Shown: positions 1 to 64,000 of the stretch, piece by piece
How positions within the stretch are numbered: position 1 is the stretch's first letter
How the letters are laid out: each line of letters opens with the position of its first letter
NCBI GenBank assembly: GCA_959597175.1
Contig: CAUFXM010000007.1
Coordinates: forward strand, 6,450 to 70,449
DNA from: an uncultured Methanomassiliicoccales archaeon
Lineage (GTDB): Archaea > Thermoplasmatota > Thermoplasmata > Methanomassiliicoccales > Methanomethylophilaceae
Direction of reading: 5' to 3'
DNA length: 64,000 bases
Position numbers and translations under genes: made by a program
Notes under the pieces: generated by a model
Told to the model about the DNA's origin: nothing
Database searches by the model: none
Seen by the model: the letters and a program-made list of their open reading frames with translations, nothing else

Positions 1-1
1 A

Positions 2-508
2 GCGAACGAGATCCTCGCCGAGACCTGCATCGCCACGGGCATGTACGTCAAGGCCTTCCCTGAGTTCGGACCCGAGAGGATGGGCGCGCCGATCAGGGGA
101 TTCACCAGGATCGCAGACACACCCATCAGGGTCCACAGCCAGGTCTACGAGCCCGATGTCGTCATCATCATGGACGGGACGCTCGTCGGCAAGGTGGACG
201 TCACCAGGGGCATCAAAAAGGACTCCGTCATCCTGGCCAACTACACCGGGACGCCCGAGGAGCTCCAGAGCGCCCTGGGGGTGGACGTCGCCTGCCACAC
301 GGTCGACGCGAACAAGATCGCCATCGAGGAGATCGGGAAGCCCATGGTCAACACGGTCATGCTGGGTGCCCTGATCGGCTGCGTGGACATCGTCCCGTAC
401 GACCAGCTGGAGGACCAGATCACCAACAAGTTCACCGGCAAGCTGTCCGACAAGGTGATCGTGAAGAACCTCTCCGCACTGAAGAGGGGAAACAAGGAGG
501 TGCAGTGA
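2..508 (+). CDS. porG: 2-oxoacid (pyruvate):ferredoxin oxidoreductase gamma subunit; 5' end outside window
   Basis: Frame open from nt 2 (ANEILAETCIATG precedes first listed Met); KAFPEFGPERMGAP...GALIG typical of PorG; first gene of G-D-A-B operon. Confidence 0.85.
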   Translation, partial: ANEILAETCIATGMYVKAFPEFGPERMGAPIRGFTRIADTPIRVHSQVYEPDVVIIMDGTLVGKVDVTRGIKKDSVILANYTGTPEELQSALGVDVACHTVDANKIAIEEIGKPMVNTVMLGALIGCVDIVPYDQLEDQITNKFTGKLSDKVIVKNLSALKRGNKEVQ

Positions 509-509
509 A

Positions 510-785
510 ATGGCATTGGCAAACGTCAAGGACCTCGTCGTCGGCGGTCGCATAATCAAGCCCGGCAACTCGGAGAACTTCTTCACCGGGGACTGGAGGA
601 GCTATGTGCCGGTCATCGACCAGGACAAGTGCATCGACTGCTACACCTGCTGGATCTACTGTCCCGACAACAGCATCGTGTTCAGGGACGACAAGATGTC
701 CGGCATCAAGATGAGCCACTGCAAGGGATGCGGCATCTGTGCCAAGGTCTGCCCCAAGAAGGCCATCACAATGAGGGAGGAGTGA
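510..785 (+). CDS. porD: pyruvate:ferredoxin oxidoreductase delta subunit (2x[4Fe-4S])
   Basis: 91 aa with CIDCYTCWIYCP and CKGCGICAKVCP cluster motifs; 1-nt gap after porG. Confidence 0.85.
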   Translation: MALANVKDLVVGGRIIKPGNSENFFTGDWRSYVPVIDQDKCIDCYTCWIYCPDNSIVFRDDKMSGIKMSHCKGCGICAKVCPKKAITMREE

Positions 786-787
786 GG

Positions 788-1951
788 ATGACACACGACA
801 TCGCAATCAACGGGGACAACGCCGTCGCGCTGGCATGGAGGCAGATCGATCCGGATGTGTGCGCAGCGTACCCGATCACGCCGCAGACGATCATCGTCGA
901 GAAGTTCGCAGAGTACGTCGCGAACGGGGAGGTCACCACCGAGTTCGTGTGCGTAGAGTCCGAGCATTCCGCGCTGACCCTGTGCACGTCGTCCGCTTCC
1001 GCGGGAGCCAGGACCTTCACCGCCACCGCTTCCCAGGGACTGGCGTACATGTGGGAGATGATGCCGATCACCGCGGCCATGAGGGTCCCCCTCATCATGG
1101 CGGTGGCCAACAGGGCCGTCTCCGGACCCATCAACATCAACAACGACCACGGTGACGCAATGTCGGCCCGCGACTGCGGATGGCTCCAGCTGTTCTCCGA
1201 GAACGTCCAGCAGGCCTACGACAACTCCATCATAGCGCCCAGGATCGCCGAGCACCACGATGTCCAGCTCCCCTGCCTGGTCAATCTGGACGGATTCATC
1301 CTGTCCCACGCCATCGAGAGGATGACCATGGTCGAGACCATGGACGTCAGGGAGTTCGTCGGGGATTACGAGCCGCTCTACCCCCTGCTGGACTACAAGC
1401 ACCCCGTCTCCCACGGGAACATGGACGGCCCCGACTTCTACTACCCCCACAAGTACCAGTCCGTCCTGGCCATGAACAAGGCCCTGGAGGTCGCGGAGGA
1501 GGTCTTCAAGGAGTTCGCCGACATGACCGGAAGGGAGTACCACCTGGTGGACGAGTACATGTGCGACGACGCCGAGTTCGTCGCGGTGATCCTCGGGTCC
1601 TCATTCGGGACCATGAAGGAGACGGTGGACCAGCTCCGTGCCGAGGGCATTAAGGCCGGATGCTGCATGCCCCATGTGTACAGGCCATGGCCGGAGGCGG
1701 CGATGGCGAAGGTCCTGAAGGGCAAGAAGGCAGTTGCGGTCTTCGACAAGCACCTGAGCATAGGCGCCTACGGGCCCATGTTCCCCGAGGTCGTCACCGC
1801 CGCCGCGGACCTGGACAAGATGCCCCGGATGTACAACGTGATTTACGGTCTCGGAGGCGCCGACGCCACCGTGGCCGCTTTCAAGAAGATGATGGAGGAG
1901 GTCGCGGCGGAGAAGGCGTCCAAGATCACCTTCCTGGGGGTGAAGGCATGA
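788..1951 (+). CDS. porA: pyruvate:ferredoxin oxidoreductase alpha subunit
   Basis: ATG at 788 in frame of ORF 629..1951; MTHDIAINGDNAVALAW...AAYPITPQT N-terminus typical of PorA; upstream part of the ORF overlaps porD and is not coding. Confidence 0.85.
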   Translation: MTHDIAINGDNAVALAWRQIDPDVCAAYPITPQTIIVEKFAEYVANGEVTTEFVCVESEHSALTLCTSSASAGARTFTATASQGLAYMWEMMPITAAMRVPLIMAVANRAVSGPININNDHGDAMSARDCGWLQLFSENVQQAYDNSIIAPRIAEHHDVQLPCLVNLDGFILSHAIERMTMVETMDVREFVGDYEPLYPLLDYKHPVSHGNMDGPDFYYPHKYQSVLAMNKALEVAEEVFKEFADMTGREYHLVDEYMCDDAEFVAVILGSSFGTMKETVDQLRAEGIKAGCCMPHVYRPWPEAAMAKVLKGKKAVAVFDKHLSIGAYGPMFPEVVTAAADLDKMPRMYNVIYGLGGADATVAAFKKMMEEVAAEKASKITFLGVKA

Positions 1952-2901
1952 CATCTCTCTCGCTCAAGGAGCTCAACAAGCTGCCCGTCAGGCTCGCCAG
2001 CGGGCACAGGCTCTGCGCCGGATGCGCCGAGTCCATAATCGTGAAGCAGATCCTGATGGGCACATCCGACCCTGTGGCAGTCTCGCTGTCCACGGGATGC
2101 CTGGAGGTCTCCACCACGGTGTTCCCGTACACGTCCTGGAACACCCCGTACATCCACACGGCGTTCGGGAACGGCGCAGCCACCTGCGCGGGTCTCGAGA
2201 CCGCATACACCGCCCTGAAGAAGAAGGGCAAGATCAAGGGCGAGATGAAGTTCGTGAACTTCGCGGGAGACGGTGCCACATACGACATCGGGCTCCAGGC
2301 CCTGTCCGGTGCGATGGAGAGGGGGCACCGCATGATGTACGTCTGTCTGAACAACGAGGCGTACATGAACACCGGTATCCAGAGGTCCTCGGCGACCACC
2401 CTCGGTGCGTCCACCACCACATCCTGGGCGGGATCCGTCCAGTCCGGTAAGAAGGAGTTCTCCAAGGACATGACCGCCGTGATGGTTGCCCACAACATCC
2501 CCTATGTCGCCCAGGTGTCCCCCCACAATTGGAGGGACACGGTCACGAAGGCGTCCAAGGGATTCGCCGCGGATGGGCCCAGCTTCATCAACTCGATCTC
2601 CCCCTGCCCCAGGGGATGGAGGTTCCCCTCCGACGAGACCATCAACATGGCCCGCCTGGCCGTGGAGACCTGCGTCTGGCCCCTCTTCGAGGTCGTCGAC
2701 GGTCAGTACGCTCTGACCGCCGAGAGCTCCAGGATCGCGGACGGCAAGGTGGAGAAGAAGCCCGTCACTGACTGGCTCACCGCCCAGGGGAGGTTCAAGC
2801 ACCTCATGCAGGACAGGTGGGAGCCCATCGCCGAGGCCTACCAGGATGAGGTGGACAGGCGCTGGAAGAAGCTGGTCAAGCTCTCCGAGACCGAGTTCTG
2901 A
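1948..2901 (+). CDS. porB: pyruvate:ferredoxin oxidoreductase beta subunit (TPP-binding)
   Basis: ATG 1948 overlaps porA stop (ATGA); GHRLCAGCAE and GDGATYDIG motifs. Confidence 0.85.
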   Translation: MTSLSLKELNKLPVRLASGHRLCAGCAESIIVKQILMGTSDPVAVSLSTGCLEVSTTVFPYTSWNTPYIHTAFGNGAATCAGLETAYTALKKKGKIKGEMKFVNFAGDGATYDIGLQALSGAMERGHRMMYVCLNNEAYMNTGIQRSSATTLGASTTTSWAGSVQSGKKEFSKDMTAVMVAHNIPYVAQVSPHNWRDTVTKASKGFAADGPSFINSISPCPRGWRFPSDETINMARLAVETCVWPLFEVVDGQYALTAESSRIADGKVEKKPVTDWLTAQGRFKHLMQDRWEPIAEAYQDEVDRRWKKLVKLSETEF

Positions 2902-2922
2902 CACAATCGACAAAACCATTTA

Positions 2923-2939
2923 CCGTCCCTCCGGGACGG
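2923..2939 (+). terminator. hairpin plus T-rich tract after porB
   Basis: ccgtccc-tcc-gggacgg perfect 7-bp stem followed by ttcccttcccatctttt. Confidence 0.35.
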
Positions 2940-3085
2940 GTTCCCTTCCCATCTTTTCGAAGACCAAAACGGTTCGACGGCGACTCAGAAACCTCGTCGT
3001 CGGAACGGCATCCCATGAGGTCGCGTACAGATCAGTTCAAGCGAGATGATGCGGCCTCTCGGCCACGAGATGAGATGAAGAAGTG

Positions 3086-3207
3086 GCTGACAGCGTGTCT
3101 GAGTTCCCGTACGCTTGCGCAATACAGTACAGACAGATACGCGGGCGGACTTTACTTCCGGGTTCGGGATGGGACCGGGTGTGACCCCGCCGCTATGGCC
3201 GTCATAC
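3086..3207 (-). rRNA. rrf: 5S ribosomal RNA (stand-alone, no 16S/23S nearby)
   Basis: Reverse complement reads TGACGGCCATAGCGGCGGGGTCACACCCGGTCCCATCCCGAACCCGGAAGTAAAGTCCGCCCGCG...GCTGTCA; 5' TGACGGC pairs with 3' GCTGTCA (helix I); ends approximate to a few nt. Confidence 0.9.
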
Positions 3208-3265
3208 CGAAACATGGGATATCTGCAAAGTATTTAATGGTTTGCATTTGGCCCCGATACCGTGT

Positions 3266-3991
3266 TCAAGCTACCAGCATGTACACCAGGAGACCGACCA
3301 GAGCGCCAATGATGGCCGTGGAGCAGTTGTTGGTGTACTTGGATATGTATCCGGGGTTCTCCAGGACGGCACCGAAGACGCTGTCGAGGAGGTTCCCCAG
3401 TACACCCATGGCGAACGGGATCAGCAGCATCCAGCTGAGCGATTCGGTGAGGACGAACCAGCCGAGTATGGCCACCATCAGTGCCGCGAACGTCGATACT
3501 ACGGTGCCGGTCTTGGAAACGCCTCCGTTCACGCCCGGCTCGACCCTCTCGAAGCTCGTGATCATGTATACGTTGCGGTCCTTGATCCCGACCTCGCTGG
3601 CGATCGTGTCGGCTCCGGCAACGGTGATCGTGGAGATGAACATGACCGCGAAGGCCGTCTGGTCGAGCAGGCCGAGGCATTCCAGGGCGACGGCGATGCA
3701 CGGGGGGAGACCCACCCCAAGCACGTTCTTCCAGGTGCGCTCCCCCAGCTCCCCTTCCTGCAGACCCTGCGCTTTCTTCCGGTCGAAGTCACGCATGGTC
3801 GCCACGAAGCCGGCTATGGTGAAGACCGTCAGGAGGAAGAATGCGTTGATGGAGGCGAAGACGCCCACGAACGCCCCGACGAGGAACGACGCGACTGCGC
3901 CGCCTCTTGTGAGGCAATGGAGCATGTACGCCAGCACGGACAGGGCCGCCGACAGCACGATGGCCATGACGACCAGGAAGGTTATCTCCAT
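3266..3991 (-). CDS. DUF92/TMEM19-family integral membrane protein
   Basis: 241 aa, multiple TM helices; GADTIASEVG and NLLDS motifs as I recall for DUF92. Confidence 0.6.
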   Translation of the reverse strand: MEITFLVVMAIVLSAALSVLAYMLHCLTRGGAVASFLVGAFVGVFASINAFFLLTVFTIAGFVATMRDFDRKKAQGLQEGELGERTWKNVLGVGLPPCIAVALECLGLLDQTAFAVMFISTITVAGADTIASEVGIKDRNVYMITSFERVEPGVNGGVSKTGTVVSTFAALMVAILGWFVLTESLSWMLLIPFAMGVLGNLLDSVFGAVLENPGYISKYTNNCSTAIIGALVGLLVYMLVA

Positions 3992-4026
3992 ATTGCCCGT
4001 AATGTGCCAGCAGAATTAAACGTTGT

Positions 4027-4308
4027 TCAACGTCGTTCTTCCGTCCTCAGGGATTCCAGGATGTCAGTTGCGTACTTCACGCAGAGTTTCTTGTCCTCCA
4101 GGGGGAAGAACATGACCTTGCCCTGGGGGTAGAGCGTGGTCTCCATGCCGTTCCACACGAAGACCAGCATCATGTCGTCCTGCTGCCTTATCTCGCAACC
4201 GTCCGACCGGAGCTTCTCGGCAGCCCGTCCGATGTCTATGTCCATGACATCGGCGGAAACGGCCATCAGGGCCTTCCCCCCGCAGAGTCTGGCGGTGGTG
4301 AACTTCAC
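4027..4308 (-). CDS. hypothetical small protein
   Basis: 93 aa, balanced composition; 4-nt overlap with upstream kinase-like gene; weak resemblance to C-terminal domain of archaeal ThiF/MoeB-like proteins. Confidence 0.45.
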   Translation of the reverse strand: MKFTTARLCGGKALMAVSADVMDIDIGRAAEKLRSDGCEIRQQDDMMLVFVWNGMETTLYPQGKVMFFPLEDKKLCVKYATDILESLRTEERR

Positions 4309-4826
4309 AGCAGGCCCTCCAGAACTGAGCGGACCCTGGAGTGGAAGGTCTCCAGGTCAGAGTCGTTGAGCACCATCACGTCGGCGAGGGCCAGAACGTC
4401 CGAAAGCCCCCATCCCATCTCGCGGGCGTCGCGGGCGTCGAAATCGGAGAGGTCGCGGGGCGCATCGTCCCTCCCGCGTCTCACGAGCCTCTCGTAGCGG
4501 TCGGAGGGCGATGCGTAGATCCCGACGATCCTCACATCGTCGCTGAGTCCCCTGTATGAGCGGACCTCGTCCATGCTCCTGCACCCGTCTACCAGGAACA
4601 GGTCCCCATGCATGCGCTCGAGAGCGCGTCTCGCCCACACATCCTTTCCGAGCTCCTTGCGCTGCGAGTCTGCGAAGGCCCCCACGGACAACCCGGTGCC
4701 GGACTCCGCATGGAACTCCCTGACGATGTCCCCCATGCGGAGGAAGGGGATGCCCATCGAACGGGCGACCCCCAGGAGCTCCTCCTTGCCCGCACCGGGC
4801 ATGCCCGCAATCAGCAGGATCCTCAT
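4305..4826 (-). CDS. P-loop nucleotide kinase-like protein (UPF0200/dephospho-CoA-kinase-like)
   Basis: MRILLIAGMPGAGKEE Walker A at N-terminus; 173 aa. Confidence 0.6.
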   Translation of the reverse strand: MRILLIAGMPGAGKEELLGVARSMGIPFLRMGDIVREFHAESGTGLSVGAFADSQRKELGKDVWARRALERMHGDLFLVDGCRSMDEVRSYRGLSDDVRIVGIYASPSDRYERLVRRGRDDAPRDLSDFDARDAREMGWGLSDVLALADVMVLNDSDLETFHSRVRSVLEGLL

Positions 4827-4830
4827 CGGA

Positions 4831-5310
4831 TCACAGCAGGTTGTCGGAGATGTTCGTCAGCATGCGGTCGCAGTAGCAGCATCTCAGCTGCGGCGGGTGC
4901 CTGCTGACGACGGTGAATTCGGGGCTGACCGGTTCGCCGCGGTTGGTGATGCAGTTGGGGTTGCTGCACTTCGCCAGTCCGACGACGTGGTCCTCCAGGC
5001 GGACCTGGTACTTCTCTGCGACGTAGAAGTCGCGGATGATGGCGATCGTCGCGTCAGGTGCGATGAGGGCGATCTTGTCCACGGTCTTGGAGTCGAGCTC
5101 CCTGTCCTCGATCTTGATGATGTCCTTCCACTCGGTGGTCTTGGCGGAGATGACATGCATCCCTATGCTTATCGACGAGTCGATGTTGTTCTCGTTGACA
5201 CCGAGTATCTTCATGACGTTGAGCGCCTGTCCGCAGGTGATATGGTCTATGACCGTCCCGTTCCTGATGGGCGCAAGCTTGACCTCCTTTATCTGTCCTC
5301 CCTCAACCAT
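4831..5310 (-). CDS. pyrI: aspartate carbamoyltransferase regulatory chain
   Basis: IRNGTVIDHI, CSNPNCITN and CCYCDR zinc motif; overlaps pyrB 3' end. Confidence 0.9.
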   Translation of the reverse strand: MVEGGQIKEVKLAPIRNGTVIDHITCGQALNVMKILGVNENNIDSSISIGMHVISAKTTEWKDIIKIEDRELDSKTVDKIALIAPDATIAIIRDFYVAEKYQVRLEDHVVGLAKCSNPNCITNRGEPVSPEFTVVSRHPPQLRCCYCDRMLTNISDNLL

Positions 5311-6238
5311 CTATCTCACCTCCGAGTATGGCGCAGAGAAGCGCCATCCTCACCGGCACCCCGTTGAACGCCTGTCTGAAGTACCTGGCGTGGGGCGTGG
5401 TGTCGACCTCCTGGGCGATCTCGTCCACCCTGGGCAGGGGGTGCATGACGATTAGGTCGCTCTTGGCCTCCCTCAGGATGGCGTTGTCGATCCTGTAGGT
5501 CCCGGCGACCTTGCTGTACTCCGTGGGGTCCGGGAACCTCTCCTTCTGTATCCTGGTGACGTAGAGGACGTCCGCCTGGTCGATCACATCCGTGAGCTCC
5601 GCGGTCTTAGTCGGATGGCAGCCCTTCTCCTCAAGATGGTCGACTATGTCCTGGGGCATCTGCAGGGACTCGGGGGCCACGAGCGTGAGCTTGGCACCGA
5701 ACATGGTCAGCGCGTCAGCCAGCGAGTGGACGGTCCTGCCGTACTTCAGGTCCCCGACCAGCACGATGTTCAGGCCTTCGAGGGTGCCCTTTGCCTCCCT
5801 CATGGTGAACAGGTCGAGGAGCGTCTGCGTGGGATGGGAGCCCGCGCCGTCCCCGGCGTTGATGACGGGGTTGATCGAACAGTTGGCGGCGAGCCTGGCG
5901 GCACCTTCGTAGGGATGCCTCAGGACGATGAGGTCGCAGTACGCGTCCACCATCCTGATGGTGTCGGCCAGGGTCTCCCCCTTCGCTATGGACGTCATGG
6001 ACATCTCCGACACGTCTATGACGTCGCAGCCAAGCCTGTAGGCCGCGCTCTCGAAAGAGAGCTTGGTGCGTGTGGATGGCTCGAAGAACAGGTTTCCGAG
6101 AATCTTGCCGTCCAGGGCGCGCTTGGTCTTCTCGCCCATGGCGTACGGCACCATCTTCTCGGACAGGTCCAGTATGTCCGAGATCTGGTCCTTTGTGAGG
6201 TCCCTTATGGAGACCACGTCCTTGTCGTAAAGGTCCAT
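5303..6238 (-). CDS. pyrB: aspartate carbamoyltransferase catalytic chain
   Basis: Start taken at MDLYDKDVVSIRDL (ATG 6238); STRTK, HPTQ, HPLPR motifs; longer ORF to 6361 has an R/P-rich non-homologous N-terminus. Confidence 0.9.
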   Translation of the reverse strand: MDLYDKDVVSIRDLTKDQISDILDLSEKMVPYAMGEKTKRALDGKILGNLFFEPSTRTKLSFESAAYRLGCDVIDVSEMSMTSIAKGETLADTIRMVDAYCDLIVLRHPYEGAARLAANCSINPVINAGDGAGSHPTQTLLDLFTMREAKGTLEGLNIVLVGDLKYGRTVHSLADALTMFGAKLTLVAPESLQMPQDIVDHLEEKGCHPTKTAELTDVIDQADVLYVTRIQKERFPDPTEYSKVAGTYRIDNAILREAKSDLIVMHPLPRVDEIAQEVDTTPHARYFRQAFNGVPVRMALLCAILGGEIDG

Positions 6239-6372
6239 GCTGAGTGTATCGTCAGCGGTGTTTAAAGGCTCTTGGTGGCCAGGGGCGGGAGCCCCATGCC
6301 TTGGCGGTCTCCATCGGACCGCACCGTCCCTTCCAGACCTGTTATATCCAGCCATCTGCATCGTAAGGGGCG

Positions 6373-7329
6373 ATGAACACTAGGAACGTCGGTATCATGG
6401 GGGTCGCGGCGATCATGATTGTGGCCTGTCTCCTATACTCGTGGGTGCAGTACGGCGATGACGGTGTCGACGAGACGCAGGACGAGACATTCGACGGGAC
6501 ATGGTATCCCGTCTACAGCTACAGGACCGGCCTGGAGGCCGAGATCATCCTGCCGGAGAGCTTCGAGGTGGTCTCGGGGGACGGTGTGGTGACGATGAGC
6601 GCGGAAGGCGTCTCCCGGTCATTCGCGATTGTCTCGGACCATGAGGCGGTGTCGTCGGACGGATACCAGAGCCAGCTGTATCTGGAGGACGGGACGCTGT
6701 ATCTGATCCAGATGTACTCGGACCCAGACCTGCACGGTCTCATCTACATCGCCATGTCGGGCGACAGCCGTGCCACGCTCCCCAGCGATCCCGTGGACAT
6801 ATCCGGCGCATCGTACGACGTCACGGTCAGGATGTGCAACGGCGTGGAGTTCCGCAAGACCGTGGCCGAGGGCGTCCTGGCGGTGGACACCCATTCGTTC
6901 CACATAGCCAAGGGCACGGTATCCTTCGGCAGCTCCGACATGTCGTTCACCGGTTTCGTGAAGACAGACGGGACAAGGGTCGTGGTCACCGGGTACTCGG
7001 AGAGGGACGGAGCGTACTATCCGTTCAACATGGTCCTCGATGACGGGGTGATGTTCTCGGCTACCGGGTCCCCCGGGTCCCAGTACACCTACGCCGGCAG
7101 TTCGGACGGGTTCTCTACCGATATGACCGACGGAGAGGCCGCCCTGGGCGACGAGACGCTGGAAGTGCATCTGGAGGACGGTCTCGTCAACATCATCAAC
7201 GACAGGGCGTTCTACCCTGGATCGGTCGTCTGGACCCTCGGCGACGACCTCGTCCTCTTCGGATTCTGGTCGGTGCTGGCGTACGACGGTTCGGGGTACG
7301 TGTTCCTGGCCCAGAACATCATGGCATGA
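6373..7329 (+). CDS. hypothetical membrane-anchored/secreted protein
   Basis: N-terminal TM (GIMGVAAIMIVACLLY) then 290-aa soluble domain; no family recognised. Confidence 0.5.
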   Translation: MNTRNVGIMGVAAIMIVACLLYSWVQYGDDGVDETQDETFDGTWYPVYSYRTGLEAEIILPESFEVVSGDGVVTMSAEGVSRSFAIVSDHEAVSSDGYQSQLYLEDGTLYLIQMYSDPDLHGLIYIAMSGDSRATLPSDPVDISGASYDVTVRMCNGVEFRKTVAEGVLAVDTHSFHIAKGTVSFGSSDMSFTGFVKTDGTRVVVTGYSERDGAYYPFNMVLDDGVMFSATGSPGSQYTYAGSSDGFSTDMTDGEAALGDETLEVHLEDGLVNIINDRAFYPGSVVWTLGDDLVLFGFWSVLAYDGSGYVFLAQNIMA

Positions 7330-7416
7330 GCCCATCGCCCTCCGGGGCATCAGCAACGGGTGCCCCGGACCCGCGAGGTCGGAAGGTTGATATCCAATCC
7401 CTCCGTCGCAGGGGCC

Positions 7417-9111
7417 ATGTTAGATATCGTCGCCAGGTCCCAGAGGGGAAGGGTCTGCGAATATTCCAGGGACGGCGCCGTTCTGGTGACCCCTGCGATG
7501 ATCGGGTCCGAAACGGAAGGTCCTGTTCGCATCACGGGGGGAGACGGGGGAAGGACCCTGTTCCTCATGGGGTCGGAGGTCCCGTTGGAACGCGGGCTCC
7601 TCACCACCGCATCTTCGGGGATGGCATCCGAACCGGTCGTCGTGGACGGGGTGGAGGTCGTGAGGCTGCCCCTCCCAGAGAACCTGGTGATCGACGAGTC
7701 GGCGGAGGTCGTCGTCGTCCCCAACGCATACGAGCTCAGGAAGGATCCGCGCCGCATCGTGGACACGGTCGTGAGGCTCAGGGAGGCGGCGGGGTTCGGA
7801 AGGCTCCTGTGCATGCTGGGCATCGGCGAGCCGTCGACCGTCGCCATCCTCTCATACATGGGGGTCGATGTCTTCGATGACTCCCTGGCAAGGGCCGCCG
7901 GTGTCAACGGCATCCGCCTTCTGCCGGAGGCGGAGGTCAGCACAGGCTCGGACGAGTCCGATGGCAACATCTCGGACATGGATGCAGAGCTGGCGAAGGT
8001 TCGCATGTTCATCCGTGCCGACAGGCTCAGGGAGCTCGCGGATCAGCGCTCGTTTTCGTCCCCATCAAACGTTGCACTGCTCAGGCTGTACGATCAGAAC
8101 GCCTACGCCTACGCAGAGGAGGCATGCTCCATGGTCGGGTGCAGGTTCTGCTGCAACTCCACCCAGGCCATAAGACGTCCCGACCTAAGGAGATACAGGG
8201 ATAGGATTTCAGAGTACAGGAAGCCGGACCACAAGAGGATCCTCCTCCTGCTGCCCTGCTCAGCCAAGAAGCCGTATCACATCTCGAAGACCCACAGGGC
8301 GTTCGCTTCGGCGATTCACACGGCCCAGCATGACACCCTCGTTCACGAGGTCATAGTCACGTCCCCCCTGGGGATGGTCCCCAGGGAGCTGGACGCATGC
8401 TATCCTGCCAACTCGTACGACATCCCAGTCACCGGCGAGTGGAAGTGCGAGGAGAGGAGGATGATCCGCGAGATGGTCGGTTCGCTCATCCAGCAGGGGT
8501 ATGACAAGGTCGTCTGTCATCTGGGCGACGACTACGAGCTCGTGGAGGGGCTGGCCGATATGGAGTGCACCGTCGTGGGGGACCCGACGTCGCCCAAATC
8601 GCTGGAGAACCTCGACCGGACGCTCAGGCAGGCCGCCAAGGGCATGGAACCGGTGGACTACCTCGTCGACAGGAACGCTCTCGCCCGCAACCTGTTGGAG
8701 TTCCAGTTCGGGAGGGAGGTGTCCGATGTCCTCATGGATGAGAACACCTACGCCATAGGCAAGTTCCCCTACTGGAAGTACATAAGGGAGGATCCGGAGG
8801 ACAGGAAGAGGAAGGTCCAGGTGGGCATGATGACCCCCGAGAGGGGAATGGTCTCTCTCACATTGGAGGGAGCGGAGATGGTCGCGCCGACCGGTCACGG
8901 TGTGGTGGAGATGACGGATTTCGAGCTCAAGGGCAACCTGTTCGCAGTGGGGGTGGTAAGCGCGGACCCGGGGATCCGTATCGGGGACGAGGCGATCATC
9001 ATGTGCAACGGCAAGGTCCGCGGCGTCGGCGTCGCGATGATGTGCGGACGTGAGATGACCGATCTCAAGAGAGGGATCGCGGTCAAGGTCCGCCACAAGG
9101 TAAAGGTCTGA
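7417..9111 (+). CDS. arcS: archaeosine synthase (TGT-like N-domain, DUF5591, C-terminal PUA)
   Basis: MLDIVARSQRGRV N-terminus like ArcS/TGT; LLLPCSAKKPY motif; C-terminal PUA-like segment; ORF opens at 7360, ATG 7417 preferred. Confidence 0.75.
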   Translation: MLDIVARSQRGRVCEYSRDGAVLVTPAMIGSETEGPVRITGGDGGRTLFLMGSEVPLERGLLTTASSGMASEPVVVDGVEVVRLPLPENLVIDESAEVVVVPNAYELRKDPRRIVDTVVRLREAAGFGRLLCMLGIGEPSTVAILSYMGVDVFDDSLARAAGVNGIRLLPEAEVSTGSDESDGNISDMDAELAKVRMFIRADRLRELADQRSFSSPSNVALLRLYDQNAYAYAEEACSMVGCRFCCNSTQAIRRPDLRRYRDRISEYRKPDHKRILLLLPCSAKKPYHISKTHRAFASAIHTAQHDTLVHEVIVTSPLGMVPRELDACYPANSYDIPVTGEWKCEERRMIREMVGSLIQQGYDKVVCHLGDDYELVEGLADMECTVVGDPTSPKSLENLDRTLRQAAKGMEPVDYLVDRNALARNLLEFQFGREVSDVLMDENTYAIGKFPYWKYIREDPEDRKRKVQVGMMTPERGMVSLTLEGAEMVAPTGHGVVEMTDFELKGNLFAVGVVSADPGIRIGDEAIIMCNGKVRGVGVAMMCGREMTDLKRGIAVKVRHKVKV

Positions 9112-9342
9112 ACCGACCGAAGATCCCGGGGGGTTTTCGGAGGTCCTCGGGACATAGCCAGACGTCCCGGGGACCCGCATCTTTTTCGGTCCACCCCCTG
9201 GATTCCGTTTAAGTACTCATCCAGGGATTTTACAATCACAGGCAACAAGTGTGCATCACCCGCTGCGCTTGGATGCCATCGGAGCGGTCGGATTTTCATC
9301 CATCCATCCTATCCATCCCCGGCCGCTCCGGGTTTTTTCCAC

Positions 9343-10257
9343 TCAGTTTCCCGACAGCGAATCAGATACGGTGTCCTCTGCGTATCTCCTGGAGACCTTG
9401 CTGAGCACGATGCCGAACACCAGTCCGGCCACGATCCCCACGACGGATGCAGGGACCATCACGCCGGCGTCCACGTCCGCCATGCTCTGGGCAGCCTGTA
9501 CGGCGACGGTGACGACCGACCCGGCTGTCATCCCGAGTATGCAGAAGTACGTGGACCTGCGGTGGTTGCGCATGAACCAGTCCACGATCCTGGAGAGTCC
9601 CAGCACGCCGACGATGAGGCCGATTCCAATAGGGATGAGCGCGGTGATTCTGTCTACGATCAGCGACATGTCCATGTCGCCGACGAGGTCCATCAGCGGG
9701 GTGTACAGGCCGATGGCCAGGAGTATCGCGGCTCCGCTGAGGCCCGGGACGATTTTGGAAAGGGCCACGACGACCCCGATCACGAACAGGAGGACCACGT
9801 CTGCCGCGTCCATCTCCACCAGCGAGATCCCTGAGTCGGACGATCCGAGGAAGAGGAACGAGACCATCACCGCGGCTCCGATGATGCACGCGGCGATGTT
9901 CCAGCCGGTCGGCTTGACCGTCCCGTCGTCGGACCCCTCGCGGCTCAGCCTGTAGATGTCTGGGAGCTGGCACAGGATGAGGGTGGCGAAGAAGAACATC
10001 ATGGCGACCTCCCAGTCCTGGAGGAGGGCGTCTATGCCCACGGCGCATATGACCAGGCCGACCACTATCCCGAGTCCGAGGGGTATGACGAACCCGAGGT
10101 CCTTCAGCAGCTTCTGCCTGATGTTGGCCAGATCGGATATCAGCCTCTCGTACACACCGAAAATGACAGCTATGATACCGCCGCTGGCGCCGGGCATCAT
10201 GGACATGATCCCGACCAGGGCGCCGACGAGGAAGTCCTTCGCAGCCTTGATACCCAT
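9343..10257 (-). CDS. DUF368-family membrane protein (polyprenyl-phosphate transporter family)
   Basis: Start at MGIKAAKDFLVG (ATG 10257); MPGASGG motif and about 8 TM segments. Confidence 0.7.
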   Translation of the reverse strand: MGIKAAKDFLVGALVGIMSMMPGASGGIIAVIFGVYERLISDLANIRQKLLKDLGFVIPLGLGIVVGLVICAVGIDALLQDWEVAMMFFFATLILCQLPDIYRLSREGSDDGTVKPTGWNIAACIIGAAVMVSFLFLGSSDSGISLVEMDAADVVLLFVIGVVVALSKIVPGLSGAAILLAIGLYTPLMDLVGDMDMSLIVDRITALIPIGIGLIVGVLGLSRIVDWFMRNHRRSTYFCILGMTAGSVVTVAVQAAQSMADVDAGVMVPASVVGIVAGLVFGIVLSKVSRRYAEDTVSDSLSGN

Positions 10258-10376
10258 GCAGCGGCAATCGGCTATCGCGTTATAAAGTGGGCGGTGCCGT
10301 TGGTCAGTCCATCCGCGGGGCAGCGGTCCGGCATCACCCAAATTGTCTATATTACGTCGGTCATCATGTGCACATC

Positions 10377-10868
10377 ATGGCAGACATCATGATCCGTAAG
10401 AGGAAGAGGATGAGGAGCAAGGAGGTCAAGGCCCTCGCCGGCGAGATGGAGGGCATCTTCGGGGTGCCCCTGTTCACAGAAGAGGACGGGGTAGACATGG
10501 CCGAGAGCTCCGATTTCGACCTGATCTTTGTCAAAGGGGACATACTGGGATTGGTGAGGGAGGGGAAGCCCTTCCTGACCATCAGGGGGATCCTCAAGTA
10601 CAGGCCCGATAGGAGGGCTGTCACGGTGGACATGGGCGCCGTCCCGTTCGTCACCAATGGCGCCGACGTGATGGGCCCAGGCATCACGGACGCCGATCCA
10701 GATATCGCGGAGGGCGACATGGTGTGGATCAGGGACTGCAGGAACGGAGCGCCTCTGGCGATAGGTGTCGCCCTGAGGTCCGGGGCCGAGATGTCCTCCA
10801 AGGCGCCTGGCAAGGCGATCAAGACGATACACTTCGTCGGTGACAAACTGTGGAAGACCGGTGAGTGA
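10377..10868 (+). CDS. PUA-domain RNA-binding protein
   Basis: Start at MADIMIRKRK (ATG 10377); C-terminal GADVMGPGI...GDMVWI...PLAIG PUA signature. Confidence 0.65.
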   Translation: MADIMIRKRKRMRSKEVKALAGEMEGIFGVPLFTEEDGVDMAESSDFDLIFVKGDILGLVREGKPFLTIRGILKYRPDRRAVTVDMGAVPFVTNGADVMGPGITDADPDIAEGDMVWIRDCRNGAPLAIGVALRSGAEMSSKAPGKAIKTIHFVGDKLWKTGE

Positions 10869-12191
10869 ATGGGCGGTCCGAAGATCGTCCAGGACCCTGT
10901 GCACGGGAGCATCGAGCTCGACGGGGTGTTCCTGGAGGCGGCGGACCGTCATGAGATGCAGAGGCTCAGGTCCGTGAAGCAGCTTGGCCTGGGCAACCTG
11001 GTGTTCCCGGGAGCCAACCACACGCGTTTCGAGCACTGTCTCGGCACGTATCATCTGGCAGGGAGGATGGCCGAGGCCATCGGGCTGGGGCGCGAGGACT
11101 CCGACTCGGTCCGCATGGCCGGTCTCCTCCACGACATATGCCACCCTCCGTTCTCGCACGCCTTGGAACCGGTCATGGAGGCCGCCACGGGCCTGGACCA
11201 CATGGAGCTGGCGAGAGCGCTGATCATGGGGGATGTCCCGGACCATCTCCCGGAGTACGACGACATCCTCGGGGGAAGGGACTCCATTGCGGAGATGATG
11301 GAAGCGGAGGGCATCTCGCCGGAGGCGGTCTGCGGCTACATATGCTCTCCCGAGTCCACAGGCGAAGAGGTCCTGGACAGGTTCTGGGACAAGCACGAGT
11401 ACTTCCCATCCAAGGACTATGCCCACCAGATCATCCATGGGCCGGTAGATGCCGATCAGATGGACTACCTCATGAGGGATGCACACCACACGGGTGTGTC
11501 CCATGGGAGCATAGATTCAGAGCGTCTCATCAAGACGATGATGGTCATGAACGACAGGATAGTCCTCCGCAGGGGAGGCATCACCGCGGCGGAGGGGCTC
11601 ATGGTCTCCAGATCGCTCATGTACACGGCGGTGTACTTCCATGAGACCGTTCGCATCGCCCAGAGGATGCTGGTGAAGGCGGTGGAGTCATCCGGTCTGG
11701 ACCTCTCCGACATCTACCTGCGCGGGGACCAGGACCTGATGCGCATGGCCAGGGACTCAGGAGGGAAGCCGGCAGCGATAGTCCGCAGGCTGGACACAAG
11801 GATGCTGGACAAGAAGGCGTTCGCGGTCTACAGCGAGGACATGACGGAGGAGAAGGCGGAGGTCCTGCTGGAGTACGCCGGCAGGGAGGGAGCCAGCAGG
11901 CTCGAGTCGGAGGTCGCCGACGCCGCAGGCCTGGACGTCATGGACGTCTGCGCCGAGGTCACATCCAAATCCAACCTCCAGGGGAGGATGAGGATAGGGA
12001 AGACCGATGTGGCCATCGCCGACGACGGCGGACGCATCAAGTCGCTGGCCAGGTTCTCGCCGATAGCCAGGGCGCTGCAGGCGAGGGACCCCTACGGCTG
12101 GGCGGTGCTAGTGTCGGCCCCTCCGGACAGCCGCGAGAGGGTCAGGCGGGCCGCCGAGAAGGTCCTCGGGATGAGGGCCGGCGGCCAGTGA
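10869..12191 (+). CDS. HD-domain phosphohydrolase (dNTP triphosphohydrolase-like)
   Basis: RFEHCLGT, LLHDICHPPFSH, DADQMDYLMRD motifs. Confidence 0.8.
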   Translation: MGGPKIVQDPVHGSIELDGVFLEAADRHEMQRLRSVKQLGLGNLVFPGANHTRFEHCLGTYHLAGRMAEAIGLGREDSDSVRMAGLLHDICHPPFSHALEPVMEAATGLDHMELARALIMGDVPDHLPEYDDILGGRDSIAEMMEAEGISPEAVCGYICSPESTGEEVLDRFWDKHEYFPSKDYAHQIIHGPVDADQMDYLMRDAHHTGVSHGSIDSERLIKTMMVMNDRIVLRRGGITAAEGLMVSRSLMYTAVYFHETVRIAQRMLVKAVESSGLDLSDIYLRGDQDLMRMARDSGGKPAAIVRRLDTRMLDKKAFAVYSEDMTEEKAEVLLEYAGREGASRLESEVADAAGLDVMDVCAEVTSKSNLQGRMRIGKTDVAIADDGGRIKSLARFSPIARALQARDPYGWAVLVSAPPDSRERVRRAAEKVLGMRAGGQ

Positions 12192-12196
12192 CCGGA

Positions 12197-13648
12197 TCAG
12201 CCCTTTATCACGCCGATCGGAGTGAGCTTGGCGACCTTGGAGGTGAGGCCCGCATCGCATACCACGGCGATGACCTCGTCCACGTCCTTGTAGGCCTCGG
12301 GGGCTTCCTCCAGGACGCCCTCCAGGGAGCCGTTCCTCAGGTAGACGCCCTTCTCGGACATCTCGCGCATGACGCCGTCGACCGTCAGCGAGTCGATGGC
12401 CGCCTTCCTGGACATCTTCCTTCCGGCGCCGTGACAGGAGGATCCGAACGTCTGCTCCATCGATCCCTTCCTTCCCGCCAGGACGTAGGTCCCAACGGAC
12501 ATGTCGCCGGGAATGATGACCGGCTGGCCAACATCGCGGTACCTCATCGTGATCTCGGACCTGCCTGGTGCGAAGGCGCGGGTGGCCCCCTTCCTGTGCA
12601 CGAGAACGTCCTCGTGGTGGCGGTCTATGTCGTGGCGCTCCTTCTTGGCGATGTTGTGCGCCACATCGTAGACGACGTCCATCCCCATGCTCTCTGCGGA
12701 ATCCCCGAGTATCCTCTCGAAGGACTCCCTCACCCAGTGGGTGATCATCTGCCTGTTGGCCCAGGCGTAGTTGGCCCCGCAGCACATGGCCCTGTAGTAG
12801 TCGTCCCCCAGCTTGGAGTCCAAGGGTGCGCATGCCAGCTGCCTGTCGGGGAGGCTGACGGAGTTCTGCTTGATGTAGCGCTCCATCTGCTGGAGGTAGT
12901 CCGTGGCGATCTGGTGCCCGCATCCGCGGGAGCCGCAGTGGACTGTGACGGTGAGGGTGCCCTCTTTGAGCCCGTAGACCTTGGCGGTGCGCTCGTCGAA
13001 GACGTTCTCCACAAGGTCCAGCTCCAGGAAGTGGTTGCCCGACCCTAGGGACCCCAGCTGCGGGAGCCCTCTCTTGCGGGCCTTGTCGCTGACCGTGGTT
13101 ATGTCGGCGTCCTCCATGTGGCCGCGCTCCTCGGTGACGTCCAGGTCCCTCTCCCAGCCGTATCCGTTCTCGACGGCCCACTCGGATCCGTTGGCGAGTA
13201 TCTCGTCCAGCTCCTTGTAGCCCACCTTGGTCAATCCCTTGGAGCCCAATCCGGAGGGGACGTTCCTGTACAGCTCGTCAACGAGCTCGTCCTTCCTGCC
13301 GCCCAGGTCGTCGAGGGTCAGGTCGGTCTTGATGAGTCTGACGCCGCAGTTGATGTCGAACCCTATCCCTCCGGGGGAGATGGATCCGGAGTCCTGGTCG
13401 ACCGCGGCCACACCGCCTATCGGGAACCCGTATCCCCAGTGGATGTCCGGCATGGCCATGGAGCTGCCCACGATCCCGGGGAGGCACGCCACGTTCGCAG
13501 CCTGCTGGGGGGCGTTGTCGGCGCGGATGGATGAGATCATCTCCTCACTGGCGTAGATGACCGCGTTGGTCTTCATCCCCGTGGATTCATCCATGGGGAT
13601 CTCCCATCTGTTGTCGTCGATCCTGTTGAGCTTGCCTTCCCATGCCAT
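12197..13648 (-). CDS. rtcB: RNA-splicing ligase RtcB
   Basis: GGIGFDINCG, GSGNHF, HCGSRG, SSCHGAGR motifs; 483 aa. Confidence 0.95.
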   Translation of the reverse strand: MAWEGKLNRIDDNRWEIPMDESTGMKTNAVIYASEEMISSIRADNAPQQAANVACLPGIVGSSMAMPDIHWGYGFPIGGVAAVDQDSGSISPGGIGFDINCGVRLIKTDLTLDDLGGRKDELVDELYRNVPSGLGSKGLTKVGYKELDEILANGSEWAVENGYGWERDLDVTEERGHMEDADITTVSDKARKRGLPQLGSLGSGNHFLELDLVENVFDERTAKVYGLKEGTLTVTVHCGSRGCGHQIATDYLQQMERYIKQNSVSLPDRQLACAPLDSKLGDDYYRAMCCGANYAWANRQMITHWVRESFERILGDSAESMGMDVVYDVAHNIAKKERHDIDRHHEDVLVHRKGATRAFAPGRSEITMRYRDVGQPVIIPGDMSVGTYVLAGRKGSMEQTFGSSCHGAGRKMSRKAAIDSLTVDGVMREMSEKGVYLRNGSLEGVLEEAPEAYKDVDEVIAVVCDAGLTSKVAKLTPIGVIKG

Positions 13649-13809
13649 CTGTGCGACCTCTGATGGCGATGGATGGTCGGCTGCTCTTAAATGTTCGCGG
13701 TGGAAGCTCTCCGCGGGAGGGTCCGGCTACCAGGCCGATTATGGCGAAGAGGTGCGCCTCCCCGTCTCCGGGGAGGAAGGCGGGTCCGAACGGACCCGTT
13801 TCGGAGAGG

Positions 13810-14958
13810 TCACTCGTCAGGTCTTCCCAGGACGAGTCCGACCACGATCGCCGCCACGACGACTGCCACGACCAGCGCAACCAGCGAAGCGGATGTTACC
13901 GACCCATCCTCCTCATCGCCGATGCCCTCTATCGGGACGACGGTGTAGGTGGTATAGTCGCCGAACATGGAGTCCTCTATCCCGGTGAAGTCGGTGTGCA
14001 CGGTCACATCCGCCCCCTGCAGGGAGGTCCCGAGGTCGAACGCGCCGGACTGTATGCGGATGTCCGTGGGCATGATGAGGATCGTGTCGACATTCACGCA
14101 GCCCATGAACGCGGAGCCGTCGATCAGTAGCACGGACTCCGGGATGACGATCCTGGACAGGCCCTCGCAGTAGTTGAAAGCGTCCGGTACATGCATCACC
14201 CCGTCCTGTATGACCAGGCTGGATATCGCGGAGAAGTTGAAGGCCCCGTTCCCGTACTCCGTCCCGGCGAGGACGACGGCGGTCCCGATGTCGCTGTGGT
14301 CGAACGCGAACGGCTCCACGGTGGTGACGTGCCCTCCGTAGACAACGTTCGTCAGGGAGGATCCCTGGAACGCGCAGCGTCCTATGGTGGACACAGACTC
14401 CGGCACGGTGTACTCGCCCGTCCTGCCGGCGGGGAAGTACACGAGCTCGGAGCCGTCCTGCGAGAACACGACCCCGTCATCGGACACGTAGCGTCCCTCG
14501 CCGGTGAGGTTGACTGCGGTGAGCGAATCGCAGTTCTCGAACATCACGCCAGATATGACCATCATGTCCGCTGGCATCGTGACCGTCTCGAGTGATGTGC
14601 ATCCCGAGAAAGTGTACTCGGTGATCTCGATGATCGTGTCCGGCAGCGTGACCGATGTGATCTCCGTGTTGTACGTGAACGTGTCCGAGGCGAGGACGAC
14701 CGTGTACGTTACTCCCTCGTACTCCACCTCCGACGGGACGACGACGTCGGTGCCCGTGTAGGCGGTCACCACAGCCAGACCCGCCGTGTCCGACGTGATG
14801 TACTCGAAGTCGCCGTCCGTGAACGTGACCGCATCCGTCTCCTCCATCGGGATGAGGGCGGTCGCGGCGACGGCCAGGAACAAGAAGGCCATCGCCAGGG
14901 TCGCCGTGCGGCATCTCCTGCTTCTGAACGTTTCGATGTTATCATCTCCAAAGGGCAT
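13810..14958 (-). CDS. BspA-type leucine-rich-repeat cell-surface protein
   Basis: Repeats with F..C..L..V pattern (FSGCTSLETVTMP, FENCDSLTAVNL, FNYCEGLSRIVIP, FMGCVNVDTILI); N-terminal hydrophobic segment and C-terminal TM LVALVVAVVVAAIVVGLVL. Confidence 0.75.
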   Translation of the reverse strand: MPFGDDNIETFRSRRCRTATLAMAFLFLAVAATALIPMEETDAVTFTDGDFEYITSDTAGLAVVTAYTGTDVVVPSEVEYEGVTYTVVLASDTFTYNTEITSVTLPDTIIEITEYTFSGCTSLETVTMPADMMVISGVMFENCDSLTAVNLTGEGRYVSDDGVVFSQDGSELVYFPAGRTGEYTVPESVSTIGRCAFQGSSLTNVVYGGHVTTVEPFAFDHSDIGTAVVLAGTEYGNGAFNFSAISSLVIQDGVMHVPDAFNYCEGLSRIVIPESVLLIDGSAFMGCVNVDTILIMPTDIRIQSGAFDLGTSLQGADVTVHTDFTGIEDSMFGDYTTYTVVPIEGIGDEEDGSVTSASLVALVVAVVVAAIVVGLVLGRPDE

Positions 14959-14997
14959 GGCCCGTTGGGAAGGAATCGGGTTGCAGGATATAGGATG

Positions 14998-16020
14998 TTA
15001 TTGTCTGTTCCGGTCTGTTCGTCTGGAACATGGGACGGGTATCGTGTGCCTCTCCAGTGATGCGGTGTCCCCGAACGCCCAGGCCACCAGTTCCGCCAGA
15101 TGCATGGACGGTCTCCCTCCCGGGACGGCGTCGTACTGCTTCTGGCACATGGGGCATCCAACGACGATTACATCCGCGTCAGCCGCGGCATCCTGCCTCT
15201 CGGCCATCATGGCCTCGCCGACGTTCCTGTTGCCCTTCCCGCAGCATCCTGGCTCGTACATCACGGGGACGCATCCAATGGCCCTGACGACCTCAACCAT
15301 CCGATCCCTGTAGCCGATGGCGGCGCACCCCGGCTCCACTGCCACCTTCAGGGGCACGTCCAATCTCGGCAGCCTGTCCATGTGCTCGTGCAGGAAACCG
15401 ATCAGGTGGATGCTGTCCACCCCGACCATGCCGAATGCCTCGTCGCATCCCCCGCAAAGGGAGACCATGGTCCTCCCGCCGGCGGTCTCGCCCATCCCCA
15501 GGAGGTAGCCCTTCCTCTCCTCGTCCTCCATGGTCCCGAACTGTATCGGGTACATGCAGCACTTGAAATCAGGGAGCTCCGAGGCGGCGAAGCCCATCCC
15601 CCTCAGGGCGGAGGAGGCCGCGTACTCCACATAGGGGACCTCGCACTTGGCGACACAACCAGGCATGACGTATACCTCGTCGCCGGTCCATACGGGCTCC
15701 AGATCGGATCCCGGGGCGTCCTCGGAGACGTATCTGGACAGCCCGGTGTCTTTGAACGCCTGGCTTACCGGCACGTCCAGGAGCAGGCTGTACGCGGCGA
15801 GCATGACGAGCTTCGGATGGCATCCCTGCTCGCAGGTCCTGGAGCAGTAACCGCATCCGACGCACCCGAAGACCTTCTCGAGGTCCCCCTCCATCACGGC
15901 CTGCGGGTCGCACCCGCCGTGCCTGTGGGACGGGCAGGCGTCGGTGCACGCACCGCACCCGATGCACTTGGAGCGGAATTCATCCAGATTGTCGCGTATC
16001 CTGGTCATGCGGGCTCTCAC
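14998..16020 (-). CDS. hdrD: HdrD/GlpC-family Fe-S protein (2x[4Fe-4S] + two CCG domains), heterodisulfide reductase D-like
   Basis: CIGCGACTDACP and CVGCGYCSRTCE; CCG-type motifs KCCMYP, PGCCGKG, GCPMC. Confidence 0.65.
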   Translation of the reverse strand: MRARMTRIRDNLDEFRSKCIGCGACTDACPSHRHGGCDPQAVMEGDLEKVFGCVGCGYCSRTCEQGCHPKLVMLAAYSLLLDVPVSQAFKDTGLSRYVSEDAPGSDLEPVWTGDEVYVMPGCVAKCEVPYVEYAASSALRGMGFAASELPDFKCCMYPIQFGTMEDEERKGYLLGMGETAGGRTMVSLCGGCDEAFGMVGVDSIHLIGFLHEHMDRLPRLDVPLKVAVEPGCAAIGYRDRMVEVVRAIGCVPVMYEPGCCGKGNRNVGEAMMAERQDAAADADVIVVGCPMCQKQYDAVPGGRPSMHLAELVAWAFGDTASLERHTIPVPCSRRTDRNRQ

Positions 16021-16104
16021 GGGATGCCGATTCTTAATGGATGCTGCTGGGAGGTTCGATATAGTCGATAGTCGATATCATCCCGACGCGCGAGTGTCAG
16101 GTGA

Positions 16105-17121
16105 TTGACTATGGAGAAGAGGTTGCTTGGTGGGCTGAGGGTATCGCCGATAGGTGTCGGATGCATGGGGTTCTCCCACGGGTACGGGGACATCCCCTCT
16201 GAAGACTACAGTGTCGATGCGATCCGTGCGGCGTATGATTTCGGCTGCACGTTCTTCGATACCGCGGAGTCGTACAGTCCCAACCTCGCCGGCATAGGCC
16301 ACAACGAGCTCATAGTAGGCAAGGCGGTGAGGGACTTCCGCGATGACGTGGTTCTCGCGACCAAGCTCCGTCTCGATCCGGAGGAGGTCGAGAGGGAGGG
16401 CGCGTACGGCGCGGCCCTGAGGCACCTGAAGGGATCGATGGAGCGTCTCGGCACCGATCATGTCGACCTCTACTATCTGCACAGGGTGAACCGTGCTGTC
16501 CCGGTGGAGGAGGTCGCGGTGGCGATGGGCAGGCTTGTGGAAGAGGGGCTCATCGGCGGATGGGGGCTGTCCCAGGTGGACGTGGGCACGATACGCAGGG
16601 CCCATGAGGTCGCTCCCGTCTCGGCGGTCCAGAACATCTACTCAATGGTGGAGAGGGGGGTGGAGAGGGACGTCATCCCGTACTGCATGGAGAACGGCAT
16701 CGGGGTGGTCCCGTTCTCGCCGATAGCCAGTGGTCTCCTTTCCGGAAAGGTGACCCCATCCACCGACTTCTCCCATCCGGACGACGTCAGGAAGTTCGTC
16801 CCGCAGCTCAAGCCGGAGAACATCGGCGGGAACCAGCCTCTGCTGGACGTGATAAGGAGGTTCGCAGAGGCGAAGGGCGCCACGATGGCCCAGATGTCCC
16901 TGGCATGGATGCTCCGCAAGTACCCCAACGTGGTCCCGATCCCCGGGTCGAAGAACAGGGGGAGGATCCTGGAGAACCTGGGGGCGTGGAACGTGCGCCT
17001 CTCCGACTCGGAGTTTGCCGCCCTGGAGGGCGCCCTGGATTCCGTGGAGGTCCATGGGGAGAGGGGGTACGTGCAGTTCGACGGCGACAGCATGAGCAGC
17101 TGGGGGAGTGAGAAGAGATGA
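16105..17121 (+). CDS. aldo/keto reductase
   Basis: GVGCMGFS...FFDTAESY...DLYYLHR...IPGSKN motifs; 338 aa. Confidence 0.85.
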   Translation: MTMEKRLLGGLRVSPIGVGCMGFSHGYGDIPSEDYSVDAIRAAYDFGCTFFDTAESYSPNLAGIGHNELIVGKAVRDFRDDVVLATKLRLDPEEVEREGAYGAALRHLKGSMERLGTDHVDLYYLHRVNRAVPVEEVAVAMGRLVEEGLIGGWGLSQVDVGTIRRAHEVAPVSAVQNIYSMVERGVERDVIPYCMENGIGVVPFSPIASGLLSGKVTPSTDFSHPDDVRKFVPQLKPENIGGNQPLLDVIRRFAEAKGATMAQMSLAWMLRKYPNVVPIPGSKNRGRILENLGAWNVRLSDSEFAALEGALDSVEVHGERGYVQFDGDSMSSWGSEKR

Positions 17122-17197
17122 GGGCCGGGACCGAGATTTGAACCCGAGTCAAGGGATCCACAGTCCCCTAGGATAACCAAGCTACCCTATCCCGGCC
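17122..17197 (-). tRNA. tRNA-His (GTG)
   Basis: Reverse complement GGCCGGGATAGGGTAGCTTGGTTATCCTAGGGGACTGTGGATCCCT...GGTTCAAATC...TCCCGGCC folds as cloverleaf with extra 5' G(-1); anticodon loop CTGTGGA. Confidence 0.9.
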
Positions 17198-17341
17198 ATG
17201 ATGTGAGACCGCCTAATCCGTTCCCTTACATAAAGGTTACCATGTTTGGACATTGATAACGCCAAATATAAGAAGACGGAGGCATACATGGGGACCATCC
17301 GGCCCCCAGGACGCGCACGCGCGACCGCGCCGGGACATGAG

Positions 17342-19105
17342 ATGATTACGATGAAGGCACTCTACGCTGACGGTTCGGTGCGCGAGACGGATGACGAACT
17401 CCCTGTCATCAGGCACACCGCCTCCCACATCATGGCACAGGCGGTCCAGAGGCTCTGGCCCGGAACCAAGCTGGCCATCGGCCCCGCCATCGACGACGGG
17501 TTCTACTACGACTTCGACAAGGAGGGCGGGTTCACCCCGGAGGACCTCGAGAGGATCGAGGCCGAGATGAAGAAGATCATCAAAGAGAACCTGAAGCTGG
17601 AGACGTACACCCTGCCCAGGGACGAGGCGATCGAGTACCTGAAGTCCAGGGGCGAGGACTACAAGGTGGAGCTGGTGGAGGACCTGCCCGAGGATGCCCC
17701 GATCAGCTTCTACAAGCAGGGGGAGTTCGTGGACCTCTGCGCAGGGCCCCATGCCCTCTACACCAAGGGTGTCAAGGCGTTCAAGCTGCTCTCCCTCGCC
17801 GGTGCGTACTGGAGGGGAGACGAGCACAACAAGATGCTCTCGAGGATCTACGGTACCGCGTTCGACAGCAAGGAGAAGCAGGAGGCCCACCTCACCATGC
17901 TGGAGGAGGCGAAGAAGAGGGACCACAGGAAGCTGGGGAAGGAGCTTGGACTGTTCGCAATCATGGAGGAGGGCCCCGGGTTCCCGTTCTTCCTGCCTAA
18001 GGGGATGATCCTGAAGAACAGCCTCATCGACTACTGGAGGGAGATCCACATCCGCGAGGGGTACCAGGAGATCTCCACCCCCATGATCCTCAACCAGGCC
18101 CTGTGGCTCAGGTCCGGGCACTGGGACCACTACAAGGACAACATGTACACCACCATGATCGATGACGAGGTGTACTGCGTCAAGCCCATGAACTGCCCCG
18201 GGAGCATCCTGGTGTACAAGACCGAGCCGAGGTCGTACAGGGACCTGCCCCTGAAGCTCGGAGAGCTCGGAGTGGTCCACAGGCACGAGAAATCCGGGAC
18301 CCTGCACGGGCTGTTCAGGGTCAGGTGCTTCACCCAGGACGATTCGCACATCTACATGACGCCCGACCAGATCGAGGATGAGATCGAGGGAGTCGTCAGG
18401 CTCATCGACGAGGTCTACTCAAAGTTCGGGTTCAAGTACCACGTGGAGCTGTCCACCCGTCCGGAGAACAGCATGGGCTCCGACGAGGACTGGGAGATGG
18501 CCACCTCCGCCCTGGAGAACGCGTTGAAGACAATGGGCCTGGAGTACGTGGTGAACGAGGGCGACGGGGCCTTCTACGGACCGAAGATCGACTTCCATCT
18601 GGAGGACTGCCTCGGCAGGACCTGGCAGTGCGGGACGATCCAGCTGGATTTCCAGATGCCCCAGAGGTTCGAGATCGAGTACACCGGTTCCGATGGCGAG
18701 AAGCACAGGCCGATCATGATCCACCGCGTGGTCTTCGGCAGCATCGAGAGGTTCATAGGGATCCTCACGGAGCACTACGCCGGGAAGTTCCCGGTCTGGC
18801 TGGCGCCGGTGCAGGTCAGGGTGCTCTCGGTATCCGAGAAGTCCTTCGACTACGCGTCCAAGGTTGCCGCGGATCTCAAGGCCGCAGGCGTAAGGGTCGA
18901 GCTGGACAACAGTGACAACAAGATCGGATACAAGATCCGTGAGGCGCAGCTCCAGAAGATCCCCTACATGCTGGTCCTGGGCGAGAAGGAGACCTCCGAC
19001 GGCACCGTCGTCACCGTCAGGACGAGGGACGGCCAGGATCTCGGCCAGATGCCCATGTCCGAGTTCGTCGCCAAGGTGACCAAGGAGATCGCCGACAGGT
19101 CCTGA
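17342..19105 (+). CDS. thrS: threonine--tRNA ligase (bacterial-type N2 editing domain, no TGS domain)
   Basis: RHTASHIMAQA (HxxxH), RDHRKLGKELGLF, class II catalytic and anticodon-binding regions; ATG 17342 chosen, ORF opens at TTG 17246. Confidence 0.9.
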   Translation: MITMKALYADGSVRETDDELPVIRHTASHIMAQAVQRLWPGTKLAIGPAIDDGFYYDFDKEGGFTPEDLERIEAEMKKIIKENLKLETYTLPRDEAIEYLKSRGEDYKVELVEDLPEDAPISFYKQGEFVDLCAGPHALYTKGVKAFKLLSLAGAYWRGDEHNKMLSRIYGTAFDSKEKQEAHLTMLEEAKKRDHRKLGKELGLFAIMEEGPGFPFFLPKGMILKNSLIDYWREIHIREGYQEISTPMILNQALWLRSGHWDHYKDNMYTTMIDDEVYCVKPMNCPGSILVYKTEPRSYRDLPLKLGELGVVHRHEKSGTLHGLFRVRCFTQDDSHIYMTPDQIEDEIEGVVRLIDEVYSKFGFKYHVELSTRPENSMGSDEDWEMATSALENALKTMGLEYVVNEGDGAFYGPKIDFHLEDCLGRTWQCGTIQLDFQMPQRFEIEYTGSDGEKHRPIMIHRVVFGSIERFIGILTEHYAGKFPVWLAPVQVRVLSVSEKSFDYASKVAADLKAAGVRVELDNSDNKIGYKIREAQLQKIPYMLVLGEKETSDGTVVTVRTRDGQDLGQMPMSEFVAKVTKEIADRS

Positions 19106-19254
19106 TCCAACAATAGAAACGGGGCCCCCGGGCCATTCTCCGGGGGCATCCCATCACTTCCCATCAGTGTTCCGAAGGTTCTTCCGCCCATTGCCATCGA
19201 TTCAAATTATTTAGCAAAAACTAATTGATAAAAACTAATTAATATGCGGATTCC

Positions 19255-20697
19255 ATGGGAGCCGATTCGATGAACGATTCAAACTCATCAGTCGGAAGGG
19301 GATCAGCGTTGATCCTCGCAACGATAGTGCTGGGGATGTTTCTGGATGGGCTGGACGGGACCATCGTCAACGTCGCTCTCCCGGAGATCGCCAGCGATTT
19401 CCAGATCGATTCTAGCACGTCGTCGTGGATCGTCACCATCTACTTCCTGGTGCTCGCCGGGCTGGTGCTGGTGTTCGGGAAGCTGTGCGACAGCGGGGCG
19501 ATCAAGAAGATCGTCCTGGCCGGTTTCGCCATATTCACATTCGGTTCGTTGGCCTGCGGGCTGTCCTTCAACATAGGTGTCCTTCTAGCGTTCAGGGCGA
19601 TCCAGGGTATCGGGGCCTCCATGCTGGCCGCCTCCTGCATCATGCTGTCCGTGAAGTTCCTCCCACCTGGGAAGGTCGGGTTCGGACTTGCTCTGGGCCT
19701 TTTGGGTTCCTCGATTGGAGCCGCTGTGGGGCCTGCGCTTGGCGGGGTCCTGGCAGCGACCATATCGTGGCACTGGATTTTCTTTATCAACCTGCCCATA
19801 GGGATCATCGCGTTGTTCATCGCCAGGAAGGGGATCCCGGCGGACACTGGGTTTGACAGGAGTGCATTCGACTACAAGGGTTCGGCAATCCTGTTCCTGG
19901 CGCTGGTCTGCGGGCTCTATACCCTGGAGTCGTTCCCGTCCCACGGCGTCACCACTGTCACAGTAGTGGCATTGATCCTGTTCGTGATCCTGTTCGCCGC
20001 TTTCTTGATTTACGAGCGCAGAATCTCGTACCCCGTTCTCAAGCTCCATCTGTTCAAGAGCAGGAGGTTCGATGCATTGTGCATCTCGTTCCTGCTGGTG
20101 AACGCATGCTACATGGGATGCCTGTACCTGCTTCCGTTCTACATGAGGGTGGAGCTCGGATACGACACCATCATGTGCGGTCTGTTCCTGCTGATCATGG
20201 CTCTCGTCACCCTGGTGTTCTGCCTCAAGTCCTCGAAGATGGCGGAGACGAGGGGCAACAGGCCGCTGGTGCTGGCTGGATGCGTGGTGCTGGTCATCGC
20301 GATGATCGTCCTGTCATCCATCAATGCCGGCCTCAGCATATGGTTCCTGGTGTTGGGCCTGGCTCTTATGGGATTGGTGTGGGGGATCTGCGGAGGCCCC
20401 ATCGGTGCCAGGCTCATAGACAACGTGCCGCCAGAGGACAAGGGGTCAGGATCATCTCTGCTGTCGTTCTTCATCTACTTCGGGAACGCGGTCGGGACAG
20501 CACTGTTCTCCGGTCTGTTCGGATTCGGTTCCAACGCCTCCGGGCAGCCCATCGCGGACCTGGATCCTGCCATCTTCATGAACGGGTTCTCCTTCGCCAT
20601 GACCGTGGGTGTCGTGCTGGCGGTGATCGCACTCATCACCGCATGGGTCGTGAACGAGAACAAGAGGAAGGCTGCCGAGGGTTCGTCCCGAGTCTGA
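19255..20697 (+). CDS. MFS transporter (DHA2/EmrB-like)
   Basis: 480 aa, many TM helices; LDGTIVNVALP and GKLCD motifs of drug:H+ antiporters. Confidence 0.8.
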   Translation: MGADSMNDSNSSVGRGSALILATIVLGMFLDGLDGTIVNVALPEIASDFQIDSSTSSWIVTIYFLVLAGLVLVFGKLCDSGAIKKIVLAGFAIFTFGSLACGLSFNIGVLLAFRAIQGIGASMLAASCIMLSVKFLPPGKVGFGLALGLLGSSIGAAVGPALGGVLAATISWHWIFFINLPIGIIALFIARKGIPADTGFDRSAFDYKGSAILFLALVCGLYTLESFPSHGVTTVTVVALILFVILFAAFLIYERRISYPVLKLHLFKSRRFDALCISFLLVNACYMGCLYLLPFYMRVELGYDTIMCGLFLLIMALVTLVFCLKSSKMAETRGNRPLVLAGCVVLVIAMIVLSSINAGLSIWFLVLGLALMGLVWGICGGPIGARLIDNVPPEDKGSGSSLLSFFIYFGNAVGTALFSGLFGFGSNASGQPIADLDPAIFMNGFSFAMTVGVVLAVIALITAWVVNENKRKAAEGSSRV

Positions 20698-20886
20698 CGC
20701 GTGTCGGCCGATTGCCGGCATCCTAAACCGTTTACGGCCCCGTCGGATTCCCGGCGAGGGCCGGTCCAATTTCAATGGAAGTTCAAGTGGGAGCTCGTCA
20801 CGGGACGCGCGTGGGGATGGCAACGGAATCGAATGAGAATGAGCCGGTCCGCAGGGGACCGGCATTGCGTTCGTAAGCTTGCGGAT

Positions 20887-21105
20887 TCAGGCGCTCTCGG
20901 CGGCCTTGAGGGATGACTTGTAGGCCTCCAGCACTGCGGGGACGGTCATGACGCTGACCGCTTCGACGAGGGAGTCCCAATCCTCCTCGGATATCATCAC
21001 GATGTTTCCAGCGCCGGTGCTGATGGTGATTTTCTCTCCCATCAGGGATCTGTCGACGAGTTCGCGCATCTTTTCCTGCGCACTGGGAACATCGTATGTT
21101 GCCAT
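20887..21105 (-). CDS. Phd/YefM-family type II antitoxin (no partner toxin seen)
   Basis: 72 aa; ...ELVDRSLMGEKITISTGAGNIVMISEEDWDSLVEAVSVM... matches Phd/YefM pattern. Confidence 0.7.
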   Translation of the reverse strand: MATYDVPSAQEKMRELVDRSLMGEKITISTGAGNIVMISEEDWDSLVEAVSVMTVPAVLEAYKSSLKAAESA

Positions 21106-21320
21106 GAGTGAAGCCAGCTTGTCTAACTATATAAAACAATCTGATGGATGTTTCATGGTGATAAGTGGATTGAATAAATTACGAATAAAAGATAGAATTG
21201 ATAGATGTTTGTATAATATATAGAAATCACACAGACCAGATGTTGAAGATATATGATTGTACAACAAGGATATAATTATCCTATAAACACTGAAACTAGT
21301 CAGCGATACGATGTGCGTCA
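21106..21320. other. AT-rich island (about 27% GC by hand count over 21121..21300)
   Basis: Sharp compositional drop relative to about 60% GC flanks; lies upstream of the antitoxin gene. Confidence 0.6.
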
Positions 21321-21409
21321 GCAATGACTGGATATTGTCGCGTATCGGGACGGATGTGGTCGCCGTTCCGATCCGGGGGGTGGGGGCGGGTCGCCCCCTT
21401 GAAAAGGAA

Positions 21410-22831
21410 TCAGTCCTGGATCACGCGGACCTGGATCTTCTTGTTCTTGTACTTGGCCTTGGGGAGGTCCATCGTCATCCTGTTGCCGAAGTCCCTGTGG
21501 ACCTCAACGACGGAGGACTCGGGACCGACCGTTATCTTCCCGATCGACACGTCCCTGATCCTGGCGTTGCGGATGATGAAGTCCGCCAGGCTGACCTTGC
21601 CGAAGCCGTCCTTCTTCCCAAGGTTGACCTCGAACCTGCACATCCCGAACACGTCGGAGATCTGGTCGTAGTCGATGACCTTCTTGATGGTGTCCTTGGT
21701 GCCCGGTTCGGCCTCGGGGACGTCCCTCTTCTCGATCTCCATCCCAGTGCGCATCTCGAACTCCCTGACCAGGTGCTCCTCCTCCGAGGTGACGAAGGAC
21801 ACCGCAGTGCCCTCCTTCCCGGCCCTGCCGGTCCTTCCGATGCGGTGGATGTAGGTGTCGATGTCGTCGGGCATGTCGTAGTTGATGACGTATGTGATGT
21901 CGTCGATGTCCAGTCCCCTGGCGGCGACGTCGGTGGCGATGAGGATGTCGGTCTTGTCTGCTTTGAAGTCCGCCATCACCTTCTCCCTCTTGGACTGGGG
22001 CATGTCCCCGTGGATGGCCTCCACCTTGTACTTCAGGTTGGTGAGCCTCTCCTCCAGCACGTCGACCATCTTCTTGGTCTGGCAGAAGATGATGGCCTTG
22101 GGCTCGTCGATGTCCAGGATCCTGCAAAGGGCCCAGGATTTGTTCCTCCTGCCCACTGAGATGTAATACTGCTTGGTCAGGTCCAGGACCACCTCGTCCT
22201 GGGAGACCGACACCTCCTTGGGGTTGTGCATGTAGTCGAAGGCCAGCTGCTTGACGTTCTCCTGCATGGTGGCGGAGAACAGGAGCGTGTGCCTCTTCTC
22301 GGGCATGGCCTTCAGGATGAACTCGATGTCCTCGATGAACCCCATGTCCAGCATCCTGTCCGCTTCGTCAAGGACCATGACGGAGATCTCCGAGAGGTTC
22401 AGCACCTTCCTTGTTATCATGTCCCTGACGCGTCCGGGGGTACCCGCGACGATGTCGCAGCCCTGCTGGAGCTTCTTGATCTGCCCCTCGATGCTCGCTC
22501 CCCCGTAGATGGGGAGGCAGACGTGGCCGGAGTACTTCGACAGCTTCGTGAGCTCGCCCGCCACCTGGTTCGCCAGCTCCCTGGTCGGGACGAGGACGAT
22601 GGCGGATGGGACCTGCCTCCCGGCCTCGATGGTGCCCAGGATGATGGATCCGTATGCGCCGGTCTTGCCGGTACCGGTCTGGGCCTGGCCGAACATGTCC
22701 ACGCCTTTTATGCCGAGCGGGATGGAGTTCACCTGGATGGGAGTGGGCTCGGTCCACCCCATGTCGTCCATGGCTTTGGAAACGTCCTCCGGGACGCCGA
22801 TGTCTGTGAAATTGGAGATCATACGTATCAC
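21410..22831 (-). CDS. DEAD-box ATP-dependent RNA helicase with C-terminal DbpA-like RNA-binding domain
   Basis: AQTGTGKT, VLDEADRMLDMGF, SAT, HRIGRTGRAG motifs. Confidence 0.9.
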   Translation of the reverse strand: MIRMISNFTDIGVPEDVSKAMDDMGWTEPTPIQVNSIPLGIKGVDMFGQAQTGTGKTGAYGSIILGTIEAGRQVPSAIVLVPTRELANQVAGELTKLSKYSGHVCLPIYGGASIEGQIKKLQQGCDIVAGTPGRVRDMITRKVLNLSEISVMVLDEADRMLDMGFIEDIEFILKAMPEKRHTLLFSATMQENVKQLAFDYMHNPKEVSVSQDEVVLDLTKQYYISVGRRNKSWALCRILDIDEPKAIIFCQTKKMVDVLEERLTNLKYKVEAIHGDMPQSKREKVMADFKADKTDILIATDVAARGLDIDDITYVINYDMPDDIDTYIHRIGRTGRAGKEGTAVSFVTSEEEHLVREFEMRTGMEIEKRDVPEAEPGTKDTIKKVIDYDQISDVFGMCRFEVNLGKKDGFGKVSLADFIIRNARIRDVSIGKITVGPESSVVEVHRDFGNRMTMDLPKAKYKNKKIQVRVIQD

Positions 22832-22995
22832 TGATCTGAAACTCTGCCTGGGACAGCACCCAGACGACTTTCTCTTTTCGGCAAGGCGTACCTGCTCATA
22901 CTTTATAAATATGATTTAAAAGAAGTTGATTAGGAAGAGGTCGTTCGACGTACGATATCTTTATATCGGATGACTCTATCCTGGGGTTACCACGT

Positions 22996-23068
22996 GTGGA
23001 CGTAGTGTAGCTGGTTATCACTTAACCTTGCCAAGGTTAGAACTCGGGTTCGAATCCCGGCGTCCGCA
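22996..23068 (+). tRNA. tRNA-Gly (GCC)
   Basis: GTGGACG/CGTCCGC acceptor stem, anticodon arm TAACC-TTGCCAA-GGTTA, T-arm GGGTTCGAATCCC; TATA-like ctttatatc about 40 nt upstream. Confidence 0.9.
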
Positions 23069-23158
23069 CTCATTCCTTCTCTGATTCTCACGATTCACAT
23101 CCAACTATCGTCTCGCTATACCGCCAACGATTTATCCGACCGCTACATCGCGAATTGC

Positions 23159-24406
23159 ATGATTCAGTGTCCGCGCGGTACCAGGGACTTCCTCCCTGAC
23201 GAGATGGAGAAACGCAAGTTCTACGAGGACAGGCTCAGGCACACCGCGAGGACGTTCGGCTTCAGGGAGACCGAGACCCCGATCTTCGAGGATGCCGAGC
23301 TTTTCATCCTCAGGTCCGGGCCCAACGTTCTGAAGGAGTTGTACGCCTTCGAGGACAAGGGCGGAAGGCAGATTGCCCTTCGTCCCGAGATGACCGCTCC
23401 TGCCGTCAGGATGTTCGTAAACAGCATGAGCAACGACCCCAAGCCGATCAAGATCTTCTACTTCGGTCAGTGCTTCAGGTACGAGAGGCCGCAGAGCGGG
23501 AGGTACAGGGAGTTCTTCCAGTTCGGAGCCGAGATCATCGGTGGGGCCACGCCCGAGACGGATGCCGAGGCCATCGCACTGGCCTACGCGCTAATAGGGC
23601 AGATTGGTGTGAAGGACTACCGCATCCGCATCGGCCACATCGGTGTCCTCAGGCAGAGGATCGCCGACGCCGGCGTACCGCAGGAGAGGGCCGCCGAGGT
23701 CCTCCAGAAGCTGGACAAGAAGCTCTACGACGAGGCCCGCCCCCTCATGGAGGGCATGGGTGTGAGATCCGAGGACATCGATAACATATTCGCGCTGACG
23801 GAGACCGTTGGCGGAACGGAGGTCCTGGACAGGGTCCCGGGCGAGGCCGGCGACTGGCTCAGGCAGGTCGTGGCGTATCTGGACGCGATGGGCGTCAGGG
23901 ATCTGGAGATCGACCTGGGTGTCGTCAGGGGGCTCGACTACTACACGGGCATGGTCTTTGAGGCAGAGGCTCCGGCGCTCGGCGCCGAGAAGCAGATCTG
24001 CGGAGGCGGTTCGTACACGCTCTCCGAGCTGTTCGGTGGGGAGAAGGTGTTCTCCACCGGTTTCGCCATCGGGTTTGACAGGATCCTGCTGGCGCTGGAG
24101 AAGGAGGGTTGCTCGTACCAGCCCAAGGGGCTCGACGCCTACGTGGTATCTGTCACGGACGATGTGAGGATGAGGGCCGCCGAGGTCACCGCGTCGCTCA
24201 GGGCGGCAGGCGTCTCCGCTGACATGGACATCATGGGCAGGAAGATGGCCAAGGCGCTGAAGTACGCGTCATCGGTGAGGGCGAGGTATGCTGTCATCGT
24301 CGGCGCCAAGGAGCTTGAGCAGGGCTCTGTCACGCTGAGGGACATGTCCACCGGGGAGCAGGAGCTCGTCCCGATCGATGGTCTCGCTCAGAGGATCGGG
24401 GCCTGA
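23159..24406 (+). CDS. hisS: histidine--tRNA ligase
   Basis: RGTRDFLP, RPEMTAP, FRYERPQSGRYREFFQ, GGGSY class II HisRS motifs. Confidence 0.95.
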   Translation: MIQCPRGTRDFLPDEMEKRKFYEDRLRHTARTFGFRETETPIFEDAELFILRSGPNVLKELYAFEDKGGRQIALRPEMTAPAVRMFVNSMSNDPKPIKIFYFGQCFRYERPQSGRYREFFQFGAEIIGGATPETDAEAIALAYALIGQIGVKDYRIRIGHIGVLRQRIADAGVPQERAAEVLQKLDKKLYDEARPLMEGMGVRSEDIDNIFALTETVGGTEVLDRVPGEAGDWLRQVVAYLDAMGVRDLEIDLGVVRGLDYYTGMVFEAEAPALGAEKQICGGGSYTLSELFGGEKVFSTGFAIGFDRILLALEKEGCSYQPKGLDAYVVSVTDDVRMRAAEVTASLRAAGVSADMDIMGRKMAKALKYASSVRARYAVIVGAKELEQGSVTLRDMSTGEQELVPIDGLAQRIGA

Positions 24407-24911
24407 CCCTGGTGCGTGCAAGGATCTGCTGAATGCAGAACGCCGAGAGGACCGGCTGCAGGAGGTCCTCCCCAGCCAGCCACCCGTCAAGCTCCAGGGG
24501 TCTGTCAGGGGTTCCGAGGCCCTCGAACGTTCCGGGCGAGCGGTAGTTGTCCCTGGCCAATACACGACCGACGCTCCCGGCCAGCTCGGAAGCGATCATT
24601 GGCGGCATCCTGTCCAGTGCCATGCAGGCGACCGGCGTGCCGGAGACGTCGCAGAGGCACCCGACCGTCAGGATCCTGGTCTCCGGCCCCTCGCAGGTGT
24701 GGAGGATCACGCTAAGCCTCCTGCTCTCAGTCCGGAGGTCCATCCTCCACCCCAACCTCTCCGCCGTCGCGGAGTATATCCCCGCGCTCACGGACATCGT
24801 GTCCATGTCAGACAGTCTGTATATCGCGGAGAGGTCGTCATCGGTCATCGTTCCGCGCGGATGGCGCAGAACGCCTCCGCGACCGGTCATCGACAGCACC
24901 ATCATGCGCAT
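24330..24911 (-). CDS. hypothetical protein translationally coupled to the helicase (candidate fifth gene of the Shango-like cassette)
   Basis: 193 aa; starts MRMMVLS with ATG codons overlapping helicase TGA (24902..24911); balanced composition, unlike the R/P-rich plus-strand ORFs; last 77 nt overlap hisS convergently. Confidence 0.5.
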   Translation of the reverse strand: MRMMVLSMTGRGGVLRHPRGTMTDDDLSAIYRLSDMDTMSVSAGIYSATAERLGWRMDLRTESRRLSVILHTCEGPETRILTVGCLCDVSGTPVACMALDRMPPMIASELAGSVGRVLARDNYRSPGTFEGLGTPDRPLELDGWLAGEDLLQPVLSAFCIQQILARTRVRPRSSERDHRSGRAPAPRWTCPSA

Positions 24912-27145
24912 CGTCCGGCGTCCCTCGTCTCCGAACCCGCGGGCGATCGCGTCGAATCCGAGCGCATCCAACAGGGGTGCACGGCAGCAATCCTCGGTAC
25001 CCACCGTCGATCACCTCGGGCGATGTCGAAGTCCCAGTCCAGCCTCCTGGCGCAGAACGCGTTGGCCAGGAGGTCGTCTGGGACGAACCTGTCGAACTTC
25101 TTGGACCTCAGCCTGTCCTCCGGGGACAGGAGGGTCGATATCGCGCCTTCGGACCTGATCCGTGCCAGTCCCTCCAGTATCGCGTCAGGGGGCAGGTCGG
25201 TGGCGACCTCTATCACCACCGGGCTGTAGGCCCACAGCACCTGGACCCCGTCGATTTCGGACAGCATCCTCCTGAGAGTGTCGAACTTGACGGATCCCAG
25301 CCAGGGGTAGACCGAATACCCCAGGTCGGAGTCCACGAACACGTCCGCCGTCCCCGAGGCCCTGAAGGCGGATCTGGACGTCGACAGCTCGACCCTGGCG
25401 GCGCTGTCCAGGTACGGGTAGTCATCGTCCGACAGCAGGACATCCCTCATCTTAGCCACCACTCTGTCGTCCACGTCAGGGGCTTCGCCGGACCAGGAGC
25501 GGTCGGGGTCGCCGTCGGTCTCCTCCACATCCACCCATCCGTCGCCCCTCCTGGTGACCACCCACACCCTTCCCGCGAGACCTATCCTGGTCCCGTACTC
25601 GGGCTCCCCCTGGACGGTGCCGACCGGGGTGCCGTTGCATCTGACCTCCGTCTCCTTCTTGACGGTGAACACGGACGGGAATTCCCCGCCGAATGCCAGC
25701 CATTCCGCGGACGGGCCTATTACGAGGGACCGGTCAGCCGTCTGGACCATGGCCCCCTGGACTATCATGTGCCTCGCCAGCCTCCTGTACTCTTCGACCG
25801 TGATCCCGGCGAATGGGTCGAGCGACAGAACGTCCCTGACGAGATCGGTGAACCTAACGTCCCCGGTCGCCCCCTTCAGTGCCGCCAGGGTCTGGTGGAA
25901 CAGGAGGCCGTATGGGAGGGGGTCCGGGGCCATCCTCTCCGTCCACCCCTCCCTCAGGTACAGCTCCGTCTCCGCGATCCCCCTGGCCAGCTCCATCGAG
26001 ACCCCGTCGATCCCGGGATGCCAGATGGCATCGTCGTCGTTGCAGAACATGATCATCTCCTGCCTGCCGCCGCGCCTCCCGGACCTGCCCATCCTCTGTA
26101 CCATGCTGGAGCAGGTCCAAGGGGCGCCGATCTGCACGACCCTGTCGAGACCTCCGATGTCCATCCCGAGCTCCAGCGTCACGGTCGCCACCACCGTCGC
26201 CCTCGGATCGCCCTTCAGGTCGGCCTCAGCCAACCTCCTGGTCTCGGCGGTGAGGCTGCCGTGGTGCACCCTAACCGGGTTCCTGGACCCCCTGGCCTTC
26301 GAGACCTTCTCCAGGGATCTGGCGGTCCTCTCCGCCGCGGCCCTGCTGTTGGTGAACACGATGCAGTTGTATGGGTCTGTGAGCCTGAACAGCTCCGAGT
26401 AGTAGGACAGTACGGCACGGTCCCTGCTGCCCTCCCTGTCCTTGGGCGGGAACCTGCAGTGCTTGATCCCCATCCTGCAGGACCTGCGGTCGTCGGAGGA
26501 CACCACCGACACGCCCCGTCCGGTGCTGCCCCCCAGCCATCCGGCCGCTTCCCCCGGCTCTGAGAGCGTCGCGGACAGCCCAATCCTCCTGGGGGAGCAT
26601 CCGGCAGCCCTCTCGATGCGGGTGAGCTCGCAGAGAAGCTGGAGGCCCCTGTCTGAGGACATGAACGCGTGGAGCTCGTCGACTATGACGAATCTGAGGT
26701 TTCCGAACATACGGCGGAGATCCTCCGGATGGCCGTCGATTATGCCCTCCAGGGACTCCGGAGTGATCTGGAGGATCCCCTCCGGCTCCCTGAAGATCGC
26801 CTCCTTGCGGAACGCGTCAACGTCCCCGTGCCATCCGCTCACCTTTATCCCGGAGTCCCTGAGCATCAGGTCGAATCTGGAGAACTGGTCGTCTATCAGC
26901 GCCTTGGTGGGGCCTACGTAGAGCGCCCCGATCCCGTCAGGGGGATCAGAGTGGAGGGAAGATACGACCGGTATCAGCGCGGCCTCCGTCTTCCCTGACG
27001 ACGTTCCCGACGAGATCAGGAGGTGGTCGTCCGTGTCGAACAGGACGTCGAACGCCCTGAGCTGCACATCCCTGAACGACGTCCATCCGCTCCTGTGAAG
27101 GTGCTCCAGAACGAAGCGAGGCATGCGGTCGGTGTGGTCGTTCAT
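24902..27145 (-). CDS. Lhr-like DExH-box helicase (SngC-like)
   Basis: GTSSGKT (26987..27007), DELH (26669..26680), SAT, QRMGRSGRRG; about 300-aa C-terminal extension; ATGA overlap with upstream ATPase. Confidence 0.8.
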   Translation of the reverse strand: MNDHTDRMPRFVLEHLHRSGWTSFRDVQLRAFDVLFDTDDHLLISSGTSSGKTEAALIPVVSSLHSDPPDGIGALYVGPTKALIDDQFSRFDLMLRDSGIKVSGWHGDVDAFRKEAIFREPEGILQITPESLEGIIDGHPEDLRRMFGNLRFVIVDELHAFMSSDRGLQLLCELTRIERAAGCSPRRIGLSATLSEPGEAAGWLGGSTGRGVSVVSSDDRRSCRMGIKHCRFPPKDREGSRDRAVLSYYSELFRLTDPYNCIVFTNSRAAAERTARSLEKVSKARGSRNPVRVHHGSLTAETRRLAEADLKGDPRATVVATVTLELGMDIGGLDRVVQIGAPWTCSSMVQRMGRSGRRGGRQEMIMFCNDDDAIWHPGIDGVSMELARGIAETELYLREGWTERMAPDPLPYGLLFHQTLAALKGATGDVRFTDLVRDVLSLDPFAGITVEEYRRLARHMIVQGAMVQTADRSLVIGPSAEWLAFGGEFPSVFTVKKETEVRCNGTPVGTVQGEPEYGTRIGLAGRVWVVTRRGDGWVDVEETDGDPDRSWSGEAPDVDDRVVAKMRDVLLSDDDYPYLDSAARVELSTSRSAFRASGTADVFVDSDLGYSVYPWLGSVKFDTLRRMLSEIDGVQVLWAYSPVVIEVATDLPPDAILEGLARIRSEGAISTLLSPEDRLRSKKFDRFVPDDLLANAFCARRLDWDFDIARGDRRWVPRIAAVHPCWMRSDSTRSPAGSETRDAGRCA

Positions 27146-28431
27146 ACTTCCAGGTCACCGATGAGGTCGTCGTCCGGGTTGTCGTCTGGCTCAACCGTCC
27201 TGCCGGTCACCATCGATTCGAACGTGGCATCCGGGTTCTGGTGCAGGGTGTCCAGGAGGCTGATGAAGTCGCGGGTGATCTCCCTGGGTGTGACCAGCCC
27301 GGCCCCGACGGTGCAGGTGACAGTCTTCAGGTAGGTCTCCAGCATGGAGTCGTCTATCCCCGACCGGTATGAGTAGCGCTGCTCGTGCATCCCCCTCAGC
27401 GTCCTCAGCAGGACGAAGACCTCCTCGTTCGTCAGCGGCCTCAGGTTGATGACCGGGCCGAGGTAGTTGTCGTACCCGTTCTCGTATCTGCCGGCGACCA
27501 GTCTGGACCTGAGTGCCTCGTAGCTGTACAGACCTCTGTTGGGATCCTCTATGAACTCGGGGGTCCCGCAGACGTACATCGAGAGATGGGAGGACTTGCC
27601 CTGCATGATGTCGTTGAACATGGTGAGGAGCCTCTCGTAGTTGTTGCTGCGGGCCACCTTGCTCTGGATCTTGTACAGGATAACACCCTCGTCGATGAAT
27701 ACAACCAGGCCCTTGTACCCGATCCCGGAGCAGAACGCCGCCCACAGCTTGATGAAGTCGTACCAGTTGGCGTCGGTGACCATGTTCGATATGCCCAGGT
27801 CCTTGCGCACGTCGGACTTCAGTTCGTACTCGCCCTTGAGCCATCTCACCGAAGGCATGTCGTCAGAGCCGGAGCTGAGGTCCTCCCAGTACCTGGAGAC
27901 CACGGAGGCGAAGTCCTGATGGAACGTCATCCCGCTCATCTCTGCGGTATCACGCCTCAGACGGTCGCACACCTCTTCCGCCGTCAGGGACTCAACCGTC
28001 CTGCCCGTCTCGGAGGCTACGCGTCCCCTGATCTCGGAGACCCATTTCTGAAGCACGGTCTCCATCGCACCCCCGTCCGGCACCGACTTGACCGCCATGT
28101 TCCTTATCAGTTCGCGGTAGGTGTTCAGGCCCTCCTTCTTGCTCCCCGTGAGCCTGCGGTTTATTGCCAGGTCGGCATCCATGACGACGAACCCGCGGTC
28201 CATGGCGTAGTTGCGGATCATCTGGACCATGAAGCTCTTCCCGTTGCCGAAGCGTCCTGACACGAACCTGAACGCTCCGCCGCCCTCCGCGGTGTCCTCC
28301 AGGTCGCTGACGAATGTCTCGGTCTCCTTCCTGCGTCCCACGGCGATGTACTCCAGCCCCCTGCGGGGGACTACGCCCGAGGACAGGGCGTTCATCATCG
28401 TGATAAGTGTTCTGCGCGGGATGTCGACCAT
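27142..28431 (-). CDS. DUF2791/BrxD-like P-loop ATPase (SngB-like)
   Basis: Walker A GRFGNGKS (28234..28257), Walker B-like GLVVFIDE; N-terminal ...ALSSGVVPRRGLEYIAVGR... as I recall for DUF2791. Confidence 0.7.
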   Translation of the reverse strand: MVDIPRRTLITMMNALSSGVVPRRGLEYIAVGRRKETETFVSDLEDTAEGGGAFRFVSGRFGNGKSFMVQMIRNYAMDRGFVVMDADLAINRRLTGSKKEGLNTYRELIRNMAVKSVPDGGAMETVLQKWVSEIRGRVASETGRTVESLTAEEVCDRLRRDTAEMSGMTFHQDFASVVSRYWEDLSSGSDDMPSVRWLKGEYELKSDVRKDLGISNMVTDANWYDFIKLWAAFCSGIGYKGLVVFIDEGVILYKIQSKVARSNNYERLLTMFNDIMQGKSSHLSMYVCGTPEFIEDPNRGLYSYEALRSRLVAGRYENGYDNYLGPVINLRPLTNEEVFVLLRTLRGMHEQRYSYRSGIDDSMLETYLKTVTCTVGAGLVTPREITRDFISLLDTLHQNPDATFESMVTGRTVEPDDNPDDDLIGDLEV

Positions 28432-28456
28432 GACATGTCCATGGACTCGATGTATT

Positions 28457-28714
28457 TCAACTTGAAGAGGGGCCGCCGCCGAGCCGTGTCAGCGCCGCCC
28501 GCAGGTCGTCCTCGTAGTCCTCCACCAGCGAGCCCGTCTCCACGACCACGTCACCGACGGTGTCCATCGCCGCGGTGTTGATCTCCTCCTCCAGGGCGCC
28601 CCTCTTGAGCACATCCGCCACCGGTTTCACGCCGTCCAGGAGGGATGAGAGGTATCCCAAGGCATCGTCAGATAGGGATCCTACGAAGGCGGACCAGGGC
28701 CCGTCCGCAGTCAT
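28457..28714 (-). CDS. TerB-C-like small ORF; in frame with upstream ORF across a TAG
   Basis: 85 aa; RGALEEEINTAAMDTVGDVVVE resembles the conserved core of TerB-C; same frame as 28733..30706, separated only by TAG plus 6 sense codons. Confidence 0.55.
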   Translation of the reverse strand: MTADGPWSAFVGSLSDDALGYLSSLLDGVKPVADVLKRGALEEEINTAAMDTVGDVVVETGSLVEDYEDDLRAALTRLGGGPSSS

Positions 28715-28732
28715 CGCCGGTTCGGGAACGGG

Positions 28733-30706
28733 CTAGGACAGCACCTCGGGCTCCACCTCGTCCTCTGTGACCATCAACGTCCTCACGGCGTCAAGATCGT
28801 CCTCGGCGGAGCTCACAGCGCGCATGTCGATGGAGAATCTGTCCATCCTCCGCTCCAGGTCCTGCCTGCGGACCGATCTGGAATGTTCCCTGTAGATGCC
28901 TTCCAGCTTCTCGTCCATCCCCTCATGATTCCTCCCGAACGTGCATCTGGAGGGCCATCCCTTCAACCCGAGTTCCCTGTTCACCGCGCGGATGGTGTAT
29001 GCAAGGCACGTCCTCGCGATCCAGGATGCGCCGCTGAGGTTCTTGGGCTTGAGCGCGGGCGTCGCATGGGTTGTGCTCCTGTGGGGCATGTAGTTGAACA
29101 GCGTCGTGTACGATGTCCCCCTCATTCCGATCTCATCGCTGACGATGAACTCGCATCTCGACCACATCCCGCTCAGGAGGACGTTCAAGAGGGTGTCGTA
29201 ATCCGCGTCGGGATCCATGAACCTGCCCATCTTCCCGCCGCACCAGGCGTCCAGCATCCTGGCGGTCATGGTCCCGGGCGACCGGAGGAGCAGCTTCAGC
29301 GTGACGCATCTGTCCAACTGGTTCCACCGCGAGGCATCCGTGCCTTCGGGAGGTCCGATGGCAGGATCCATCATGTGCAGGTCGGCGTAGTCGAGTATGA
29401 CCCTGTCCAGGGTCTCGGCGGGCCATACCCCGTCAGTTGTGTATGCCCTCCTGAGGTTGAGGAGGATGCCCATCACATCCTGGGGCTCGCCCCAGGAATC
29501 GACCAGATCGCAAAGGAGCAGCCACAGGTACCCCTCGTCGGTGCCTCTGAAGACGCCTGCCGCGACCTCGTCCCTCCATGAGAGATAGAAGTCCCTCTGG
29601 GCGGGGGTCATCGTCGAGAACTGGGCCGGCACCGACCCCGATTCCACGTATGGGGCGTTGACCCTGCCGACAGACGTCCTGTTGGACTCCAGGTCCTTGA
29701 AGAACCTGCCGGAGGCCCTGACGTTCCTGAGCCTCCCCTTCGGTGCGACGGAGCCCAGGACCTGGATCTCCGCAGGGGTCGAGGGGGCCTCTGCGAACAC
29801 AGGTTCGTCCCACTGGGTCCATTCCCCCTGAGCCTCCGAGCCGAGGGCGTCCATCGCGATCTGCAGGTCGACGGAGTCCATGGCCTCGATCGGTCCGACG
29901 CCCAGGCCGTCCCAGTCCCAGAACGTGCGTTCGCACACCGCCGCCGCTATACCGAGGAAGGTCGCTCTCCACCGGTCCGTGTCGTATGACCTGTAGCGAA
30001 CGGTGATGCGTTCGGGTCCTGCCAGGTAGGCGAACCCGTCGAAGAGCATGACGTCCTCGGAGCGGTCGTCGGCGATGGCGTCGAAGCCATGGTCGGACAC
30101 CACGGCTCTGGCACACCTTGTGAAGAGGGTGGAGAACGTTGCCCGGTCCGGCACCTCCAGGATCCTCTCGTCTCCGCACATCTCGGCTATCACCGGGACG
30201 TCGATGTCGTTCTGCCTCCTTCCGTTGAGCGCCGAGTGCACCGCGTATCCCCTGAGCCTCCTGCCGGACCACATGAACCTGCAGTCCCAGTCGAGGCCCA
30301 GAAGCAGTGCCAGATCCTTGGACGCGTTGGCGGCCATCACGGACACCGGCGTGCCGCGGAACCTTCCGACCATCCCTGCCACCTCGTCCAGGAGCTTCGA
30401 GGACCCGAAGCCCGCTCCTTCCATGCCGACGGTGTTGGCTATCTCGCAGATCCTGAGCCAGGCGAAGCCCCAGTCCGCGGGGACGTCCTCCCCGGCGTTT
30501 AGCCCCGTTCTCCATGACAGGTACGATTCCAACGTCTCGGGGGACATGTCGGCGTGGTACACGGGCCTGTCGTCAGGTTGGCGGTACCTGCCGGGAGCAA
30601 CCCTCGCATCCCTGTACCTCATGATGTCCGAGAGGAACGAGTCCGGAGGCAGCAGGATGAGCGAACGGCCACGGGCCTCAAGTCTGCGACGGGACTCCGC
30701 ATCCAT
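28733..30706 (-). CDS. TerB-N-like protein with two TerB-N modules (SngA-like); ends at TAG
   Basis: Two copies of ...M(S/T)P....YLSWR....AG.....G(F/Y).WL..C... (nt 30428..30574 and 29489..29656); C-terminus FSIDMRAVSSAEDDLDAVRTLM resembles the start of TerB-C. Confidence 0.6.
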   Translation of the reverse strand: MDAESRRRLEARGRSLILLPPDSFLSDIMRYRDARVAPGRYRQPDDRPVYHADMSPETLESYLSWRTGLNAGEDVPADWGFAWLRICEIANTVGMEGAGFGSSKLLDEVAGMVGRFRGTPVSVMAANASKDLALLLGLDWDCRFMWSGRRLRGYAVHSALNGRRQNDIDVPVIAEMCGDERILEVPDRATFSTLFTRCARAVVSDHGFDAIADDRSEDVMLFDGFAYLAGPERITVRYRSYDTDRWRATFLGIAAAVCERTFWDWDGLGVGPIEAMDSVDLQIAMDALGSEAQGEWTQWDEPVFAEAPSTPAEIQVLGSVAPKGRLRNVRASGRFFKDLESNRTSVGRVNAPYVESGSVPAQFSTMTPAQRDFYLSWRDEVAAGVFRGTDEGYLWLLLCDLVDSWGEPQDVMGILLNLRRAYTTDGVWPAETLDRVILDYADLHMMDPAIGPPEGTDASRWNQLDRCVTLKLLLRSPGTMTARMLDAWCGGKMGRFMDPDADYDTLLNVLLSGMWSRCEFIVSDEIGMRGTSYTTLFNYMPHRSTTHATPALKPKNLSGASWIARTCLAYTIRAVNRELGLKGWPSRCTFGRNHEGMDEKLEGIYREHSRSVRRQDLERRMDRFSIDMRAVSSAEDDLDAVRTLMVTEDEVEPEVLS

Positions 30707-30779
30707 GCGGGTGTAAACGGGGTTCGGTTCTTAGACCCTGTGGGAAACCGTTAAACGCTGCCCCCCGGTTCTCGGCGCC

Positions 30780-31757
30780 ATGACGCCCAAGGACCTTCTG
30801 AAGAGCAGCGCGTTCATGATGTCCATGGCGCTCATTATTGCGCTGCTGACCAATCTTTGCGACGTGTTCCCGGATGCCCTGGATTCGGATCTGAGGTCCA
30901 ACATCACGATACTCCTCCTCGCGGTCATGATGACCCTCTCACTCTCCAGGTACAGGTTCAGCAACCTCAACCCTGTGACGCATTGGAGGTCCGTCCTCAG
31001 GGCGCTCTTCATGGGGCTTGTGCTGTCGTCGATAATCCCCATCGCCGGATACCTCCTGCTTAAGGACACCGAGTACGGGGCCCAGGCGGCCGGGCTGGTG
31101 TTCATCGCCGCCACGCCGTTCGCCGCGTCCGTGGCCCCTCTGTCGTACATCCTGAGGGGAGACATGGAGCATGCCGCCAGAGGCACGGTCTACGTGTACG
31201 TGGTCTCGCTCGTCTGGATCCCGTTCATAGTCTGGGCCACACTGGGAGAGACGGTGGACATCGTGCAGGTCATCGTCTCCGTGGTCGAGGTCATAGGCAT
31301 CCCGCTGGTGGTCTCCAGGCTCCTGACGAGGTTCGAGCTGAGCAGGGACTTCATGGCGGTGTTCATGAACTGCTGCATATTCGTGCTCGTGTGGCTCTCC
31401 GTCGGATCCACCAACTTCTCCATACCCGCCGGGATCCTGGTCGCGTTCGCGGTCATCGCGGCCCTCAGGTCGTTCGGGCTCGGAAACGTCATCGAGGTCG
31501 CGGAGAGGCGTGCCGGGATCCCGTGGGGGCAGAGGGTGGCGGACATCCTCATGGCATCCTACAAGAACAAGGGGATCGCCATCGCCATGTGCGTGGCGAC
31601 GCTCGGGCCGCTCGCCGCCGATGCGATGGTGGCCATCGCCGCATCCATCGTCGTGGAGATCTGCTGGGTCATCTTCATGGACTCCGTCCTGTTCAACAGG
31701 AGGCGCATGGAGAGGGAGATGGCCAGGGACTCCGAGGGGCAGTCTTCCGAAGCCTGA
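30780..31757 (+). CDS. bile acid:sodium symporter (BASS/SBF)-like membrane transporter
   Basis: 325 aa, about 9-10 TM; ATPFAASVAPLSYILRGD resembles BASS signature. Confidence 0.5.
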   Translation: MTPKDLLKSSAFMMSMALIIALLTNLCDVFPDALDSDLRSNITILLLAVMMTLSLSRYRFSNLNPVTHWRSVLRALFMGLVLSSIIPIAGYLLLKDTEYGAQAAGLVFIAATPFAASVAPLSYILRGDMEHAARGTVYVYVVSLVWIPFIVWATLGETVDIVQVIVSVVEVIGIPLVVSRLLTRFELSRDFMAVFMNCCIFVLVWLSVGSTNFSIPAGILVAFAVIAALRSFGLGNVIEVAERRAGIPWGQRVADILMASYKNKGIAIAMCVATLGPLAADAMVAIAASIVVEICWVIFMDSVLFNRRRMEREMARDSEGQSSEA

Positions 31758-31830
31758 GCAGGCATCAAACGGTCCGGAGGGCGTCCCGGACCACTCAACC
31801 CTTAAAGCCTGGCGGGTGGATGCGACCGTC

Positions 31831-32316
31831 ATGGAAGTCTCGATCAGAGGTTACGAGGAGGGGGACATCCCCGCGATGACGGCGATCTGGAACGCCATTG
31901 TTGACGGTGGAATGGCCTTCCCCCAGGAGGATCCGCTGGATCATGAGGGGGCCATAGAGTTCTTCGGCTCACAGACGCACTGCGGAGTGGCCGTGTACGA
32001 CGGGAAGGTCGTCGGCCTGTACATCCTCCATCCCAACAACGTCGGCAGGTGCGGCCACATCTGCAACGCCTCGTACGCAGTCGAGAAGGGGATGAACAAC
32101 AAGGGCGTCGGATCCAGGCTGGTGGAGGACTCCCTCGACGTGGCGGCCCGTCTCGGTTTCAGGATCATGCAGTTCAACGCCGTGGTCCAGGAGAACGCTT
32201 CCGCGATACATCTGTACGAGAAGGAGGGGTTCCACAGGCTCGGGATGATCCCAGGCGGGTTCCGCGGCAAGGACGGGGAGTACAGGACGATCGTGCTGTT
32301 CTATCACGAGCTCTGA
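31831..32316 (+). CDS. GNAT-family N-acetyltransferase
   Basis: ATG 31831 (MEVSIRGYEEGD); ...NKGVGSRLVEDSL...HLYEKEGF acetyl-CoA-binding pattern. Confidence 0.8.
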   Translation: MEVSIRGYEEGDIPAMTAIWNAIVDGGMAFPQEDPLDHEGAIEFFGSQTHCGVAVYDGKVVGLYILHPNNVGRCGHICNASYAVEKGMNNKGVGSRLVEDSLDVAARLGFRIMQFNAVVQENASAIHLYEKEGFHRLGMIPGGFRGKDGEYRTIVLFYHEL

Positions 32317-33457
32317 TACAATGGATTACGCACGTTACGGAAGGAGCCTCATAAGGGCGTTCCTGGCAGGGATGTGCATCTCCATAGGGTGCTGCGTCTA
32401 CCTGGGATGCGATGTGAAGTGGGTGGGTGCTGTCCTGTTCGCAATCGGCCTGATGACCGTGGTGGCATTCAGGCTGGACCTGTACACAGGCAAGGTCGGC
32501 TACATAGTGGAGAACCCGCCGTCCTACCTGTGGTACATGCCCGTCATCATCGTGGGGAACTTCATCGGCTGCCTGGTGACCGGCCTCATGATGCCGATCG
32601 AGTCCGCCCAGACGCTGGTGGACAACAAGCTCGCCCTGGAGTGGTACTCGGTGCTGTTCCGCGGGGTGTTCTGCGGCATGCTGATGTTCATCGCAGTGGA
32701 CTTCTACAAGCAGAGGAACAGCTTCCTGGCCCTTGTCTTCTGCGTGCCCGTGTTCATCCTCGCCGGGTTCGAGCACTCCATAGCGGACATGTTCTACTTC
32801 TGCTCGGCAGGGGAGTACTCGCTGGATGCGCTGGTTTTCATCCTGATCGTGATAGTCGGCAACGGAATCGGCGGGATGCTCATCCCGTTCTGCAGGAAGT
32901 ACATGTACGATCCCGAGCCGCCGGCCCCGTCGCAGTAACCCGGGTCTGGCCCCTTCGGGGAGGACGGCCACGGAGATCCTGGCCATATCCTCGGGGGGCT
33001 CGGCCATCCCGCCCTCCATCCATGCAGACAGGCATCCGAACACCCCGCCCACATGGTAGGCGGCCCTGTAGCGTGGGAGAGGTTCCTCAGGCATGCCGTC
33101 GGGGAAGAACCTTGATTCCAGGACGTCTAGGAGGAGATGGGTCAGGCGGTCGCGCCTGATCATCAGGAGTTCTTCTCTATGGGATGCGAAGCAGGTGAAC
33201 ATCCTGACGAGGTAGTCCTCGGTGGAGACGTCCTCTAGCATCCCTTCCAGGTACTCGTCCATGATCTCGTCAAGGGCGTGGCGGATCATGTCGTCCTTCG
33301 ATGCGAAGTTGCGGTAGCATGTGGTGCGGTTCATCCCTGCCCGCTCGGCAATCTCGGATACCTGCACCTCCCCGTACGGCTTCTCGGACATGAGTGACAG
33401 CAGCGCTCCTGCTATCCTGTCCCTGGTATCGTCCACGGTCTCACCCGCGCGTCTCAT
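32174..33457 (-). CDS. TetR/AcrR-family regulator; TetR-like part is about the first 170 codons (to about 32945), ORF has no stop until 32174
   Basis: ATG 33457; HTH VQVSEIAERAGMNRTTCYRNFASKDDM; after ...PEDMARISVAVL the frame stays open antisense through the whole FNT gene with H/D/R-rich non-protein-like sequence. Confidence 0.6.
   Translation of the reverse strand: MRRAGETVDDTRDRIAGALLSLMSEKPYGEVQVSEIAERAGMNRTTCYRNFASKDDMIRHALDEIMDEYLEGMLEDVSTEDYLVRMFTCFASHREELLMIRRDRLTHLLLDVLESRFFPDGMPEEPLPRYRAAYHVGGVFGCLSAWMEGGMAEPPEDMARISVAVLPEGARPGLLRRGRRLGIVHVLPAERDEHPADSVADYHDQDENQRIQRVLPCRAEVEHVRYGVLEPGEDEHGHAEDKGQEAVPLLVEVHCDEHQHAAEHPAEQHRVPLQGELVVHQRLGGLDRHHEAGHQAADEVPHDDDGHVPQVGRRVLHYVADLACVQVQPECHHGHQADCEQDSTHPLHIASQVDAAPYGDAHPCQERPYEAPSVTCVIHCIRARDRTARSSCTPRPCRGTRLGSSRACGTPPSRTDVSRKRSPGPRR
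32321..32938 (+). CDS. formate/nitrite transporter (FNT)-family protein, short form
   Basis: GFEHSIADM signature, LDLYTGK, 6 predicted TM; 4 nt after GNAT gene. Confidence 0.7.
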   Translation: MDYARYGRSLIRAFLAGMCISIGCCVYLGCDVKWVGAVLFAIGLMTVVAFRLDLYTGKVGYIVENPPSYLWYMPVIIVGNFIGCLVTGLMMPIESAQTLVDNKLALEWYSVLFRGVFCGMLMFIAVDFYKQRNSFLALVFCVPVFILAGFEHSIADMFYFCSAGEYSLDALVFILIVIVGNGIGGMLIPFCRKYMYDPEPPAPSQ

Positions 33458-33478
33458 GATGGGACGATGTTCTGGTAA

Positions 33479-33523
33479 TTTTATATATTTAAGCAACATA
33501 TGTTGCGTGCAACAGATGTTGCA
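33479..33523. promoter_or_regulatory. TATA-like box plus two tandem GCAACA-NN-TGTTGC palindromes (candidate TetR operators)
   Basis: ttttatatattt at 33479..33490; gcaacatatgttgc 33493..33506 (perfect palindrome); gcaacagatgttgc 33509..33522; between divergent TetR (33457) and MBL (33537) starts. Confidence 0.6.
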
Positions 33524-33536
33524 TAGAGGCGACGGC

Positions 33537-34172
33537 ATGATAGAGATGATCCCAACGCTCCACCAGTTCAGCACATACATCCCTACGATGGATTTCACCA
33601 TCCACAGGTACCTCCTGGCCACCGATCCGGCGGTGCTCTTTGCCACCGGTACCCTGGAAGATGCCCGCAGGGAGTTGTCCGAGGTGGAAGGGATCCTGGG
33701 GGACAGGGAGCTGGGATACATCGTCGTCTCCCACATAGAGTCTGACGAGTGCGGCGGGCTCCAGACGTATCTGGACAGGTACCCCGGGGCCGTCGTGCTA
33801 TGCTCACACCTGGGGGCCAGGGAGCTCCCGGGATACGGTTTCCATGGGAACATCAGGGCTGTCTCGCAGGGAGACAGGATCCAGGAGGGGGAGGTCTCCC
33901 TGGCGTTCGCGGACTATCCATCGGAGGTCCATCTGCAGGACGGGATCGTCTGCATAGAGGAGGGTACGGGGGTGCTCTACAGCGCCGACATGTTCCTGTC
34001 CTTTGGCGACGGGCGCGGGAAGACCGAGGATGTCCAATGGGCCGAGGCCGTCGACGGACTCCGCGAGGACAGGATACCGGAGGACAGGCTGGTGGCGCTC
34101 AAGGAGGCACTGCTCCAGATGTCTCCGGCGATCGTCGCGGTGGGCCACGGGACATGTCTGAGGACACGCTGA
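33537..34172 (+). CDS. MBL-fold metallo-hydrolase-like protein
   Basis: ATG 33537 (MIEMIPTLHQF); VVSHIESDECGG (HxxxDxxG-like) and C-terminal GHG; upstream part of ORF 33321.. is antisense to TetR. Confidence 0.55.
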   Translation: MIEMIPTLHQFSTYIPTMDFTIHRYLLATDPAVLFATGTLEDARRELSEVEGILGDRELGYIVVSHIESDECGGLQTYLDRYPGAVVLCSHLGARELPGYGFHGNIRAVSQGDRIQEGEVSLAFADYPSEVHLQDGIVCIEEGTGVLYSADMFLSFGDGRGKTEDVQWAEAVDGLREDRIPEDRLVALKEALLQMSPAIVAVGHGTCLRTR

Positions 34173-34232
34173 CATGATTCCGCTGAGTGTCCGTTCACAG
34201 TCATTAAGAACGCTGCCGTTGATTCGGGACTC

Positions 34233-34736
34233 ATGTCTGATGAGGACTACGCCGGATACACGCCGATAATGGACGAGGAGGAGGTCGAGGACTTCGCGAA
34301 GGCCAACGGGTTCATACTCACAGAGGTGACGGACTTCCTGGCCGACGACGAGGCTCTGGCCATTCTGGGCGACAACACCCCCGAGGACATGGCCGAGTTC
34401 ATGAAGTCCCACGGCATCGACTCGCTGTTCTACGAGTACCAGTACCTGGACGAGAGCGATGCATACGCGATGCCTTTCATGGACGAGATAACCGAGGGCA
34501 TGGACGCGGAGATGTCGGAGGCCGTGGTCGAGGCGTTCGACAGGTGGAACGACGAGGTGGATGAGGCCGATTTCTCACAGCCCGCCCTACTCTATCTCTA
34601 TGCGATATTCCAGGGACGCGTGTTCGGGATCGAGATGTGGAACCCGGACTTCGTGAAGTACCTCGAGGACGATCCGGTCCTTACCTGCCTGTGCGAGTGC
34701 ATAGACGGGATGGACCTGAAGCCCTCGTCCGATTGA
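34233..34736 (+). CDS. highly acidic hypothetical protein
   Basis: 167 aa, 45 D+E versus 6 K+R by hand count; no family recognised. Confidence 0.5.
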   Translation: MSDEDYAGYTPIMDEEEVEDFAKANGFILTEVTDFLADDEALAILGDNTPEDMAEFMKSHGIDSLFYEYQYLDESDAYAMPFMDEITEGMDAEMSEAVVEAFDRWNDEVDEADFSQPALLYLYAIFQGRVFGIEMWNPDFVKYLEDDPVLTCLCECIDGMDLKPSSD

Positions 34737-34756
34737 CATCGTTTTTCAAACTCAAA

Positions 34757-34776
34757 GCCCGGGAGACGTCCCGGGC
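34757..34776 (+). terminator. perfect 8-bp hairpin after acidic-protein gene
   Basis: gcccggga-gacg-tcccgggc. Confidence 0.4.
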
Positions 34777-34902
34777 CCATCTGCTCGTTTCCATTTCTCC
34801 AGTCGGTGTCCGGTTGACGGTCGTAGTCGATGCGAAAACTCCGCCGGCGAATCGAAGGTGACGGAAACCGTGGTGATGGAAGCCGTTGTGAGAAGAGATG
34901 AG

Positions 34903-34977
34903 TGGTCCCAATGAGATTTGAACTCATGACCTTCCGGTTATCAGCCGGACGCTCGAACCAAGCTAAGCTATGGGACC
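34903..34977 (-). tRNA. tRNA-Ile (GAT)
   Basis: Reverse complement GGTCCCATAGCTTAGC...TCCGGCTGATAACCGGA...GAGTTCAAATCTC...TGGGACCA; TATA-like atttatatg about 30 nt upstream. Confidence 0.9.
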
Positions 34978-35064
34978 GATATACCCCAGCATAAAGAGGT
35001 GACATATAAATCTTTCTGAACATGTGCGGTATGTCTGGCATACCCGTTTATAACGTCCGAAACC

Positions 35065-35550
35065 ATGGCCGATGTCATGGACCCAGTGTACCGGGAGAGC
35101 CGTCCCGTGATGCCAAGGAATCTGACCATCCTGGTCGCCGTAGTTCTCCTGGCGACAGTAGCATTCATGTTGTTCTCGGACGCATTCCTCGGGACCGACA
35201 CCCCATCCTGGATGCCGATCGTGACCGCGGTGGTCTTCGTGGTCCTGATCGTCGTGTTCCTGTTCGCGAGACTGGATCTTGAGATCTACGGGGACAGGGT
35301 CGAGATCAGGTACATCCTCAGGCGTGTGACAATCGGTGCAGGGGAGATCATCGATGTCCGTCACGGGGACCTCACCGCGATCCGCAACTACGCCAACTGG
35401 AACCTCAAGGGGGTCAAGCACCGTACGTACTCCCGTGTGGGGGACGAGGGCGGGGTGGCGATGAAGGTCACCGGGAAGAGGGTGTTCGTCGTCTCGTCCG
35501 AGGACCCTGAGACGGTCGCCGGGATGATCCCCGGCGAGAGGGAGGAGTGA
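35065..35550 (+). CDS. hypothetical membrane protein (2 TM + soluble C-domain)
   Basis: Two hydrophobic helices then about 90-aa domain; no family recognised. Confidence 0.5.
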   Translation: MADVMDPVYRESRPVMPRNLTILVAVVLLATVAFMLFSDAFLGTDTPSWMPIVTAVVFVVLIVVFLFARLDLEIYGDRVEIRYILRRVTIGAGEIIDVRHGDLTAIRNYANWNLKGVKHRTYSRVGDEGGVAMKVTGKRVFVVSSEDPETVAGMIPGEREE

Positions 35551-36005
35551 CCGTGCCGGCCACCACTTTCCACTGGATAAGGGTGCAGACTTTCTGCTAC
35601 GCCACCGAGAGGAAGGAGCTGCTGGAGGATGTGATGGAGGACCTCCTGGGCGAGGCCGACTACTCCGAGGAGCCAACCGAGAGCGAGCACGGCAACGTCA
35701 TGACGATCCTGGAGGCCAGGCTCACCAAGCAGCGGCAGTACCGGGAACTGTTCGAGAGACTGGGGCCCGAGATCCGCGGATGGATCGTCTCGGACATCGA
35801 CAACCGTGTGGACGAGGACTGCGTCTTCTACATCAGGCTTGACAAGCAGAAGGCCGTGGGCGGCGTCTACGAGATCGCCCACCACGGCGACGTCATCGCC
35901 GTGACCGGAAAGGTCCAGGCCCATCCGGCGAGGAAGGAGGTGGCAGAGAGGGTGCTGACGGAGTTCCTGTCGTCCCTTCAGTCGCACTCCGGGGGCTCCT
36001 CCTGA
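35547..36005 (+). CDS. DUF54/COG1325-like RNA-binding protein (predicted exosome-associated)
   Basis: GTG start overlapping upstream stop; 152 aa; overall resemblance only. Confidence 0.4.
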   Translation: MTVPATTFHWIRVQTFCYATERKELLEDVMEDLLGEADYSEEPTESEHGNVMTILEARLTKQRQYRELFERLGPEIRGWIVSDIDNRVDEDCVFYIRLDKQKAVGGVYEIAHHGDVIAVTGKVQAHPARKEVAERVLTEFLSSLQSHSGGSS

Positions 36006-37264
36006 GGGGAGACCTCGAAAAGGCACTCAGTCGCCCTGCGGCCCTTCACCGTCCTCACGGTGATCTTGACCCGGCCGGTCTCGATGACATCGCCCCTCAT
36101 GGGGGTCCTCCCGAGCCTGTAGAACACGTATCCGGACACGGAGTAGTCGTCGTACTCCCCTGGGTCGAACTCCGCCCCCATGTGCTCCATGGCGTCGAAC
36201 ACGTTGGCGTCGCCCTTGACCATGTACCTGTTGCCGCCGGCGGGGACTATGCTCTGCTGCACCACGTCGCTCTCGTCCCAGATGTCGCCGACAAGCTCCT
36301 CGAGGATGTCCTCGAGCGTGACTATGCCCATGGTCCCACCGTAGGAGTCGAGGACCACCGCCATGTGCACCTTCGACTTCTGGAAGTCGCTGAGGACCGT
36401 GGCTATGCTCATCGTCTCCGGAACGTACTTCACCGGCTTCGCAAGGCTGGAGATGGTGAACTCCCTGCCCTCGAAGAGGCTGGAGTAGAACTCCTTGGCG
36501 TAGACGACCCCGACGATGTCGTCGATGCTGCCCCTGTACACCGGAAGTCTCGAGAATCCAGAGGAGCTGAAGGTTCTGCCGAGCTCCTCCACGGATGCGG
36601 TCTCGTCGATCCCGACCACGTCCACCCTGGGCACGAAAGCCTCTCCGACCGGGGTGTCGTCGAATCTGATCGCGGACTTGATGAGGCGGCTCTCGCTCTC
36701 CTCTATGACTCCGTCGTCCTCGATCTCGTCGATCATGACCTCCAGTTCGTCCTCCGTCATGGTGGGGGCCTCGGGGCCCATCCTCCTGCCGATCGCTCCG
36801 GTGAACTTCGTGAAGAGCCAGGACAGGGGGGAGAACAGCTTCTCCACGTAGTGGATGGCCGTGCACACCCTCATGGCGTACTTCTCCGGATTCCTCTTCG
36901 CCACGGTCTTGGGGGTGATCTCCCCGCAGATCAGGACGACGATCGTCATCACCACCGTGGACAGGAGGGACACCGATGATGATGCCATCGTCACGAATGC
37001 GAGCGCGAATGCTGTCGTCGCCAGCGAGCTAGCCCCTATGTTCACGAGGTTGTTACCGATCAGAATCGTGGTGAGGAACTTGTCGTAGTTCTCCATGATC
37101 GACAGGGTCCTCTCGGCCCTGGCGTCGCCGTCCTTCGCCATCCTCTTGAGGCGGACCTGGTTGGCGCTGGTGAACGCGGTCTCGGACATCGAGAAGAAGG
37201 CGGAGAACACGATCAGGACGGCTATGATCGCGATATATGCGACGACTACCGTGTCCATCGTCAA
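35978..37264 (-). CDS. CNNM/CorC-family protein (DUF21 TM domain + CBS pair + CorC_HlyC)
   Basis: FFSMSETAF..., LIGNNLVN, CBS pair, C-terminal ...GRVKITVRTVKGRR. Confidence 0.85.
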   Translation of the reverse strand: MTMDTVVVAYIAIIAVLIVFSAFFSMSETAFTSANQVRLKRMAKDGDARAERTLSIMENYDKFLTTILIGNNLVNIGASSLATTAFALAFVTMASSSVSLLSTVVMTIVVLICGEITPKTVAKRNPEKYAMRVCTAIHYVEKLFSPLSWLFTKFTGAIGRRMGPEAPTMTEDELEVMIDEIEDDGVIEESESRLIKSAIRFDDTPVGEAFVPRVDVVGIDETASVEELGRTFSSSGFSRLPVYRGSIDDIVGVVYAKEFYSSLFEGREFTISSLAKPVKYVPETMSIATVLSDFQKSKVHMAVVLDSYGGTMGIVTLEDILEELVGDIWDESDVVQQSIVPAGGNRYMVKGDANVFDAMEHMGAEFDPGEYDDYSVSGYVFYRLGRTPMRGDVIETGRVKITVRTVKGRRATECLFEVSPQEEPPECD

Positions 37265-37416
37265 TCGCCTCCCTTCAGACCTTTGTGTCGTGACATTGAA
37301 TCAGCCGCTTTTCCATTGAAGGTCGGCGGATATAACCGTTGCGCTGTCCCTTCCCTTCTTAATAAGGGTAAAATAAGATTTTAAAATGAATCGCCATTCC
37401 ACCGGCCAGGTATCAC

Positions 37417-37638
37417 ATGGTAGAGATCAAATACGACATCGTCGAGAAGATAGCCGTCCTCTCAGAGTCCTCCAAAGGCTGGACGAAGGAGCTCAACCTC
37501 ATCAGCTGGAACGACAGGGACCCCAAGTACGACATCAGGGAGTGGTCCCCCGACCATGCCAAGATGGGCAAGGGTATAACCCTGTCCGAGGAGGAGGTCG
37601 CAGTCCTCAAGAAGGCTCTGGAGACCAGGGAAGTCTGA
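37417..37638 (+). CDS. PC4/YdbC-family ssDNA-binding-like protein
   Basis: 73 aa; KGWTKELNLISWNDRDPKYDIREWSPDHAKMGKGITL matches YdbC family as I recall it. Confidence 0.65.
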   Translation: MVEIKYDIVEKIAVLSESSKGWTKELNLISWNDRDPKYDIREWSPDHAKMGKGITLSEEEVAVLKKALETREV

Positions 37639-37648
37639 GCGCGGTCCC

Positions 37649-38554
37649 ATGACTGTGGACAAGGCCGAGTACCTGGGCCGCTTCCTCGAGGCGGCGGACC
37701 GTGTCATGTCCGGCCGTCCCGGCTCGATATCGGAGGACAGGTGGCTGGTCAACTACTACGATCCGGAGAAGCTCCCCCTCGTCAGCGGCTACCTCTCCTG
37801 CGATGACGAGCGCGTCAGGGTCGAGACAGTTCTGCTCCTCGCCGATGTCAGGGAGAGGGCCGTCCTGGACAAGGTCCGGGAGATGAGCCGCCGCGACTCC
37901 GAGAAGGTCAGGATGGCATGCATGGGCTACCTGAGTGCCATCGAGGCCGACGACAACCTGATCCCGCAGCTCTTCGACGTCATGGACCACTCGTCCGGGG
38001 CCGAGTTCCTCAAGGCCGCGGCGAGGATGGGTTCGATAGCCAGGGAGGAGGACGTCCCCCACCTCAGGCGCATATACGGCCAGGTCGGGGGCGAGATGAG
38101 GTCCGCCGTCAGGGTGGCCCTGGACAGGACCGTCGCGAGGCACCCTTCGCTGCAGCCGAAGAGGGACCTCATCCTCTCGGTCCCGGTCTACCCGGACGAG
38201 TCGGCCTTCGAGAGGTTCCTGGACTCCGCCTTCGATTATCTGGACGTCAGGTACAGGGAAAACGTATTCCCGAAGGACTCCATCAGCCTCGGGACGTACA
38301 ACAACGTCGCACGCGCGCTGAAGAAGATGCGCACCCGCCTCTACAACGAGGCGGACAACCTAGAGTATTACGGCCCGGACAAGACCGACCGCGCCAGGGA
38401 TCTGACGTCGCTGATCTCCTGGGCGGGGGAGGACCTGTCGGGGAAGGAGGTCACGGGGGCCGAGAGGAGCCGCTCCCACGTGTGCCCCAAATGTGGCGAG
38501 ATGATGATCTGCTACAAGGGCATGTGGATATGTCCGGACTGCGGTACTCTCTGA
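37649..38554 (+). CDS. hypothetical protein, helical-repeat N-region + C-terminal zinc ribbon
   Basis: CPKCGEMMICYKGMWICPDCG at C-terminus. Confidence 0.5.
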   Translation: MTVDKAEYLGRFLEAADRVMSGRPGSISEDRWLVNYYDPEKLPLVSGYLSCDDERVRVETVLLLADVRERAVLDKVREMSRRDSEKVRMACMGYLSAIEADDNLIPQLFDVMDHSSGAEFLKAAARMGSIAREEDVPHLRRIYGQVGGEMRSAVRVALDRTVARHPSLQPKRDLILSVPVYPDESAFERFLDSAFDYLDVRYRENVFPKDSISLGTYNNVARALKKMRTRLYNEADNLEYYGPDKTDRARDLTSLISWAGEDLSGKEVTGAERSRSHVCPKCGEMMICYKGMWICPDCGTL

Positions 38555-38703
38555 CTCTGGTCCAGTACGTATTTCGGATTTCGTCTCTGCAATCTCGAAA
38601 GTCCATTATATCGGTTCGACCTTGCACCTTCAGAGGCGTTCGGGTAACCTCCGGCCCGGTCGGGCAGGGAGCATTATTTTGGATACCTTTGACCACAGGA
38701 GCG

Positions 38704-38904
38704 ATGGAAATGGCATACGGAGGTTACGGAAGCGGGAACAGGGGATACAGGGGCGACAGGGACAAGCCCAGGGAGTTCTTCAAAGCCACCTGTTCCGACT
38801 GCGGGGCCGAATGCGAGGTCCCCTTCAAGCCCACCCAGGGCAGGCCCGTTTACTGCAGGGACTGCTTCAGGAAGCACCAGCCCGCTGACAAGAGCAGGTT
38901 CTGA
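38704..38904 (+). CDS. CxxC-x17-CxxC zinc-ribbon protein with RGG-like N-terminus
   Basis: ATG 38704; CSDCGAECEVPFKPTQGRPVYCRDC; sits inside a long spurious ORF (37918..38904). Confidence 0.7.
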   Translation: MEMAYGGYGSGNRGYRGDRDKPREFFKATCSDCGAECEVPFKPTQGRPVYCRDCFRKHQPADKSRF

Positions 38905-38961
38905 AACCAAAAGGCCCCCAGGGGGCCTCAAAAACATCAAACACCTTTTGTTGGTGTCACG

Positions 38962-39186
38962 TCAAGGCTCCTTAGGGCGCTGGTGCCGTACTCTGTGGTT
39001 GTAGTCGTATTCCATGAACATGCGGGTGATCGAGAAGCATATCACCACCACGCACATCCCGGCGATCAGCAACACGACGCCGGCGGCGGTCAGGCCCATC
39101 GCCCACAGTCCGAGGCCGAAGCACATGACCATCGCGCCGAGGAAGAACGTGACACGGGTGAGGCGCCTGAAGCGGGCGACCTCCAT
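38962..39186 (-). CDS. small 2-TM membrane protein
   Basis: MEVARFRRLTRVTFFLGAMVMCFGLGLWAMGLTAAGVVLLIAGMCVVVICF; start overlaps stop of upstream PNPOx-like gene (TGATG). Confidence 0.45.
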   Translation of the reverse strand: MEVARFRRLTRVTFFLGAMVMCFGLGLWAMGLTAAGVVLLIAGMCVVVICFSITRMFMEYDYNHRVRHQRPKEP

Positions 39187-39584
39187 CAGATCACTCTTTC
39201 CCCGGAGGTCCCGGTGGCGCTCTCGTCCCAGACCTCGAGGGCCTCGAACTGCCAAACCGCGACGCAGGTCATGTTCATGCGCTCCAGAAGGGCGCTCATC
39301 TTTTCGAACTCGGGCCCATCGGTCTGTCTGGAGCGTGCAACCGCCTTGATGGAGTAACCATCCTTCCCCCTCCAGACGATGAACTCGGCCCTGGGGTCCT
39401 TGGACAGGTACTCGCTGGCGCGGTGCATGAAGACCTCGCCCACAACTATGGTGTCGGGTTCCGAGACCGTCAGACTACCGCACACTATCATGTGGGGCTG
39501 ACCATCGGGGGACACGGTTGCGAGCACCTTGTTAGTCCCCGGATGTCTGATCATCCGGATCACGGGTTCGGTCAGGACGACCAT
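39186..39584 (-). CDS. pyridoxamine 5'-phosphate oxidase-family (FMN-binding split-barrel) protein
   Basis: ATG 39584 (MVVLTEPVIRMI); 132 aa; overall family resemblance. Confidence 0.55.
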   Translation of the reverse strand: MVVLTEPVIRMIRHPGTNKVLATVSPDGQPHMIVCGSLTVSEPDTIVVGEVFMHRASEYLSKDPRAEFIVWRGKDGYSIKAVARSRQTDGPEFEKMSALLERMNMTCVAVWQFEALEVWDESATGTSGERVI

Positions 39585-39589
39585 GCGTA

Positions 39590-39688
39590 TCACTCTTCGA
39601 CTTTCTTGAGGTTGGCGATGCCGAGGATGATGAGATATATGGCGCCGGCTGCCACGAAGTACCAGTAGCCATCGACGAATTCGAGCAT
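39590..39688 (-). CDS. possible 32-aa single-TM peptide (below ORF-track cutoff)
   Basis: MLEFVDGYWYFVAAGAIYLIILGIANLKKVEE; GC3-rich codons like neighbours; stop 5 nt before the PNPOx-like start. Confidence 0.3.
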   Translation of the reverse strand: MLEFVDGYWYFVAAGAIYLIILGIANLKKVEE

Positions 39689-39712
39689 GAGCCCTAATCC
39701 GAGTCAACGATA

Positions 39713-40099
39713 TTAAGCTTCTGTGGAGTCGGGCTTGACGCAGGGGCACACGGGACGCAGGTGCTGCACCACCAGTTCCAGCCTGCCGTTCTTGAAGTAC
39801 GGGACCGCAGAGCAGTCGCACTTGATGCCGGTGCCGGGGATGATCCTGCGCTTGATGCTGTTGGACGGGCTGCCGATGTTCGTCACGTTGGCCACGCAGT
39901 CGGAGCAGGAGACGGTGTTCCCGAACAGCTCGTAGCACTTCGTCCCGATGACCTCGTCGACGGTCTTACCGAAGGCCTTCTCCCCGGCCCTGTTCATCCA
40001 TATGATCGTATGGGCGGAGTCATGGATGATGATTATGTCGTCTATCACATCCAGAATCATGTTCATGAGCTTCTCAGTGTAGATTTCCGACTGTTCCAT
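39713..40099 (-). CDS. PAS-domain protein, Cys-rich
   Basis: ILDVIDDIIIIHDSAHTIIWMNRAGEKAFGKTVDEVIGTKCYELF PAS core; 128 aa. Confidence 0.7.
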   Translation of the reverse strand: MEQSEIYTEKLMNMILDVIDDIIIIHDSAHTIIWMNRAGEKAFGKTVDEVIGTKCYELFGNTVSCSDCVANVTNIGSPSNSIKRRIIPGTGIKCDCSAVPYFKNGRLELVVQHLRPVCPCVKPDSTEA

Positions 40100-40318
40100 A
40101 CTATGGAATCCGGTTGCATCTCTTTAAATGATTCACAGTACTGGCCGGTCAGTTAAGGGCCATTTACCGGACTCCTGCCATAACGACGTTTTCAAGCAGT
40201 GTGTCTACGGATTTCGTAGGCAATCGAGCGGTTTCCTGAGTTTTTGTGATTGAAAAAGCCAGCAATCGCAACCCCCATCTGTAATTGTTTTATATTGCAA
40301 TGTGTTTGCGAGGCTCCA

Positions 40319-41254
40319 ATGTGCTACGACGTGGTGATTATAGGGGCCGGATGCGCCGGACTCACCGCAGGGATCTACGCGAGGTCGAAGATGATGAAGA
40401 CGCTCATCCTCGACGCGGGACGTGTCGGCGGACAGCTCGTGTCCCTGTACCCGGAGAAGGGTATCCACAACTACCCCGGGTTCGAGACGATCCAGGCGAG
40501 GAAGCTCTCCGACAAGCTCTACGCTCACGCGGAGTCGGTGGAATGCGACATCAGGGAGAACGAGAAGGTCCTGACCATCGACAACGGGGACGAGAAGCTC
40601 ATAGTCACCACAACGAAGGGCACGTACGAGGCCAAGTCGGTAATCATCGCCATCGGCATGGGCAGTTTCAAGCCCAAGAAGATGGGATGCCCCGGCGAGG
40701 ACGAGTTCTTCGGCAAAGGGGTCACCTACATACTCCCCGCGAAGGAGGAGCTCGTGGGGAAGAAGGTCACGATGTTCGGGGGCGGTAACAGCGCCATCGA
40801 CATGGCCCTCATCGCGGACACCGTCACGGAGACGACCCTCGTCCACAGGAGACCCGACTTCAGGGCGGACGAGTCCACGGTCCAGAGCCTCAAGGACAGC
40901 AACATCCGCACCATCATGAGCGCGAACCTCGTGTCGATCAACGGGACCGACAAGGTTGAGTCCGTGACCCTGTCCCAGGACGGGAAGGAGTTCGACGTCC
41001 CGACCGATCTCGCTGTCATCAACATAGGGATATCCGCGGACCTCGACGATCTCAAGAAATGGGGGGTCGAGCTCACGGAGGGCGGACTCGTGAAGGTCGA
41101 CTTCGACATGAGCACGAGCCGTCCCGGGGTATTCGCCTGCGGGGATGTCGTCGACTACGAGGGTAAGCACAAGCAGATCACCACGGCCATGGGCGAGGCC
41201 ACGACCGCGGTTCTGATGGCGTACAAGTTCGTTAAGAAGCCCTACTGGGCCTGA
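40319..41254 (+). CDS. thioredoxin-reductase-like ferredoxin--NADP+ reductase (no CxxC redox pair)
   Basis: ATG 40319; VVIIGAGCAGLTAG and GGGNSAIDMA dinucleotide motifs; GKGVTYILP replaces the TrxR CATCDG. Confidence 0.65.
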   Translation: MCYDVVIIGAGCAGLTAGIYARSKMMKTLILDAGRVGGQLVSLYPEKGIHNYPGFETIQARKLSDKLYAHAESVECDIRENEKVLTIDNGDEKLIVTTTKGTYEAKSVIIAIGMGSFKPKKMGCPGEDEFFGKGVTYILPAKEELVGKKVTMFGGGNSAIDMALIADTVTETTLVHRRPDFRADESTVQSLKDSNIRTIMSANLVSINGTDKVESVTLSQDGKEFDVPTDLAVINIGISADLDDLKKWGVELTEGGLVKVDFDMSTSRPGVFACGDVVDYEGKHKQITTAMGEATTAVLMAYKFVKKPYWA

Positions 41255-41266
41255 TTCCGGCTTCGT

Positions 41267-41431
41267 TCAGTCGGACAGCGCCCCGGAGGGGCACTCGTCT
41301 ATGCAGAGGCCGCACTCCACGCACACGGACTCGTCGATCGTGCACACATCGACGATCGTGATGGCGTCCTGGGGGCACACGTCGGCGCAGTTGCCGCAGG
41401 CGACGCATAGTCCAGCATCCAGTTTCGGCAT
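41267..41431 (-). CDS. 54-aa 2x[4Fe-4S] ferredoxin (below ORF-track cutoff)
   Basis: MPKLDAGLCVACGNCADVCPQDAITIVDVCTIDESVCVECGLCIDECPSGALSD; two CxxCxxCxxxCP motifs. Confidence 0.8.
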   Translation of the reverse strand: MPKLDAGLCVACGNCADVCPQDAITIVDVCTIDESVCVECGLCIDECPSGALSD

Positions 41432-41524
41432 TGTTGATCACCTTGCGCTACCATGGGCTCGGGACGCATTTAACCGTTTCCGAGGAAGCGCAGGATTATC
41501 CGCAGGGTCTGGCATACCGCGGTC

Positions 41525-42583
41525 ATGATCTCAGAGGTTCCATCCGGCACCCTCGTCGTGGAGGGCCGCGTCAACGGCCGCAGGGGCATGGTGCCAGGAT
41601 ATGCGGTGTTGGAGGACGGGGAGGTGGCCGAGGTCGGCCGCGGCGAGTGCCCATTCCCCGCGGACCGCAGGGGGGTAGTGCTCACCGACGTCGTGAACTG
41701 CCACACCCACTGCGCCGATTACGGGCTGTCCGTGCCGCCCGGCCTGTCCCTCGAGGAGCTGGTCGCTCCTCCCGACGGGCTCAAGCACAGGTACCTGAGG
41801 GGAACCTCCCAGGACGAGATCTCACGCTCCATGGAACGTTTCGCCGAGGATTCCCGGGGTACGGGGACCGCAGCCTTCATAGACTTCAGGGAGGGAGGGG
41901 AGCCCGGATGCAGGATGCTGAGGCGCAGCTGCCCGGGGGCGGTGGTGCTGGGCCGTCCCGTTTCGCCGGAGTTCGACGAGTCAGAGGTCGAGGGCATCCT
42001 GTCCGTCGCGGACGGCATCGGCATACCCAGCGAGTCTGACATGGACCACCGCTACATAGAGCGGGTGGCGGACATGGTCCGGGAGAGGCGGAAGGTCTTC
42101 GCGATCCATGCCAGCGAGCGCGTGAGGGAGGACATCGACTTCGTGCTGTCCCTTGATCCGGCGTTCGTCGTCCACATGTGCGAGGCCACAGACTCGGACC
42201 TGCTCAAGTGCGCCGAGGCAGAGGTCCCGGTGGTGGTCTGCCCCTCCTCGAACAGGTATTTCGGCAAGGTCCCGCCGATAGCCAGGGCCCAGGCGTGCGG
42301 CGTCGATCTCGGCATCGGCACAGACAACGGCATGCTCTGCCGTCCGGACATGGTGTCGGAGGCGGCTGAGTTCGTGAGGGTCGCCGAGGCCCAGGGAGGG
42401 GACCCAGACGGGGTGTGGCAGGCGCTCACCCGGCTGTCGGGGAACATATTATATCCAGACGGGTCGATTCCCCAGCATAGAGGTCCGGGTCGTCTCGCAG
42501 TTCTGCTAACGGATTCATATGATGCCGTTTCGGCGTTCCGCCAGGACACGCCCGTGATGCTCCCAAAACTGAGAAGAGGTTGA
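41525..42583 (+). CDS. amidohydrolase-family protein (chlorohydrolase/deaminase-like)
   Basis: VNCHTHCAD metal-binding motif, later HASE and GTDN motifs. Confidence 0.65.
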   Translation: MISEVPSGTLVVEGRVNGRRGMVPGYAVLEDGEVAEVGRGECPFPADRRGVVLTDVVNCHTHCADYGLSVPPGLSLEELVAPPDGLKHRYLRGTSQDEISRSMERFAEDSRGTGTAAFIDFREGGEPGCRMLRRSCPGAVVLGRPVSPEFDESEVEGILSVADGIGIPSESDMDHRYIERVADMVRERRKVFAIHASERVREDIDFVLSLDPAFVVHMCEATDSDLLKCAEAEVPVVVCPSSNRYFGKVPPIARAQACGVDLGIGTDNGMLCRPDMVSEAAEFVRVAEAQGGDPDGVWQALTRLSGNILYPDGSIPQHRGPGRLAVLLTDSYDAVSAFRQDTPVMLPKLRRG

Positions 42584-42587
42584 TAAC

Positions 42588-43028
42588 ATGAGTTTCCAGA
42601 ACATTCTCGTACCCACAGATGGCAGCGAATACACCAAGGCCGCCATCAGGAAGGCCATGGAGCTTGCCAAGCTCGTAGGTGGGAAGATCACGGCCCTCTA
42701 CGTCCTCGACCAGACGATCCTGACCAACATGCCGATGGACACCGCGGTCATGAACGTCTACAACACCCTCGAGAAGGAGGGGAAGGACGCCGTCGACTTC
42801 GTCCGCGACCTGGGTGCCCAGGAGGGTGTCGAGGTCGAGATCTCCGTGAAGGAGGGTACACCCGTCAAGGTCATCCTGGATGAGTCCGCCAAGTACGACA
42901 TCATCGTGATGGGCACCCTCGGCAGGACCGGAATGTCCAAGCTCCTGATGGGAAGCGTCGCCGAGAGGGTCGTCAGGGCTGCGCAGTGCCCCGTCCTGGT
43001 CGTCAGGGCCACAGAGGCTGTGAACTAA
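42588..43028 (+). CDS. universal stress protein (UspA family)
   Basis: ILVPTDGSEYT..., DIIVMGTLGRTGMSKLLMGSVAERVV...CPVLVV. Confidence 0.9.
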   Translation: MSFQNILVPTDGSEYTKAAIRKAMELAKLVGGKITALYVLDQTILTNMPMDTAVMNVYNTLEKEGKDAVDFVRDLGAQEGVEVEISVKEGTPVKVILDESAKYDIIVMGTLGRTGMSKLLMGSVAERVVRAAQCPVLVVRATEAVN

Positions 43029-43883
43029 ATGAGCGGCAAGATCGTAGCTGACATCATGACCGCGGCCCCCATCGTGGTCGAGGTGCCCGGTAGTCGCAGC
43101 GACGCCATCAACATCATGGTCAGGAACAACCTGACCGGTCTGCCGGTCATCCGCTCGTCGGACGGCAAGCTCATGGGCGTCGTCTCCAGGAGGGACGTTT
43201 TCAGGAAGGTGGACGAGGACCAGCTATCGCTCATCATGAACAAGGGATGCATCACCGTCACTCCCGACACCCCCGTGGAGGAGGCGGCGGCGATCTTCAG
43301 CTCGAAGAGGATCCACAGGCTGCCCGTGGTCGAGGACGGCAAGCTGGTGGGCATCGTCACGCCCACCGACATGCTCCGCATCGTGAAGGAGATGAAGACC
43401 AGTCTCCTTGCGGAGGACGTGATACGCACTACCTGCGTTACAGCCTACGAGAACGAGCCCCTGTCGTACACCGTGCCCGCGATGAGGGTGAGCGACGTCG
43501 CCGCCCTCCCGGTCCTGGACGCACACGGGAAGCTCGTCGGGATCCTAACAGACAGGGACCTGTTCAGCGATCAGGTCAAGAACCTGGAGGACCTGAAGGC
43601 CCTGGGCATAGCCGATGTCGGCAACATGGCGGGGGCCAGGAACGTCCTGCCCCTGTTCTACGCGGCTACGGACAAGTACCTGTCGGATGACAGGACCGTC
43701 AGCGACTTCATGGTCAGGGACCCGTACACGGTGTTCAAGAAGACCAACATCGCGGAGGTCGCCAAGATCATGCTCACCCACGACTTCGGTCAGATACCGG
43801 TCCATGGCAACAAGGACGAGCTCGTGGGCATGATTTATGATGTAGACGTGCTATGCGCCCTCTCAGGTAATATCAATGAGTGA
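43029..43883 (+). CDS. CBS-domain protein (four CBS motifs)
   Basis: Repeated ...GLPV/ LPVV/ LPVL/ IPV... CBS pattern. Confidence 0.8.
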   Translation: MSGKIVADIMTAAPIVVEVPGSRSDAINIMVRNNLTGLPVIRSSDGKLMGVVSRRDVFRKVDEDQLSLIMNKGCITVTPDTPVEEAAAIFSSKRIHRLPVVEDGKLVGIVTPTDMLRIVKEMKTSLLAEDVIRTTCVTAYENEPLSYTVPAMRVSDVAALPVLDAHGKLVGILTDRDLFSDQVKNLEDLKALGIADVGNMAGARNVLPLFYAATDKYLSDDRTVSDFMVRDPYTVFKKTNIAEVAKIMLTHDFGQIPVHGNKDELVGMIYDVDVLCALSGNINE

Positions 43884-45588
43884 CACAAACGCGAACGACC
43901 TGATGTCCCTCTGCAAACGCAGAGGGTTCATCTGGCCCTCCTTCGAGATCTACGGCGGCGTGGCCGGCATGTACGACTACGGCCCCCTCGGATGCTCCCT
44001 CAGGAACAACATCGTAGATGTGTGGAGGTCCATCTACAAGGGCCGCGAGGGGTTCGTCGAGATCGATTCCGAGACCGTCAACCCCAGGGAGGTCTTCAAG
44101 GCGTCCGGACACGTGGACGAGTTCGCGGACCTCATCACATACTGCAAGCAGTGCCAGGCCCCGTTCAGGGCGGACCACCTCGTCAAGGAGTTCTACGAGA
44201 ACCCGGACGTCCTGACGGCAAAGGACCTGGAGGATGCCTTCGTCGAGCACGGCATCCGCTGCCCGGAGTGCGGCGGCGAGCTCGGTCCGGTGGAGGAGTT
44301 CAACCTGATGTTCAAGACCCAGATCGGTCCCGGGTCGGCGCGCGTGGGGTACCTCAGGCCTGAGACGGCGCAGGGGATCTTCGTCAACTTCCCCAACCTG
44401 TACAGGTACAACAGGGAGAAGATGCCCCTGGGGGTCATCCAGACCGGCAGGAGCTACAGGAACGAGATCGCGCCCAGGCAGGGCATGATCAGGATGAGGG
44501 AGTTCAACCAGATGGAGGTGGAGCTCTTCGTCGATCCCGAGGACAAGGACTGGCCCAGGTTCCACGAGGTGGAGAACGAGACCCTGGACCTGATACCCAA
44601 CACCACCGGCGAGATGGTCACCATGACCGTCGGGGAGGCCGTGGAGAAGGGGGTCATCGCCAACCGCGTCCTCGCCTACTTCGTGTACACCACAAAGCAG
44701 CTGCTGACCCGTGTGGGCATAGATCCCGCCAGGCTCAGGTTCAGGGAGCATCTCCAGGACGAGATGGCCCACTACGCCGCCGACTGCTGGGACGCCGAGG
44801 TCCTCCTGTCCTACGGATGGACGGAGATCGTCGGAATCGCCGACAGGGGATGCTGGGACCTGTCCAGGCACGCCGAGTTCTCCGGAAGCGACCTCACCCA
44901 CTTCAAGAGGTTCGACGAGCCCAGGGAGATGGAGGTCGAGAAGATCCGCGCCAAGCACAAGAACCTGGGCCCCGCGTTCAAGGCGAAGGCCAAGGCGGTC
45001 GCCTCCGCGATGGAGTCCATGGACCCCTCCGCGGTCAAGGACGGCAAGCTCACGGTCAACGTCGACGGCGAGGACATCGAGCTGACCGACGACTACTTCG
45101 AGGTGGCCACGGTCAGGGAGAAGGTCGCAGGGGAGCGCGTCATCCCGCACGTCATCGAGCCCTCCCACGGACTGGACAGGATATTCTACTCGGTACTCGA
45201 GCACGCCTACTCGCACGACGAGAAGGAGGACTACACGGTCCTGAGGCTGGCCCCCGCAGTGGCCCCCATCAAGGTCGGCGTGTTCCCCCTGATGGAGAAG
45301 GACGGTCTCGACCAGGTCGCCCGCGACATCTACGAGAGGGTCCACTCGCACAGGGTGGAGGCCTACTATGACGGCTCCGGCACCATAGGGAAGAGGTATG
45401 CCAGGATGGACGAGGTTGGCACGCCGTGGTGCATCACGGTGGACTACGACTCCCTCCCGGGCGGATCCGCCGAGGGCACGGTCACCATCCGCGACAGGGA
45501 TTCCACGGAGCAGAGGCGCATCCCCATCGACAGCGTACCGGAGATCGTCGATGCGCTGCTCGCCGGAAAGCCGTTCGCGGAGCTCTGA
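43876..45588 (+). CDS. glyS: glycine--tRNA ligase (archaeal/eukaryotic alpha2 type)
   Basis: FEIYGGVAGMYDYGPLG, RPETAQG, YRNEIAPR motifs; 570 aa. Confidence 0.95.
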   Translation: MSDTNANDLMSLCKRRGFIWPSFEIYGGVAGMYDYGPLGCSLRNNIVDVWRSIYKGREGFVEIDSETVNPREVFKASGHVDEFADLITYCKQCQAPFRADHLVKEFYENPDVLTAKDLEDAFVEHGIRCPECGGELGPVEEFNLMFKTQIGPGSARVGYLRPETAQGIFVNFPNLYRYNREKMPLGVIQTGRSYRNEIAPRQGMIRMREFNQMEVELFVDPEDKDWPRFHEVENETLDLIPNTTGEMVTMTVGEAVEKGVIANRVLAYFVYTTKQLLTRVGIDPARLRFREHLQDEMAHYAADCWDAEVLLSYGWTEIVGIADRGCWDLSRHAEFSGSDLTHFKRFDEPREMEVEKIRAKHKNLGPAFKAKAKAVASAMESMDPSAVKDGKLTVNVDGEDIELTDDYFEVATVREKVAGERVIPHVIEPSHGLDRIFYSVLEHAYSHDEKEDYTVLRLAPAVAPIKVGVFPLMEKDGLDQVARDIYERVHSHRVEAYYDGSGTIGKRYARMDEVGTPWCITVDYDSLPGGSAEGTVTIRDRDSTEQRRIPIDSVPEIVDALLAGKPFAEL

Positions 45589-45751
45589 AACTATATAAAT
45601 CCTTGCTGGGTCCGTGCATCTTTCTTCGACGGGCCCAGCTCAATCCATTTCTGAAGTCCGATTTCCGTACGCATGTCTACGATTATCGTACGCCAGTCCC
45701 GTCGAACGACGAAGCATTATATCGTGACTGGGCGATGTTGATTCCACAGAG

Positions 45752-46936
45752 GTGAATTCTATGGCTGTAAAGGACCTAGAGGATCTGAAGAAGATAACGA
45801 TGCTCAGATCGCAGATCGACGGCGTATCCGTGGAGAGGGTGATGTCCGTCGATTTCCCGACGGTTTCGTCGGACGACCGCATCTCGGATGCGTTGGCGGT
45901 CATGAGGGAGACCAAGTACCAGGACGTGCCCGTCGTCGACAACGGGGAGTTCATGGGGATGGTCAGTTACGCTTCCATCCTCAGGAAGAAGAGCGTCACA
46001 CTGGACGCCAAGGTCAAGAACTTCATCCGCCAGCTCCCTTCGGTGTCCCCGGACATGGAGATCACCAAGATCTCGGAGTACATGGTGTCCAACAACTGCC
46101 GCCAGCTGCCCGTCGTCAACGGGAAGAGGGTGGTCGGGATCATCAGGAGGACCAAGCTCATCGAGATCGTCAGGGACATCAAGGCCCTGAAGGAGATCAA
46201 GGTCTGGGAGATCATGAGTAACCCCGTCGAGTCCGTCAAGGTGAACGACCTGATGGACGATGCGCTGGCCCTCATGATCCGCGAGGACTACAGGACCATC
46301 CCGGTCGTCAACGAGACCAACAACGTGGTGGGCATCGTCGGCATGAGGGAGATCATCGACAACAACTGGAAGAAGGACAACAAGACCATCGGGGACCTGG
46401 AGAAGAGCTCCCGCTCCCAGATCACCGTGGAGTCCATCGCCCTCACGTCGGTGAAGACCATCCAGTGGGACAGCGACATCTCCGTCGCCGTGGACATGAT
46501 GGTGGACAACAAGATCTCCACCCTGCCGGTGGTCGAGGGCAAGGACCTGGTGGGGGTCATCACCGAGTACGACATCATCGAGCTCCTCGCCGCTTGCAGG
46601 GAGAGGGACATGCTGCTCGTGCAGATCAGCGGTCTGGAGGACGACGAGAAGGACGCCACCGAGGCCATCTACGCGGACATCGAATCCATGGTGTCCAAGA
46701 TCTCCAAGATCTACAAGCCGGAGTCCCTGACCATGCACGTGTCCCGCTACAACGACACCGGAGGCAACTTCAAGTACAGCATCAGTGCCAGGCTCTTCAT
46801 CAACGGGGAGGCGGTCATGATGAAGGAGGTGGGCTGGGACCTGATCCAGACCGCATCCGACCTGATCACCAAGCTCGAGGACGCCGTCATCAACATGAAG
46901 GACTCGAAGGTCACGTTCAGGAAGAGGAAGAAGTGA
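45752..46936 (+). CDS. CBS-domain protein (four CBS motifs + about 110-aa C-domain)
   Basis: Repeated CBS pattern (VPVVD, LPVVN, IPVVN, LPVVE). Confidence 0.75.
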   Translation: MNSMAVKDLEDLKKITMLRSQIDGVSVERVMSVDFPTVSSDDRISDALAVMRETKYQDVPVVDNGEFMGMVSYASILRKKSVTLDAKVKNFIRQLPSVSPDMEITKISEYMVSNNCRQLPVVNGKRVVGIIRRTKLIEIVRDIKALKEIKVWEIMSNPVESVKVNDLMDDALALMIREDYRTIPVVNETNNVVGIVGMREIIDNNWKKDNKTIGDLEKSSRSQITVESIALTSVKTIQWDSDISVAVDMMVDNKISTLPVVEGKDLVGVITEYDIIELLAACRERDMLLVQISGLEDDEKDATEAIYADIESMVSKISKIYKPESLTMHVSRYNDTGGNFKYSISARLFINGEAVMMKEVGWDLIQTASDLITKLEDAVINMKDSKVTFRKRKK

Positions 46937-46953
46937 GGTCATCCGACCCTCTG

Positions 46954-47023
46954 CCGTCCAACGGGGACGGATAAACCCCCCGCGGTTTCCCGCGGGGGTA
47001 AAACCCGCCCGGCTCTGCCGGGC
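46954..47023. terminator. three consecutive GC hairpins between convergent genes
   Basis: ccgtcc..ggacgg (46954..46970); cccccgcgg-tttc-ccgcggggg (46977..46998); gcccggc-tct-gccgggc (47007..47023). Confidence 0.45.
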
Positions 47024-47031
47024 ATTATCGT

Positions 47032-48231
47032 TTACTGCTTCTTGAGCATCTTGCCGCACCTGGGGCACCAGTCTGCGTTGGCGGGGACGGCGCATCCGCA
47101 GTCGGGGCACAGCACGTCCTCGGAGGACACGTCCACGGTCCCGTCGCGATGGACGACCTCGTTCTCGGTGGAGTCGAACTTGGCTCCGCACCTGGGGCAC
47201 TCGGTGGCGTCGGAGGGGACCTCGGCGCCGCACTCGGAGCACTGGAAGAAGTCCTTCTTCTTCACCCTCAGCTCATCGGGGACGTCGATGTATGCCCCGC
47301 ACTTCCTGCAGTTGATCTCGCCCGGGAGCACCATGGCCCCGCACTCCTTGCATCTGCCGTATCCCTGGGGGTACAGCCTGCCCTCGGCCTCCATCCTCTT
47401 GCGGGTCTTCTGGGCGCTGCTCCTCATGAGGTGGGAGAACACCAGGATCACGATGAACACGATGATCGTGATCACGGTGATGTACAGGGAGTTCTCCAGA
47501 GCGAGTCCCATGTACGAGTGGTTGCCCTCGTTGATGAGGACCTGGTAGAACGCGTTGCTGGTGTTCTCGACGGTTCCGATAACGGCGACGTAGATGCCGT
47601 CGTCCAGGCCCAGGTCGGAGACCGTCACGGAGTACCGATTGTCCCCCAGCGGTGTCACGGAAACGTCGTAGCTGATGCTGTGGCTCACCCCGCTCAACCG
47701 GCTCTCGTCTATCTCCCCTCCCGGTTGTATGAACAGCAGCAGATGCGAGTAGCTGTACGAGTTGAAGCTGAGCCCGTCCACATCGCCGATCTGCACCAGC
47801 ACATGGTCGGTGTCGTTGTCCAGCCTGATGGTGAACTGCATCATGTCGGGAGTCGTCTGCCCGTTCTCGTCCACGATCTCGGGGGTGTACGAGAAGTCGC
47901 TGACGCGGTCGTTCTGAAGGCTGATCCCGTTCTCGGTGTCTGCAAGGGACCCGGAGGTCACCAGCGTGCTGGCGAGCAGGGCTATGACGAAGAAGATCGC
48001 ACCTGCGAGTGCCTTGATCTTGACCGATGACACGCCCATCATGTGGGGGATCATGTACAGCACTATGGCGGCTATGAGGAAGCCGAAGCACTGGAGCCCC
48101 ATGTAGACGACCAGGATCACGGCGAGGAATATGCCGGCGATGATGGCGATCCACTGTTTGTTGGTGAGGGCGCGGAACTCATCCGAGAGTCCTGCAAGCG
48201 GTGAGCTCCTGCCCTTCGCGATTTCAGTCAT
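47032..48231 (-). CDS. membrane protein with three C-terminal zinc-ribbon modules
   Basis: N-terminal TM helices, central domain, TM, then CKECG..CRKCG, CSECG..CPRCG, CPDCG..CPRCG. Confidence 0.6.
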   Translation of the reverse strand: MTEIAKGRSSPLAGLSDEFRALTNKQWIAIIAGIFLAVILVVYMGLQCFGFLIAAIVLYMIPHMMGVSSVKIKALAGAIFFVIALLASTLVTSGSLADTENGISLQNDRVSDFSYTPEIVDENGQTTPDMMQFTIRLDNDTDHVLVQIGDVDGLSFNSYSYSHLLLFIQPGGEIDESRLSGVSHSISYDVSVTPLGDNRYSVTVSDLGLDDGIYVAVIGTVENTSNAFYQVLINEGNHSYMGLALENSLYITVITIIVFIVILVFSHLMRSSAQKTRKRMEAEGRLYPQGYGRCKECGAMVLPGEINCRKCGAYIDVPDELRVKKKDFFQCSECGAEVPSDATECPRCGAKFDSTENEVVHRDGTVDVSSEDVLCPDCGCAVPANADWCPRCGKMLKKQ

Positions 48232-48367
48232 TGCGGGAGGTTAGGGATTCCCCTTATAAAGATGGCGGTGGCATTGATTCGGCGTCGCGGGGCGATGTGC
48301 TCGCCGCAGGGCGCATCCAGCGTCTCGCTGGGAGCCAGTAATATAGGTGTAGGGAGATTGGGCACGC

Positions 48368-49303
48368 ATGGCACTCCTGACCCTAATATGCCCAGGCTGC
48401 GAGAAGAGCACCATCATCGACGATGACGATGACATGTCGTACTGCATGCACTGCGGCACGCGCTTCGACAGCGAAGCGGTACGCGACGCCGAATCCGTGG
48501 ATCCGGTGATCAGCGCAGCCCTCCAGATGTCAGGCGTCCTGGGGGAGTCCTTCGAGCTCAGGGACTACTCCGGAGAGCCGTGGTACCCCGAGGTGGAGGA
48601 GGTCTGCCGCATGCTGGCGGACGGCGATCCGGACGGCGCCGCCGACAAGCTCGCACAGCTGATCGACGGCAATCCGGATGCGGCAGGCGACATCGAGGCC
48701 TGCACCAGGGATGCCCTGGCCGGATGGGTCGTCGACTGCATCTCGGAGGGGGACCCGTATCCGGGCGGTATCGCCGAGGTCGCCAGGATCATCGAGGAGT
48801 ACGGGGAGGAGTCCGGGCCCAACATCTTCGTGGCGTCCATGTTCTATGCTCTCGCACAGACCCCTGAGCTCATGAGGGATGTCGGCGACGCGGGGGTCAT
48901 CGCCGAGACGCTGTTCAGCCTTCTGATGGAGTATCCGGAGGTGGAGCCGGACATCAGGGAGCAGCTGGAGCTCTGCACGGACTTCATGCATGTGAGCGGC
49001 CTCCTGATCGATGCGGCGGACTCCATGAGCGGAGACGAGGAGGAGATGGAGGATGTGAGGCAGTGGGTATACGCCCTGCAGGACTTCGTCAGGATCTTCG
49101 GCGACGCCATCTATGATGCCACAGAGGTCGGGGACGAGATGCTGGACCAGCTCACAGAGGTATGGACCGAGCAGGACATCGGTACGATAGGTGCAAACGT
49201 CAGGGATATCGCGGAGAGGTACCTGGACGGCGACATCGACGCGGACGGGACCAAGGCCGAGATCAAAGGGTTCCTGGACGACTACCTGTCCATCAAGGGC
49301 TGA
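48368..49303 (+). CDS. acidic hypothetical protein with N-terminal zinc ribbon
   Basis: CPGCEKSTIIDDDDDMSYCMHCG; divergent from 47032..48231. Confidence 0.5.
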   Translation: MALLTLICPGCEKSTIIDDDDDMSYCMHCGTRFDSEAVRDAESVDPVISAALQMSGVLGESFELRDYSGEPWYPEVEEVCRMLADGDPDGAADKLAQLIDGNPDAAGDIEACTRDALAGWVVDCISEGDPYPGGIAEVARIIEEYGEESGPNIFVASMFYALAQTPELMRDVGDAGVIAETLFSLLMEYPEVEPDIREQLELCTDFMHVSGLLIDAADSMSGDEEEMEDVRQWVYALQDFVRIFGDAIYDATEVGDEMLDQLTEVWTEQDIGTIGANVRDIAERYLDGDIDADGTKAEIKGFLDDYLSIKG

Positions 49304-49356
49304 CCGGGGATTAACCCTTAATACTGGTGGGGCTTGGAGAGGGCCGGTGCATTCCC

Positions 49357-50457
49357 ATGGCGACCATCGAGGAGCAGATAAAGGAATTGGAGGAGCAGAT
49401 CTCCAAGACCAAGTACAACAAGGCCACCGAGGGTCATATTGGGAAGCTGAAGGCGAAGATCGCCAAGCTGACCCAGGAGGAGGAGAAGAGACGTGCCTCC
49501 AAGGGTCCCACAAAGGGCTTCTACGTCAAGAAGGCGGGCAACGCGACGGTGGCTCTCGTCGGATTCCCGTCCGTGGGTAAATCGACCCTCCTCAACCAGC
49601 TCACAGGCGCGAAATCGGAGGTCGGAGCGTACCATTTCACAACTCTGGATGTGGTCCCCGGGGTGATGGAGTACAACCATGCCAAGATCCAGATCCTCGA
49701 CATGCCCGGTCTCATCAAGGACGCGTCCCGCGGCAAGGGTCGCGGAAGGGAGGTCATCGCGGCCGCAAGGTCCGCAGACGTCATCCTGCTGGTGGTGGAC
49801 ATCTTCAACCCCAACATGAACGTGCTCTTCAAGGAGCTCTACAACGCCGGCATACGTCTTAACCAGAAGAAGCCGGACGTGGTCATCACCCATTCGGACC
49901 ATGGGGGCATCCTCGTGAAGCCGACCCTGAAGCTCACGAAGATCGATGTCGAGACCATCAAGGACATGACGTCCGCCTACGGCCACGTCAATGCCACGGT
50001 CGTCGTCCGCGAGGACATCGACGTGGAGCAGATGCTGGATGTTCTCGCCGGGAACAGGGTATACATCAAGGCGATCATGGCCATCAACAAGGTCGATCTG
50101 GCGAAGCCCGGACAGCTGGAGGCCGTGATGGAGATGCACAAGCAGTACCGCTGCGTGCCCATCTCCGCCGCCACCGGCTACGGCATCGACGATCTCAAGC
50201 AGGGGCTTTACGACACCATAGACATGATCAGGATCTATCTCAAGCCCCAGGGCCAGGAGGCCGACATGGACATCCCTCTGATCGTCAAGCGCGGGAACAC
50301 AGTCGGGGATGTGTGCGAGCTGATCCACAGGGACTTCAAGAACAACTTCCGCTACGCGATGATATGGGGGACCAGCGCCAAGTTCCCTGGGCAGACCGTC
50401 GGGATGGACCATGTGGTCAACGATCAGGACATCGTGTGCATAATAGTCAAGAGATGA
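49357..50457 (+). CDS. DRG-family (Obg-like) GTPase with C-terminal TGS domain
   Basis: ATG 49357 (MATIEEQIKELE); GFPSVGKSTLLN, DMPG, NKVD motifs. Confidence 0.9.
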   Translation: MATIEEQIKELEEQISKTKYNKATEGHIGKLKAKIAKLTQEEEKRRASKGPTKGFYVKKAGNATVALVGFPSVGKSTLLNQLTGAKSEVGAYHFTTLDVVPGVMEYNHAKIQILDMPGLIKDASRGKGRGREVIAAARSADVILLVVDIFNPNMNVLFKELYNAGIRLNQKKPDVVITHSDHGGILVKPTLKLTKIDVETIKDMTSAYGHVNATVVVREDIDVEQMLDVLAGNRVYIKAIMAINKVDLAKPGQLEAVMEMHKQYRCVPISAATGYGIDDLKQGLYDTIDMIRIYLKPQGQEADMDIPLIVKRGNTVGDVCELIHRDFKNNFRYAMIWGTSAKFPGQTVGMDHVVNDQDIVCIIVKR

Positions 50458-50544
50458 GCTCACTGTCTGTGTTCGGACATCCAAAGTTTCACGCGTCCAT
50501 TGCTTGACAATACTGTTATCAACCCCTCGCCCTTCCCTTCATCC

Positions 50545-51465
50545 ATGGCTAAGAGAGACTTGATTTCCGTTTCCGACATGCAGGACAAGTGGCCCGAGAT
50601 GGTCGATCTCGCCATCAGGCTCAAGGCCGAACGCGGTCACCACGGCGATCCCCTGAAGGGTAAGACCCTCGCCATGATCTTCGAGAAGCCCAGCACCCGC
50701 ACCAGGATATCCTTCGATGTGGCGATCACCGAGCTCGGGGGTCATGCGCTGTACATCGACGAGTCCAAGATGCAGATGGGTGTCCACAGCGAGACAGTAG
50801 AGGACACCGCCCGTGTCATGAGCAGGTTCGTACACGGAATCATGTACCGCGCCTTCGACTACAAGATGATGGACAAGTTCGGGGAGTACGCCACAGTCCC
50901 AGTCATCAGCGGACTGGACAACCTCGAGCATCCCTGCCAGGCACTGGCGGACATGGTCACCATCAAGGAGAAGCTCGGAGGGTTCCGCGGCAAGAAGCTG
51001 GTGTACCTGGGTGACGGCAACAACGTGTGCAACTCCCTGCTTTACGCCTGCGCCATCATGGGGATCGACATGGTGGCCTGCTGCCCCGCCGTCAGGATGC
51101 CCAACGCCGAGATCATGTGGAAGGCATCCAAGATCGCGGAGTCGAACGGCTCACAGATCATCGCCTCCCACGATCCCCAGGAGGCCTGCGTGGACGCCGA
51201 TGTCCTGTACACCGACACCTGGATCTCCATGGGCGACAAGACCCCCGAGGAGGAGGCCATCAAGCTGTTCCAGGCCTACCAGATCAACGACGACCTCCTC
51301 AAGATCGCCAAGCCCACATGCATCGTGATGCACTGCCTCCCCGCCCACAGGGGCCAGGAGATCACCAACGAGGTCATGGAGGGCCCGCACAGCGTGGTCT
51401 TCGACCAGGCCGAGAACCGTCTGCACGCGCAGAAGGCCGTGCTGTACACCCTGATGAAGGATTGA
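50545..51465 (+). CDS. argF: ornithine carbamoyltransferase
   Basis: ATG 50545; STRTRISF, HPCQALAD, DTWISMG, HCLPAHRG motifs. Confidence 0.9.
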   Translation: MAKRDLISVSDMQDKWPEMVDLAIRLKAERGHHGDPLKGKTLAMIFEKPSTRTRISFDVAITELGGHALYIDESKMQMGVHSETVEDTARVMSRFVHGIMYRAFDYKMMDKFGEYATVPVISGLDNLEHPCQALADMVTIKEKLGGFRGKKLVYLGDGNNVCNSLLYACAIMGIDMVACCPAVRMPNAEIMWKASKIAESNGSQIIASHDPQEACVDADVLYTDTWISMGDKTPEEEAIKLFQAYQINDDLLKIAKPTCIVMHCLPAHRGQEITNEVMEGPHSVVFDQAENRLHAQKAVLYTLMKD

Positions 51466-51529
51466 ATAAGATTTACGGCTGAAGGCCGGGCCGGCGTCCC
51501 CCCTCCATTATAGGGCGCCGGCGCAACCC

Positions 51530-52720
51530 TCATACGGTCCCGACGGCCCCGGACGGGGTTCCTCTAGGGGCCGCGAGCATCCGCCGTCTCACCACGATCG
51601 CCACCACAGCCAGCGCCAGGAAGGCCAGCGCGCAGGGGATCAGGTCCTGCAGGTTCGTCTGGTCCGCCACCAGCATCATCCCGCACACAGACGTCCCCAC
51701 GGTGACGCCCATGTTGCTCAGGCTCAGGTACAGCCCGTTGGAGAACTCCTTGGCCTCCATCGCCACGGACACCACGAAATGCTGCTGGAGGTTGTTGACG
51801 ATCCCGTTGGCCAGCCCCCAGACCAGGATGATGAGCATCATAGGGACGATCATGTTCCCGACCGAGAACAGCAGTACGTACACGATCCCCATGATGAGCG
51901 GGCACAGCAGGGACAGCCTGTAGGCGTGGCCGTCCAGCTGCCTTCCGGCCACCAGGTTCCCCACGATGCTCATGGCGCCGAAAGCTAGGAGGACCGCGCT
52001 GAGGTAGGCGGTCGGTACGCCGGTGATGATCTCCAGGAACTCGGAGATGTAGCTGTAGACGCCGTACGTCCCGGCGGTGAGCAGCATCGTGCACGCCAGG
52101 GACATCCAGAGTACAGGTTTCCTCAGTATGCGGACCTGGCTCCTGTAGTCCACGTGCCCGGTCGGCCTCATGGGAGGCATCACGGCAAGGAGGGCGACCA
52201 GCGCCACGGCGTCGATCGCCGCCATGAAGAGCATCCCGACGTCGAACCCGAACGCCTCCACGACGAGGGTGGTCACCGGCACCCCGAGGATCATCCCCGC
52301 CGAGAAGCCGGTGATGATCATCGACACGTTGCGGGTCACCCTGCCGGGTTCGGACACGTCCGCGGCCACCGACAGCGCGAACGAGCAGAACAGCGGGTGG
52401 GTGGCGGCCATGCAGACGCGGGCGGCAAGGAACGTAGCGAAATCCGGCGCCAGCATCGCGGATACGTTCCCGGCGGTGAACACCGTCAGCGTCAGCGCCA
52501 TGACCTTCTTGCGGTCGTATCTCGAAGCAAGCATCGGCGCCACCAGCGCGGAGACCATGATCGTCATCGCGAAGGCGCTCACGGCGAGCCCCGCCTCCGA
52601 GGTCGTGAGTCCGAAGCGGTCGGCGATCTCCGGGAGGATCCCTATGGAGCTCATCTCGGTGTTCAGTATCCCGAACGCGCCCAGCATCAGAACCGGTATC
52701 AGCAGTCTGCCCCTGTCCAT
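51530..52720 (-). CDS. MFS transporter
   Basis: 396 aa, about 12 TM. Confidence 0.8.
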   Translation of the reverse strand: MDRGRLLIPVLMLGAFGILNTEMSSIGILPEIADRFGLTTSEAGLAVSAFAMTIMVSALVAPMLASRYDRKKVMALTLTVFTAGNVSAMLAPDFATFLAARVCMAATHPLFCSFALSVAADVSEPGRVTRNVSMIITGFSAGMILGVPVTTLVVEAFGFDVGMLFMAAIDAVALVALLAVMPPMRPTGHVDYRSQVRILRKPVLWMSLACTMLLTAGTYGVYSYISEFLEIITGVPTAYLSAVLLAFGAMSIVGNLVAGRQLDGHAYRLSLLCPLIMGIVYVLLFSVGNMIVPMMLIILVWGLANGIVNNLQQHFVVSVAMEAKEFSNGLYLSLSNMGVTVGTSVCGMMLVADQTNLQDLIPCALAFLALAVVAIVVRRRMLAAPRGTPSGAVGTV

Positions 52721-52863
52721 CGTATCACTCCGTTATTCTGAAATTCGATTTCATATGTATGATATTCAGAATTTCGATGACATATATAAGATATTCCCAA
52801 CAGGAATAGTTATAATCAGATATCCGATATGACGATAACATAGCGGTGTCCGGAGGCGGATGG

Positions 52864-53688
52864 ATGGAGTACGTGGAGCTCAACAACGGCGTGATGATGC
52901 CCATGGTCGGTTTCGGGACATGGGACCTGAGGGGAGAATCGGGTAGAAGGGCGATCCTCGACGCCCTCGATTCCGGGTACCGCCTGATCGACACCGCCCG
53001 TATGTACGGGAACGAGGGCATCGTGGGGGAGGCGATCCGCGAGAGCAGTGTCCCCAGAGACCAGGTGTTCGTGACCACCAAGATATACCAGCCGTGCATC
53101 ACCCGCCGGAAGGCGGCCGAGGCCATCGACGACTCCCTGAGGAGGATGGGGCTCGATTACATCGATATGGTCCTGGTCCACGAGCCGTATCCCACGTCGT
53201 CGGAGATGTTCGGGGCCATCGTGGACGCGGTGGAAGAGGGGAAGGTCAGAGCCGCCGGAGTGTCAAACTTCGACGAGGATCTGTGCCGCAGGGTCTCGGA
53301 ATGCGGAACGGTCCCGGCGGTGAACCAGGTGGAGTCCCACGTATACTTCCCCCAGCTCTCCCTGAGGGATCTGATGATGGGGATGGGGACGGTCATGCAG
53401 TCATGGGGGCCGTTCACCGAGGGCCGTATGGACATATTCAACGACCCGGTTCTCAAGGGGATAGCGGAGGGCTGCGGAAGGACCGTGGCCCAGGTGGCGC
53501 TTAGGTACCTGGTCCAGAACGGGATCCCGGTGATACCCAAGTCCTCCCGGAGGGAGAGGATGGAGGAGAACCTAGGGGTCCTGGATTTCGAGCTTTCCGC
53601 CTCGGACATGAAGGAGATTTCGAAGCTGGACGGGGGCAGGTCCCTGTTCGGATGGTACCGATGCGAGGATGTGACGACATGGATGTGA
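52864..53688 (+). CDS. aldo/keto reductase (diketogulonate-reductase-like)
   Basis: ATG 52864 (MEYVELNNGVMMPMVGFGTW); IDTARMYGNE, VSNF, IPKS motifs; ORF opens at GTG 52846. Confidence 0.85.
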   Translation: MEYVELNNGVMMPMVGFGTWDLRGESGRRAILDALDSGYRLIDTARMYGNEGIVGEAIRESSVPRDQVFVTTKIYQPCITRRKAAEAIDDSLRRMGLDYIDMVLVHEPYPTSSEMFGAIVDAVEEGKVRAAGVSNFDEDLCRRVSECGTVPAVNQVESHVYFPQLSLRDLMMGMGTVMQSWGPFTEGRMDIFNDPVLKGIAEGCGRTVAQVALRYLVQNGIPVIPKSSRRERMEENLGVLDFELSASDMKEISKLDGGRSLFGWYRCEDVTTWM

Positions 53689-54572
53689 AGATACTGCGCA
53701 ACTTCCTGGAGGTCGCGGCCACCGGCAGCGTGACTAAGGCGGCCTCCAACCTGGGGATATCCCAGCCCACCCTGTCCAAGCAGATCAAGGATCTGGAGGC
53801 GGAGCTGGGGTGCAAGCTGTTCGTGAGGAGCAGCTACAGCGTGAGGCTCACCGAGGAGGGCATGGTGCTCCGCAGGCGCGCCGAGGACATCGTCGGCATG
53901 GTGGACACCGCCGTGGAGGAGATACGCTCCATGGACGGGGGGTCCGGAGGGGACATCCGCGTGGGATGCGCCGAATCCTAGGGGATAAGGCATCTGGCAA
54001 GGTGCTTCGGGGAGCTGCGGGAGCAGAACCCGGGGATGCGCCTGCATCTGTACAGCGGGAACACGGAGGACCTTTCCGCCCGTCTGGAGGGAGGGTTCCT
54101 GGACTTCGCCGTCCTCGCCCAGGAGGCCGACCTGGACAGGTACGAGGCGATACGCTTCCCGTGCACGGACAGATGGGGGATCGTGATGAAGGACGATTCA
54201 CCGCTCGCCTCCAAGAAGTCGGTGACCCTCGACGACCTGGAGGGGCTGCCGCTGATCTGCTCCCGCCAGGGTGTGGAGGCGGACCTGCCGGCCTGGCTGA
54301 GGGAGCGCGTGGATCATGTCGGGGTGGTGGCCACCTTCAACCTCGCGTACAACGGAGGCGTCATGGTACGGGAGGGGCTTGGGTACATGCTGGTCTTCGA
54401 CGGGCTGGTGTCCACTCTTCCGGGCAGCGGCCTGTGCTTCAGGCCCATCAGCCCTGTGGTGGAGACCCCGCTGTACGTTGTCTGGAAGAGGGGCAGGACA
54501 CCCTCGCCCGCGGCGTCCATGCTTCTGGACATGATGAGGGAGGAGTTCGGTTCCGGCGACCGAGGGGATTGA
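53679..54572 (+). CDS. LysR-family transcriptional regulator interrupted by one in-frame TAG (53979..53981)
   Basis: HTH FLEVAATGSVTKAASNLGISQPTLSKQIKDLE; ORFs 53652..53981 and 54036..54572 share a frame with no other stop between; ...RVGCAES[TAG]GIRHLARCFGELREQNPGMRLHLYSGN reads as a continuous LysR substrate-binding domain. Confidence 0.75.
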
Positions 54573-54776
54573 TCGCGGGTTGCGGGATGCCTGGACAAAG
54601 ATGATCCCCGTCAGATCCGACCATCGACGACTGCGAAGAGGTTTTCGTCACATCCATCCAGGGTCCTGATGACCTTGACCATGGCTCTGTCCGCAGGTGA
54701 ATGCAACAACAGTTTAATCGCTCCGGACCGTTCCGAGCATCCAAGGTTCCTCCGGGAACAAAGAAAGGCGTTCACC

Positions 54777-56129
54777 ATGGAGCAGACCACACTCTTCGAC
54801 CGTCCAGACAGGGAGGGAGCGGCTTCGGGCGCGAGGCCGGCAAACGAGCCGCTGGCGTCCCGCATGCGTCCGGAGACGCTGGAGGATTTCGTGGGGCAGG
54901 AGCACCTGCTCGGGGAGGGGAAGCTGCTCAGGGCCCTCATAGAGGGCGACAGCATAACGTCGATGGTCCTCTGGGGTCCCCCGGGGGTGGGGAAGACCAC
55001 GCTCGCCAGGATCATCGCCCGCCGCACCAGCATGAGGTTCGTGATCTTCTCGGCGGTGACCTCCGGAATCGGGGAGTTACGCGAGGTCATGAGGGCGGCG
55101 GAGGAGTGCCGCAGGAGGGGCGTCCGCACCATACTCTTCGTGGACGAGATCCATCGCTTCAACAAGGCCCAGCAGGATGCCTTCCTACCGTACGTGGAGA
55201 AGGGCTCCATCATCCTCATCGGGGCCACGACCGAGAACCCGTCCTTCGAGCTCAACGGCGCTCTGCTGTCCCGGCTCAGGGTGTTCGTGCTGAATCCCCT
55301 CAGCGCGGACGAGCTGGTGAGGGTCCTCACGAGGGCGCTGGAGACGGACCGCGTCCTGAGGGAGGTCCGCATAGATGTCTCCGACGAGACTCTGCACATC
55401 ATCGCCGACTACTCCAAGGGGGATGCCAGGGCCGCCCTGAACATGCTGGAGACCGCAGTGTCCAGCGGGGACGTGGTGGACTGGGGAATCCGCATCGACG
55501 AGAACGTTCTGAGGAGGGTGCTGGACAGGAAGTCCCTCATCTACGACAAGAGCGGGGAGGAGCACTTCCAGGTCATATCCGCGTTGCACGAGTCCATGCG
55601 CAACAGCGATGTGAACGCTGCCCTGTTCTGGCTCGCCAGGATGCTGGAGGCCGGGGAGGACCCAGTGTGGGTGGCCAGGAGGATAGCCGTGTCCGCGGCC
55701 ACGGACGTGGGGCTGGCCGACACCAACGCCCTCTCCGTGGCCATGGACGCACTCCAGGCCGCCAGGGTGATAGGCATGCCGGAGTGCGCCGTCTTCCTGG
55801 CCGAGGCCGTGGTCTACATCTGCCTCGCCCCCAGGTCCAACAGCGTCCAACGCGCCTACATCATGGCGAAGCGGGACGCCCGCGTCCACGACTGCGAGCA
55901 CATCCCCATGGCGATCCGCGCTGCCTATACCAGACTGCAGGAGCAGCTTGACTACGGTGGTGGATACGTCAACCCCCATATGACGGAGGACAAGCTCGCC
56001 GACATGCAGTGCATGCCGGACGCCCTGGTCGGGAGGGAGTACTACTTCCCCACGGACCTGGGGGACGAGGGCAGACTCGGTGCGCGTTACGCGGAAATAA
56101 AGCAGTGGAAGATGGAGCACAGGTCCTGA
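54777..56129 (+). CDS. rarA: replication-associated recombination protein A (RarA/MgsA AAA+ ATPase)
   Basis: ATG 54777; RPETLEDFVGQEHLLG, GPPGVGKTTLA, LFVDEIHRFNK motifs. Confidence 0.9.
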   Translation: MEQTTLFDRPDREGAASGARPANEPLASRMRPETLEDFVGQEHLLGEGKLLRALIEGDSITSMVLWGPPGVGKTTLARIIARRTSMRFVIFSAVTSGIGELREVMRAAEECRRRGVRTILFVDEIHRFNKAQQDAFLPYVEKGSIILIGATTENPSFELNGALLSRLRVFVLNPLSADELVRVLTRALETDRVLREVRIDVSDETLHIIADYSKGDARAALNMLETAVSSGDVVDWGIRIDENVLRRVLDRKSLIYDKSGEEHFQVISALHESMRNSDVNAALFWLARMLEAGEDPVWVARRIAVSAATDVGLADTNALSVAMDALQAARVIGMPECAVFLAEAVVYICLAPRSNSVQRAYIMAKRDARVHDCEHIPMAIRAAYTRLQEQLDYGGGYVNPHMTEDKLADMQCMPDALVGREYYFPTDLGDEGRLGARYAEIKQWKMEHRS

Positions 56130-56437
56130 ACCCGCTGTAGCATCCGGCATCGTCACCGCAGCCGGAACGTACTGGAACCGGTTCCATGCCCATGCCGATG
56201 ACTGGGGCGACGGAATTTGCCGGTTCTCTAGGACGACGTCCCCGGGGCGTCTCCTGGACGCATAATCCCACATTCCCTTGTGCGAACCATGTTCTTGGTT
56301 ATGCCTTCGATTTCCTGACTGCACTTATGCATATGCTGTGCGCAGGAGGATGAATCCAGGAACAGATTCGGTGGAAAACAAGGGAAGGGGAATCCCCCCG
56401 GAGGGGGTAAGGGGTTTCGCGATTGGGATTATCCCGC

Positions 56438-57475
56438 TTATGCCAGGCTCTTGATGGCCTTGACGAGGGCTTCCATGTTGGCGTCGGGGGTAGCGACGGC
56501 GATTCCGCATCCGGAGGAGATGACGTTGAATCCAGCGGCGGCGGACCTCTTGGCGGCGACCTCGACCTCCTCAGGGGTTCCCTGGAACAGGGGCCTGACG
56601 GATCCGACGTTTCCGACCAGGACGGTCTTTCCGCCGATCTTCTCGCATGCCTTCTCGGGCTCGACCTTCTCCTCGATGGAGATTCCGGTGACGCCAGTGG
56701 CGGCCATCTGGTCCAGGATGGGGTAGGTGTCTCCGCAGATGTGGAGAACGGTGTACTTGCCCTCCTTGGGCTTCAGGGCGGTCTTGACGTGCTTTCCAGC
56801 GGCCATCTCGAACATGTCGGGAGCGAGCATGTCGGTGGATCCGGAAGGCTCGGAGCACTGGACGACATCCGCACCGGCGTCCATCAGGGCGTGGGTGTAA
56901 GCGGTGACGATGGGGTTGACAGCCTCGACCCACTTGTCGACCTCCTCGGGGCACATCATCATTCCGAAGACCAGGTTCTCGGTGTTGACGAGGTTTCCGG
57001 TCAGGGTGAAGGGACCGGTGTTACCGGCGACGATGGCGTAGTTCTCGCCGTGGGACTTGGCCAGGAGCTCCATGGCCTTGATGGCCTCGGCGGGCCTGCC
57101 GCCCTGGATGAACTCCTCGGGGGACATCAGGTTGGCGGGGTCGTCGTACTCGCTCATCATGGGGTCGAACTTGAAGGGGTGGGCCTTGATCATGGGGGCG
57201 GCGTCCTTCTTCTCGACCTGGACGGTGGCTCCGAGCCTCTCGGACTCAGCGGTCAGGCAGAAGGGGGCCCTCACGCACTCGAATCCGAAGACATCGGCCT
57301 GGGCGGCACCCAGCTTGGCCATGAGCTCAGCGTTCTTGTGGGCCTCGGGCCAGGCGGCTCCGACCTTCTCCATCTGTCCGAGGGTGGCGGACTGGGTGAA
57401 GATGGCCACGGGGGGCCTGTCCAGGGATTCCTGTTTCATCGCTGCGAGTACTCTGTCTCTAGGAGTCATTGTCAT
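56438..57475 (-). CDS. methylcobamide:CoM methyltransferase (MtaA/MtbA family, URO-D fold)
   Basis: ATG 57475 (MTMTPRDRVLAAMK); PFTL..., HICGDT motifs; cannot distinguish MtaA from MtbA. Confidence 0.75.
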   Translation of the reverse strand: MTMTPRDRVLAAMKQESLDRPPVAIFTQSATLGQMEKVGAAWPEAHKNAELMAKLGAAQADVFGFECVRAPFCLTAESERLGATVQVEKKDAAPMIKAHPFKFDPMMSEYDDPANLMSPEEFIQGGRPAEAIKAMELLAKSHGENYAIVAGNTGPFTLTGNLVNTENLVFGMMMCPEEVDKWVEAVNPIVTAYTHALMDAGADVVQCSEPSGSTDMLAPDMFEMAAGKHVKTALKPKEGKYTVLHICGDTYPILDQMAATGVTGISIEEKVEPEKACEKIGGKTVLVGNVGSVRPLFQGTPEEVEVAAKRSAAAGFNVISSGCGIAVATPDANMEALVKAIKSLA

Positions 57476-57612
57476 TTTGATTATCTCCTTGAGTGTTGGC
57501 AACGCCTTCACCTTATTTAATATTACTATGATTGTTCTGCGCATGGGCTTCTAGTCGCGTGCGCGCGTGCGTAATAATGGTCAGGATTTCTGGACCGTCT
57601 CCGAGGGGGCTT

Positions 57613-58335
57613 TCAGAGGACGACGTCGGAGACGTCCCTCAGGGTCCCGAGGTCCAGAAGCCCCATGTCGGTGACGCCGTACAGCTCCGCAGACGCGAAG
57701 TCCGACGATCTCAGCGCAGGGGCCATGACGCATTTGTCGTCCAGGACCAGGTCGTTGCCGGACGAGTAGGGGCTGAACGGAGGGAGCACGATGACGCCCT
57801 CTTTCCTGGCATGGACGAAGCACTGGATCTTCATGCCGCCGCCCACGGAGCCGGGGATCCTTACCGACGGGTGCTCGTGACCGATGATGACGGGCCTCAC
57901 GCCCGAATCGACGTGTCCGTGCTCAAGCCTGTACCCCATGATGTCGACATGGTCCACGGCCAGGATGCCCAGGTCCCCCACGATGTTCTGGATGTAGTTG
58001 TCGTGGTTCCCCTTGATGACCACGGTCTCAGCGGCCTCGGATATCAGGCCCACGATCTTCCGGACCTCGCTCTTCTCCTCGAATCCCGCCCTCTTGAAGT
58101 CGTGTTTGACGTCCCCCAGGAGGACGACCCTCTCAGGCTCGTATCTGCAGAGGATCTCGTTTAGGGAGTCGCGGATGGATTGGGTGTTGGTGCGCGGGAG
58201 GTACATCCCCTCCTGCTCCAACGCGCGCTCGTATCCGAGGTGGAGGTCACCCAGGACGACAGTCGGGCCCTCGTCCAGAACCAGGCATCTGTCGCTGGTG
58301 ATGCGGACTCCGGGTAGGATCTCCTTCTGCCTCAT
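57613..58335 (-). CDS. calcineurin-like metallophosphoesterase (archaeal SbcD/Mre11-related group)
   Basis: ATG 58335; GDLHLG, LLGDVKHDF, GNHD, GHEH motifs. Confidence 0.75.
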   Translation of the reverse strand: MRQKEILPGVRITSDRCLVLDEGPTVVLGDLHLGYERALEQEGMYLPRTNTQSIRDSLNEILCRYEPERVVLLGDVKHDFKRAGFEEKSEVRKIVGLISEAAETVVIKGNHDNYIQNIVGDLGILAVDHVDIMGYRLEHGHVDSGVRPVIIGHEHPSVRIPGSVGGGMKIQCFVHARKEGVIVLPPFSPYSSGNDLVLDDKCVMAPALRSSDFASAELYGVTDMGLLDLGTLRDVSDVVL

Positions 58336-58412
58336 GATCAGTGTGAAGATGGTTTTGGAGAAAAATGTGCCGTCGTCCCGGATGGCAAGCGGTCGGGACG
58401 CGGCGGTTCGGT

Positions 58413-58517
58413 TCAGTTCCCGGAGCCTGACGGTCTCTCGACGGGCTGTCCGCAGGACGGGCACATCGAGAACGGATACAGCGCGGGAATCTCCTTTCCG
58501 CAGTAGGTGCATCTCAT
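58413..58517 (-). CDS. possible 34-aa zinc-ribbon peptide
   Basis: MRCTYCGKEIPALYPFSMCPSCGQPVERPSGSGN; GC3-rich codons; upstream of the phosphoesterase gene. Confidence 0.3.
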   Translation of the reverse strand: MRCTYCGKEIPALYPFSMCPSCGQPVERPSGSGN

Positions 58518-58720
58518 GAAGTCGAGGAAGCCGAGTGCGGTTAAAAGGGGTTCCGAGTTACCCGACGGGACATAAACAACCATTGCGGAAGTTGGATGCC
58601 GGGCCCATTCCGAGGCTGGCACTGAGAACCCATCCAACCCCGATCCGCGTAGGTTGCCGGGAACATCCCCCTGTTCGGTGGGAAGCTTAATGACCGGGCC
58701 GGGGATACACGTGGGAGTCC

Positions 58721-59482
58721 ATGATCACGCACACTTTCCAGCTCCTGCCCTCCGTGGGCGCCAAGAAGGAGAGGGCCATCTGGGAGACGGGGGTCCTGTC
58801 CTGGGACGATTTCCTTTCCGCGGACTCCGTGGGGACGATGAGGCAGGAGGCGAAAGAGCGCGGCGACATCCTGCTGGCACAGGCATCCGAGCTGCTGGAC
58901 GACGGGGACTCGCGCAGCCTGGCGGACATGCTCCCGAGAGGGGAGCAGTGGAGGATGTACAGGAGGTTCCGTGACGATGCAGTCTATCTCGACATAGAGA
59001 CCGACGGTCTCAGCAGGGACTCGCTGGTGACGGTGGTGACCGTCCACGGGAGGGGAGACACCGTCACGCTCACGGAAGGAATAGACCTGTCGCCGGAGAC
59101 CCTGTCCGCCGCCGTGGAGGGGGCGTCGATGATGGTCACGTTCAACGGCAGCTGCTTCGACGTGCCAGTGCTGAGGAACAGCTTCCCGGAGGTGGATCTG
59201 GACATACCGCAGTTCGACCTCCGCTTCGCGGCGAGGAAGGTGGGATACAGAGGGGGCCTCAAGCCGTTGGAGATCGAGATGGGCATAACCAGGGCCGAGG
59301 ACATCGAGGGCGTGGACGGGGCGGACGCCGTGCGCCTGTGGAAGCAATGGGAGAGGCACGGGGACAGGGACGCGCTGGATATCCTGACCGAGTACAATCG
59401 CGCCGACACCGTGAATCTGGAGACCATCGCCGACAGGATATACGACAGACTGGTGAGGGAGCATGCCGGCTTCCGCTGGTGA
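58721..59482 (+). CDS. RNase H-fold exonuclease-like protein (YprB/COG3359-like)
   Basis: VYLDIETDGL, FNGSCFDVPVL, ...YNRADT acidic exonuclease-like motifs. Confidence 0.65.
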   Translation: MITHTFQLLPSVGAKKERAIWETGVLSWDDFLSADSVGTMRQEAKERGDILLAQASELLDDGDSRSLADMLPRGEQWRMYRRFRDDAVYLDIETDGLSRDSLVTVVTVHGRGDTVTLTEGIDLSPETLSAAVEGASMMVTFNGSCFDVPVLRNSFPEVDLDIPQFDLRFAARKVGYRGGLKPLEIEMGITRAEDIEGVDGADAVRLWKQWERHGDRDALDILTEYNRADTVNLETIADRIYDRLVREHAGFRW

Positions 59483-60875
59483 CCTCCGCAGGATGCAGAG
59501 GGACCTGGAGGCTGCCGCGTCGATGCTCCGGGGAGCGTCCAGCATTTCCATCGTGACCCACATAGATGCGGACGGGATCTCGGCCGGGGCGATAGCGGAC
59601 ATCACCTGCGAGAGGCTCGGCGTAGAACGCACCGTCAGGTTCGAGAAGAAGATCACCGACGAGGTCGTGGGGGAGATCAACTCGGACGGTGCCGACCTGG
59701 TTTGGATCTGCGACCTCGGAAGCGGGTACCTGTCCCAGTTCGACAGGGACGGGATGGTCGTCACAGACCACCATGTCCCGGATCCCAGATGGAGGAGGAA
59801 GCAGACCCTCCTCGACTCTTTCGCGGGACTCATCCACATAAATCCGCACTGCTACGGGATGGACGGGTCCTACGAGGTGTGCGGAGCGGGCATGACATAC
59901 TTCCTGTCCAAGACCGTTGATCCGGCCAACATCGACCTCGCCTTCCTGGCTGTGGTGGGCGCGGTGGGCGACTTCCAGGACTCGAACCATTCTGGGCTCA
60001 CCGGGCTAAACCGCACGGTGATACAGGATGCGGTCGCGTGCGGGTCGATGACCGTGGACCGTGACCTGAGGTTCTTCGGGAGGGACACGCGTCCGATAAA
60101 CCAGTACCTCCAGTTCGCCAGCGACCCGTCCATCCCCGGACTGAGCGATAGCCCCTCGGCCTGTCTGGAATTCCTGGATGCTGTCGGGATCAAGGGCAAG
60201 TCGGGAGGCAGATGGAGGACATGGGACGATCTGACGGACGATGAGAGGGAGAGGGCAACGGACGCCATCCTCTCGAGGTTCCCGGAGGACCAGAGGGATC
60301 GGGCGTTCGGAGAGATGTACACCTTCCCCGACAAGCCGAAGGGCACCGGACTCAGGGATGCCAAGGAGTTCGCCACCGTCCTGAACTCCTGCGGCCGCTA
60401 CGACGATGCGGTCACCGGCCTGAGGATCTGCCGCGGGGACATGACCGCCATGGCGGACGCCGAGAGGAACAGGGCCGATCACAGGAGGCACATATCGTCG
60501 GCCATGTCATACATCCGGGACAACCACCTCCTGAGGGAGAGGCGCTTCATCCAGTGGTTCGACGCCGGGTCGGAGATAAAGGAGACCGTGGTTGGGATAG
60601 TGGCGGGGATGATACTCAGCTCCCCGGAGTGCGTCCGCAAGGTGCCGATCATTGCGTTCGCGGACTCGGACGACGGGGTGAAGGTCTCCGCCAGGGCGGA
60701 CAGGGGTCTGGTGGACCGGGGTCTGAACCTCTCCGATGTGATGAAGACCGCCGCCGAACTGGTGGGCGGGACCGGCGGGGGGCACTCCATAGCCGCAGGG
60801 GCGACCATTCCGCCGGACAGAAAGGAGGAGTTCCTCGACATCGTGGAGGATCTGGTCTCCTCGCAGGTGGAGTAA
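59463..60875 (+). CDS. DHH-family phosphoesterase, archaeal RecJ/GAN-like
   Basis: THIDADGISAG, CDLGSG, VTDHH, GGGHSIAAG motifs; 20-nt overlap with upstream gene. Confidence 0.75.
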   Translation: MPASAGDLRRMQRDLEAAASMLRGASSISIVTHIDADGISAGAIADITCERLGVERTVRFEKKITDEVVGEINSDGADLVWICDLGSGYLSQFDRDGMVVTDHHVPDPRWRRKQTLLDSFAGLIHINPHCYGMDGSYEVCGAGMTYFLSKTVDPANIDLAFLAVVGAVGDFQDSNHSGLTGLNRTVIQDAVACGSMTVDRDLRFFGRDTRPINQYLQFASDPSIPGLSDSPSACLEFLDAVGIKGKSGGRWRTWDDLTDDERERATDAILSRFPEDQRDRAFGEMYTFPDKPKGTGLRDAKEFATVLNSCGRYDDAVTGLRICRGDMTAMADAERNRADHRRHISSAMSYIRDNHLLRERRFIQWFDAGSEIKETVVGIVAGMILSSPECVRKVPIIAFADSDDGVKVSARADRGLVDRGLNLSDVMKTAAELVGGTGGGHSIAAGATIPPDRKEEFLDIVEDLVSSQVE

Positions 60876-61105
60876 TCCCCTCAGGAACACAACAATCTAC
60901 CAGTATTCGGGTATCCTAACGATCCAAGGGTTCTATGGATTGTGAAAACACAACTTGACGACATGTTAGCCAGATATCCAACGTAGGGATCATTCCAGGC
61001 GTTAGGTCAGATTAAAATTATCTCGGTAATTTCAGAGGTTCCTAACTCAAAAATCGGTATATTTTAATACCGTTCGGAAAAATCATTGAATCAGAGGTAA
61101 TTGAA

Positions 61106-61270
61106 ATGACCACAATCAATGCTTCCGAGTGTGTCGCATGCGGTGCATGCGTGGATGTCTGCCCCGAGAACGCCATCACCTGCGAGGATGTCGCCATCAT
61201 CGACACCTCCAAGTGCAGCAACTGCGGAGCCTGCATCGACGAGTGCCCCTCCAGCTGCATCTCCGCATGA
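61106..61270 (+). CDS. 54-aa 2x[4Fe-4S] ferredoxin (below ORF-track cutoff)
   Basis: MTTINASECVACGACVDVCPENAITCEDVAIIDTSKCSNCGACIDECPSSCISA; followed by ccgcgga..tccgcgg hairpin. Confidence 0.8.
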   Translation: MTTINASECVACGACVDVCPENAITCEDVAIIDTSKCSNCGACIDECPSSCISA

Positions 61271-61483
61271 TCGGCTATGTCCGCGGATTGAAGACTCCGC
61301 GGGCGAAACCTCCTTGTATAAACCCCTTAGTCATCCTCTTTTGCCCTTCTGGATTGGGTCAGACGTTCCCCATCATCCCAATCCACAGTCAATCGACGGA
61401 GCATCACCCCGGAAACGGCTTGTATACGATTACTAAAATGTTATTAAGAGCCAGGTCATTTACTAGCCAATGGGAGGCGAACC

Positions 61484-62635
61484 ATGGAGTACACTCTGAT
61501 GCACAAGAACGTCGAGGTGGCGGATGTCGGGATCGACGGCACTGGGACCGTGACGAAGGTCGGTAACGTCAGAGCGATTTCCCATATGCCGGTTGGAACC
61601 GTCGTCGGAGGGTTCGCCGACGGTGTCCGCTTCAGGGATTGGTGGGCATCCAGGTCCATCCCGGCCAGCCGTGAGGGCATCCGCGATTTGCTCAATCAGC
61701 TGGACATCACGGACTCCAAGGCGCTGCTGACGAGATCCATGGGTCTGAGCCTCTCCGACCACTACTGGATAAGACCCGCCGGATCCGAAGTGGCGTGGGA
61801 GAGGGTGAACTTCTTCGACAACCACTTCTCGGACGACATCGGAGACATGCTGTTCGGGAAGGTCATCGAGGGGGGCGAGATGGATCTCTCCTCGCCTGAC
61901 AACACCTCGGACGGCGTCCTGAGAAAGAGATGGAAGATCGTAGGTGGCGTCCGCTGTCTCGTCAAAGGCGGGACTGGCACGGAGAGGCAGGAGCCATTCA
62001 ACGAGGTCTTGGCCTCGGAGCTGATGGAGGCTCTGGAGATAGAGCATGTCGGATACACCCTGGAATGGATCTCCGACCGTCCCTACAGCGTCTGCGAGGA
62101 CTTCATCGACACCGGGACGGAACTGGTCAGCGCATACAGGGTGATTATCTCGAGCAAGCGCCGCAACGACGTATCCCTGTACGACCACTACGTCGGATGC
62201 TGTGCCGAATTCGGCATCGATGTCGTCCCGGCCTTGGACAGGATGATGGTGCTGGATTACATCATAGGCAACGGAGACAGGCACACGAACAATTTCGGCC
62301 TGATACGCGACGCGGACACGTTGGAGTGGCTTCGCCCTGCGCCGGTGTTCGACAGCGGCACATCCCTCGGATGCGGGCTCCGCCCGGACGAGATCCCGCA
62401 CCAGGCGGGTGTATCCTGCAAGCCCTTCATGAAGACGTTCAGGGAGCAGATCGAGCTGGTGACGTCCTTCGACTGGATCGATTTCGGGGCTCTGAGGGAT
62501 GCGATCCCCTCGCCGGAGCACATCATCGACATCTCGCGCGGGACCATCGACGTCCACAGGGCCGAGGCCATCTCCTCCTTCGTGGGATCCAGGGTGGACT
62601 CTCTTTCGGCCATCACCGGTAGGTCCGGACGCTGA
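61484..62635 (+). CDS. HipA-like Ser/Thr kinase domain protein (no adjacent HipB/HTH gene)
   Basis: SLSDHYWIRP, NEVLASELMEAL, LDYIIGNGDRHTNNFGLI (catalytic-loop-like), VFDSGTSL. Confidence 0.7.
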   Translation: MEYTLMHKNVEVADVGIDGTGTVTKVGNVRAISHMPVGTVVGGFADGVRFRDWWASRSIPASREGIRDLLNQLDITDSKALLTRSMGLSLSDHYWIRPAGSEVAWERVNFFDNHFSDDIGDMLFGKVIEGGEMDLSSPDNTSDGVLRKRWKIVGGVRCLVKGGTGTERQEPFNEVLASELMEALEIEHVGYTLEWISDRPYSVCEDFIDTGTELVSAYRVIISSKRRNDVSLYDHYVGCCAEFGIDVVPALDRMMVLDYIIGNGDRHTNNFGLIRDADTLEWLRPAPVFDSGTSLGCGLRPDEIPHQAGVSCKPFMKTFREQIELVTSFDWIDFGALRDAIPSPEHIIDISRGTIDVHRAEAISSFVGSRVDSLSAITGRSGR

Positions 62636-62904
62636 TGACCGATGGGTGTCAGAGGCGGTGGGCGTTCAGAGGAGCTGTCCCGGGAATTCAGTGTACGGCC
62701 TCGGGAAATGCCGAGCCGGTTATCCAACCAGTATTCGGGGAACGGTGGCGAGCTTGTTCTGTATCGCGGGTATACGAACATGAGTGGCACAGGGCTTCGC
62801 AATCGGGGCTCCATTATTCCGATAGGTTTGGCTAGTTCTCACGCATAGCCGGCAGGTCGTGAGGAATCCCGTCCCCCGAGAGGGACGGTAAGCGGTTTGT
62901 CGGT

Positions 62905-64000
62905 TCAGATGGCCCAGTCCTCGGACATCCTCTGCAGGCGGACCATGTGGTCGAACGTCCCACCCTCGGCCCTGAGGTCCTCCGGACGTCCCTGCTCCTC
63001 CGCCTTCCCGTCCTTGAGCACGACGACCTTGTCGGCGTCCTCGATGGTCCTCATCCTGTGGGCCACGATGAGCACCGTCTTGTCCCTGACCAGGGTGGAC
63101 AGCGCCTGCTGTACCTGTGTCTCGCACTCGGTATCCAGGGAGGCGGTGGCCTCGTCCAGCAGGATGATCGGCGCGTCCTTCAGGATCGCCCTGGCGATGG
63201 AGATCCTCTGCCTCTCCCCGCCTGACAGCTTCGCCCCGTTCTCGCCTATGACGGTGTCGTACCCCTCGGGGAGTTCCGACACGAAGTCATCGCATTGGGC
63301 GGCCTTCGCGGCGGCCAACACCTCCTCGTCGGTGGCGTTCCTCCTTCCGATGCGGATGTTGTCCCTCACGGTTGTGTTGAACAGGGTCACGTCCTGGAAC
63401 ACGATGGAGTAGCAGGACAGCAGCACCTCCGGGTCGACGGTGGACACGTCCACCCCTCCGACGGTTATCCTCCCGGAGTCCACGTCCCAGAACCTCGCCG
63501 CCAGCTTCGCGGCGGTGGTCTTCCCTTCACCGGACGGGCCGATCAGGGCGGTGACCTCTCCCTGCCTCGCGGTGAAAGACACGCCGTCCAGGACCTTCGC
63601 GTTTCCGTCGTAGGAGAACCTGACGTCGTCGAACATGATGTCGTAGCCATCCGGGTGGAAGTCCTCGCTGCCGGTTTGCATGGGCTGGTCCTCGATCTCC
63701 TGCATCCTCTCCATGTTGTACTCGGCGGATATCATGGCGGCCAGGTTCTGGAGGGCCATGGTCATGGGGTCGTACAGCCTGGATATCAGTATCAGGAACA
63801 CGATGAACGTGAATACGTCGATGCCGCCGTTGGCCAGCAGGTACCCTCCTGCCACGGCGGTGGTGACGATGCCGAACTTCAGAACGAGCTGCGCGGAGAC
63901 CACGAAGATCGCGACCATGTACTCGGACTTGATCTCGCTGCTCTCTACATCGTCCATCTTCGCGAACAGTCCGTCCAGGTACCTCTTCGAGGCGTTATTG
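62905..64000 (-). CDS. ABC transporter, fused permease/ATP-binding (MsbA-like); 5' end outside window
   Basis: GPSGEGKTT Walker A, LSGGERQRISIARA signature, ILLDEATSALD Walker B; frame remains open to nt 64000. Confidence 0.9.
   Translation of the reverse strand, partial: NNASKRYLDGLFAKMDDVESSEIKSEYMVAIFVVSAQLVLKFGIVTTAVAGGYLLANGGIDVFTFIVFLILISRLYDPMTMALQNLAAMISAEYNMERMQEIEDQPMQTGSEDFHPDGYDIMFDDVRFSYDGNAKVLDGVSFTARQGEVTALIGPSGEGKTTAAKLAARFWDVDSGRITVGGVDVSTVDPEVLLSCYSIVFQDVTLFNTTVRDNIRIGRRNATDEEVLAAAKAAQCDDFVSELPEGYDTVIGENGAKLSGGERQRISIARAILKDAPIILLDEATASLDTECETQVQQALSTLVRDKTVLIVAHRMRTIEDADKVVVLKDGKAEEQGRPEDLRAEGGTFDHMVRLQRMSEDWAI

Follow-up and report, generated by a model that had tools for sequence, protein, structure and literature searches.

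E. coli and P. aeruginosa are the only organisms in which Shango has been demonstrated to act against viruses (Millman et al. 2022; Johnson et al. 2023). There, Shango encodes a TerB-N/TerB-C protein (SngA), a BrxD-like ATPase (SngB) and an Lhr-like DExH helicase (SngC) in this order on one strand. Shango has also been recorded in archaea before (PMC11291487). The locus that we describe here has the same three genes in the same order and orientation. It lies in a stretch of 64,000 nucleotides (hereafter the window) from a Methanomethylophilaceae archaeon, a gut methanogen. A comparison of hisS puts the window in the same family, which bears out the initial annotation of the cassette as archaeal. 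In Methanomethylophilus, TAG has been found by proteomics to encode pyrrolysine (Pyl) (bioRxiv 10.1101/2024.09.30.615893). In Ca. M. alvus, TAG makes up 1.6% of stops and the predicted Pyl proteins include Cas1 (PMC4153887).

Gene content of the locus

The features of the locus are listed here by their position in the window.

23159-24406, plus strand: hisS, flanking gene
24330..25004, minus strand: fifth gene (ORF5), an orphan; 224 aa from GTG 25004, or 193/191 aa from ATG 24911/24905
24902..27145, minus strand: sngC, Lhr/BrxHI-like SF2 DExH helicase; its ATG overlaps the sngB stop
27142..28431, minus strand: sngB, BrxD-like P-loop ATPase
28457..30706, minus strand: sngA, one frame of 749 codons with one in-frame TAG; long-form protein with two TerB-N modules and TerB-C
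28484..28918, minus strand: helical TerB-C-like region of SngA, aa ~597-741, spanning the TAG
28733..28735, minus strand: in-frame TAG, codon 658 of sngA, candidate pyrrolysine codon (from TAG use in the lineage and strain comparison)
29381..29791, minus strand: TerB-N module 2, aa 306-442, best stretch of the PF13208 match (1.7e-10) and aligned to PADLOC SngA profile positions 64-197
29828..30637, minus strand: TerB-N-like module 1, aa ~24-293, core motif at aa 41-94 (internal repeat, Pfam TerB_N, AF2)
30780-31757, plus strand: SBF/BASS-family transporter gene, flanking gene

All five same-strand ORFs that had been reported initially are present on the minus strand at the coordinates given, and the two flanking genes named at the time, hisS and a BASS-like transporter gene, were found on either side of them. 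The genes sngA, sngB and sngC are adjacent and co-oriented in the order A-B-C (30706 to 28457, 28431 to 27142 and 27145 to 24902). A gap of 25 nt separates sngA from sngB, and the stop of sngB and the start of sngC share an ATGA. A second ATGA overlap had been described between sngC and the fifth ORF; it exists for ATG 24905 but not for the start noted originally, ATG 24911, which is a small inconsistency. Within ~10 kb on either side, Pfam matches in the syntenic locus of the sister strain (L001) point to hisS, a DEAD-box helicase, MFS, ThrRS, SBF, GNAT, FNT and similar genes.

Judged by PADLOC and Pfam profiles, the block is a Shango (SngABC) operon, in agreement with its initial description as a Shango-like cassette. 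SngB matches the PADLOC profiles SngB (8.3e-151) and BrxD (1.2e-48) and Pfam BrxC_BrxD PF10923, formerly DUF2791 (8.8e-137). Its Walker A (GRFGNGKS, 28234-28257) and Walker B (VVFIDE, 27688-27705) motifs are both intact. SngC matches PADLOC SngC (1e-171, positions 7-710 of 720) and BrxHI (1.3e-113), Pfam DEAD and Helicase_C, and the NCBIfam ligase-associated DExH helicase (6.8e-56). Its best relatives in the PDB are Lhr (5v9x, 4e-30), MrfA/YprA (6znp) and Lhr (7lhl). Helicase motifs I, II, III and VI are intact, with GTSSGKT at 26987-27007, DELH at 26669-26680, SAT at 26567-26575 and QRMGRSGRRG at 26069-26098. Each ATPase and helicase motif is where it had been reported. SngC additionally has a C-terminal tail of 36 aa, which is absent from the SngC of a related locus (L082).

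SngA is a protein of ~750 residues in which two TerB-N modules are followed by a helical TerB-C tail. Its gene comprises the 657-aa and 85-aa ORFs, which share one frame; a single TAG (28733-28735) and six sense codons lie between them. The ortholog of the sister strain (P0001) is contiguous over 749 aa and 98% identical. The PADLOC SngA profile matches the intact P0001 with 1e-31 and the two pieces in the window with 2e-20 and 3.4e-7. Pfam TerB_N (PF13208) matches SngA in two stretches (1.7e-10, 41.4 bits against a cut-off of 25). The motif M(S/T)P..YLSWR..G(F/Y).WL..C(E/D) occurs at aa 54-88 and 366-400; the two modules align with 31% identity over 54 aa (E=1e-6), and in the AF2 model the secondary-structure pattern of module 1 is repeated in module 2. 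The duplication of TerB-N described in the initial annotation is hence real. It is not peculiar to this locus, as ~750-aa SngA proteins from related TAG-depleted loci of gut and rumen usually have a double TerB-N.

For the TerB-C tail, positions 375-525 (of 528) of the PADLOC SngA profile align to P0001 residues 600-737. The tail includes the stretches FSIDMRAV...RTLM (28772-28837) and RGALEEE...VVVE (28538-28603). Pfam TerB_C gives no better than E=0.2 for the 85-aa piece and no match for P0001; among 22 aligned SngA family members it is significant in eight (best 8.9e-10).

The in-frame TAG codon of sngA

The 657-aa and 85-aa ORFs had initially been described as an amber-interrupted TerB-C. 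We revise this view: they most likely form one 749-residue, Pyl-containing SngA rather than an interrupted gene, as TAG is hardly a stop in this lineage and the site, which lies in a variable linker predicted to be disordered, is polymorphic (GAG or TAG), with TAG in two strains. TAG would be read here as pyrrolysine because the lineage uses it as a sense codon (Genetic Code 34). In the window, TAG ends one of the 49 gene-like ORFs, and that one is the sngA site. Counted on sampled loci rather than on whole genomes, TAG accounts for 3.0% and 2.9% of stops in close relatives, 16% in Methanomassiliicoccaceae-like loci and 26% in other archaea. The same codon is GAG (Glu) in the sister strain L001 and TAG in L088, a strain of the same species that is 2.5% diverged and whose downstream frame is intact. 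The site falls in a hypervariable linker in the SngA family alignment, and the AF2 model predicts disorder (pLDDT <50 over residues 649-662). In both TAG strains, the 91 codons after the TAG contain no frameshift and no further stop and retain every family-invariant residue; N710, G718, D719, G725 and Y731 all lie in this part.

Kivenson et al. define Category 1 Pyl proteins (Genetic Code 34) by an internal TAG, >30% identity to a known protein on both sides of it and an extension of >15 aa, and Group C genomes by TAG making up <=5% of stops. The sngA gene falls into Category 1: the homologs P0005, P0006 and P0007 (31-36% identity) align in one stretch from residues ~48-122 to ~740, and the extension after the TAG comprises 91 codons that do not overlap sngB. 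TAG avoidance at the Group C level was observed in the sampled loci, and a neighbouring gene in a related Shango contig has three in-frame TAGs. No pyl genes or tRNA-Pyl were found within the 64-kb window, and we thus infer the Pyl machinery from lineage and codon usage only.

The TAG might instead be a true stop, in which case sngA would be truncated (657 aa, lacking the conserved TerB-C tail, in a decaying system) or SngA would be split into 657-aa and 85-aa proteins by termination and reinitiation at an ATG seven codons downstream; a split protein corresponds to the initial reading. The frame is indeed interrupted under the standard code, and the archaeal release factor can still compete at TAG (10.1101/2024.09.30.615893, discussion). 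Furthermore, one related locus (L006) keeps sngB and sngC without sngA, albeit with an assembly gap in that locus. The TAG strains also have slightly more nonsynonymous changes past the TAG: between the two, the ratio of nonsynonymous to synonymous changes is 6:5 downstream and 10:26 upstream, counts that are too small to test. The 6:5 ratio could hint at relaxed constraint, or it could reflect a variable loop. Nevertheless, we consider a true stop unlikely. Apart from this site, no gene-like ORF in the window ends in TAG, and in relatives TAG makes up ~3% of stops. The allele is found in two strains that differ by 2.5% and whose downstream codons are conserved as described above. No Shine-Dalgarno-like sequence was seen by eye before the downstream ATG. 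As the GAG strain has the same ATG, this codon did not arise as a start. Finally, each of the ~30 related archaeal SngA proteins is encoded by one uninterrupted ORF.

The fifth gene and the distribution of the operon

By its sequence features, ORF5 is a real gene, and it probably starts further upstream than annotated, at GTG 25004. Its two ends run into neighbouring genes, namely the sngC tail and the last 77 nt of hisS. Its codon-usage score of 0.31 falls among those of real genes and exceeds that of every antisense frame. Homologs were found at 100, 89 and 60% identity, with a dN/dS of 0.30 and every indel in frame. Conservation in the ORF5 frame includes the N-terminal extension, and the arrangement of sngC and ORF5 converging on hisS is also present in L082. 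We found no match to ORF5 in Pfam, PADLOC, NCBIfam, PHROGs or PDB. It is absent from about 40 related Shango loci, and its sole link to Shango is its adjacency in three or four close strains. The fifth gene of the initial description is real but is not a general Shango component; its distribution is that of an orphan limited to this sublineage. ORF5 could still be a lineage-specific fourth part of Shango that docks on the SngC tail as an effector, anti-toxin or regulator, with full-length SngA output in some strains depending on the supply of charged tRNA-Pyl via the TAG/GAG polymorphism. We regard this combination as quite improbable; if true, the strength of antiviral defence would be tied to methylamine and Pyl metabolism.

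From its distribution, the Shango block is accessory rather than housekeeping, as had been anticipated. Among 80 related hisS loci from species-level genomes, only one other, L006, has Shango genes (SngB and SngC, differently arranged). In the closest relatives, left-hand synteny is kept, but an ABC transporter, RNase H and PanD are found downstream of hisS. About 40 related Shango loci occupy other genomic contexts. SngA and SngC have accumulated more amino-acid changes than the flanking housekeeping genes.

This pattern also bears on whether the cassette is an immune system at all or a DNA-repair or replication-stress module of the host chromosome, built from an Lhr-like helicase, an ATPase and a TerB-like protein. 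The closest solved relatives of SngC, Lhr and MrfA, are DNA-damage-response helicases, and its ligase-associated DExH helicase match points in the same direction. The locus lies among housekeeping genes with no recognisable defence island, and according to a citing paper the gene triad was first predicted as a 'DNA-processing' system. However, all three proteins match Shango-specific profiles far better than generic helicase, ATPase or BREX profiles. The patchy phyletic pattern and variable location are typical of mobile defence genes, SngA and SngC are fast-evolving, and homologous bacterial triads protect against phages. We therefore consider a repair module very unlikely.

We consider it probable that a methanogen of the Methanomethylophilaceae from gut or rumen acquired this Shango antiviral operon by horizontal transfer and that the sngA TAG is translated as pyrrolysine. 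Translation of the TAG would yield full-length SngA with Pyl at a permissive position of the disordered linker, where the sister strain has Glu. By analogy with bacterial Shango, SngA may act as a sensor or scaffold that recruits the ATPase SngB and the 3'-5' helicase/translocase SngC, or licenses them, to act on viral nucleic acid or replication intermediates; this would block virus replication. ORF5 would be a fast-evolving, lineage-specific add-on that is transcribed and probably translated together with sngC; our guess is a role as accessory regulator or effector. We found neither a Shango mechanism in the literature nor a solved structure, and this division of labour between sensor and motor is thus conjecture.

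Comparison with known systems

The locus adds a clear example of Shango from host-associated methanogens and reveals a long-form SngA subtype with two TerB-N modules that is common in TAG-depleted, Methanomethylophilaceae-like loci. It also calls for caution in annotation: a defence gene under Code 34 can look broken or split with the standard code and be intact when TAG is read as Pyl. The Glu/TAG polymorphism in the disordered linker would be an instance of TAG drifting into non-essential positions once it is a sense codon. The locus alone does not open the question of how Shango works.

When comparing the locus to BREX type 2, we find that SngB and SngC match the BrxD and BrxHI profiles, so the ATPase-helicase pair is a module common to Shango and BREX. 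The Sng profiles score far higher, and in contrast to BREX a TerB-N/TerB-C protein is encoded upstream. An assignment to BREX (type 2) was rejected: no PglX, PglZ, BrxC or other BREX genes were found within ~10 kb, and SngB matches the BrxC profile with no better than E=0.039.

Among the Category 1 Pyl proteins, Cas1 of Methanomethylophilus alvi (Borrel 2014; Kivenson 2024) is likewise a defence-related non-methyltransferase with an internal TAG. As in Pyl-Cas1, homology runs past the TAG in SngA, and TAG is hardly used as a stop. Unlike in Pyl-Cas1, the sngA site is polymorphic (Glu or TAG) among close strains, and Pyl in SngA is a prediction.

A group of related Shango loci (L084-L124) is on TAG-depleted, Methanomethylophilaceae-like rumen and gut metagenome contigs, with identities of 63-72% for SngB, 45-57% for SngC and 22-40% for SngA. 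They have the same operon order and a SngA of ~750 aa, in which the TerB-N motif commonly occurs twice, near residues ~55 and ~388. However, none of them has the fifth gene, sngA has no in-frame TAG except in L088, and the neighbours differ (an aminotransferase, a Fic protein or a small membrane protein).

Compared to bacterial Shango, the host here is an archaeon and the system is known from sequence alone. Its SngA is a long form (~750 aa) with an extra N-terminal TerB-N-like module, whereas the PADLOC SngA profile has 528 positions and one TerB-N; in more distant bacterial-like loci, SngA has 520-670 aa and one motif in most of those scanned. The in-frame TAG in sngA (probably Pyl), the 36-aa tail of SngC and the coupled downstream orphan gene also set the locus apart from bacterial Shango. 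Taken together, the find is a fairly ordinary cluster of the known Shango system with two modest twists.

Identity and genomic position of the cassette

The initial annotation had read five closely spaced ORFs as a Shango-like cassette with an additional uncharacterised gene. We found all five ORFs exactly as described, and each of the motifs quoted for them lies at its coordinates. They correspond to the following genes:

28457..30706, minus strand: sngA, 749 codons including a TAG at 28733-28735; appears as ORFs of 657 and 85 aa
27142..28431, minus strand: sngB, 429 aa
24902..27145, minus strand: sngC, 747 aa
24330..25004, minus strand: fifth gene (ORF5), from GTG 25004, or 193 or 191 aa from ATG 24911 or ATG 24905

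All three Shango components are recognised by the PADLOC profiles: SngB with E=8.3e-151, SngC with E=1e-171 and SngA with E=2e-20 for the 657-aa piece and E=3.4e-7 for the 85-aa piece, which aligns to the profile C-terminus. In Pfam, TerB_N exceeds its curated cut-off on SngA, BrxC_BrxD (PF10923) matches SngB (E=8.8e-137) and SngC contains DEAD and Helicase_C; the closest solved relatives of SngC are Lhr and MrfA/YprA. The BrxD and BrxHI profiles match too, albeit more weakly than the Sng profiles, and no other BREX genes were found near the cassette. We thus conclude, from these profile matches, that the cassette is Shango, as had been proposed. Membership in a BREX system is ruled out by the lack of Pgl genes and of further Brx genes. 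An exact-sequence look-up of SngB returned no match, and no solved structure is related by sequence to SngB or to the SngA family profile.

The operon is tightly packed, and its ATPase and helicase motifs are intact. The two ATGA overlaps reported for it hold in part: the sngB stop overlaps the sngC start, but the sngC stop overlaps ATG 24905, two codons downstream of ATG 24911, which had been taken as the start of ORF5. There is no published or solved account of Shango action. SngA may serve as sensor or scaffold, and the BrxD-like ATPase and Lhr-like helicase would act on viral nucleic acid.

The relatives of hisS, the neighbouring gene, come from Methanomassiliicoccales and Methanomethylophilaceae MAGs (best identity 90%). 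A sister-strain contig (L001) is 98.2% identical over 22 kb and has the same arrangement, and a more distant relative (L082, 86% identical) retains sngC and ORF5 converging on hisS. Universal presence of the block at hisS had been named as evidence against the defence reading; among 80 species-level hisS loci, only one (L006) has SngB and SngC adjoining hisS, on its opposite side; ORF5 is missing there, and of sngA just the last ~50 codons remain, next to an assembly gap. The nearest relatives keep the order ThrRS, Phd-like ORF, DEAD-box helicase, tRNA-Gly and hisS, and beyond hisS they instead carry genes for an ABC transporter, RNase H and PanD. This patchy occurrence, together with the different downstream genes, indicates that the Shango block is accessory, so that the objection named beforehand does not hold. 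No repeats marking an insertion were found: a search of both flanks for att-like direct repeats and for tRNA fragments yielded just short chance matches. Amino-acid changes are more numerous in SngA and SngC than in the neighbouring genes.

Several further observations concern these loci. In L006 (5740-6480, Methanomassiliicoccales), sngB and sngC directly precede hisS and share its strand, with the sngC stop ~60 nt from the hisS start; the sngA remnant adjoins a gap of 100 N that has a ~190-bp direct repeat on either side, and its disruption could be a mis-assembly or real. Two other loci, L100 (JAEEGL010069788.1) and L028 (JAEEOP010000001.1), both come from 167,861-bp contigs labelled Methanomassiliicoccaceae archaeon Tb.RUG.29. 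If these are one contig, as their equal length suggests, Shango lies ~15-25 kb from hisS in that MAG, which would confirm differing Shango positions among related archaea. The window also contains a 72-aa ORF (20887-21105, minus strand) resembling Phd/YefM-type antitoxins, with a weak NCBIfam phd_fam match below cut-off (E=0.021); it adjoins the DEAD-box helicase gene in relatives as well and is duplicated in another compared locus (L004). A 5S rRNA gene (3085-3206, minus strand; Rfam, 87 bits) was detected, and no 16S or 23S rRNA gene in the whole 64 kb.

The amber codon and the internal repeat of SngA

The 657-aa and 85-aa ORFs share one frame and are separated just by the TAG at 28733-28735 and six sense codons. 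The initial annotation had called this an amber-interrupted TerB-C, a description that the comparison with related strains makes unlikely. In the sister strain, the TAG position is occupied by GAG (Glu) and SngA is a contiguous protein of 749 aa, which matches the PADLOC SngA profile with E=1e-31, one stretch crossing the TAG position. A second strain (L088, an independent metagenome contig with 97.5% identity to the window and 96.0% to the sister strain) likewise has TAG at this codon, followed by 91 intact codons; the TAG allele is thus neither a sequencing error nor a very recent lesion. Furthermore, TAG is rare as a stop in this lineage. It ends one of the 49 gene-like ORFs in the window, that one being the sngA site, and 3.0% and 2.9% of gene-like ORFs in close relatives, compared to 16% in Methanomassiliicoccaceae-like loci and 26% in other archaea. 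In Ca. M. alvus, TAG makes up 1.6% of stops and many pyrrolysine (Pyl) proteins are predicted, including Cas1 (PMC4153887). Genetic Code 34, in which every TAG is read as Pyl, is supported by proteomics of Methanomethylophilus alvi (10.1101/2024.09.30.615893). In the scheme of the same study, the sngA TAG falls into Category 1: homology exceeds 30% identity on both sides, the extension past the TAG is 91 aa long and it does not overlap the next gene.

Read with Pyl (O), the sequence around the TAG is ...EVLS-O-PVPEPAMTADGPW... The SngA family alignment places the site within an acidic/proline linker that is hypervariable, with the family-invariant tail residues all downstream of it. Residues 649-662 have a pLDDT below 50 in an AF2 model with a mean of 83. 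The related archaeal SngA genes (~30) are all single ORFs. A minority alternative is that the TAG is a real stop, so that SngA would be a truncated or split protein; nonsynonymous changes downstream of the TAG show a slight excess, in counts too small to decide on relaxed selection. Given the GAG in the sister strain, the TAG-poor lineage and the retained frame in the second strain, the best reading is that the two ORFs form one Pyl-containing SngA.

Adjoining a related Shango operon, we observed a gene of ~946 codons (L096:1004-3842, minus strand; the same in L094) with three in-frame TAGs and a TGA end. By eye, it appears to encode a kinase-like domain and, after it, Sel1-like and leucine-rich repeats; the first of its TAGs is located within one of the repeat motifs (LTIP*TVKTIGDMAF). 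The product seems to be a multi-Pyl protein, in support of TAG as a sense codon in the clade.

The duplicated TerB-N that had been proposed is confirmed as an internal repeat (aa 41-94 align with 353-406 at 31% identity, E=1e-6), but it is a feature of the clade and not peculiar to this locus. A word-indexed search with SngA found the sister-strain ortholog alone; the family became visible only by a full HMMER scan, which detected 220 relatives, many of 700-760 aa, with both motifs in most of those aligned. At TAG-depleted metagenome loci, where SngB is 63-72% identical, the typical SngA has a length of ~750 aa and its motifs at about residues 55 and 388. At loci further removed, where SngB identity is 44-48% and TAG accounts for 11% of stops, it has 520-670 aa, and most of the proteins scanned have a single motif, the rest none under the pattern used. 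In the AF2 model, two helical-plus-hairpin modules that resemble each other are followed by a helical tail; a structure comparison of this model with the PDB gave no significant match (best E=0.11, TM <= 0.16).

The fifth gene and the tail of sngC

That the fifth gene is genuine is borne out by several lines of evidence. Its codon usage is typical of the genome and above that of every antisense frame, its homologs have 100, 89 and 60% identity (the last at the same position in L082), its indels are all in frame, and its dN/dS is 0.30, compared to 0.11 for sngC and 0.06 for hisS. By these comparisons, ORF5 is a real, fast-evolving orphan. What links it to Shango is solely its adjacency.

When ORF5 is compared with its L082 homolog, the conserved coding part reaches upstream to about GTG 25004. 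There it is overlapped, out of frame, by a non-conserved 36-aa C-terminal tail that SngC carries in the window and the sister strain after ...DWDFDI (24902-25009, against L082:1350-1460). The L082 gene stops directly after DWDFEI, and the match to the PADLOC SngC profile ends before the tail, which has the appearance of a stop-loss extension. At its other end, ORF5 converges with hisS and overlaps the hisS 3' end in antisense by 77 nt (24330-24406), an arrangement kept in L082, which implies that hisS constrains the 26 C-terminal residues of ORF5. Convergent gene overlaps of this length are unusual.

ORF5 has no match in Pfam, PADLOC, NCBIfam, PHROGs or PDB sequences, a profile search found no further relatives, and none of 299 pattern matches in metagenome contigs was a true relative. 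Its AF2 model was left out of the fold search because of a pLDDT of 45. In the other Shango loci, ORF5 is absent and no conserved fourth gene follows sngC. Recurrent ORFs of ~375 aa downstream of sngC were considered as such a fourth gene and rejected, being aminotransferase-like (as read from the sequence by eye) or Fic proteins (HPFxxGNGR motif), neither related to ORF5. The Fic-domain gene, with the motif HPFEDGNGRTGR, lies directly 3' of sngC in three loci (L085:11443-12579, L086:8684-9706 and L087:10790-11926), and could be a defence or toxin gene in its own right that clusters with Shango.

Comparison with known systems

Archaeal Shango is already on record, with an enrichment in Asgard genomes (PMC11291487), and Pyl in defence proteins, for example Cas1, is likewise known. 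Modest novelty lies in three points: a Shango subtype that is common among Methanomethylophilaceae-like genomes, the Glu/Pyl-codon polymorphism within SngA and an orphan gene specific to the sublineage.

What the first reader, a model, noticed from the sequence alone, without database searches (positions are those of the whole stretch)
28457..28780. In-frame TAG joins the TerB-N ORF to the TerB-C-like ORF (candidate pyrrolysine insertion or programmed read-through)
SEEN: The 657-aa ORF ends with TAG (forward cta at 28733..28735). The 85-aa ORF (start 28714) is in the same frame. Only six sense codons (PVPEPA) lie between them and there is no other stop. Read-through would give ...EVEPEVLS-[TAG]-PVPEPAMTADGPW..., a single protein of about 749 aa. 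The domain that appears split across the two ORFs (TerB-C) is one contiguous domain in bacterial homologues, as I recall them.

INFERENCE: The TAG is decoded at least part of the time, as Pyl or by suppression. That would give a short and a long isoform of the sensor-like subunit. Alternatively the gene was recently inactivated.
Basis: partly seen in the sequence, partly recalled or inferred. Interest (0 to 1): 0.8.

Follow-up and report, generated by a model that had tools for sequence, protein, structure and literature searches.

The report
Pyrrolysine-type TAG inside archaeal Shango gene
The two ORFs are one gene for the SngA subunit of a Shango-type antiviral operon in a gut methanogen whose lineage reads TAG as pyrrolysine, so this is a correct catch of an already described recoding phenomenon, not a new mechanism.

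Summary
A 657-aa ORF ends at TAG (28735..28733, minus strand), six sense codons follow, and an 85-aa ORF continues in the same frame.

The two ORFs are one gene, sngA, the TerB-N/TerB-C subunit of a Shango-like sngA-sngB-sngC operon. The 85-aa ORF alone matches the C-terminal end of the SngA profile. More than 100 homologues are contiguous across the site. A 98%-identical strain has GAG (Glu) there and encodes a single 749-aa protein.

The window comes from a Methanomassiliicoccales/Methanomethylophilaceae archaeon. None of about 57 credible genes in the window terminates at TAG. The only other in-frame TAG lies inside the substrate domain of a LysR regulator, again where the sister strain has Glu. 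Four divergent sngA orthologues keep a TAG at one shared column (Trp in the window) with long open frames after it.

Best reading: TAG is translated as pyrrolysine, as in published "Genetic Code 34", placing Pyl in a predicted disordered acidic linker. The pyl genes were not seen, and a minor truncated isoform cannot be excluded. This is a new member of a known kind.

The parts
28457..30706 (-). sngA, a single 749-codon gene if TAG is read through. It has two TerB-N-like repeats, a helix, an acidic linker and a TerB-C bundle. Stop is TGA at 28459..28457.
   Evidence: Translation. Pfam TerB_N 1.7e-10. PADLOC SngA 1e-31 with the profile running across the TAG. Sister-strain protein P0001 is a contiguous 749 aa. 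220 homologues found.
28733..28735 (-). In-frame TAG at codon 658, the candidate pyrrolysine codon.
   Evidence: Sequence. GAG in L009, TAG in L001-L008 and L097. Glu in all four more distant orthologues at this column. Lies in the predicted disordered linker 647-661.
28715..28732 (-). Six sense codons (PVPEPA) between the TAG and the first ATG of the 85-aa ORF. They are part of the acidic/proline linker.
   Evidence: The same PVPEPA is encoded in the contiguous gene of L009.
28457..28714 (-). The 85-aa ORF called under code 11. It is the C-terminal TerB-C bundle of SngA, not a separate gene.
   Evidence: Hits SngA profile positions 451-525/528, E 3.4e-7. Carries family-invariant N710, D719 and Y731. 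pLDDT ~95.
30470..30472 (-). Codon 79 (Trp in the translation), in the first 'D-x-G-F-x-W-L-R-I-C-E' motif. Orthologues L091, L094, L095 and L096 carry TAG at this column.
   Evidence: Alignment of read-through orthologues.
27142..28431 (-). sngB, a BrxC/BrxD-type P-loop ATPase. It starts 25 nt after the sngA stop.
   Evidence: Pfam BrxC_BrxD 8.8e-137. PADLOC SngB 8.3e-151.
24902..27145 (-). sngC, a DEAD/Helicase_C (BrxHI-like) helicase. It overlaps sngB by 4 nt.
   Evidence: Pfam DEAD 6.2e-25 and Helicase_C 3.4e-17. PADLOC SngC 1e-171.
53652..54572 (+). LysR-family regulator gene with a second in-frame TAG (53979..53981) inside its substrate-binding domain. This is supporting evidence that TAG is a sense codon in this genome.
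   Evidence: Pfam LysR_substrate 1.7e-31 spans the TAG. Sister-strain protein P0151 (306 aa) has Glu there, and homologues have Glu or Asp.

Best explanation
The 657-aa and 85-aa ORFs are one gene, sngA. It encodes the TerB-N/TerB-C subunit of a three-gene Shango-type operon (sngA, sngB ATPase, sngC helicase) in a Methanomethylophilaceae-like methanogenic archaeon.

In this lineage UAG is read by Pyl-tRNA(Pyl) as pyrrolysine without any local signal. This is published as 'Genetic Code 34', with dual stop/Pyl meaning in some relatives. A single GAG-to-TAG transversion therefore behaves as a Glu-to-Pyl missense change in a disordered acidic/proline linker. The ribosome continues into the TerB-C bundle and makes the full 749-residue protein.

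Shown here: the gene is one unit by homology; the site is Glu in relatives; TAG is not used as a terminator in the window; and TAG is conserved as an internal codon in orthologues.

Inferred: this genome carries and expresses pylTSBCD, and the inserted residue is Pyl.

Some termination at the UAG, giving a minor 657-aa product without the TerB-C bundle, is possible but is not needed to explain the data.
For: 1. One gene.
- PADLOC SngA aligns to residues 600-737 of the fusion (profile 375-525/528) across codon 658.
- The 85-aa ORF alone matches profile positions 451-525.
- 220 homologues were found, and most align in one stretch across ~624-739.
- Pfam TerB_C in P0002 and P0003 spans the TAG column.
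- P0001 from a 98% strain is 749 aa with Glu/GAG at codon 658.

2. Lineage.
- RtcB is 88-89% identical to Methanomassiliicoccales/Ca. Methanoprimaticola genomes.
- Archaeal markers are present in the window, as is an MtaA-like URO-D methyltransferase.

3. TAG is not a terminator here.
- Codon-usage-scored gene calls give TGA 50, TAA 7, TAG 2. Both TAGs are internal to conserved domains.
- The other TAG-ended ORFs are antisense artefacts.
- Published medians for TAG stops are 4.1% in Pyl+ Methanomethylophilaceae and 22% in Pyl-minus archaea.
- My own arithmetic from those medians: 0 of 57 has probability ~0.09 under the first and ~7e-7 under the second.

4. Comparative proof of translation through TAG in this gene family.
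- L091, L094, L095 and L096 all carry TAG at one shared column. L091, L094 and L095 are 37-48% identical to each other.
- Conserved sequence follows immediately after the TAG ('GFAWLRICEI').
- L091, L094 and L095 have 650-680 further open codons.

5. The TAG-658 allele persists in two lineages that differ by 3.5% nt (pS ~0.1). In both, the downstream frame is intact, sngB is intact as far as the contig reaches, and downstream pN/pS is 0.44.

6. Residue 658 lies in a pLDDT<50 linker, and the column is in a variable region.

7. Literature.
- Proteomics confirmed Pyl at every detectable TAG in Methanomethylophilus alvi.
Against: - No pylT, pylS, pylBCD or methylamine methyltransferase gene lies in the 64-kb window.
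- An attempt to link a PylRS to the same contigs failed.
- Methanomethylophilaceae include Pyl-minus genomes.
- TAG depletion is a historical signal. It would persist for some time after a recent loss of the Pyl system.
- Both derived TAGs in the window are in dispensable genes (a defence system and a LysR regulator), which are also where nonsense mutations would be tolerated.
- Purifying selection on the 91 codons after the TAG cannot be shown statistically. There are 6 nonsynonymous and 5 synonymous differences between the two TAG lineages.
- In M. acetivorans UAG gives both a truncated and a full-length product, so full read-through is not guaranteed.
Confidence: 0.78

Rival explanations
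1. Nonsense mutation. UAG terminates here, so the lineage makes a 657-aa SngA lacking the TerB-C bundle. The Shango system is then recently inactivated or decaying, and the 85-aa ORF is a remnant.
For: - The change is a derived single-base GAG-to-TAG relative to the sister strain and to all four more distant orthologues.
- Defence genes are dispensable and often inactivated.
- pyl genes were not observed.
- The family has Pyl-minus members.
- Selection on the downstream 91 codons is not demonstrable.
Against: - None of ~57 genes terminates at TAG.
- The only two in-frame TAGs are both TAG rather than TGA or TAA, and both lie inside conserved domains.
- No TGA/TAA disruption or frameshift is seen in 22 kb compared with the sister strain.
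- The TAG allele is shared by lineages 3.5% apart with everything downstream intact.
- Orthologues conserve another TAG over deep divergence, so the clade translates TAG.
Confidence: 0.1
2. Functional split. UAG terminates, and the 85-aa TerB-C module is translated separately from ATG 28714 by reinitiation or coupling. It then works in trans with the 657-aa protein.
For: - An ATG lies six codons after the TAG.
- The folded TerB-C bundle is wholly within the 85-aa ORF, behind a flexible linker.
- A stand-alone 111-aa TerB_C protein preceded by TGA exists in one short contig (L092/P0117).
Against: - There is no Shine-Dalgarno-like motif before ATG 28714. Such motifs are rare in this genome, so this is weak evidence.
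- In the orthologues with TAG at the N-terminal column, the next ATG lies up to ~27 codons downstream. Conserved sequence between the TAG and that ATG would be lost, so reinitiation cannot be the general solution.
- The ATG is conserved as an ordinary Met in the contiguous gene of L009.
Confidence: 0.05
3. Regulated dual decoding. UAG-658 gives both a truncated and a full-length SngA in proportions set by Pyl-tRNA supply (methylamine availability). This would couple defence-system activity to metabolism.
For: - Dual stop/Pyl decoding with substrate-tuned pyl expression was shown for RdmS in M. acetivorans.
Against: - The site is a recent substitution in a variable linker, not a conserved feature.
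- The GAG allele coexists in the same species.
- There is no structure after the TAG.
- In the related M. alvi the low TAG use suggests constitutive Pyl insertion.
- This is a refinement of the best explanation, not a true alternative.
Confidence: 0.06
4. Sequencing or assembly error creating a false stop.
For: None beyond the single-base nature of the difference from L009.
Against: The same TAG is present in nine independent assemblies from different samples.
Confidence: 0.01

Closest known systems
Internal ('Category 1') TAG genes of Genetic Code 34 archaea such as Methanomethylophilus alvi (Kivenson et al., bioRxiv 10.1101/2024.09.30.615893; Borrel et al. 2014, PMC4153887)
   Same: - In-frame TAG with homology on both sides and an extension of more than 15 aa.
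- Host in the same family-level group.
- TAG almost absent as a terminator.
- No PYLIS-like structure.
- Gene callers split the gene into fragments.
- Defence proteins (Cas1, Cas3 and others) are among the known Pyl proteins.
   Different: - Pyl in a Shango SngA/TerB protein is not mentioned in the main text of the papers read. Their supplementary tables were not available.
- The pyl machinery and Pyl incorporation are not demonstrated for this genome.
- Here a natural GAG/TAG polymorphism exists within one species-level cluster.
Shango anti-phage system (SngA TerB-like, SngB ATPase, SngC helicase) of E. coli and Pseudomonas aeruginosa PA14 (Millman et al. 2022, bioRxiv 10.1101/2022.05.11.491447; Johnson et al. 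2023, PMC10250203)
   Same: - Same three components in one co-directional operon.
- PADLOC profile matches: SngA 1e-31, SngB 8e-151, SngC 1e-171.
- SngA has TerB-N and TerB-C regions.
   Different: - The host is an archaeon.
- SngA is only distantly related to the profile and has an extra N-terminal TerB-N-like repeat.
- sngA carries a TAG codon.
- Antiviral activity is untested.
RdmS sensor kinase of Methanosarcina acetivorans, with UAG read both as stop and as Pyl (Shalvarjian et al. 2025, PMC12626013)
   Same: A non-methyltransferase, non-essential, sensor-like protein with an internal UAG and no known recoding signal. It is a precedent for short and long products.
   Different: - Different protein family and archaeal order.
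- Dual products were shown by western blot there; nothing was measured here.
- TAG use as a terminator is higher in M. acetivorans.
tRNA-His guanylyltransferase (Thg1) of M. acetivorans, where Pyl arose by neutral evolution (cited as ref. 39 in Kivenson et al.; details from my own knowledge)
   Same: Pyl at a non-conserved, functionally indifferent position that arose by a point mutation in a Pyl-decoding host.
   Different: Different protein. In Thg1 the Pyl-containing enzyme was shown to be active, whereas this case is only inferred.

Membership tests
Shango defence system (SngABC) | Three adjacent co-directional genes: a TerB-like protein, an ATPase and a DEAD/DEAH helicase. | tested here: met
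   30706..28457 (sngA), 28431..27142 (sngB) and 27145..24902 (sngC) are all on the minus strand, with a 25-nt gap and a 4-nt overlap.
Shango defence system (SngABC) | Each protein matches the system's profile HMMs. | tested here: met
   PADLOC SngA 1e-31, SngB 8.3e-151, SngC 1e-171. Each is the top hit for its protein.
Shango defence system (SngABC) | Confers resistance to viruses. | not testable with these tools
   Activity is shown only for E. coli and P. aeruginosa systems. No archaeal test is known to me.
Pyl-encoding internal TAG (Category 1 gene, Genetic Code 34) | [quoted passage not shown] | tested here: met
   P0001 is 98% identical over all 749 residues. P0002 is 36% identical over residues 104-740. 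The extension is 91 aa.
Pyl-encoding internal TAG (Category 1 gene, Genetic Code 34) | The genome encodes pylT, pylS and pylBCD. | tested here: inconclusive
   None is in the window. The PylRS search returned 3441 homologues, but none of the 120 listed lies on a contig of the lengths known for this organism. The rest of the genome is not available.
Pyl-encoding internal TAG (Category 1 gene, Genetic Code 34) | TAG is rare or absent as a terminator, and read-through causes no large out-of-frame overlaps (no Category 4 genes). | tested here: met
   Within the window only: 59 scored ORFs give TGA 50, TAA 7, TAG 2. Both TAGs are internal to conserved domains, and read-through ends at in-frame TGA without overlap.
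Pyl-encoding internal TAG (Category 1 gene, Genetic Code 34) | The host belongs to a Pyl-bearing methanogen lineage. | tested here: met
   RtcB is 88-89% identical to Methanomassiliicoccales/Ca. Methanoprimaticola genomes. Caveat: the family also has Pyl-minus members.
Pyl-encoding internal TAG (Category 1 gene, Genetic Code 34) | Pyl is detected at the site by mass spectrometry. | not testable with these tools
   No proteome data are available.
PYLIS-assisted recoding (mtmB type) | A stable stem-loop lies immediately 3' of the UAG. | tested here: not met
   The 121 nt from the TAG fold no better than shuffled sequences (z = +0.52). The literature reports that this element is not required for Pyl insertion.
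TerB_C domain (Pfam PF15615) | A significant match to the profile that spans the TAG column. | tested here: inconclusive
   The direct hit on the window protein is sub-threshold (E 0.065, profile 112-136, inside the 85-aa part). Orthologues P0002 (1.4e-8, residues 532-654) and P0003 (1.4e-6, residues 513-643) pass the cut-off and span the aligned TAG column.
Pseudogene or split gene | The stop is not decoded, and relaxed constraint or further lesions appear downstream. | tested here: inconclusive
   No further lesion appears in nine assemblies. Downstream pN/pS is 0.44, based on only 11 substitutions.

The most novel reading that the evidence does not exclude
Pyrrolysine may be selectively maintained in the Shango sensor subunit of Methanomethylophilaceae. 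Four divergent sngA orthologues keep a TAG at the same position of the first TerB-N 'D-x-G-[FY]-x-W-L' motif, where the window has Trp and another relative has Tyr. The window's lineage has added two further Glu-to-TAG codons (sngA 658 and LysR 110, counted from ATG 53652) within about 2-3% sequence divergence.

If the shared site is under selection, it would be one of very few conserved, non-methyltransferase Pyl positions, and the first in an antiviral system. The GAG/TAG polymorphism would also be a natural experiment for measuring how freely a Code-34 genome gains new Pyl codons.
Probability: 0.25. Interest if true: 0.6.

Novelty: new member of a known kind. Interest (0 to 1): 0.4.

Why it matters
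- **Annotation.** Standard code-11 gene calling cuts this Shango sngA (and its orthologues, and a LysR regulator) into fragments. As a result, defence-system finders and pseudogene counts are wrong for these gut methanogens.
- **Biology.** This adds an antiviral-system subunit to the list of likely Pyl proteins.
- **A snapshot of code evolution.** TAG and GAG alleles coexist in one species-level cluster, and a second Glu-to-TAG change lies in the same 64 kb. This matches the idea that in a fully recoded genome new amber codons behave as ordinary missense mutations.
- **The conserved TAG column.** The shared TAG in sngA orthologues is unusual. The literature describes non-methyltransferase Pyl sites as almost always singletons.

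None of this changes the known mechanism.

Tried and rejected
- **Exact-sequence look-ups** of the 657-aa ORF, SngB and the 178-aa LysR fragment found nothing. Only the 85-aa ORF was on record.
- **Species-representative genomes.** A scan with P0001 found no relative. The second scan was therefore spent on RtcB to place the organism.
- **My first greedy ORF census** listed three TAG-ended ORFs. Two of them (34963..35676 and 45776..47242, minus strand) are antisense artefacts of real plus-strand genes. A TAG-permissive ORF census was useless because antisense frames become very long.
- **Direct Pfam TerB_C match** on the window protein is sub-threshold.
- **PYLIS-like structure:** none.
- **Shine-Dalgarno analysis** before ATG 28714 is uninformative, because most genes here lack such motifs.
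- **Short homologues** P0117 (L092) and P0107 (L093) are preceded by TGA, so they are not TAG splits.
- **Linking a PylRS to this organism.** I searched with the M. alvus PylRS sequence recalled from memory, which turned out 100% identical to P0271. I then looked for hits on contigs of 408036, 95438 or 73786 nt. None was among the 120 listed.
- **Foldseek of the SngA model against PDB:** no hit better than E 0.1.
- **Supplementary tables** of the Code 34 preprint are not held.
- **Metagenome scan** with an alignment of the closest SngA homologues (A3) gave only three loci. One of them, L097, was useful.
- **pN/pS downstream of the TAG** lacks power, with only 11 substitutions.
Full report
**1. 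The observation**

On the minus strand an ATG-initiated ORF runs from 30706 to a TAG at 28735..28733 (657 codons). Six sense codons (PVPEPA) follow. ATG 28714 then opens an 85-codon ORF in the same frame, ending at TGA 28459..28457. Read-through gives 749 residues.

The geometry alone is not remarkable. In this window 9 of 23 closely spaced same-strand gene pairs share a frame.

The TAG is real. It is present in eight independent metagenome assemblies that are >99.8% identical to the window (L001-L008). It is also present in a more distant one (L097, 96.5% nt identity).

**2. What the gene is**

The 657-aa ORF has a Pfam TerB_N match. The next two genes on the same strand are a BrxC/BrxD-type ATPase (28431..27142, E 8.8e-137) and a DEAD/Helicase_C helicase (27145..24902).

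Against PADLOC the three proteins are SngA (1e-31), SngB (8.3e-151) and SngC (1e-171). These are the components of the Shango anti-phage system. Shango was described in E. coli and Pseudomonas as a TerB-like protein plus an ATPase plus a helicase.

**3. The two ORFs are one gene**

- The SngA profile aligns to residues 600-737 of the fused protein (profile positions 375-525 of 528), straight across codon 658.
- The 85-aa ORF on its own matches profile positions 451-525 (E 3.4e-7). The 657-aa ORF's best stretch lies at profile positions 64-197.
- An exhaustive phmmer search gave 220 homologues (106 at E ≤1e-10). Most align in a single stretch over query residues ~624-739.
- The alignments show a conserved helix (IDxxAVxxAExDLxxVxxMM), a variable acidic/proline linker, and then the most conserved part of the family (GWxxFxxSL...EDSINxxAMDxVGDxVVExGxxxEDY). 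Invariant N710, D719 and Y731 all lie downstream of the TAG.
- Pfam TerB_C is sub-threshold on the window protein itself (E 0.065). It is significant in the nearest homologues (P0002 residues 532-654, P0003 residues 513-643), where it spans the aligned TAG column.
- An AlphaFold2 model (mean pLDDT 82.5) places residues 647-661 in a pLDDT<50 coil. The coil lies between helix 628-645 and a confident C-terminal bundle at 670-741. No solved structure resembles the model.

The TerB-C region as defined by the profiles therefore spans the TAG. The break itself falls in a flexible linker.

**4. What relatives have at the site**

A protein 98% identical (P0001, 749 aa) is encoded as one ORF in a syntenic contig (L009, 98.2% nt identity over 22 kb). 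Its codon 658 is GAG.

In an alignment of read-through orthologues from three more distant contigs (L091, L094, L095; 28-34% identical to the window) the column is also Glu. TAG is therefore derived from GAG by one G-to-T change.

The TAG allele occurs in the window lineage and in L097, which differ by 3.5% nt (pS about 0.1). In L097 the downstream 91 codons are open, and sngB is open as far as the contig reaches. Downstream pN/pS between the two TAG lineages is 0.44 (6 nonsynonymous and 5 synonymous changes). That is similar to the value against the GAG lineage, but it has too little power to test.

**5. The organism and its use of TAG**

The window's RtcB is 88-89% identical to Methanomassiliicoccales/Ca. 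Methanoprimaticola genomes. The window also encodes:
- an archaeosine-type tRNA-guanine transglycosylase domain set;
- BspA-type LRR proteins;
- an MtaA-like URO-D methyltransferase;
- an isolated 5S rRNA gene.

Scattered rRNA genes are a described trait of this order.

With codon-usage-scored gene calls, 59 ORFs end in TGA (50), TAA (7) or TAG (2). The two TAGs are sngA and a LysR-family regulator. In the LysR gene (53652..54572) the TAG (53979..53981) lies inside the LysR_substrate domain, and the Pfam match runs across it (1.7e-31).

The sister-strain LysR (P0151, 306 aa, recorded with the same longest-contig length, 408,036 nt, as P0001) has Glu at that position. More distant homologues have Glu or Asp.

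So none of about 57 credible genes uses TAG as a terminator, and both in-frame TAGs are derived Glu-to-TAG changes inside conserved proteins. Published medians for TAG terminators are 4.1% in Pyl+ Methanomethylophilaceae and 22% in Pyl-minus archaea. By my own arithmetic, 0 of 57 has a probability of about 0.09 under the first and about 7e-7 under the second.

**6. Comparative evidence that this clade translates TAG in sngA**

The closest distinct homologues were recorded as N-terminally short proteins (P0002, P0003, P0005). In each contig a 73-77-aa ORF lies just upstream in the same frame and ends in TAG.

Read through, L091, L094 and L095 all carry TAG at one and the same alignment column. 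A fourth contig, L096, carries TAG at the corresponding position ('TVSPD-TAG-GFAWLRVCERI'). The column lies between D and G of the first 'D-x-G-F-x-W-L-R-I-C-E' motif. There the window and L009 have Trp (window codon 79, 30472..30470), and another relative has Tyr.

L091, L094 and L095 are only 37-48% identical to each other and range from 55.6 to 65.7% GC. They sit in syntenic archaeal neighbourhoods and keep 650-680 open codons after the TAG. Conserved sequence lies between the TAG and the next ATG, and it would be lost if TAG terminated. A nonsense codon could not be conserved in this way.

A further homologue (L090) has an in-frame TAG at yet another position, just before the conserved helix.

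**7. Mechanism**

The published picture fits. The first three sequenced Methanomassiliicoccales genomes all carry pylTSBCD. Ca. M. alvus uses TAG for only 1.6% of stops and has many predicted Pyl proteins, including Cas1. [quoted passage not shown]

Proteomics on Methanomethylophilus alvi found Pyl at every detectable TAG. That led to the proposal of Genetic Code 34, with internal 'Category 1' TAG genes as its signature.

No local signal is needed, and none is present here. The 121 nt from the TAG fold no better than shuffles (z +0.52).

I therefore conclude, with about 0.78 confidence, that UAG-658 is read as pyrrolysine and a full-length 749-aa SngA is made. The substitution is a near-neutral Glu-to-Pyl change in a disordered linker.

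What is shown:
- gene unity;
- ancestry of the site;
- absence of TAG terminators in the window;
- conservation of another TAG in orthologues.

What is inferred:
- the presence and expression of the pyl cassette in this genome;
- the identity of the inserted residue.

**8. Rivals**

- *A true nonsense mutation (about 0.10).* It is favoured only by the dispensability of the two affected genes, the unseen pyl genes, and the existence of Pyl-minus family members.
- *A functional split with reinitiation at ATG 28714 (about 0.05).* It is conceivable because the folded bundle lies wholly in the 85-aa ORF, and a stand-alone TerB_C protein exists (L092). It cannot explain the orthologues' N-terminal TAG.
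- *Regulated dual decoding, as for RdmS in M. acetivorans.* This is a possible refinement, but the site is recent and polymorphic.
- *Sequencing error.* Excluded.

**9. Comparison and novelty**

This is a member of a known kind: an internal Pyl-type TAG in a Methanomethylophilaceae genome, within a recognisable Shango operon.

New elements:
- the protein family concerned;
- the within-species GAG/TAG polymorphism;
- a second fresh Glu-to-TAG change in the same window;
- the positionally conserved TAG in sngA orthologues.

The last point is unusual, because non-methyltransferase Pyl sites are reported to be almost always singletons.

**10. What I could not do**

- Link pyl genes to this genome.
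- Read the supplementary Pyl-protein tables of the Code 34 preprint.
- Obtain any expression or proteome evidence.

Noticed in passing
window 53652..54572 (+), TAG at 53979..53981: A second in-frame TAG. A LysR-family regulator is split by code-11 calling into 109-aa and 178-aa ORFs. The Pfam LysR_substrate match runs across the TAG. The sister-strain protein P0151 has Glu there, so this is another derived Glu-to-TAG change in the same lineage.
   Followed up: yes
L091 501..503; L094 1787..1789; L095 5014..5016; L096 620..622 (window codon 79 at 30472..30470): Four divergent sngA orthologues keep an in-frame TAG at the same alignment column of the first TerB-N-like motif. The window has Trp there and P0110 has Tyr. 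Frames stay open for 650-680 codons afterwards. Positional conservation of a non-methyltransferase Pyl candidate is reported to be rare.
   Followed up: partly
L090 72..74: Another SngA homologue has an in-frame TAG at a third position, just before the conserved 'DAIDDAESDL' helix. The 90-aa database protein P0121 is the gene caller's fragment after that TAG.
   Followed up: partly
L094, L091, L095, L098 compared with window 24902..30706: SngB is 93% (L094) and 80% (L091) identical to the window's SngB, while SngA is only about 34% identical. sngA is therefore hypervariable relative to its partners. L095 has sngA without sngB or sngC downstream. L098 has two tandem sngA paralogues ahead of sngB.
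   Followed up: partly
window 3085..3206 (-): A 5S rRNA gene stands alone with no 16S or 23S nearby. This fits the scattered rRNA genes described for Methanomassiliicoccales.
   Followed up: no
window 32174..33853 (-) versus 32321..32938 (+): A 559-aa minus-strand ORF has TetR_N and TetR_C_8 matches. It overlaps, in antisense, a 205-aa plus-strand ORF with a formate/nitrite-transporter match (1.3e-23). The transporter is short for its family. The true gene structure here is unclear.
   Followed up: partly
window 34963..35676 (-) and 45776..47242 (-): These long ORFs ending in TAG are antisense artefacts of real plus-strand genes. They are typical of GC-rich DNA and would inflate any naive count of TAG terminators.
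   Followed up: yes
window 56438..57544 (-): A URO-D family (MtaA/MtbA-like methylcobamide:CoM methyltransferase-type) gene, consistent with a methyl-reducing methanogen. No corrinoid protein or methylamine methyltransferase gene lies next to it in the window.
   Followed up: no
L092 93..428: A stand-alone 111-aa protein matches only the post-linker part of Pfam TerB_C (profile 52-148) and is preceded by an in-frame TGA. The TerB-C bundle may exist as a separate small protein in some genomes, but the contig is only 621 nt.
   Followed up: partly

Follow-up and report, generated by a model that had tools for sequence, protein, structure and literature searches.

A young, strain-private GAG-to-TAG mutation in a LysR gene of a Methanomethylophilaceae archaeon and its probable decoding, at least in part, as pyrrolysine

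A LysR-type transcriptional regulator (LTTR) gene of a Methanomethylophilaceae archaeon carries one in-frame TAG codon. It differs from GAG by one base (G>T), and this change is confined to the contig studied here. On balance, we favour the reading that this is a young, strain-private mutation in a functional LysR gene, and that the codon is probably decoded, at least partly, as pyrrolysine (Pyl). The gene lies at 53679..54572 (+ strand) of the 64-kb stretch of DNA that we analysed (the window), and comprises 297 codons including the TAG at 53979..53981 (+ strand), codon 101 counted from the ATG at 53679.

The preliminary description of this DNA had placed two open reading frames, 53652..53981 and 54036..54572, in one frame with the TAG as the only stop between them. 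Translation bears this out: the two ORFs, 384 nt apart, share one frame, the TAG is the sole stop, and read-through gives ...GGDIRVGCAES(TAG)GIRHLARCFGELREQNPGMRLHLYSGNTEDL..., as given there. A LysR substrate-binding domain was also said to begin around the TAG, and the Pfam LysR_substrate match indeed runs unbroken across it. In the joined product, the winged-HTH DNA-binding domain (Pfam HTH_1, PF00126) covers residues 6-61 (53694..53861, + strand) with an E value of 2.6e-22, above the gathering score. The LysR effector-binding domain (LysR_substrate, PF03466) covers residues 87-290 (53937..54548, + strand) with an E value of 3.4e-32, matching profile positions 2-208 of 209. Provided that the TAG is read through, the product has the architecture of an LTTR, with an N-terminal HTH_1, a C-terminal LysR_substrate and about 300 residues; without read-through it loses the effector-binding domain. 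The ATG at 53679 (MDVKILRNF...), which matches the start of homologues, is likely to be the true start. Gene callers start at the upstream ATG 53652, from which the TAG is codon 110.

The TAG lies 14 residues into LysR_substrate, in the GCAES[D/E]G loop after the first β-strand, as placed by alignments to solved LTTR structures. We take this loop to contribute to the effector pocket in BenM and CysB. A database search found an uninterrupted 306-aa protein (P0001) with Glu at the TAG position and otherwise 100% identical to the window LysR. Because this protein exists publicly, the split gene is genuine and no chance juxtaposition of ORFs.

We compared the window with five P0001-encoding contigs (L001-L005) from other metagenomes, and over the 921-nt gene the sole consistent difference is T at 53979 in the window against G in all five. 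Four of these contigs (L001-L004) show zero other differences from the window LysR gene, and L005 shows one, which is probably synonymous. The flanks of the five are 98.5-99.95% identical to those of the window, as for conspecific strains. Within the 90%-identity protein cluster, the split pair (P0122 and P0123, 109 and 178 aa) comes from a single 110,569-bp contig only, and the five intact variants (P0001, P0121, P0124, P0125 and P0127, from about 14 contigs) all have Glu. GAG is also retained in L036, a divergent conspecific allele with 23 synonymous differences. Thus, the sister-strain comparison that the preliminary description had proposed finds GAG (Glu) in every sister strain examined.

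The affected residue is nearly invariant. When the best 120 homologues were aligned, the column of the TAG held Asp in 97 and Glu in 21, an acidic residue in 118/120, within an invariant G-C-A-E-S-[D/E]-G motif; the question of which residue belongs at this position, raised at the outset, is answered accordingly. Both orthologous species also have E or D in this column. The gene itself is under constraint: dN/dS is about 0.10 against L036 (23 synonymous against 7.8 nonsynonymous differences, counting the TAG) and 0.12-0.26 against the orthologues of two related species. The within-species value of about 0.10 reflects purifying selection, and so indicates that LysR is functional and that the TAG mutation is young. 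Long-term relaxed selection on LysR is ruled out by the range of 0.10-0.26. A decaying pseudogene would be expected to carry several lesions or a dN/dS near 1; here there is one lesion and a dN/dS of 0.10, a comparison that is powerless over so short an age.

Outside the family, LysR is most similar to clostridial LTTRs (57-62% identity). The LTTRs of Oscillibacter, Anaerofilum and Butyricicoccus share with the window LysR this level of identity over the full length, the HTH_1 and LysR_substrate domains and the GCAES[D/E]G motif, whereas the window LysR differs in its archaeal host and in the TAG. With the intact LysR as query, GTDB species representatives yielded only distant bacterial relatives, at 49% identity or less.

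LysR belongs to a conserved module of three genes. An aldo/keto reductase (AKR) gene lies directly upstream (52846..53688, + strand), and its stop overlaps the LysR ATG by 10 nt, because of which the two are probably co-transcribed. An MFS transporter gene (Pfam MFS_1; 51530..52720, - strand) is divergent from the AKR-LysR pair. The same neighbourhood is found in L001-L003, L010 and L036, and the LysR, AKR and MFS genes were probably acquired together by horizontal transfer, as the clostridial affinity of LysR suggests. The preliminary description had regarded further disabling mutations in sister genomes as the mark of a decaying pseudogene, and here the answer is divided. The conspecific sisters are intact. 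In the sister species represented by L009 (Logan ERR13967608; 5322-6000 against window 51530-53822), however, a deletion has taken MFS residues 1-218, the entire AKR and LysR residues 1-48, which include the HTH. In L010 (GCA_021628965.1, 5169-5960) two frameshifts disrupt the AKR, along which tblastn passes through frames 3, 2 and 3; the LysR orthologue beside it is intact (P0002, 70% identity). The L009 deletion and the L010 frameshifts indicate that the module is dispensable.

Several other features of the region were observed. An MgsA-like AAA gene (window 54669-56129) is also missing in L009, between LysR and MtaA. Two stretches of the window, 55350-56450 and 60000-61000, are hypervariable when compared with L001-L003: they show 58-71 differences per kb, counting indels, where other parts show 0-10 per kb. 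The former takes in the end of the MgsA-like gene (3') and the spacer ahead of MtaA. Such a pattern points to recombination or to replacement of local segments. A HipA_C-like kinase (weak Pfam match; window 61484-62635, + strand) matches the PADLOC candidate defence family PDC-M03A with an E value of 4e-15. A 72-aa ORF (MATYDVPSAQEKMRELVDRS...; window 20887-21105, - strand) resembles Phd/YefM-type antitoxins by eye and adjoins an AT-rich non-coding stretch. An isolated 5S rRNA gene (window 3085-3206, - strand; Rfam, 87 bits) has neither a 16S nor a 23S rRNA gene near it in the window.

We then considered how the host uses TAG. An MtaA-like methyltransferase encoded in the window (56438-57544) clusters at at least 90% identity with NCBI proteins of Candidatus Methanomethylophilaceae archaeon, and the Methanomethylophilaceae are a family of the order Methanomassiliicoccales. 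A self-trained, crude gene call of the 64-kb window gave 48 TGA, 7 TAA and 2 TAG stops, and both of these TAGs proved to be internal to genes. As a genuine stop, TAG ends 0/55 genes in the window (P = 1.3e-4, supposing that TAG makes up 15% of stops). Every other TAG-ending ORF of at least 40 aa in the window is a shadow inside a higher-scoring gene. Within the window, TAG is therefore as rare among stops as Genetic Code 34 demands (absent, or at most 5%). The two internal TAGs, in LysR and in sngA, belong to Category 1, with homology to one protein on both sides; no Category 4 TAG, whose read-through would cause a large out-of-frame overlap, was found within the window. Further TAGs just upstream of called genes were considered as possible split genes and rejected, since on translation they fall within spurious ORFs or leaders that do not code.

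Besides LysR, a single gene of the window is interrupted by a TAG: sngA, which encodes the TerB_N protein of the Shango defence system (28457..30706, - strand; 749 codons). It lies with sngB (27142-28431, - strand; PADLOC SngB, E value of 8e-151) and sngC (24902-27145, - strand; SngC, E value of 1e-171) in a complete Shango anti-phage operon (window 24902-30706, - strand), here in a Methanomethylophilaceae archaeon. The pieces before and after the TAG (28733-28735, - strand) match positions 64-197 and 451-525 of the 528-position SngA profile. The codon lies in a Pro/Glu-rich linker and is polymorphic within the species, with GAG (Glu) in the 749-aa variants. The TAG also occurs in 18 further contigs from different samples, with four downstream haplotypes (related loci L011-L028). 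Over the 91 codons 3' of this TAG neither a stop nor a frameshift occurs; the changes there, 7 synonymous and 7 nonsynonymous, correspond to a pN/pS of about 0.37 against 0.11 upstream of the TAG. Selection downstream of the TAG is borderline (one-sided P = 0.054 against neutrality), and the piece after the TAG has its own ATG 7 codons past it, so separate translation is possible. Thus, the sngA data offer modest support for the view that TAG does not end translation in the host species.

Within the 64-kb window, we found no pylT, pylS or pylBCD, and no mtmB, mtbB or mttB with an in-frame TAG. Some Methanomassiliicoccales may be without a Pyl system. We searched for PylRS with the M. alvus sequence, which a 100% match (P0207) confirmed; the matches were ranked by GC-driven amino-acid bias, followed by contig inspection and a composition check. 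The search recovered pylS-pylC-pylD clusters, with pylB too in L031, in related high-GC Methanomethylophilaceae from samples not known to hold the host species. Directly upstream of pylS, pylC, pylD and a RACo-like corrinoid activase gene, these contigs encode mtmB whose codon 202 is an in-frame TAG, in two copies in L029 (2910-5858) and one in L031 (4198-5580). Standard gene callers cut each of these mtmB genes into two ORFs. Family membership and the pattern of TAG usage in the window make Pyl competence of the host plausible.

Neither TAG is followed by a significant RNA structure. The 120 nt from the LysR TAG fold with a z-score of -1.04 against shuffles, and PYLIS-like folding after the LysR and sngA TAGs is indistinguishable from shuffled sequence. 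According to Kivenson 2024 (doi 10.1101/2024.09.30.615893), PYLIS is not required. A TAG kept at the same position, as programmed recoding would leave, was found in none of the conspecific alleles, orthologous species or 120 homologues.

Published work on this lineage offers close precedents. Ca. M. alvus was reported to have 1.6% TAG stops and 16 predicted non-methyltransferase Pyl proteins, and in such a background a new in-frame amber would, its authors stated, be a stable mutation (Borrel 2014, PMC4153887). A recent preprint (Kivenson 2024) put forward Genetic Code 34, under which every TAG codon encodes Pyl, detected Pyl in 12/15 expressed predicted Pyl proteins of M. alvi, and described many genes with internal TAGs in Methanomethylophilus, Methanogranum and Methanoplasma, among others. 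Its authors found that internal TAG sites are nearly all singletons and probably neutral, and argued that most Pyl-introducing mutations should be selected against. The singleton Category 1 genes of Genetic Code 34 archaea such as M. alvi (Kivenson 2024; Borrel 2014, Table 7) resemble LysR in host family, in not encoding methyltransferases, in a TAG present in one genome, in near-zero TAG stops and in the match of both sides of a single TAG to one protein family. The LysR TAG differs in being datable as extremely young, by the identical GAG alleles in conspecific strains, and in occupying a strongly conserved residue, so that it is more likely to be deleterious than neutral. Pyl has been shown by mass spectrometry for M. 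alvi, whereas for the LysR host we infer its incorporation.

Two proteins of M. acetivorans are also comparable. In Thg1 (tRNA-His guanylyltransferase), Pyl is taken as neutral evolution in the accounts cited by Kivenson 2024 and PMC12626013. As far as those accounts go, Thg1 shares with LysR a TAG from a point mutation, a gene unrelated to methylamine metabolism, a Pyl-decoding archaeal host and the lack of a dedicated recoding signal; the Thg1 site is reported there to tolerate Pyl, whereas 98% of homologues have an acidic residue at the LysR site, which makes neutrality doubtful. The sensor kinase RdmS resembles LysR in being a regulator whose ligand-sensing domain is interrupted by an in-frame TAG (PMC12626013). 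Shalvarjian 2025 (PMC12626013) reported a dual meaning of UAG in M. acetivorans, with RdmS made in a long and a short form. No other precedent comes closer to the tuning idea of the preliminary description. The RdmS TAG, however, is a standing feature of a reference strain and has been studied experimentally, whereas the TAG in LysR is confined to a single strain. A conserved Pyl position was also described across three genera of Methanosarcinaceae (Kivenson 2024), in a GAF/PAS-family protein that could be RdmS or a different one.

Rather than being read as Pyl, the TAG could be a true loss-of-function allele, in which UAG terminates, the strain makes only the 100-aa HTH-plus-linker fragment and the MFS-AKR-LysR module is being lost. 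Such a null allele would sit well with the dispensability of the module (the L009 deletion and the two frameshifts in the L010 AKR), with Pyl machinery found only on contigs of relatives and none tied to the host genome, with the stop meaning that UAG keeps in M. acetivorans (PMC12626013) and with the lack of a recoding-enhancing structure 3' of the LysR TAG. It is harder to reconcile with 0/55 bona fide TAG stops in the window, with an internal sngA TAG that persists across many strains with its downstream part intact, with the report that the lineage reads TAG as Pyl genome-wide (Kivenson 2024) and with a LysR gene that has no second lesion. We regard a null allele as possible, though rather unlikely. 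The preliminary description had left the choice at a Pyl or read-through protein or a fresh pseudogene. Freshness is borne out by a one-base change on this contig only, with GAG in the sisters, and Pyl is plausible from the family, the absence of TAG stops and the literature.

A sequencing or consensus error in the metagenome-assembled contig, with G as the true base at 53979 and LysR intact, would likewise produce a single G>T transversion on one contig only. The 2-kb sister contig L004 is identical to the window apart from position 53979, and an exact look-up of the 109-aa product gave no recorded gene position, both of which would fit an error. Elsewhere, however, the window carries many other private differences from its sister contigs, as a distinct strain would, and a private SNP is thus no surprise. 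Three sources (NCBI, Logan and ENA) list the products of 109 and 178 aa, and consensus errors which happen to make a stop are generally rare. An error thus appears improbable. Far less probable still is programmed and selected dual decoding, in which the TAG is kept in order for the supply of Pyl to govern the balance between full-length protein and a DNA-binding, HTH-only competitor. An LTTR fragment ending after the linker helix could plausibly dimerise and bind DNA, by analogy with general LTTR architecture, and in M. acetivorans the RdmS TAG gives long and short forms while pyl gene expression responds to methylamines (PMC12626013). Against this, the conspecific alleles, both orthologous species and the 120 homologues have no TAG, a nearly invariant acidic residue (118/120) is replaced, no RNA structure follows, and the allele shows no sign of age, with zero other in-gene differences from L001-L004. 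The suggestion that decoding efficiency tunes the ratio of full-length to HTH-only regulator finds no support for the same reasons, namely the unconserved TAG, the acidic site and the missing recoding structure.

Returning to decoding as Pyl, at least in part, we propose the following course of events. A very recent G>T change (GAG to TAG) would have occurred in a single strain of a methanogenic archaeon of the Methanomethylophilaceae from the human or animal gut. The ribosome most likely inserts Pyl at codon 101 to give a full-length Glu101Pyl LysR, because published work assigns Genetic Code 34 to the lineage and TAG usage in the window follows the same pattern. Partial termination at the TAG may yield a 100-aa HTH-plus-linker fragment as well. 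The Glu101Pyl regulator is probably impaired or effector-blind, because a near-invariant acidic residue that opens the effector-binding domain is replaced. The TAG would then be a young allele, probably neutral or mildly deleterious, in an accessory MFS-AKR-LysR module that is dispensable, and no programmed recoding site. It is very improbable, in our view, that Glu101Pyl LysR is functional and that the balance between the full-length and 100-aa products is set by the supply of Pyl-tRNA, which would couple AKR and MFS expression to methylamine availability. If true, such coupling would be a nascent, natural form of amber-codon-based regulation caught at its origin.

The phenomenon has already been described for the Methanomethylophilaceae lineage, and the LysR case opens no new mechanism. 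It does show that gene calling with code 11 fragments both LysR and the Shango sngA, and TAG splits in Methanomethylophilaceae should be treated as probable Pyl codons and not automatically as pseudogenes. At the LysR locus, a TAG allele is paired with otherwise identical GAG alleles in conspecific strains, which gives a population-level view of new Pyl codons. The window also holds a contrast, with the LysR TAG a singleton at a constrained site and the sngA TAG widespread in a Pro/Glu-rich linker. This contrast fits the published expectation that most Pyl-introducing mutations are selected against, and that tolerated ones persist.
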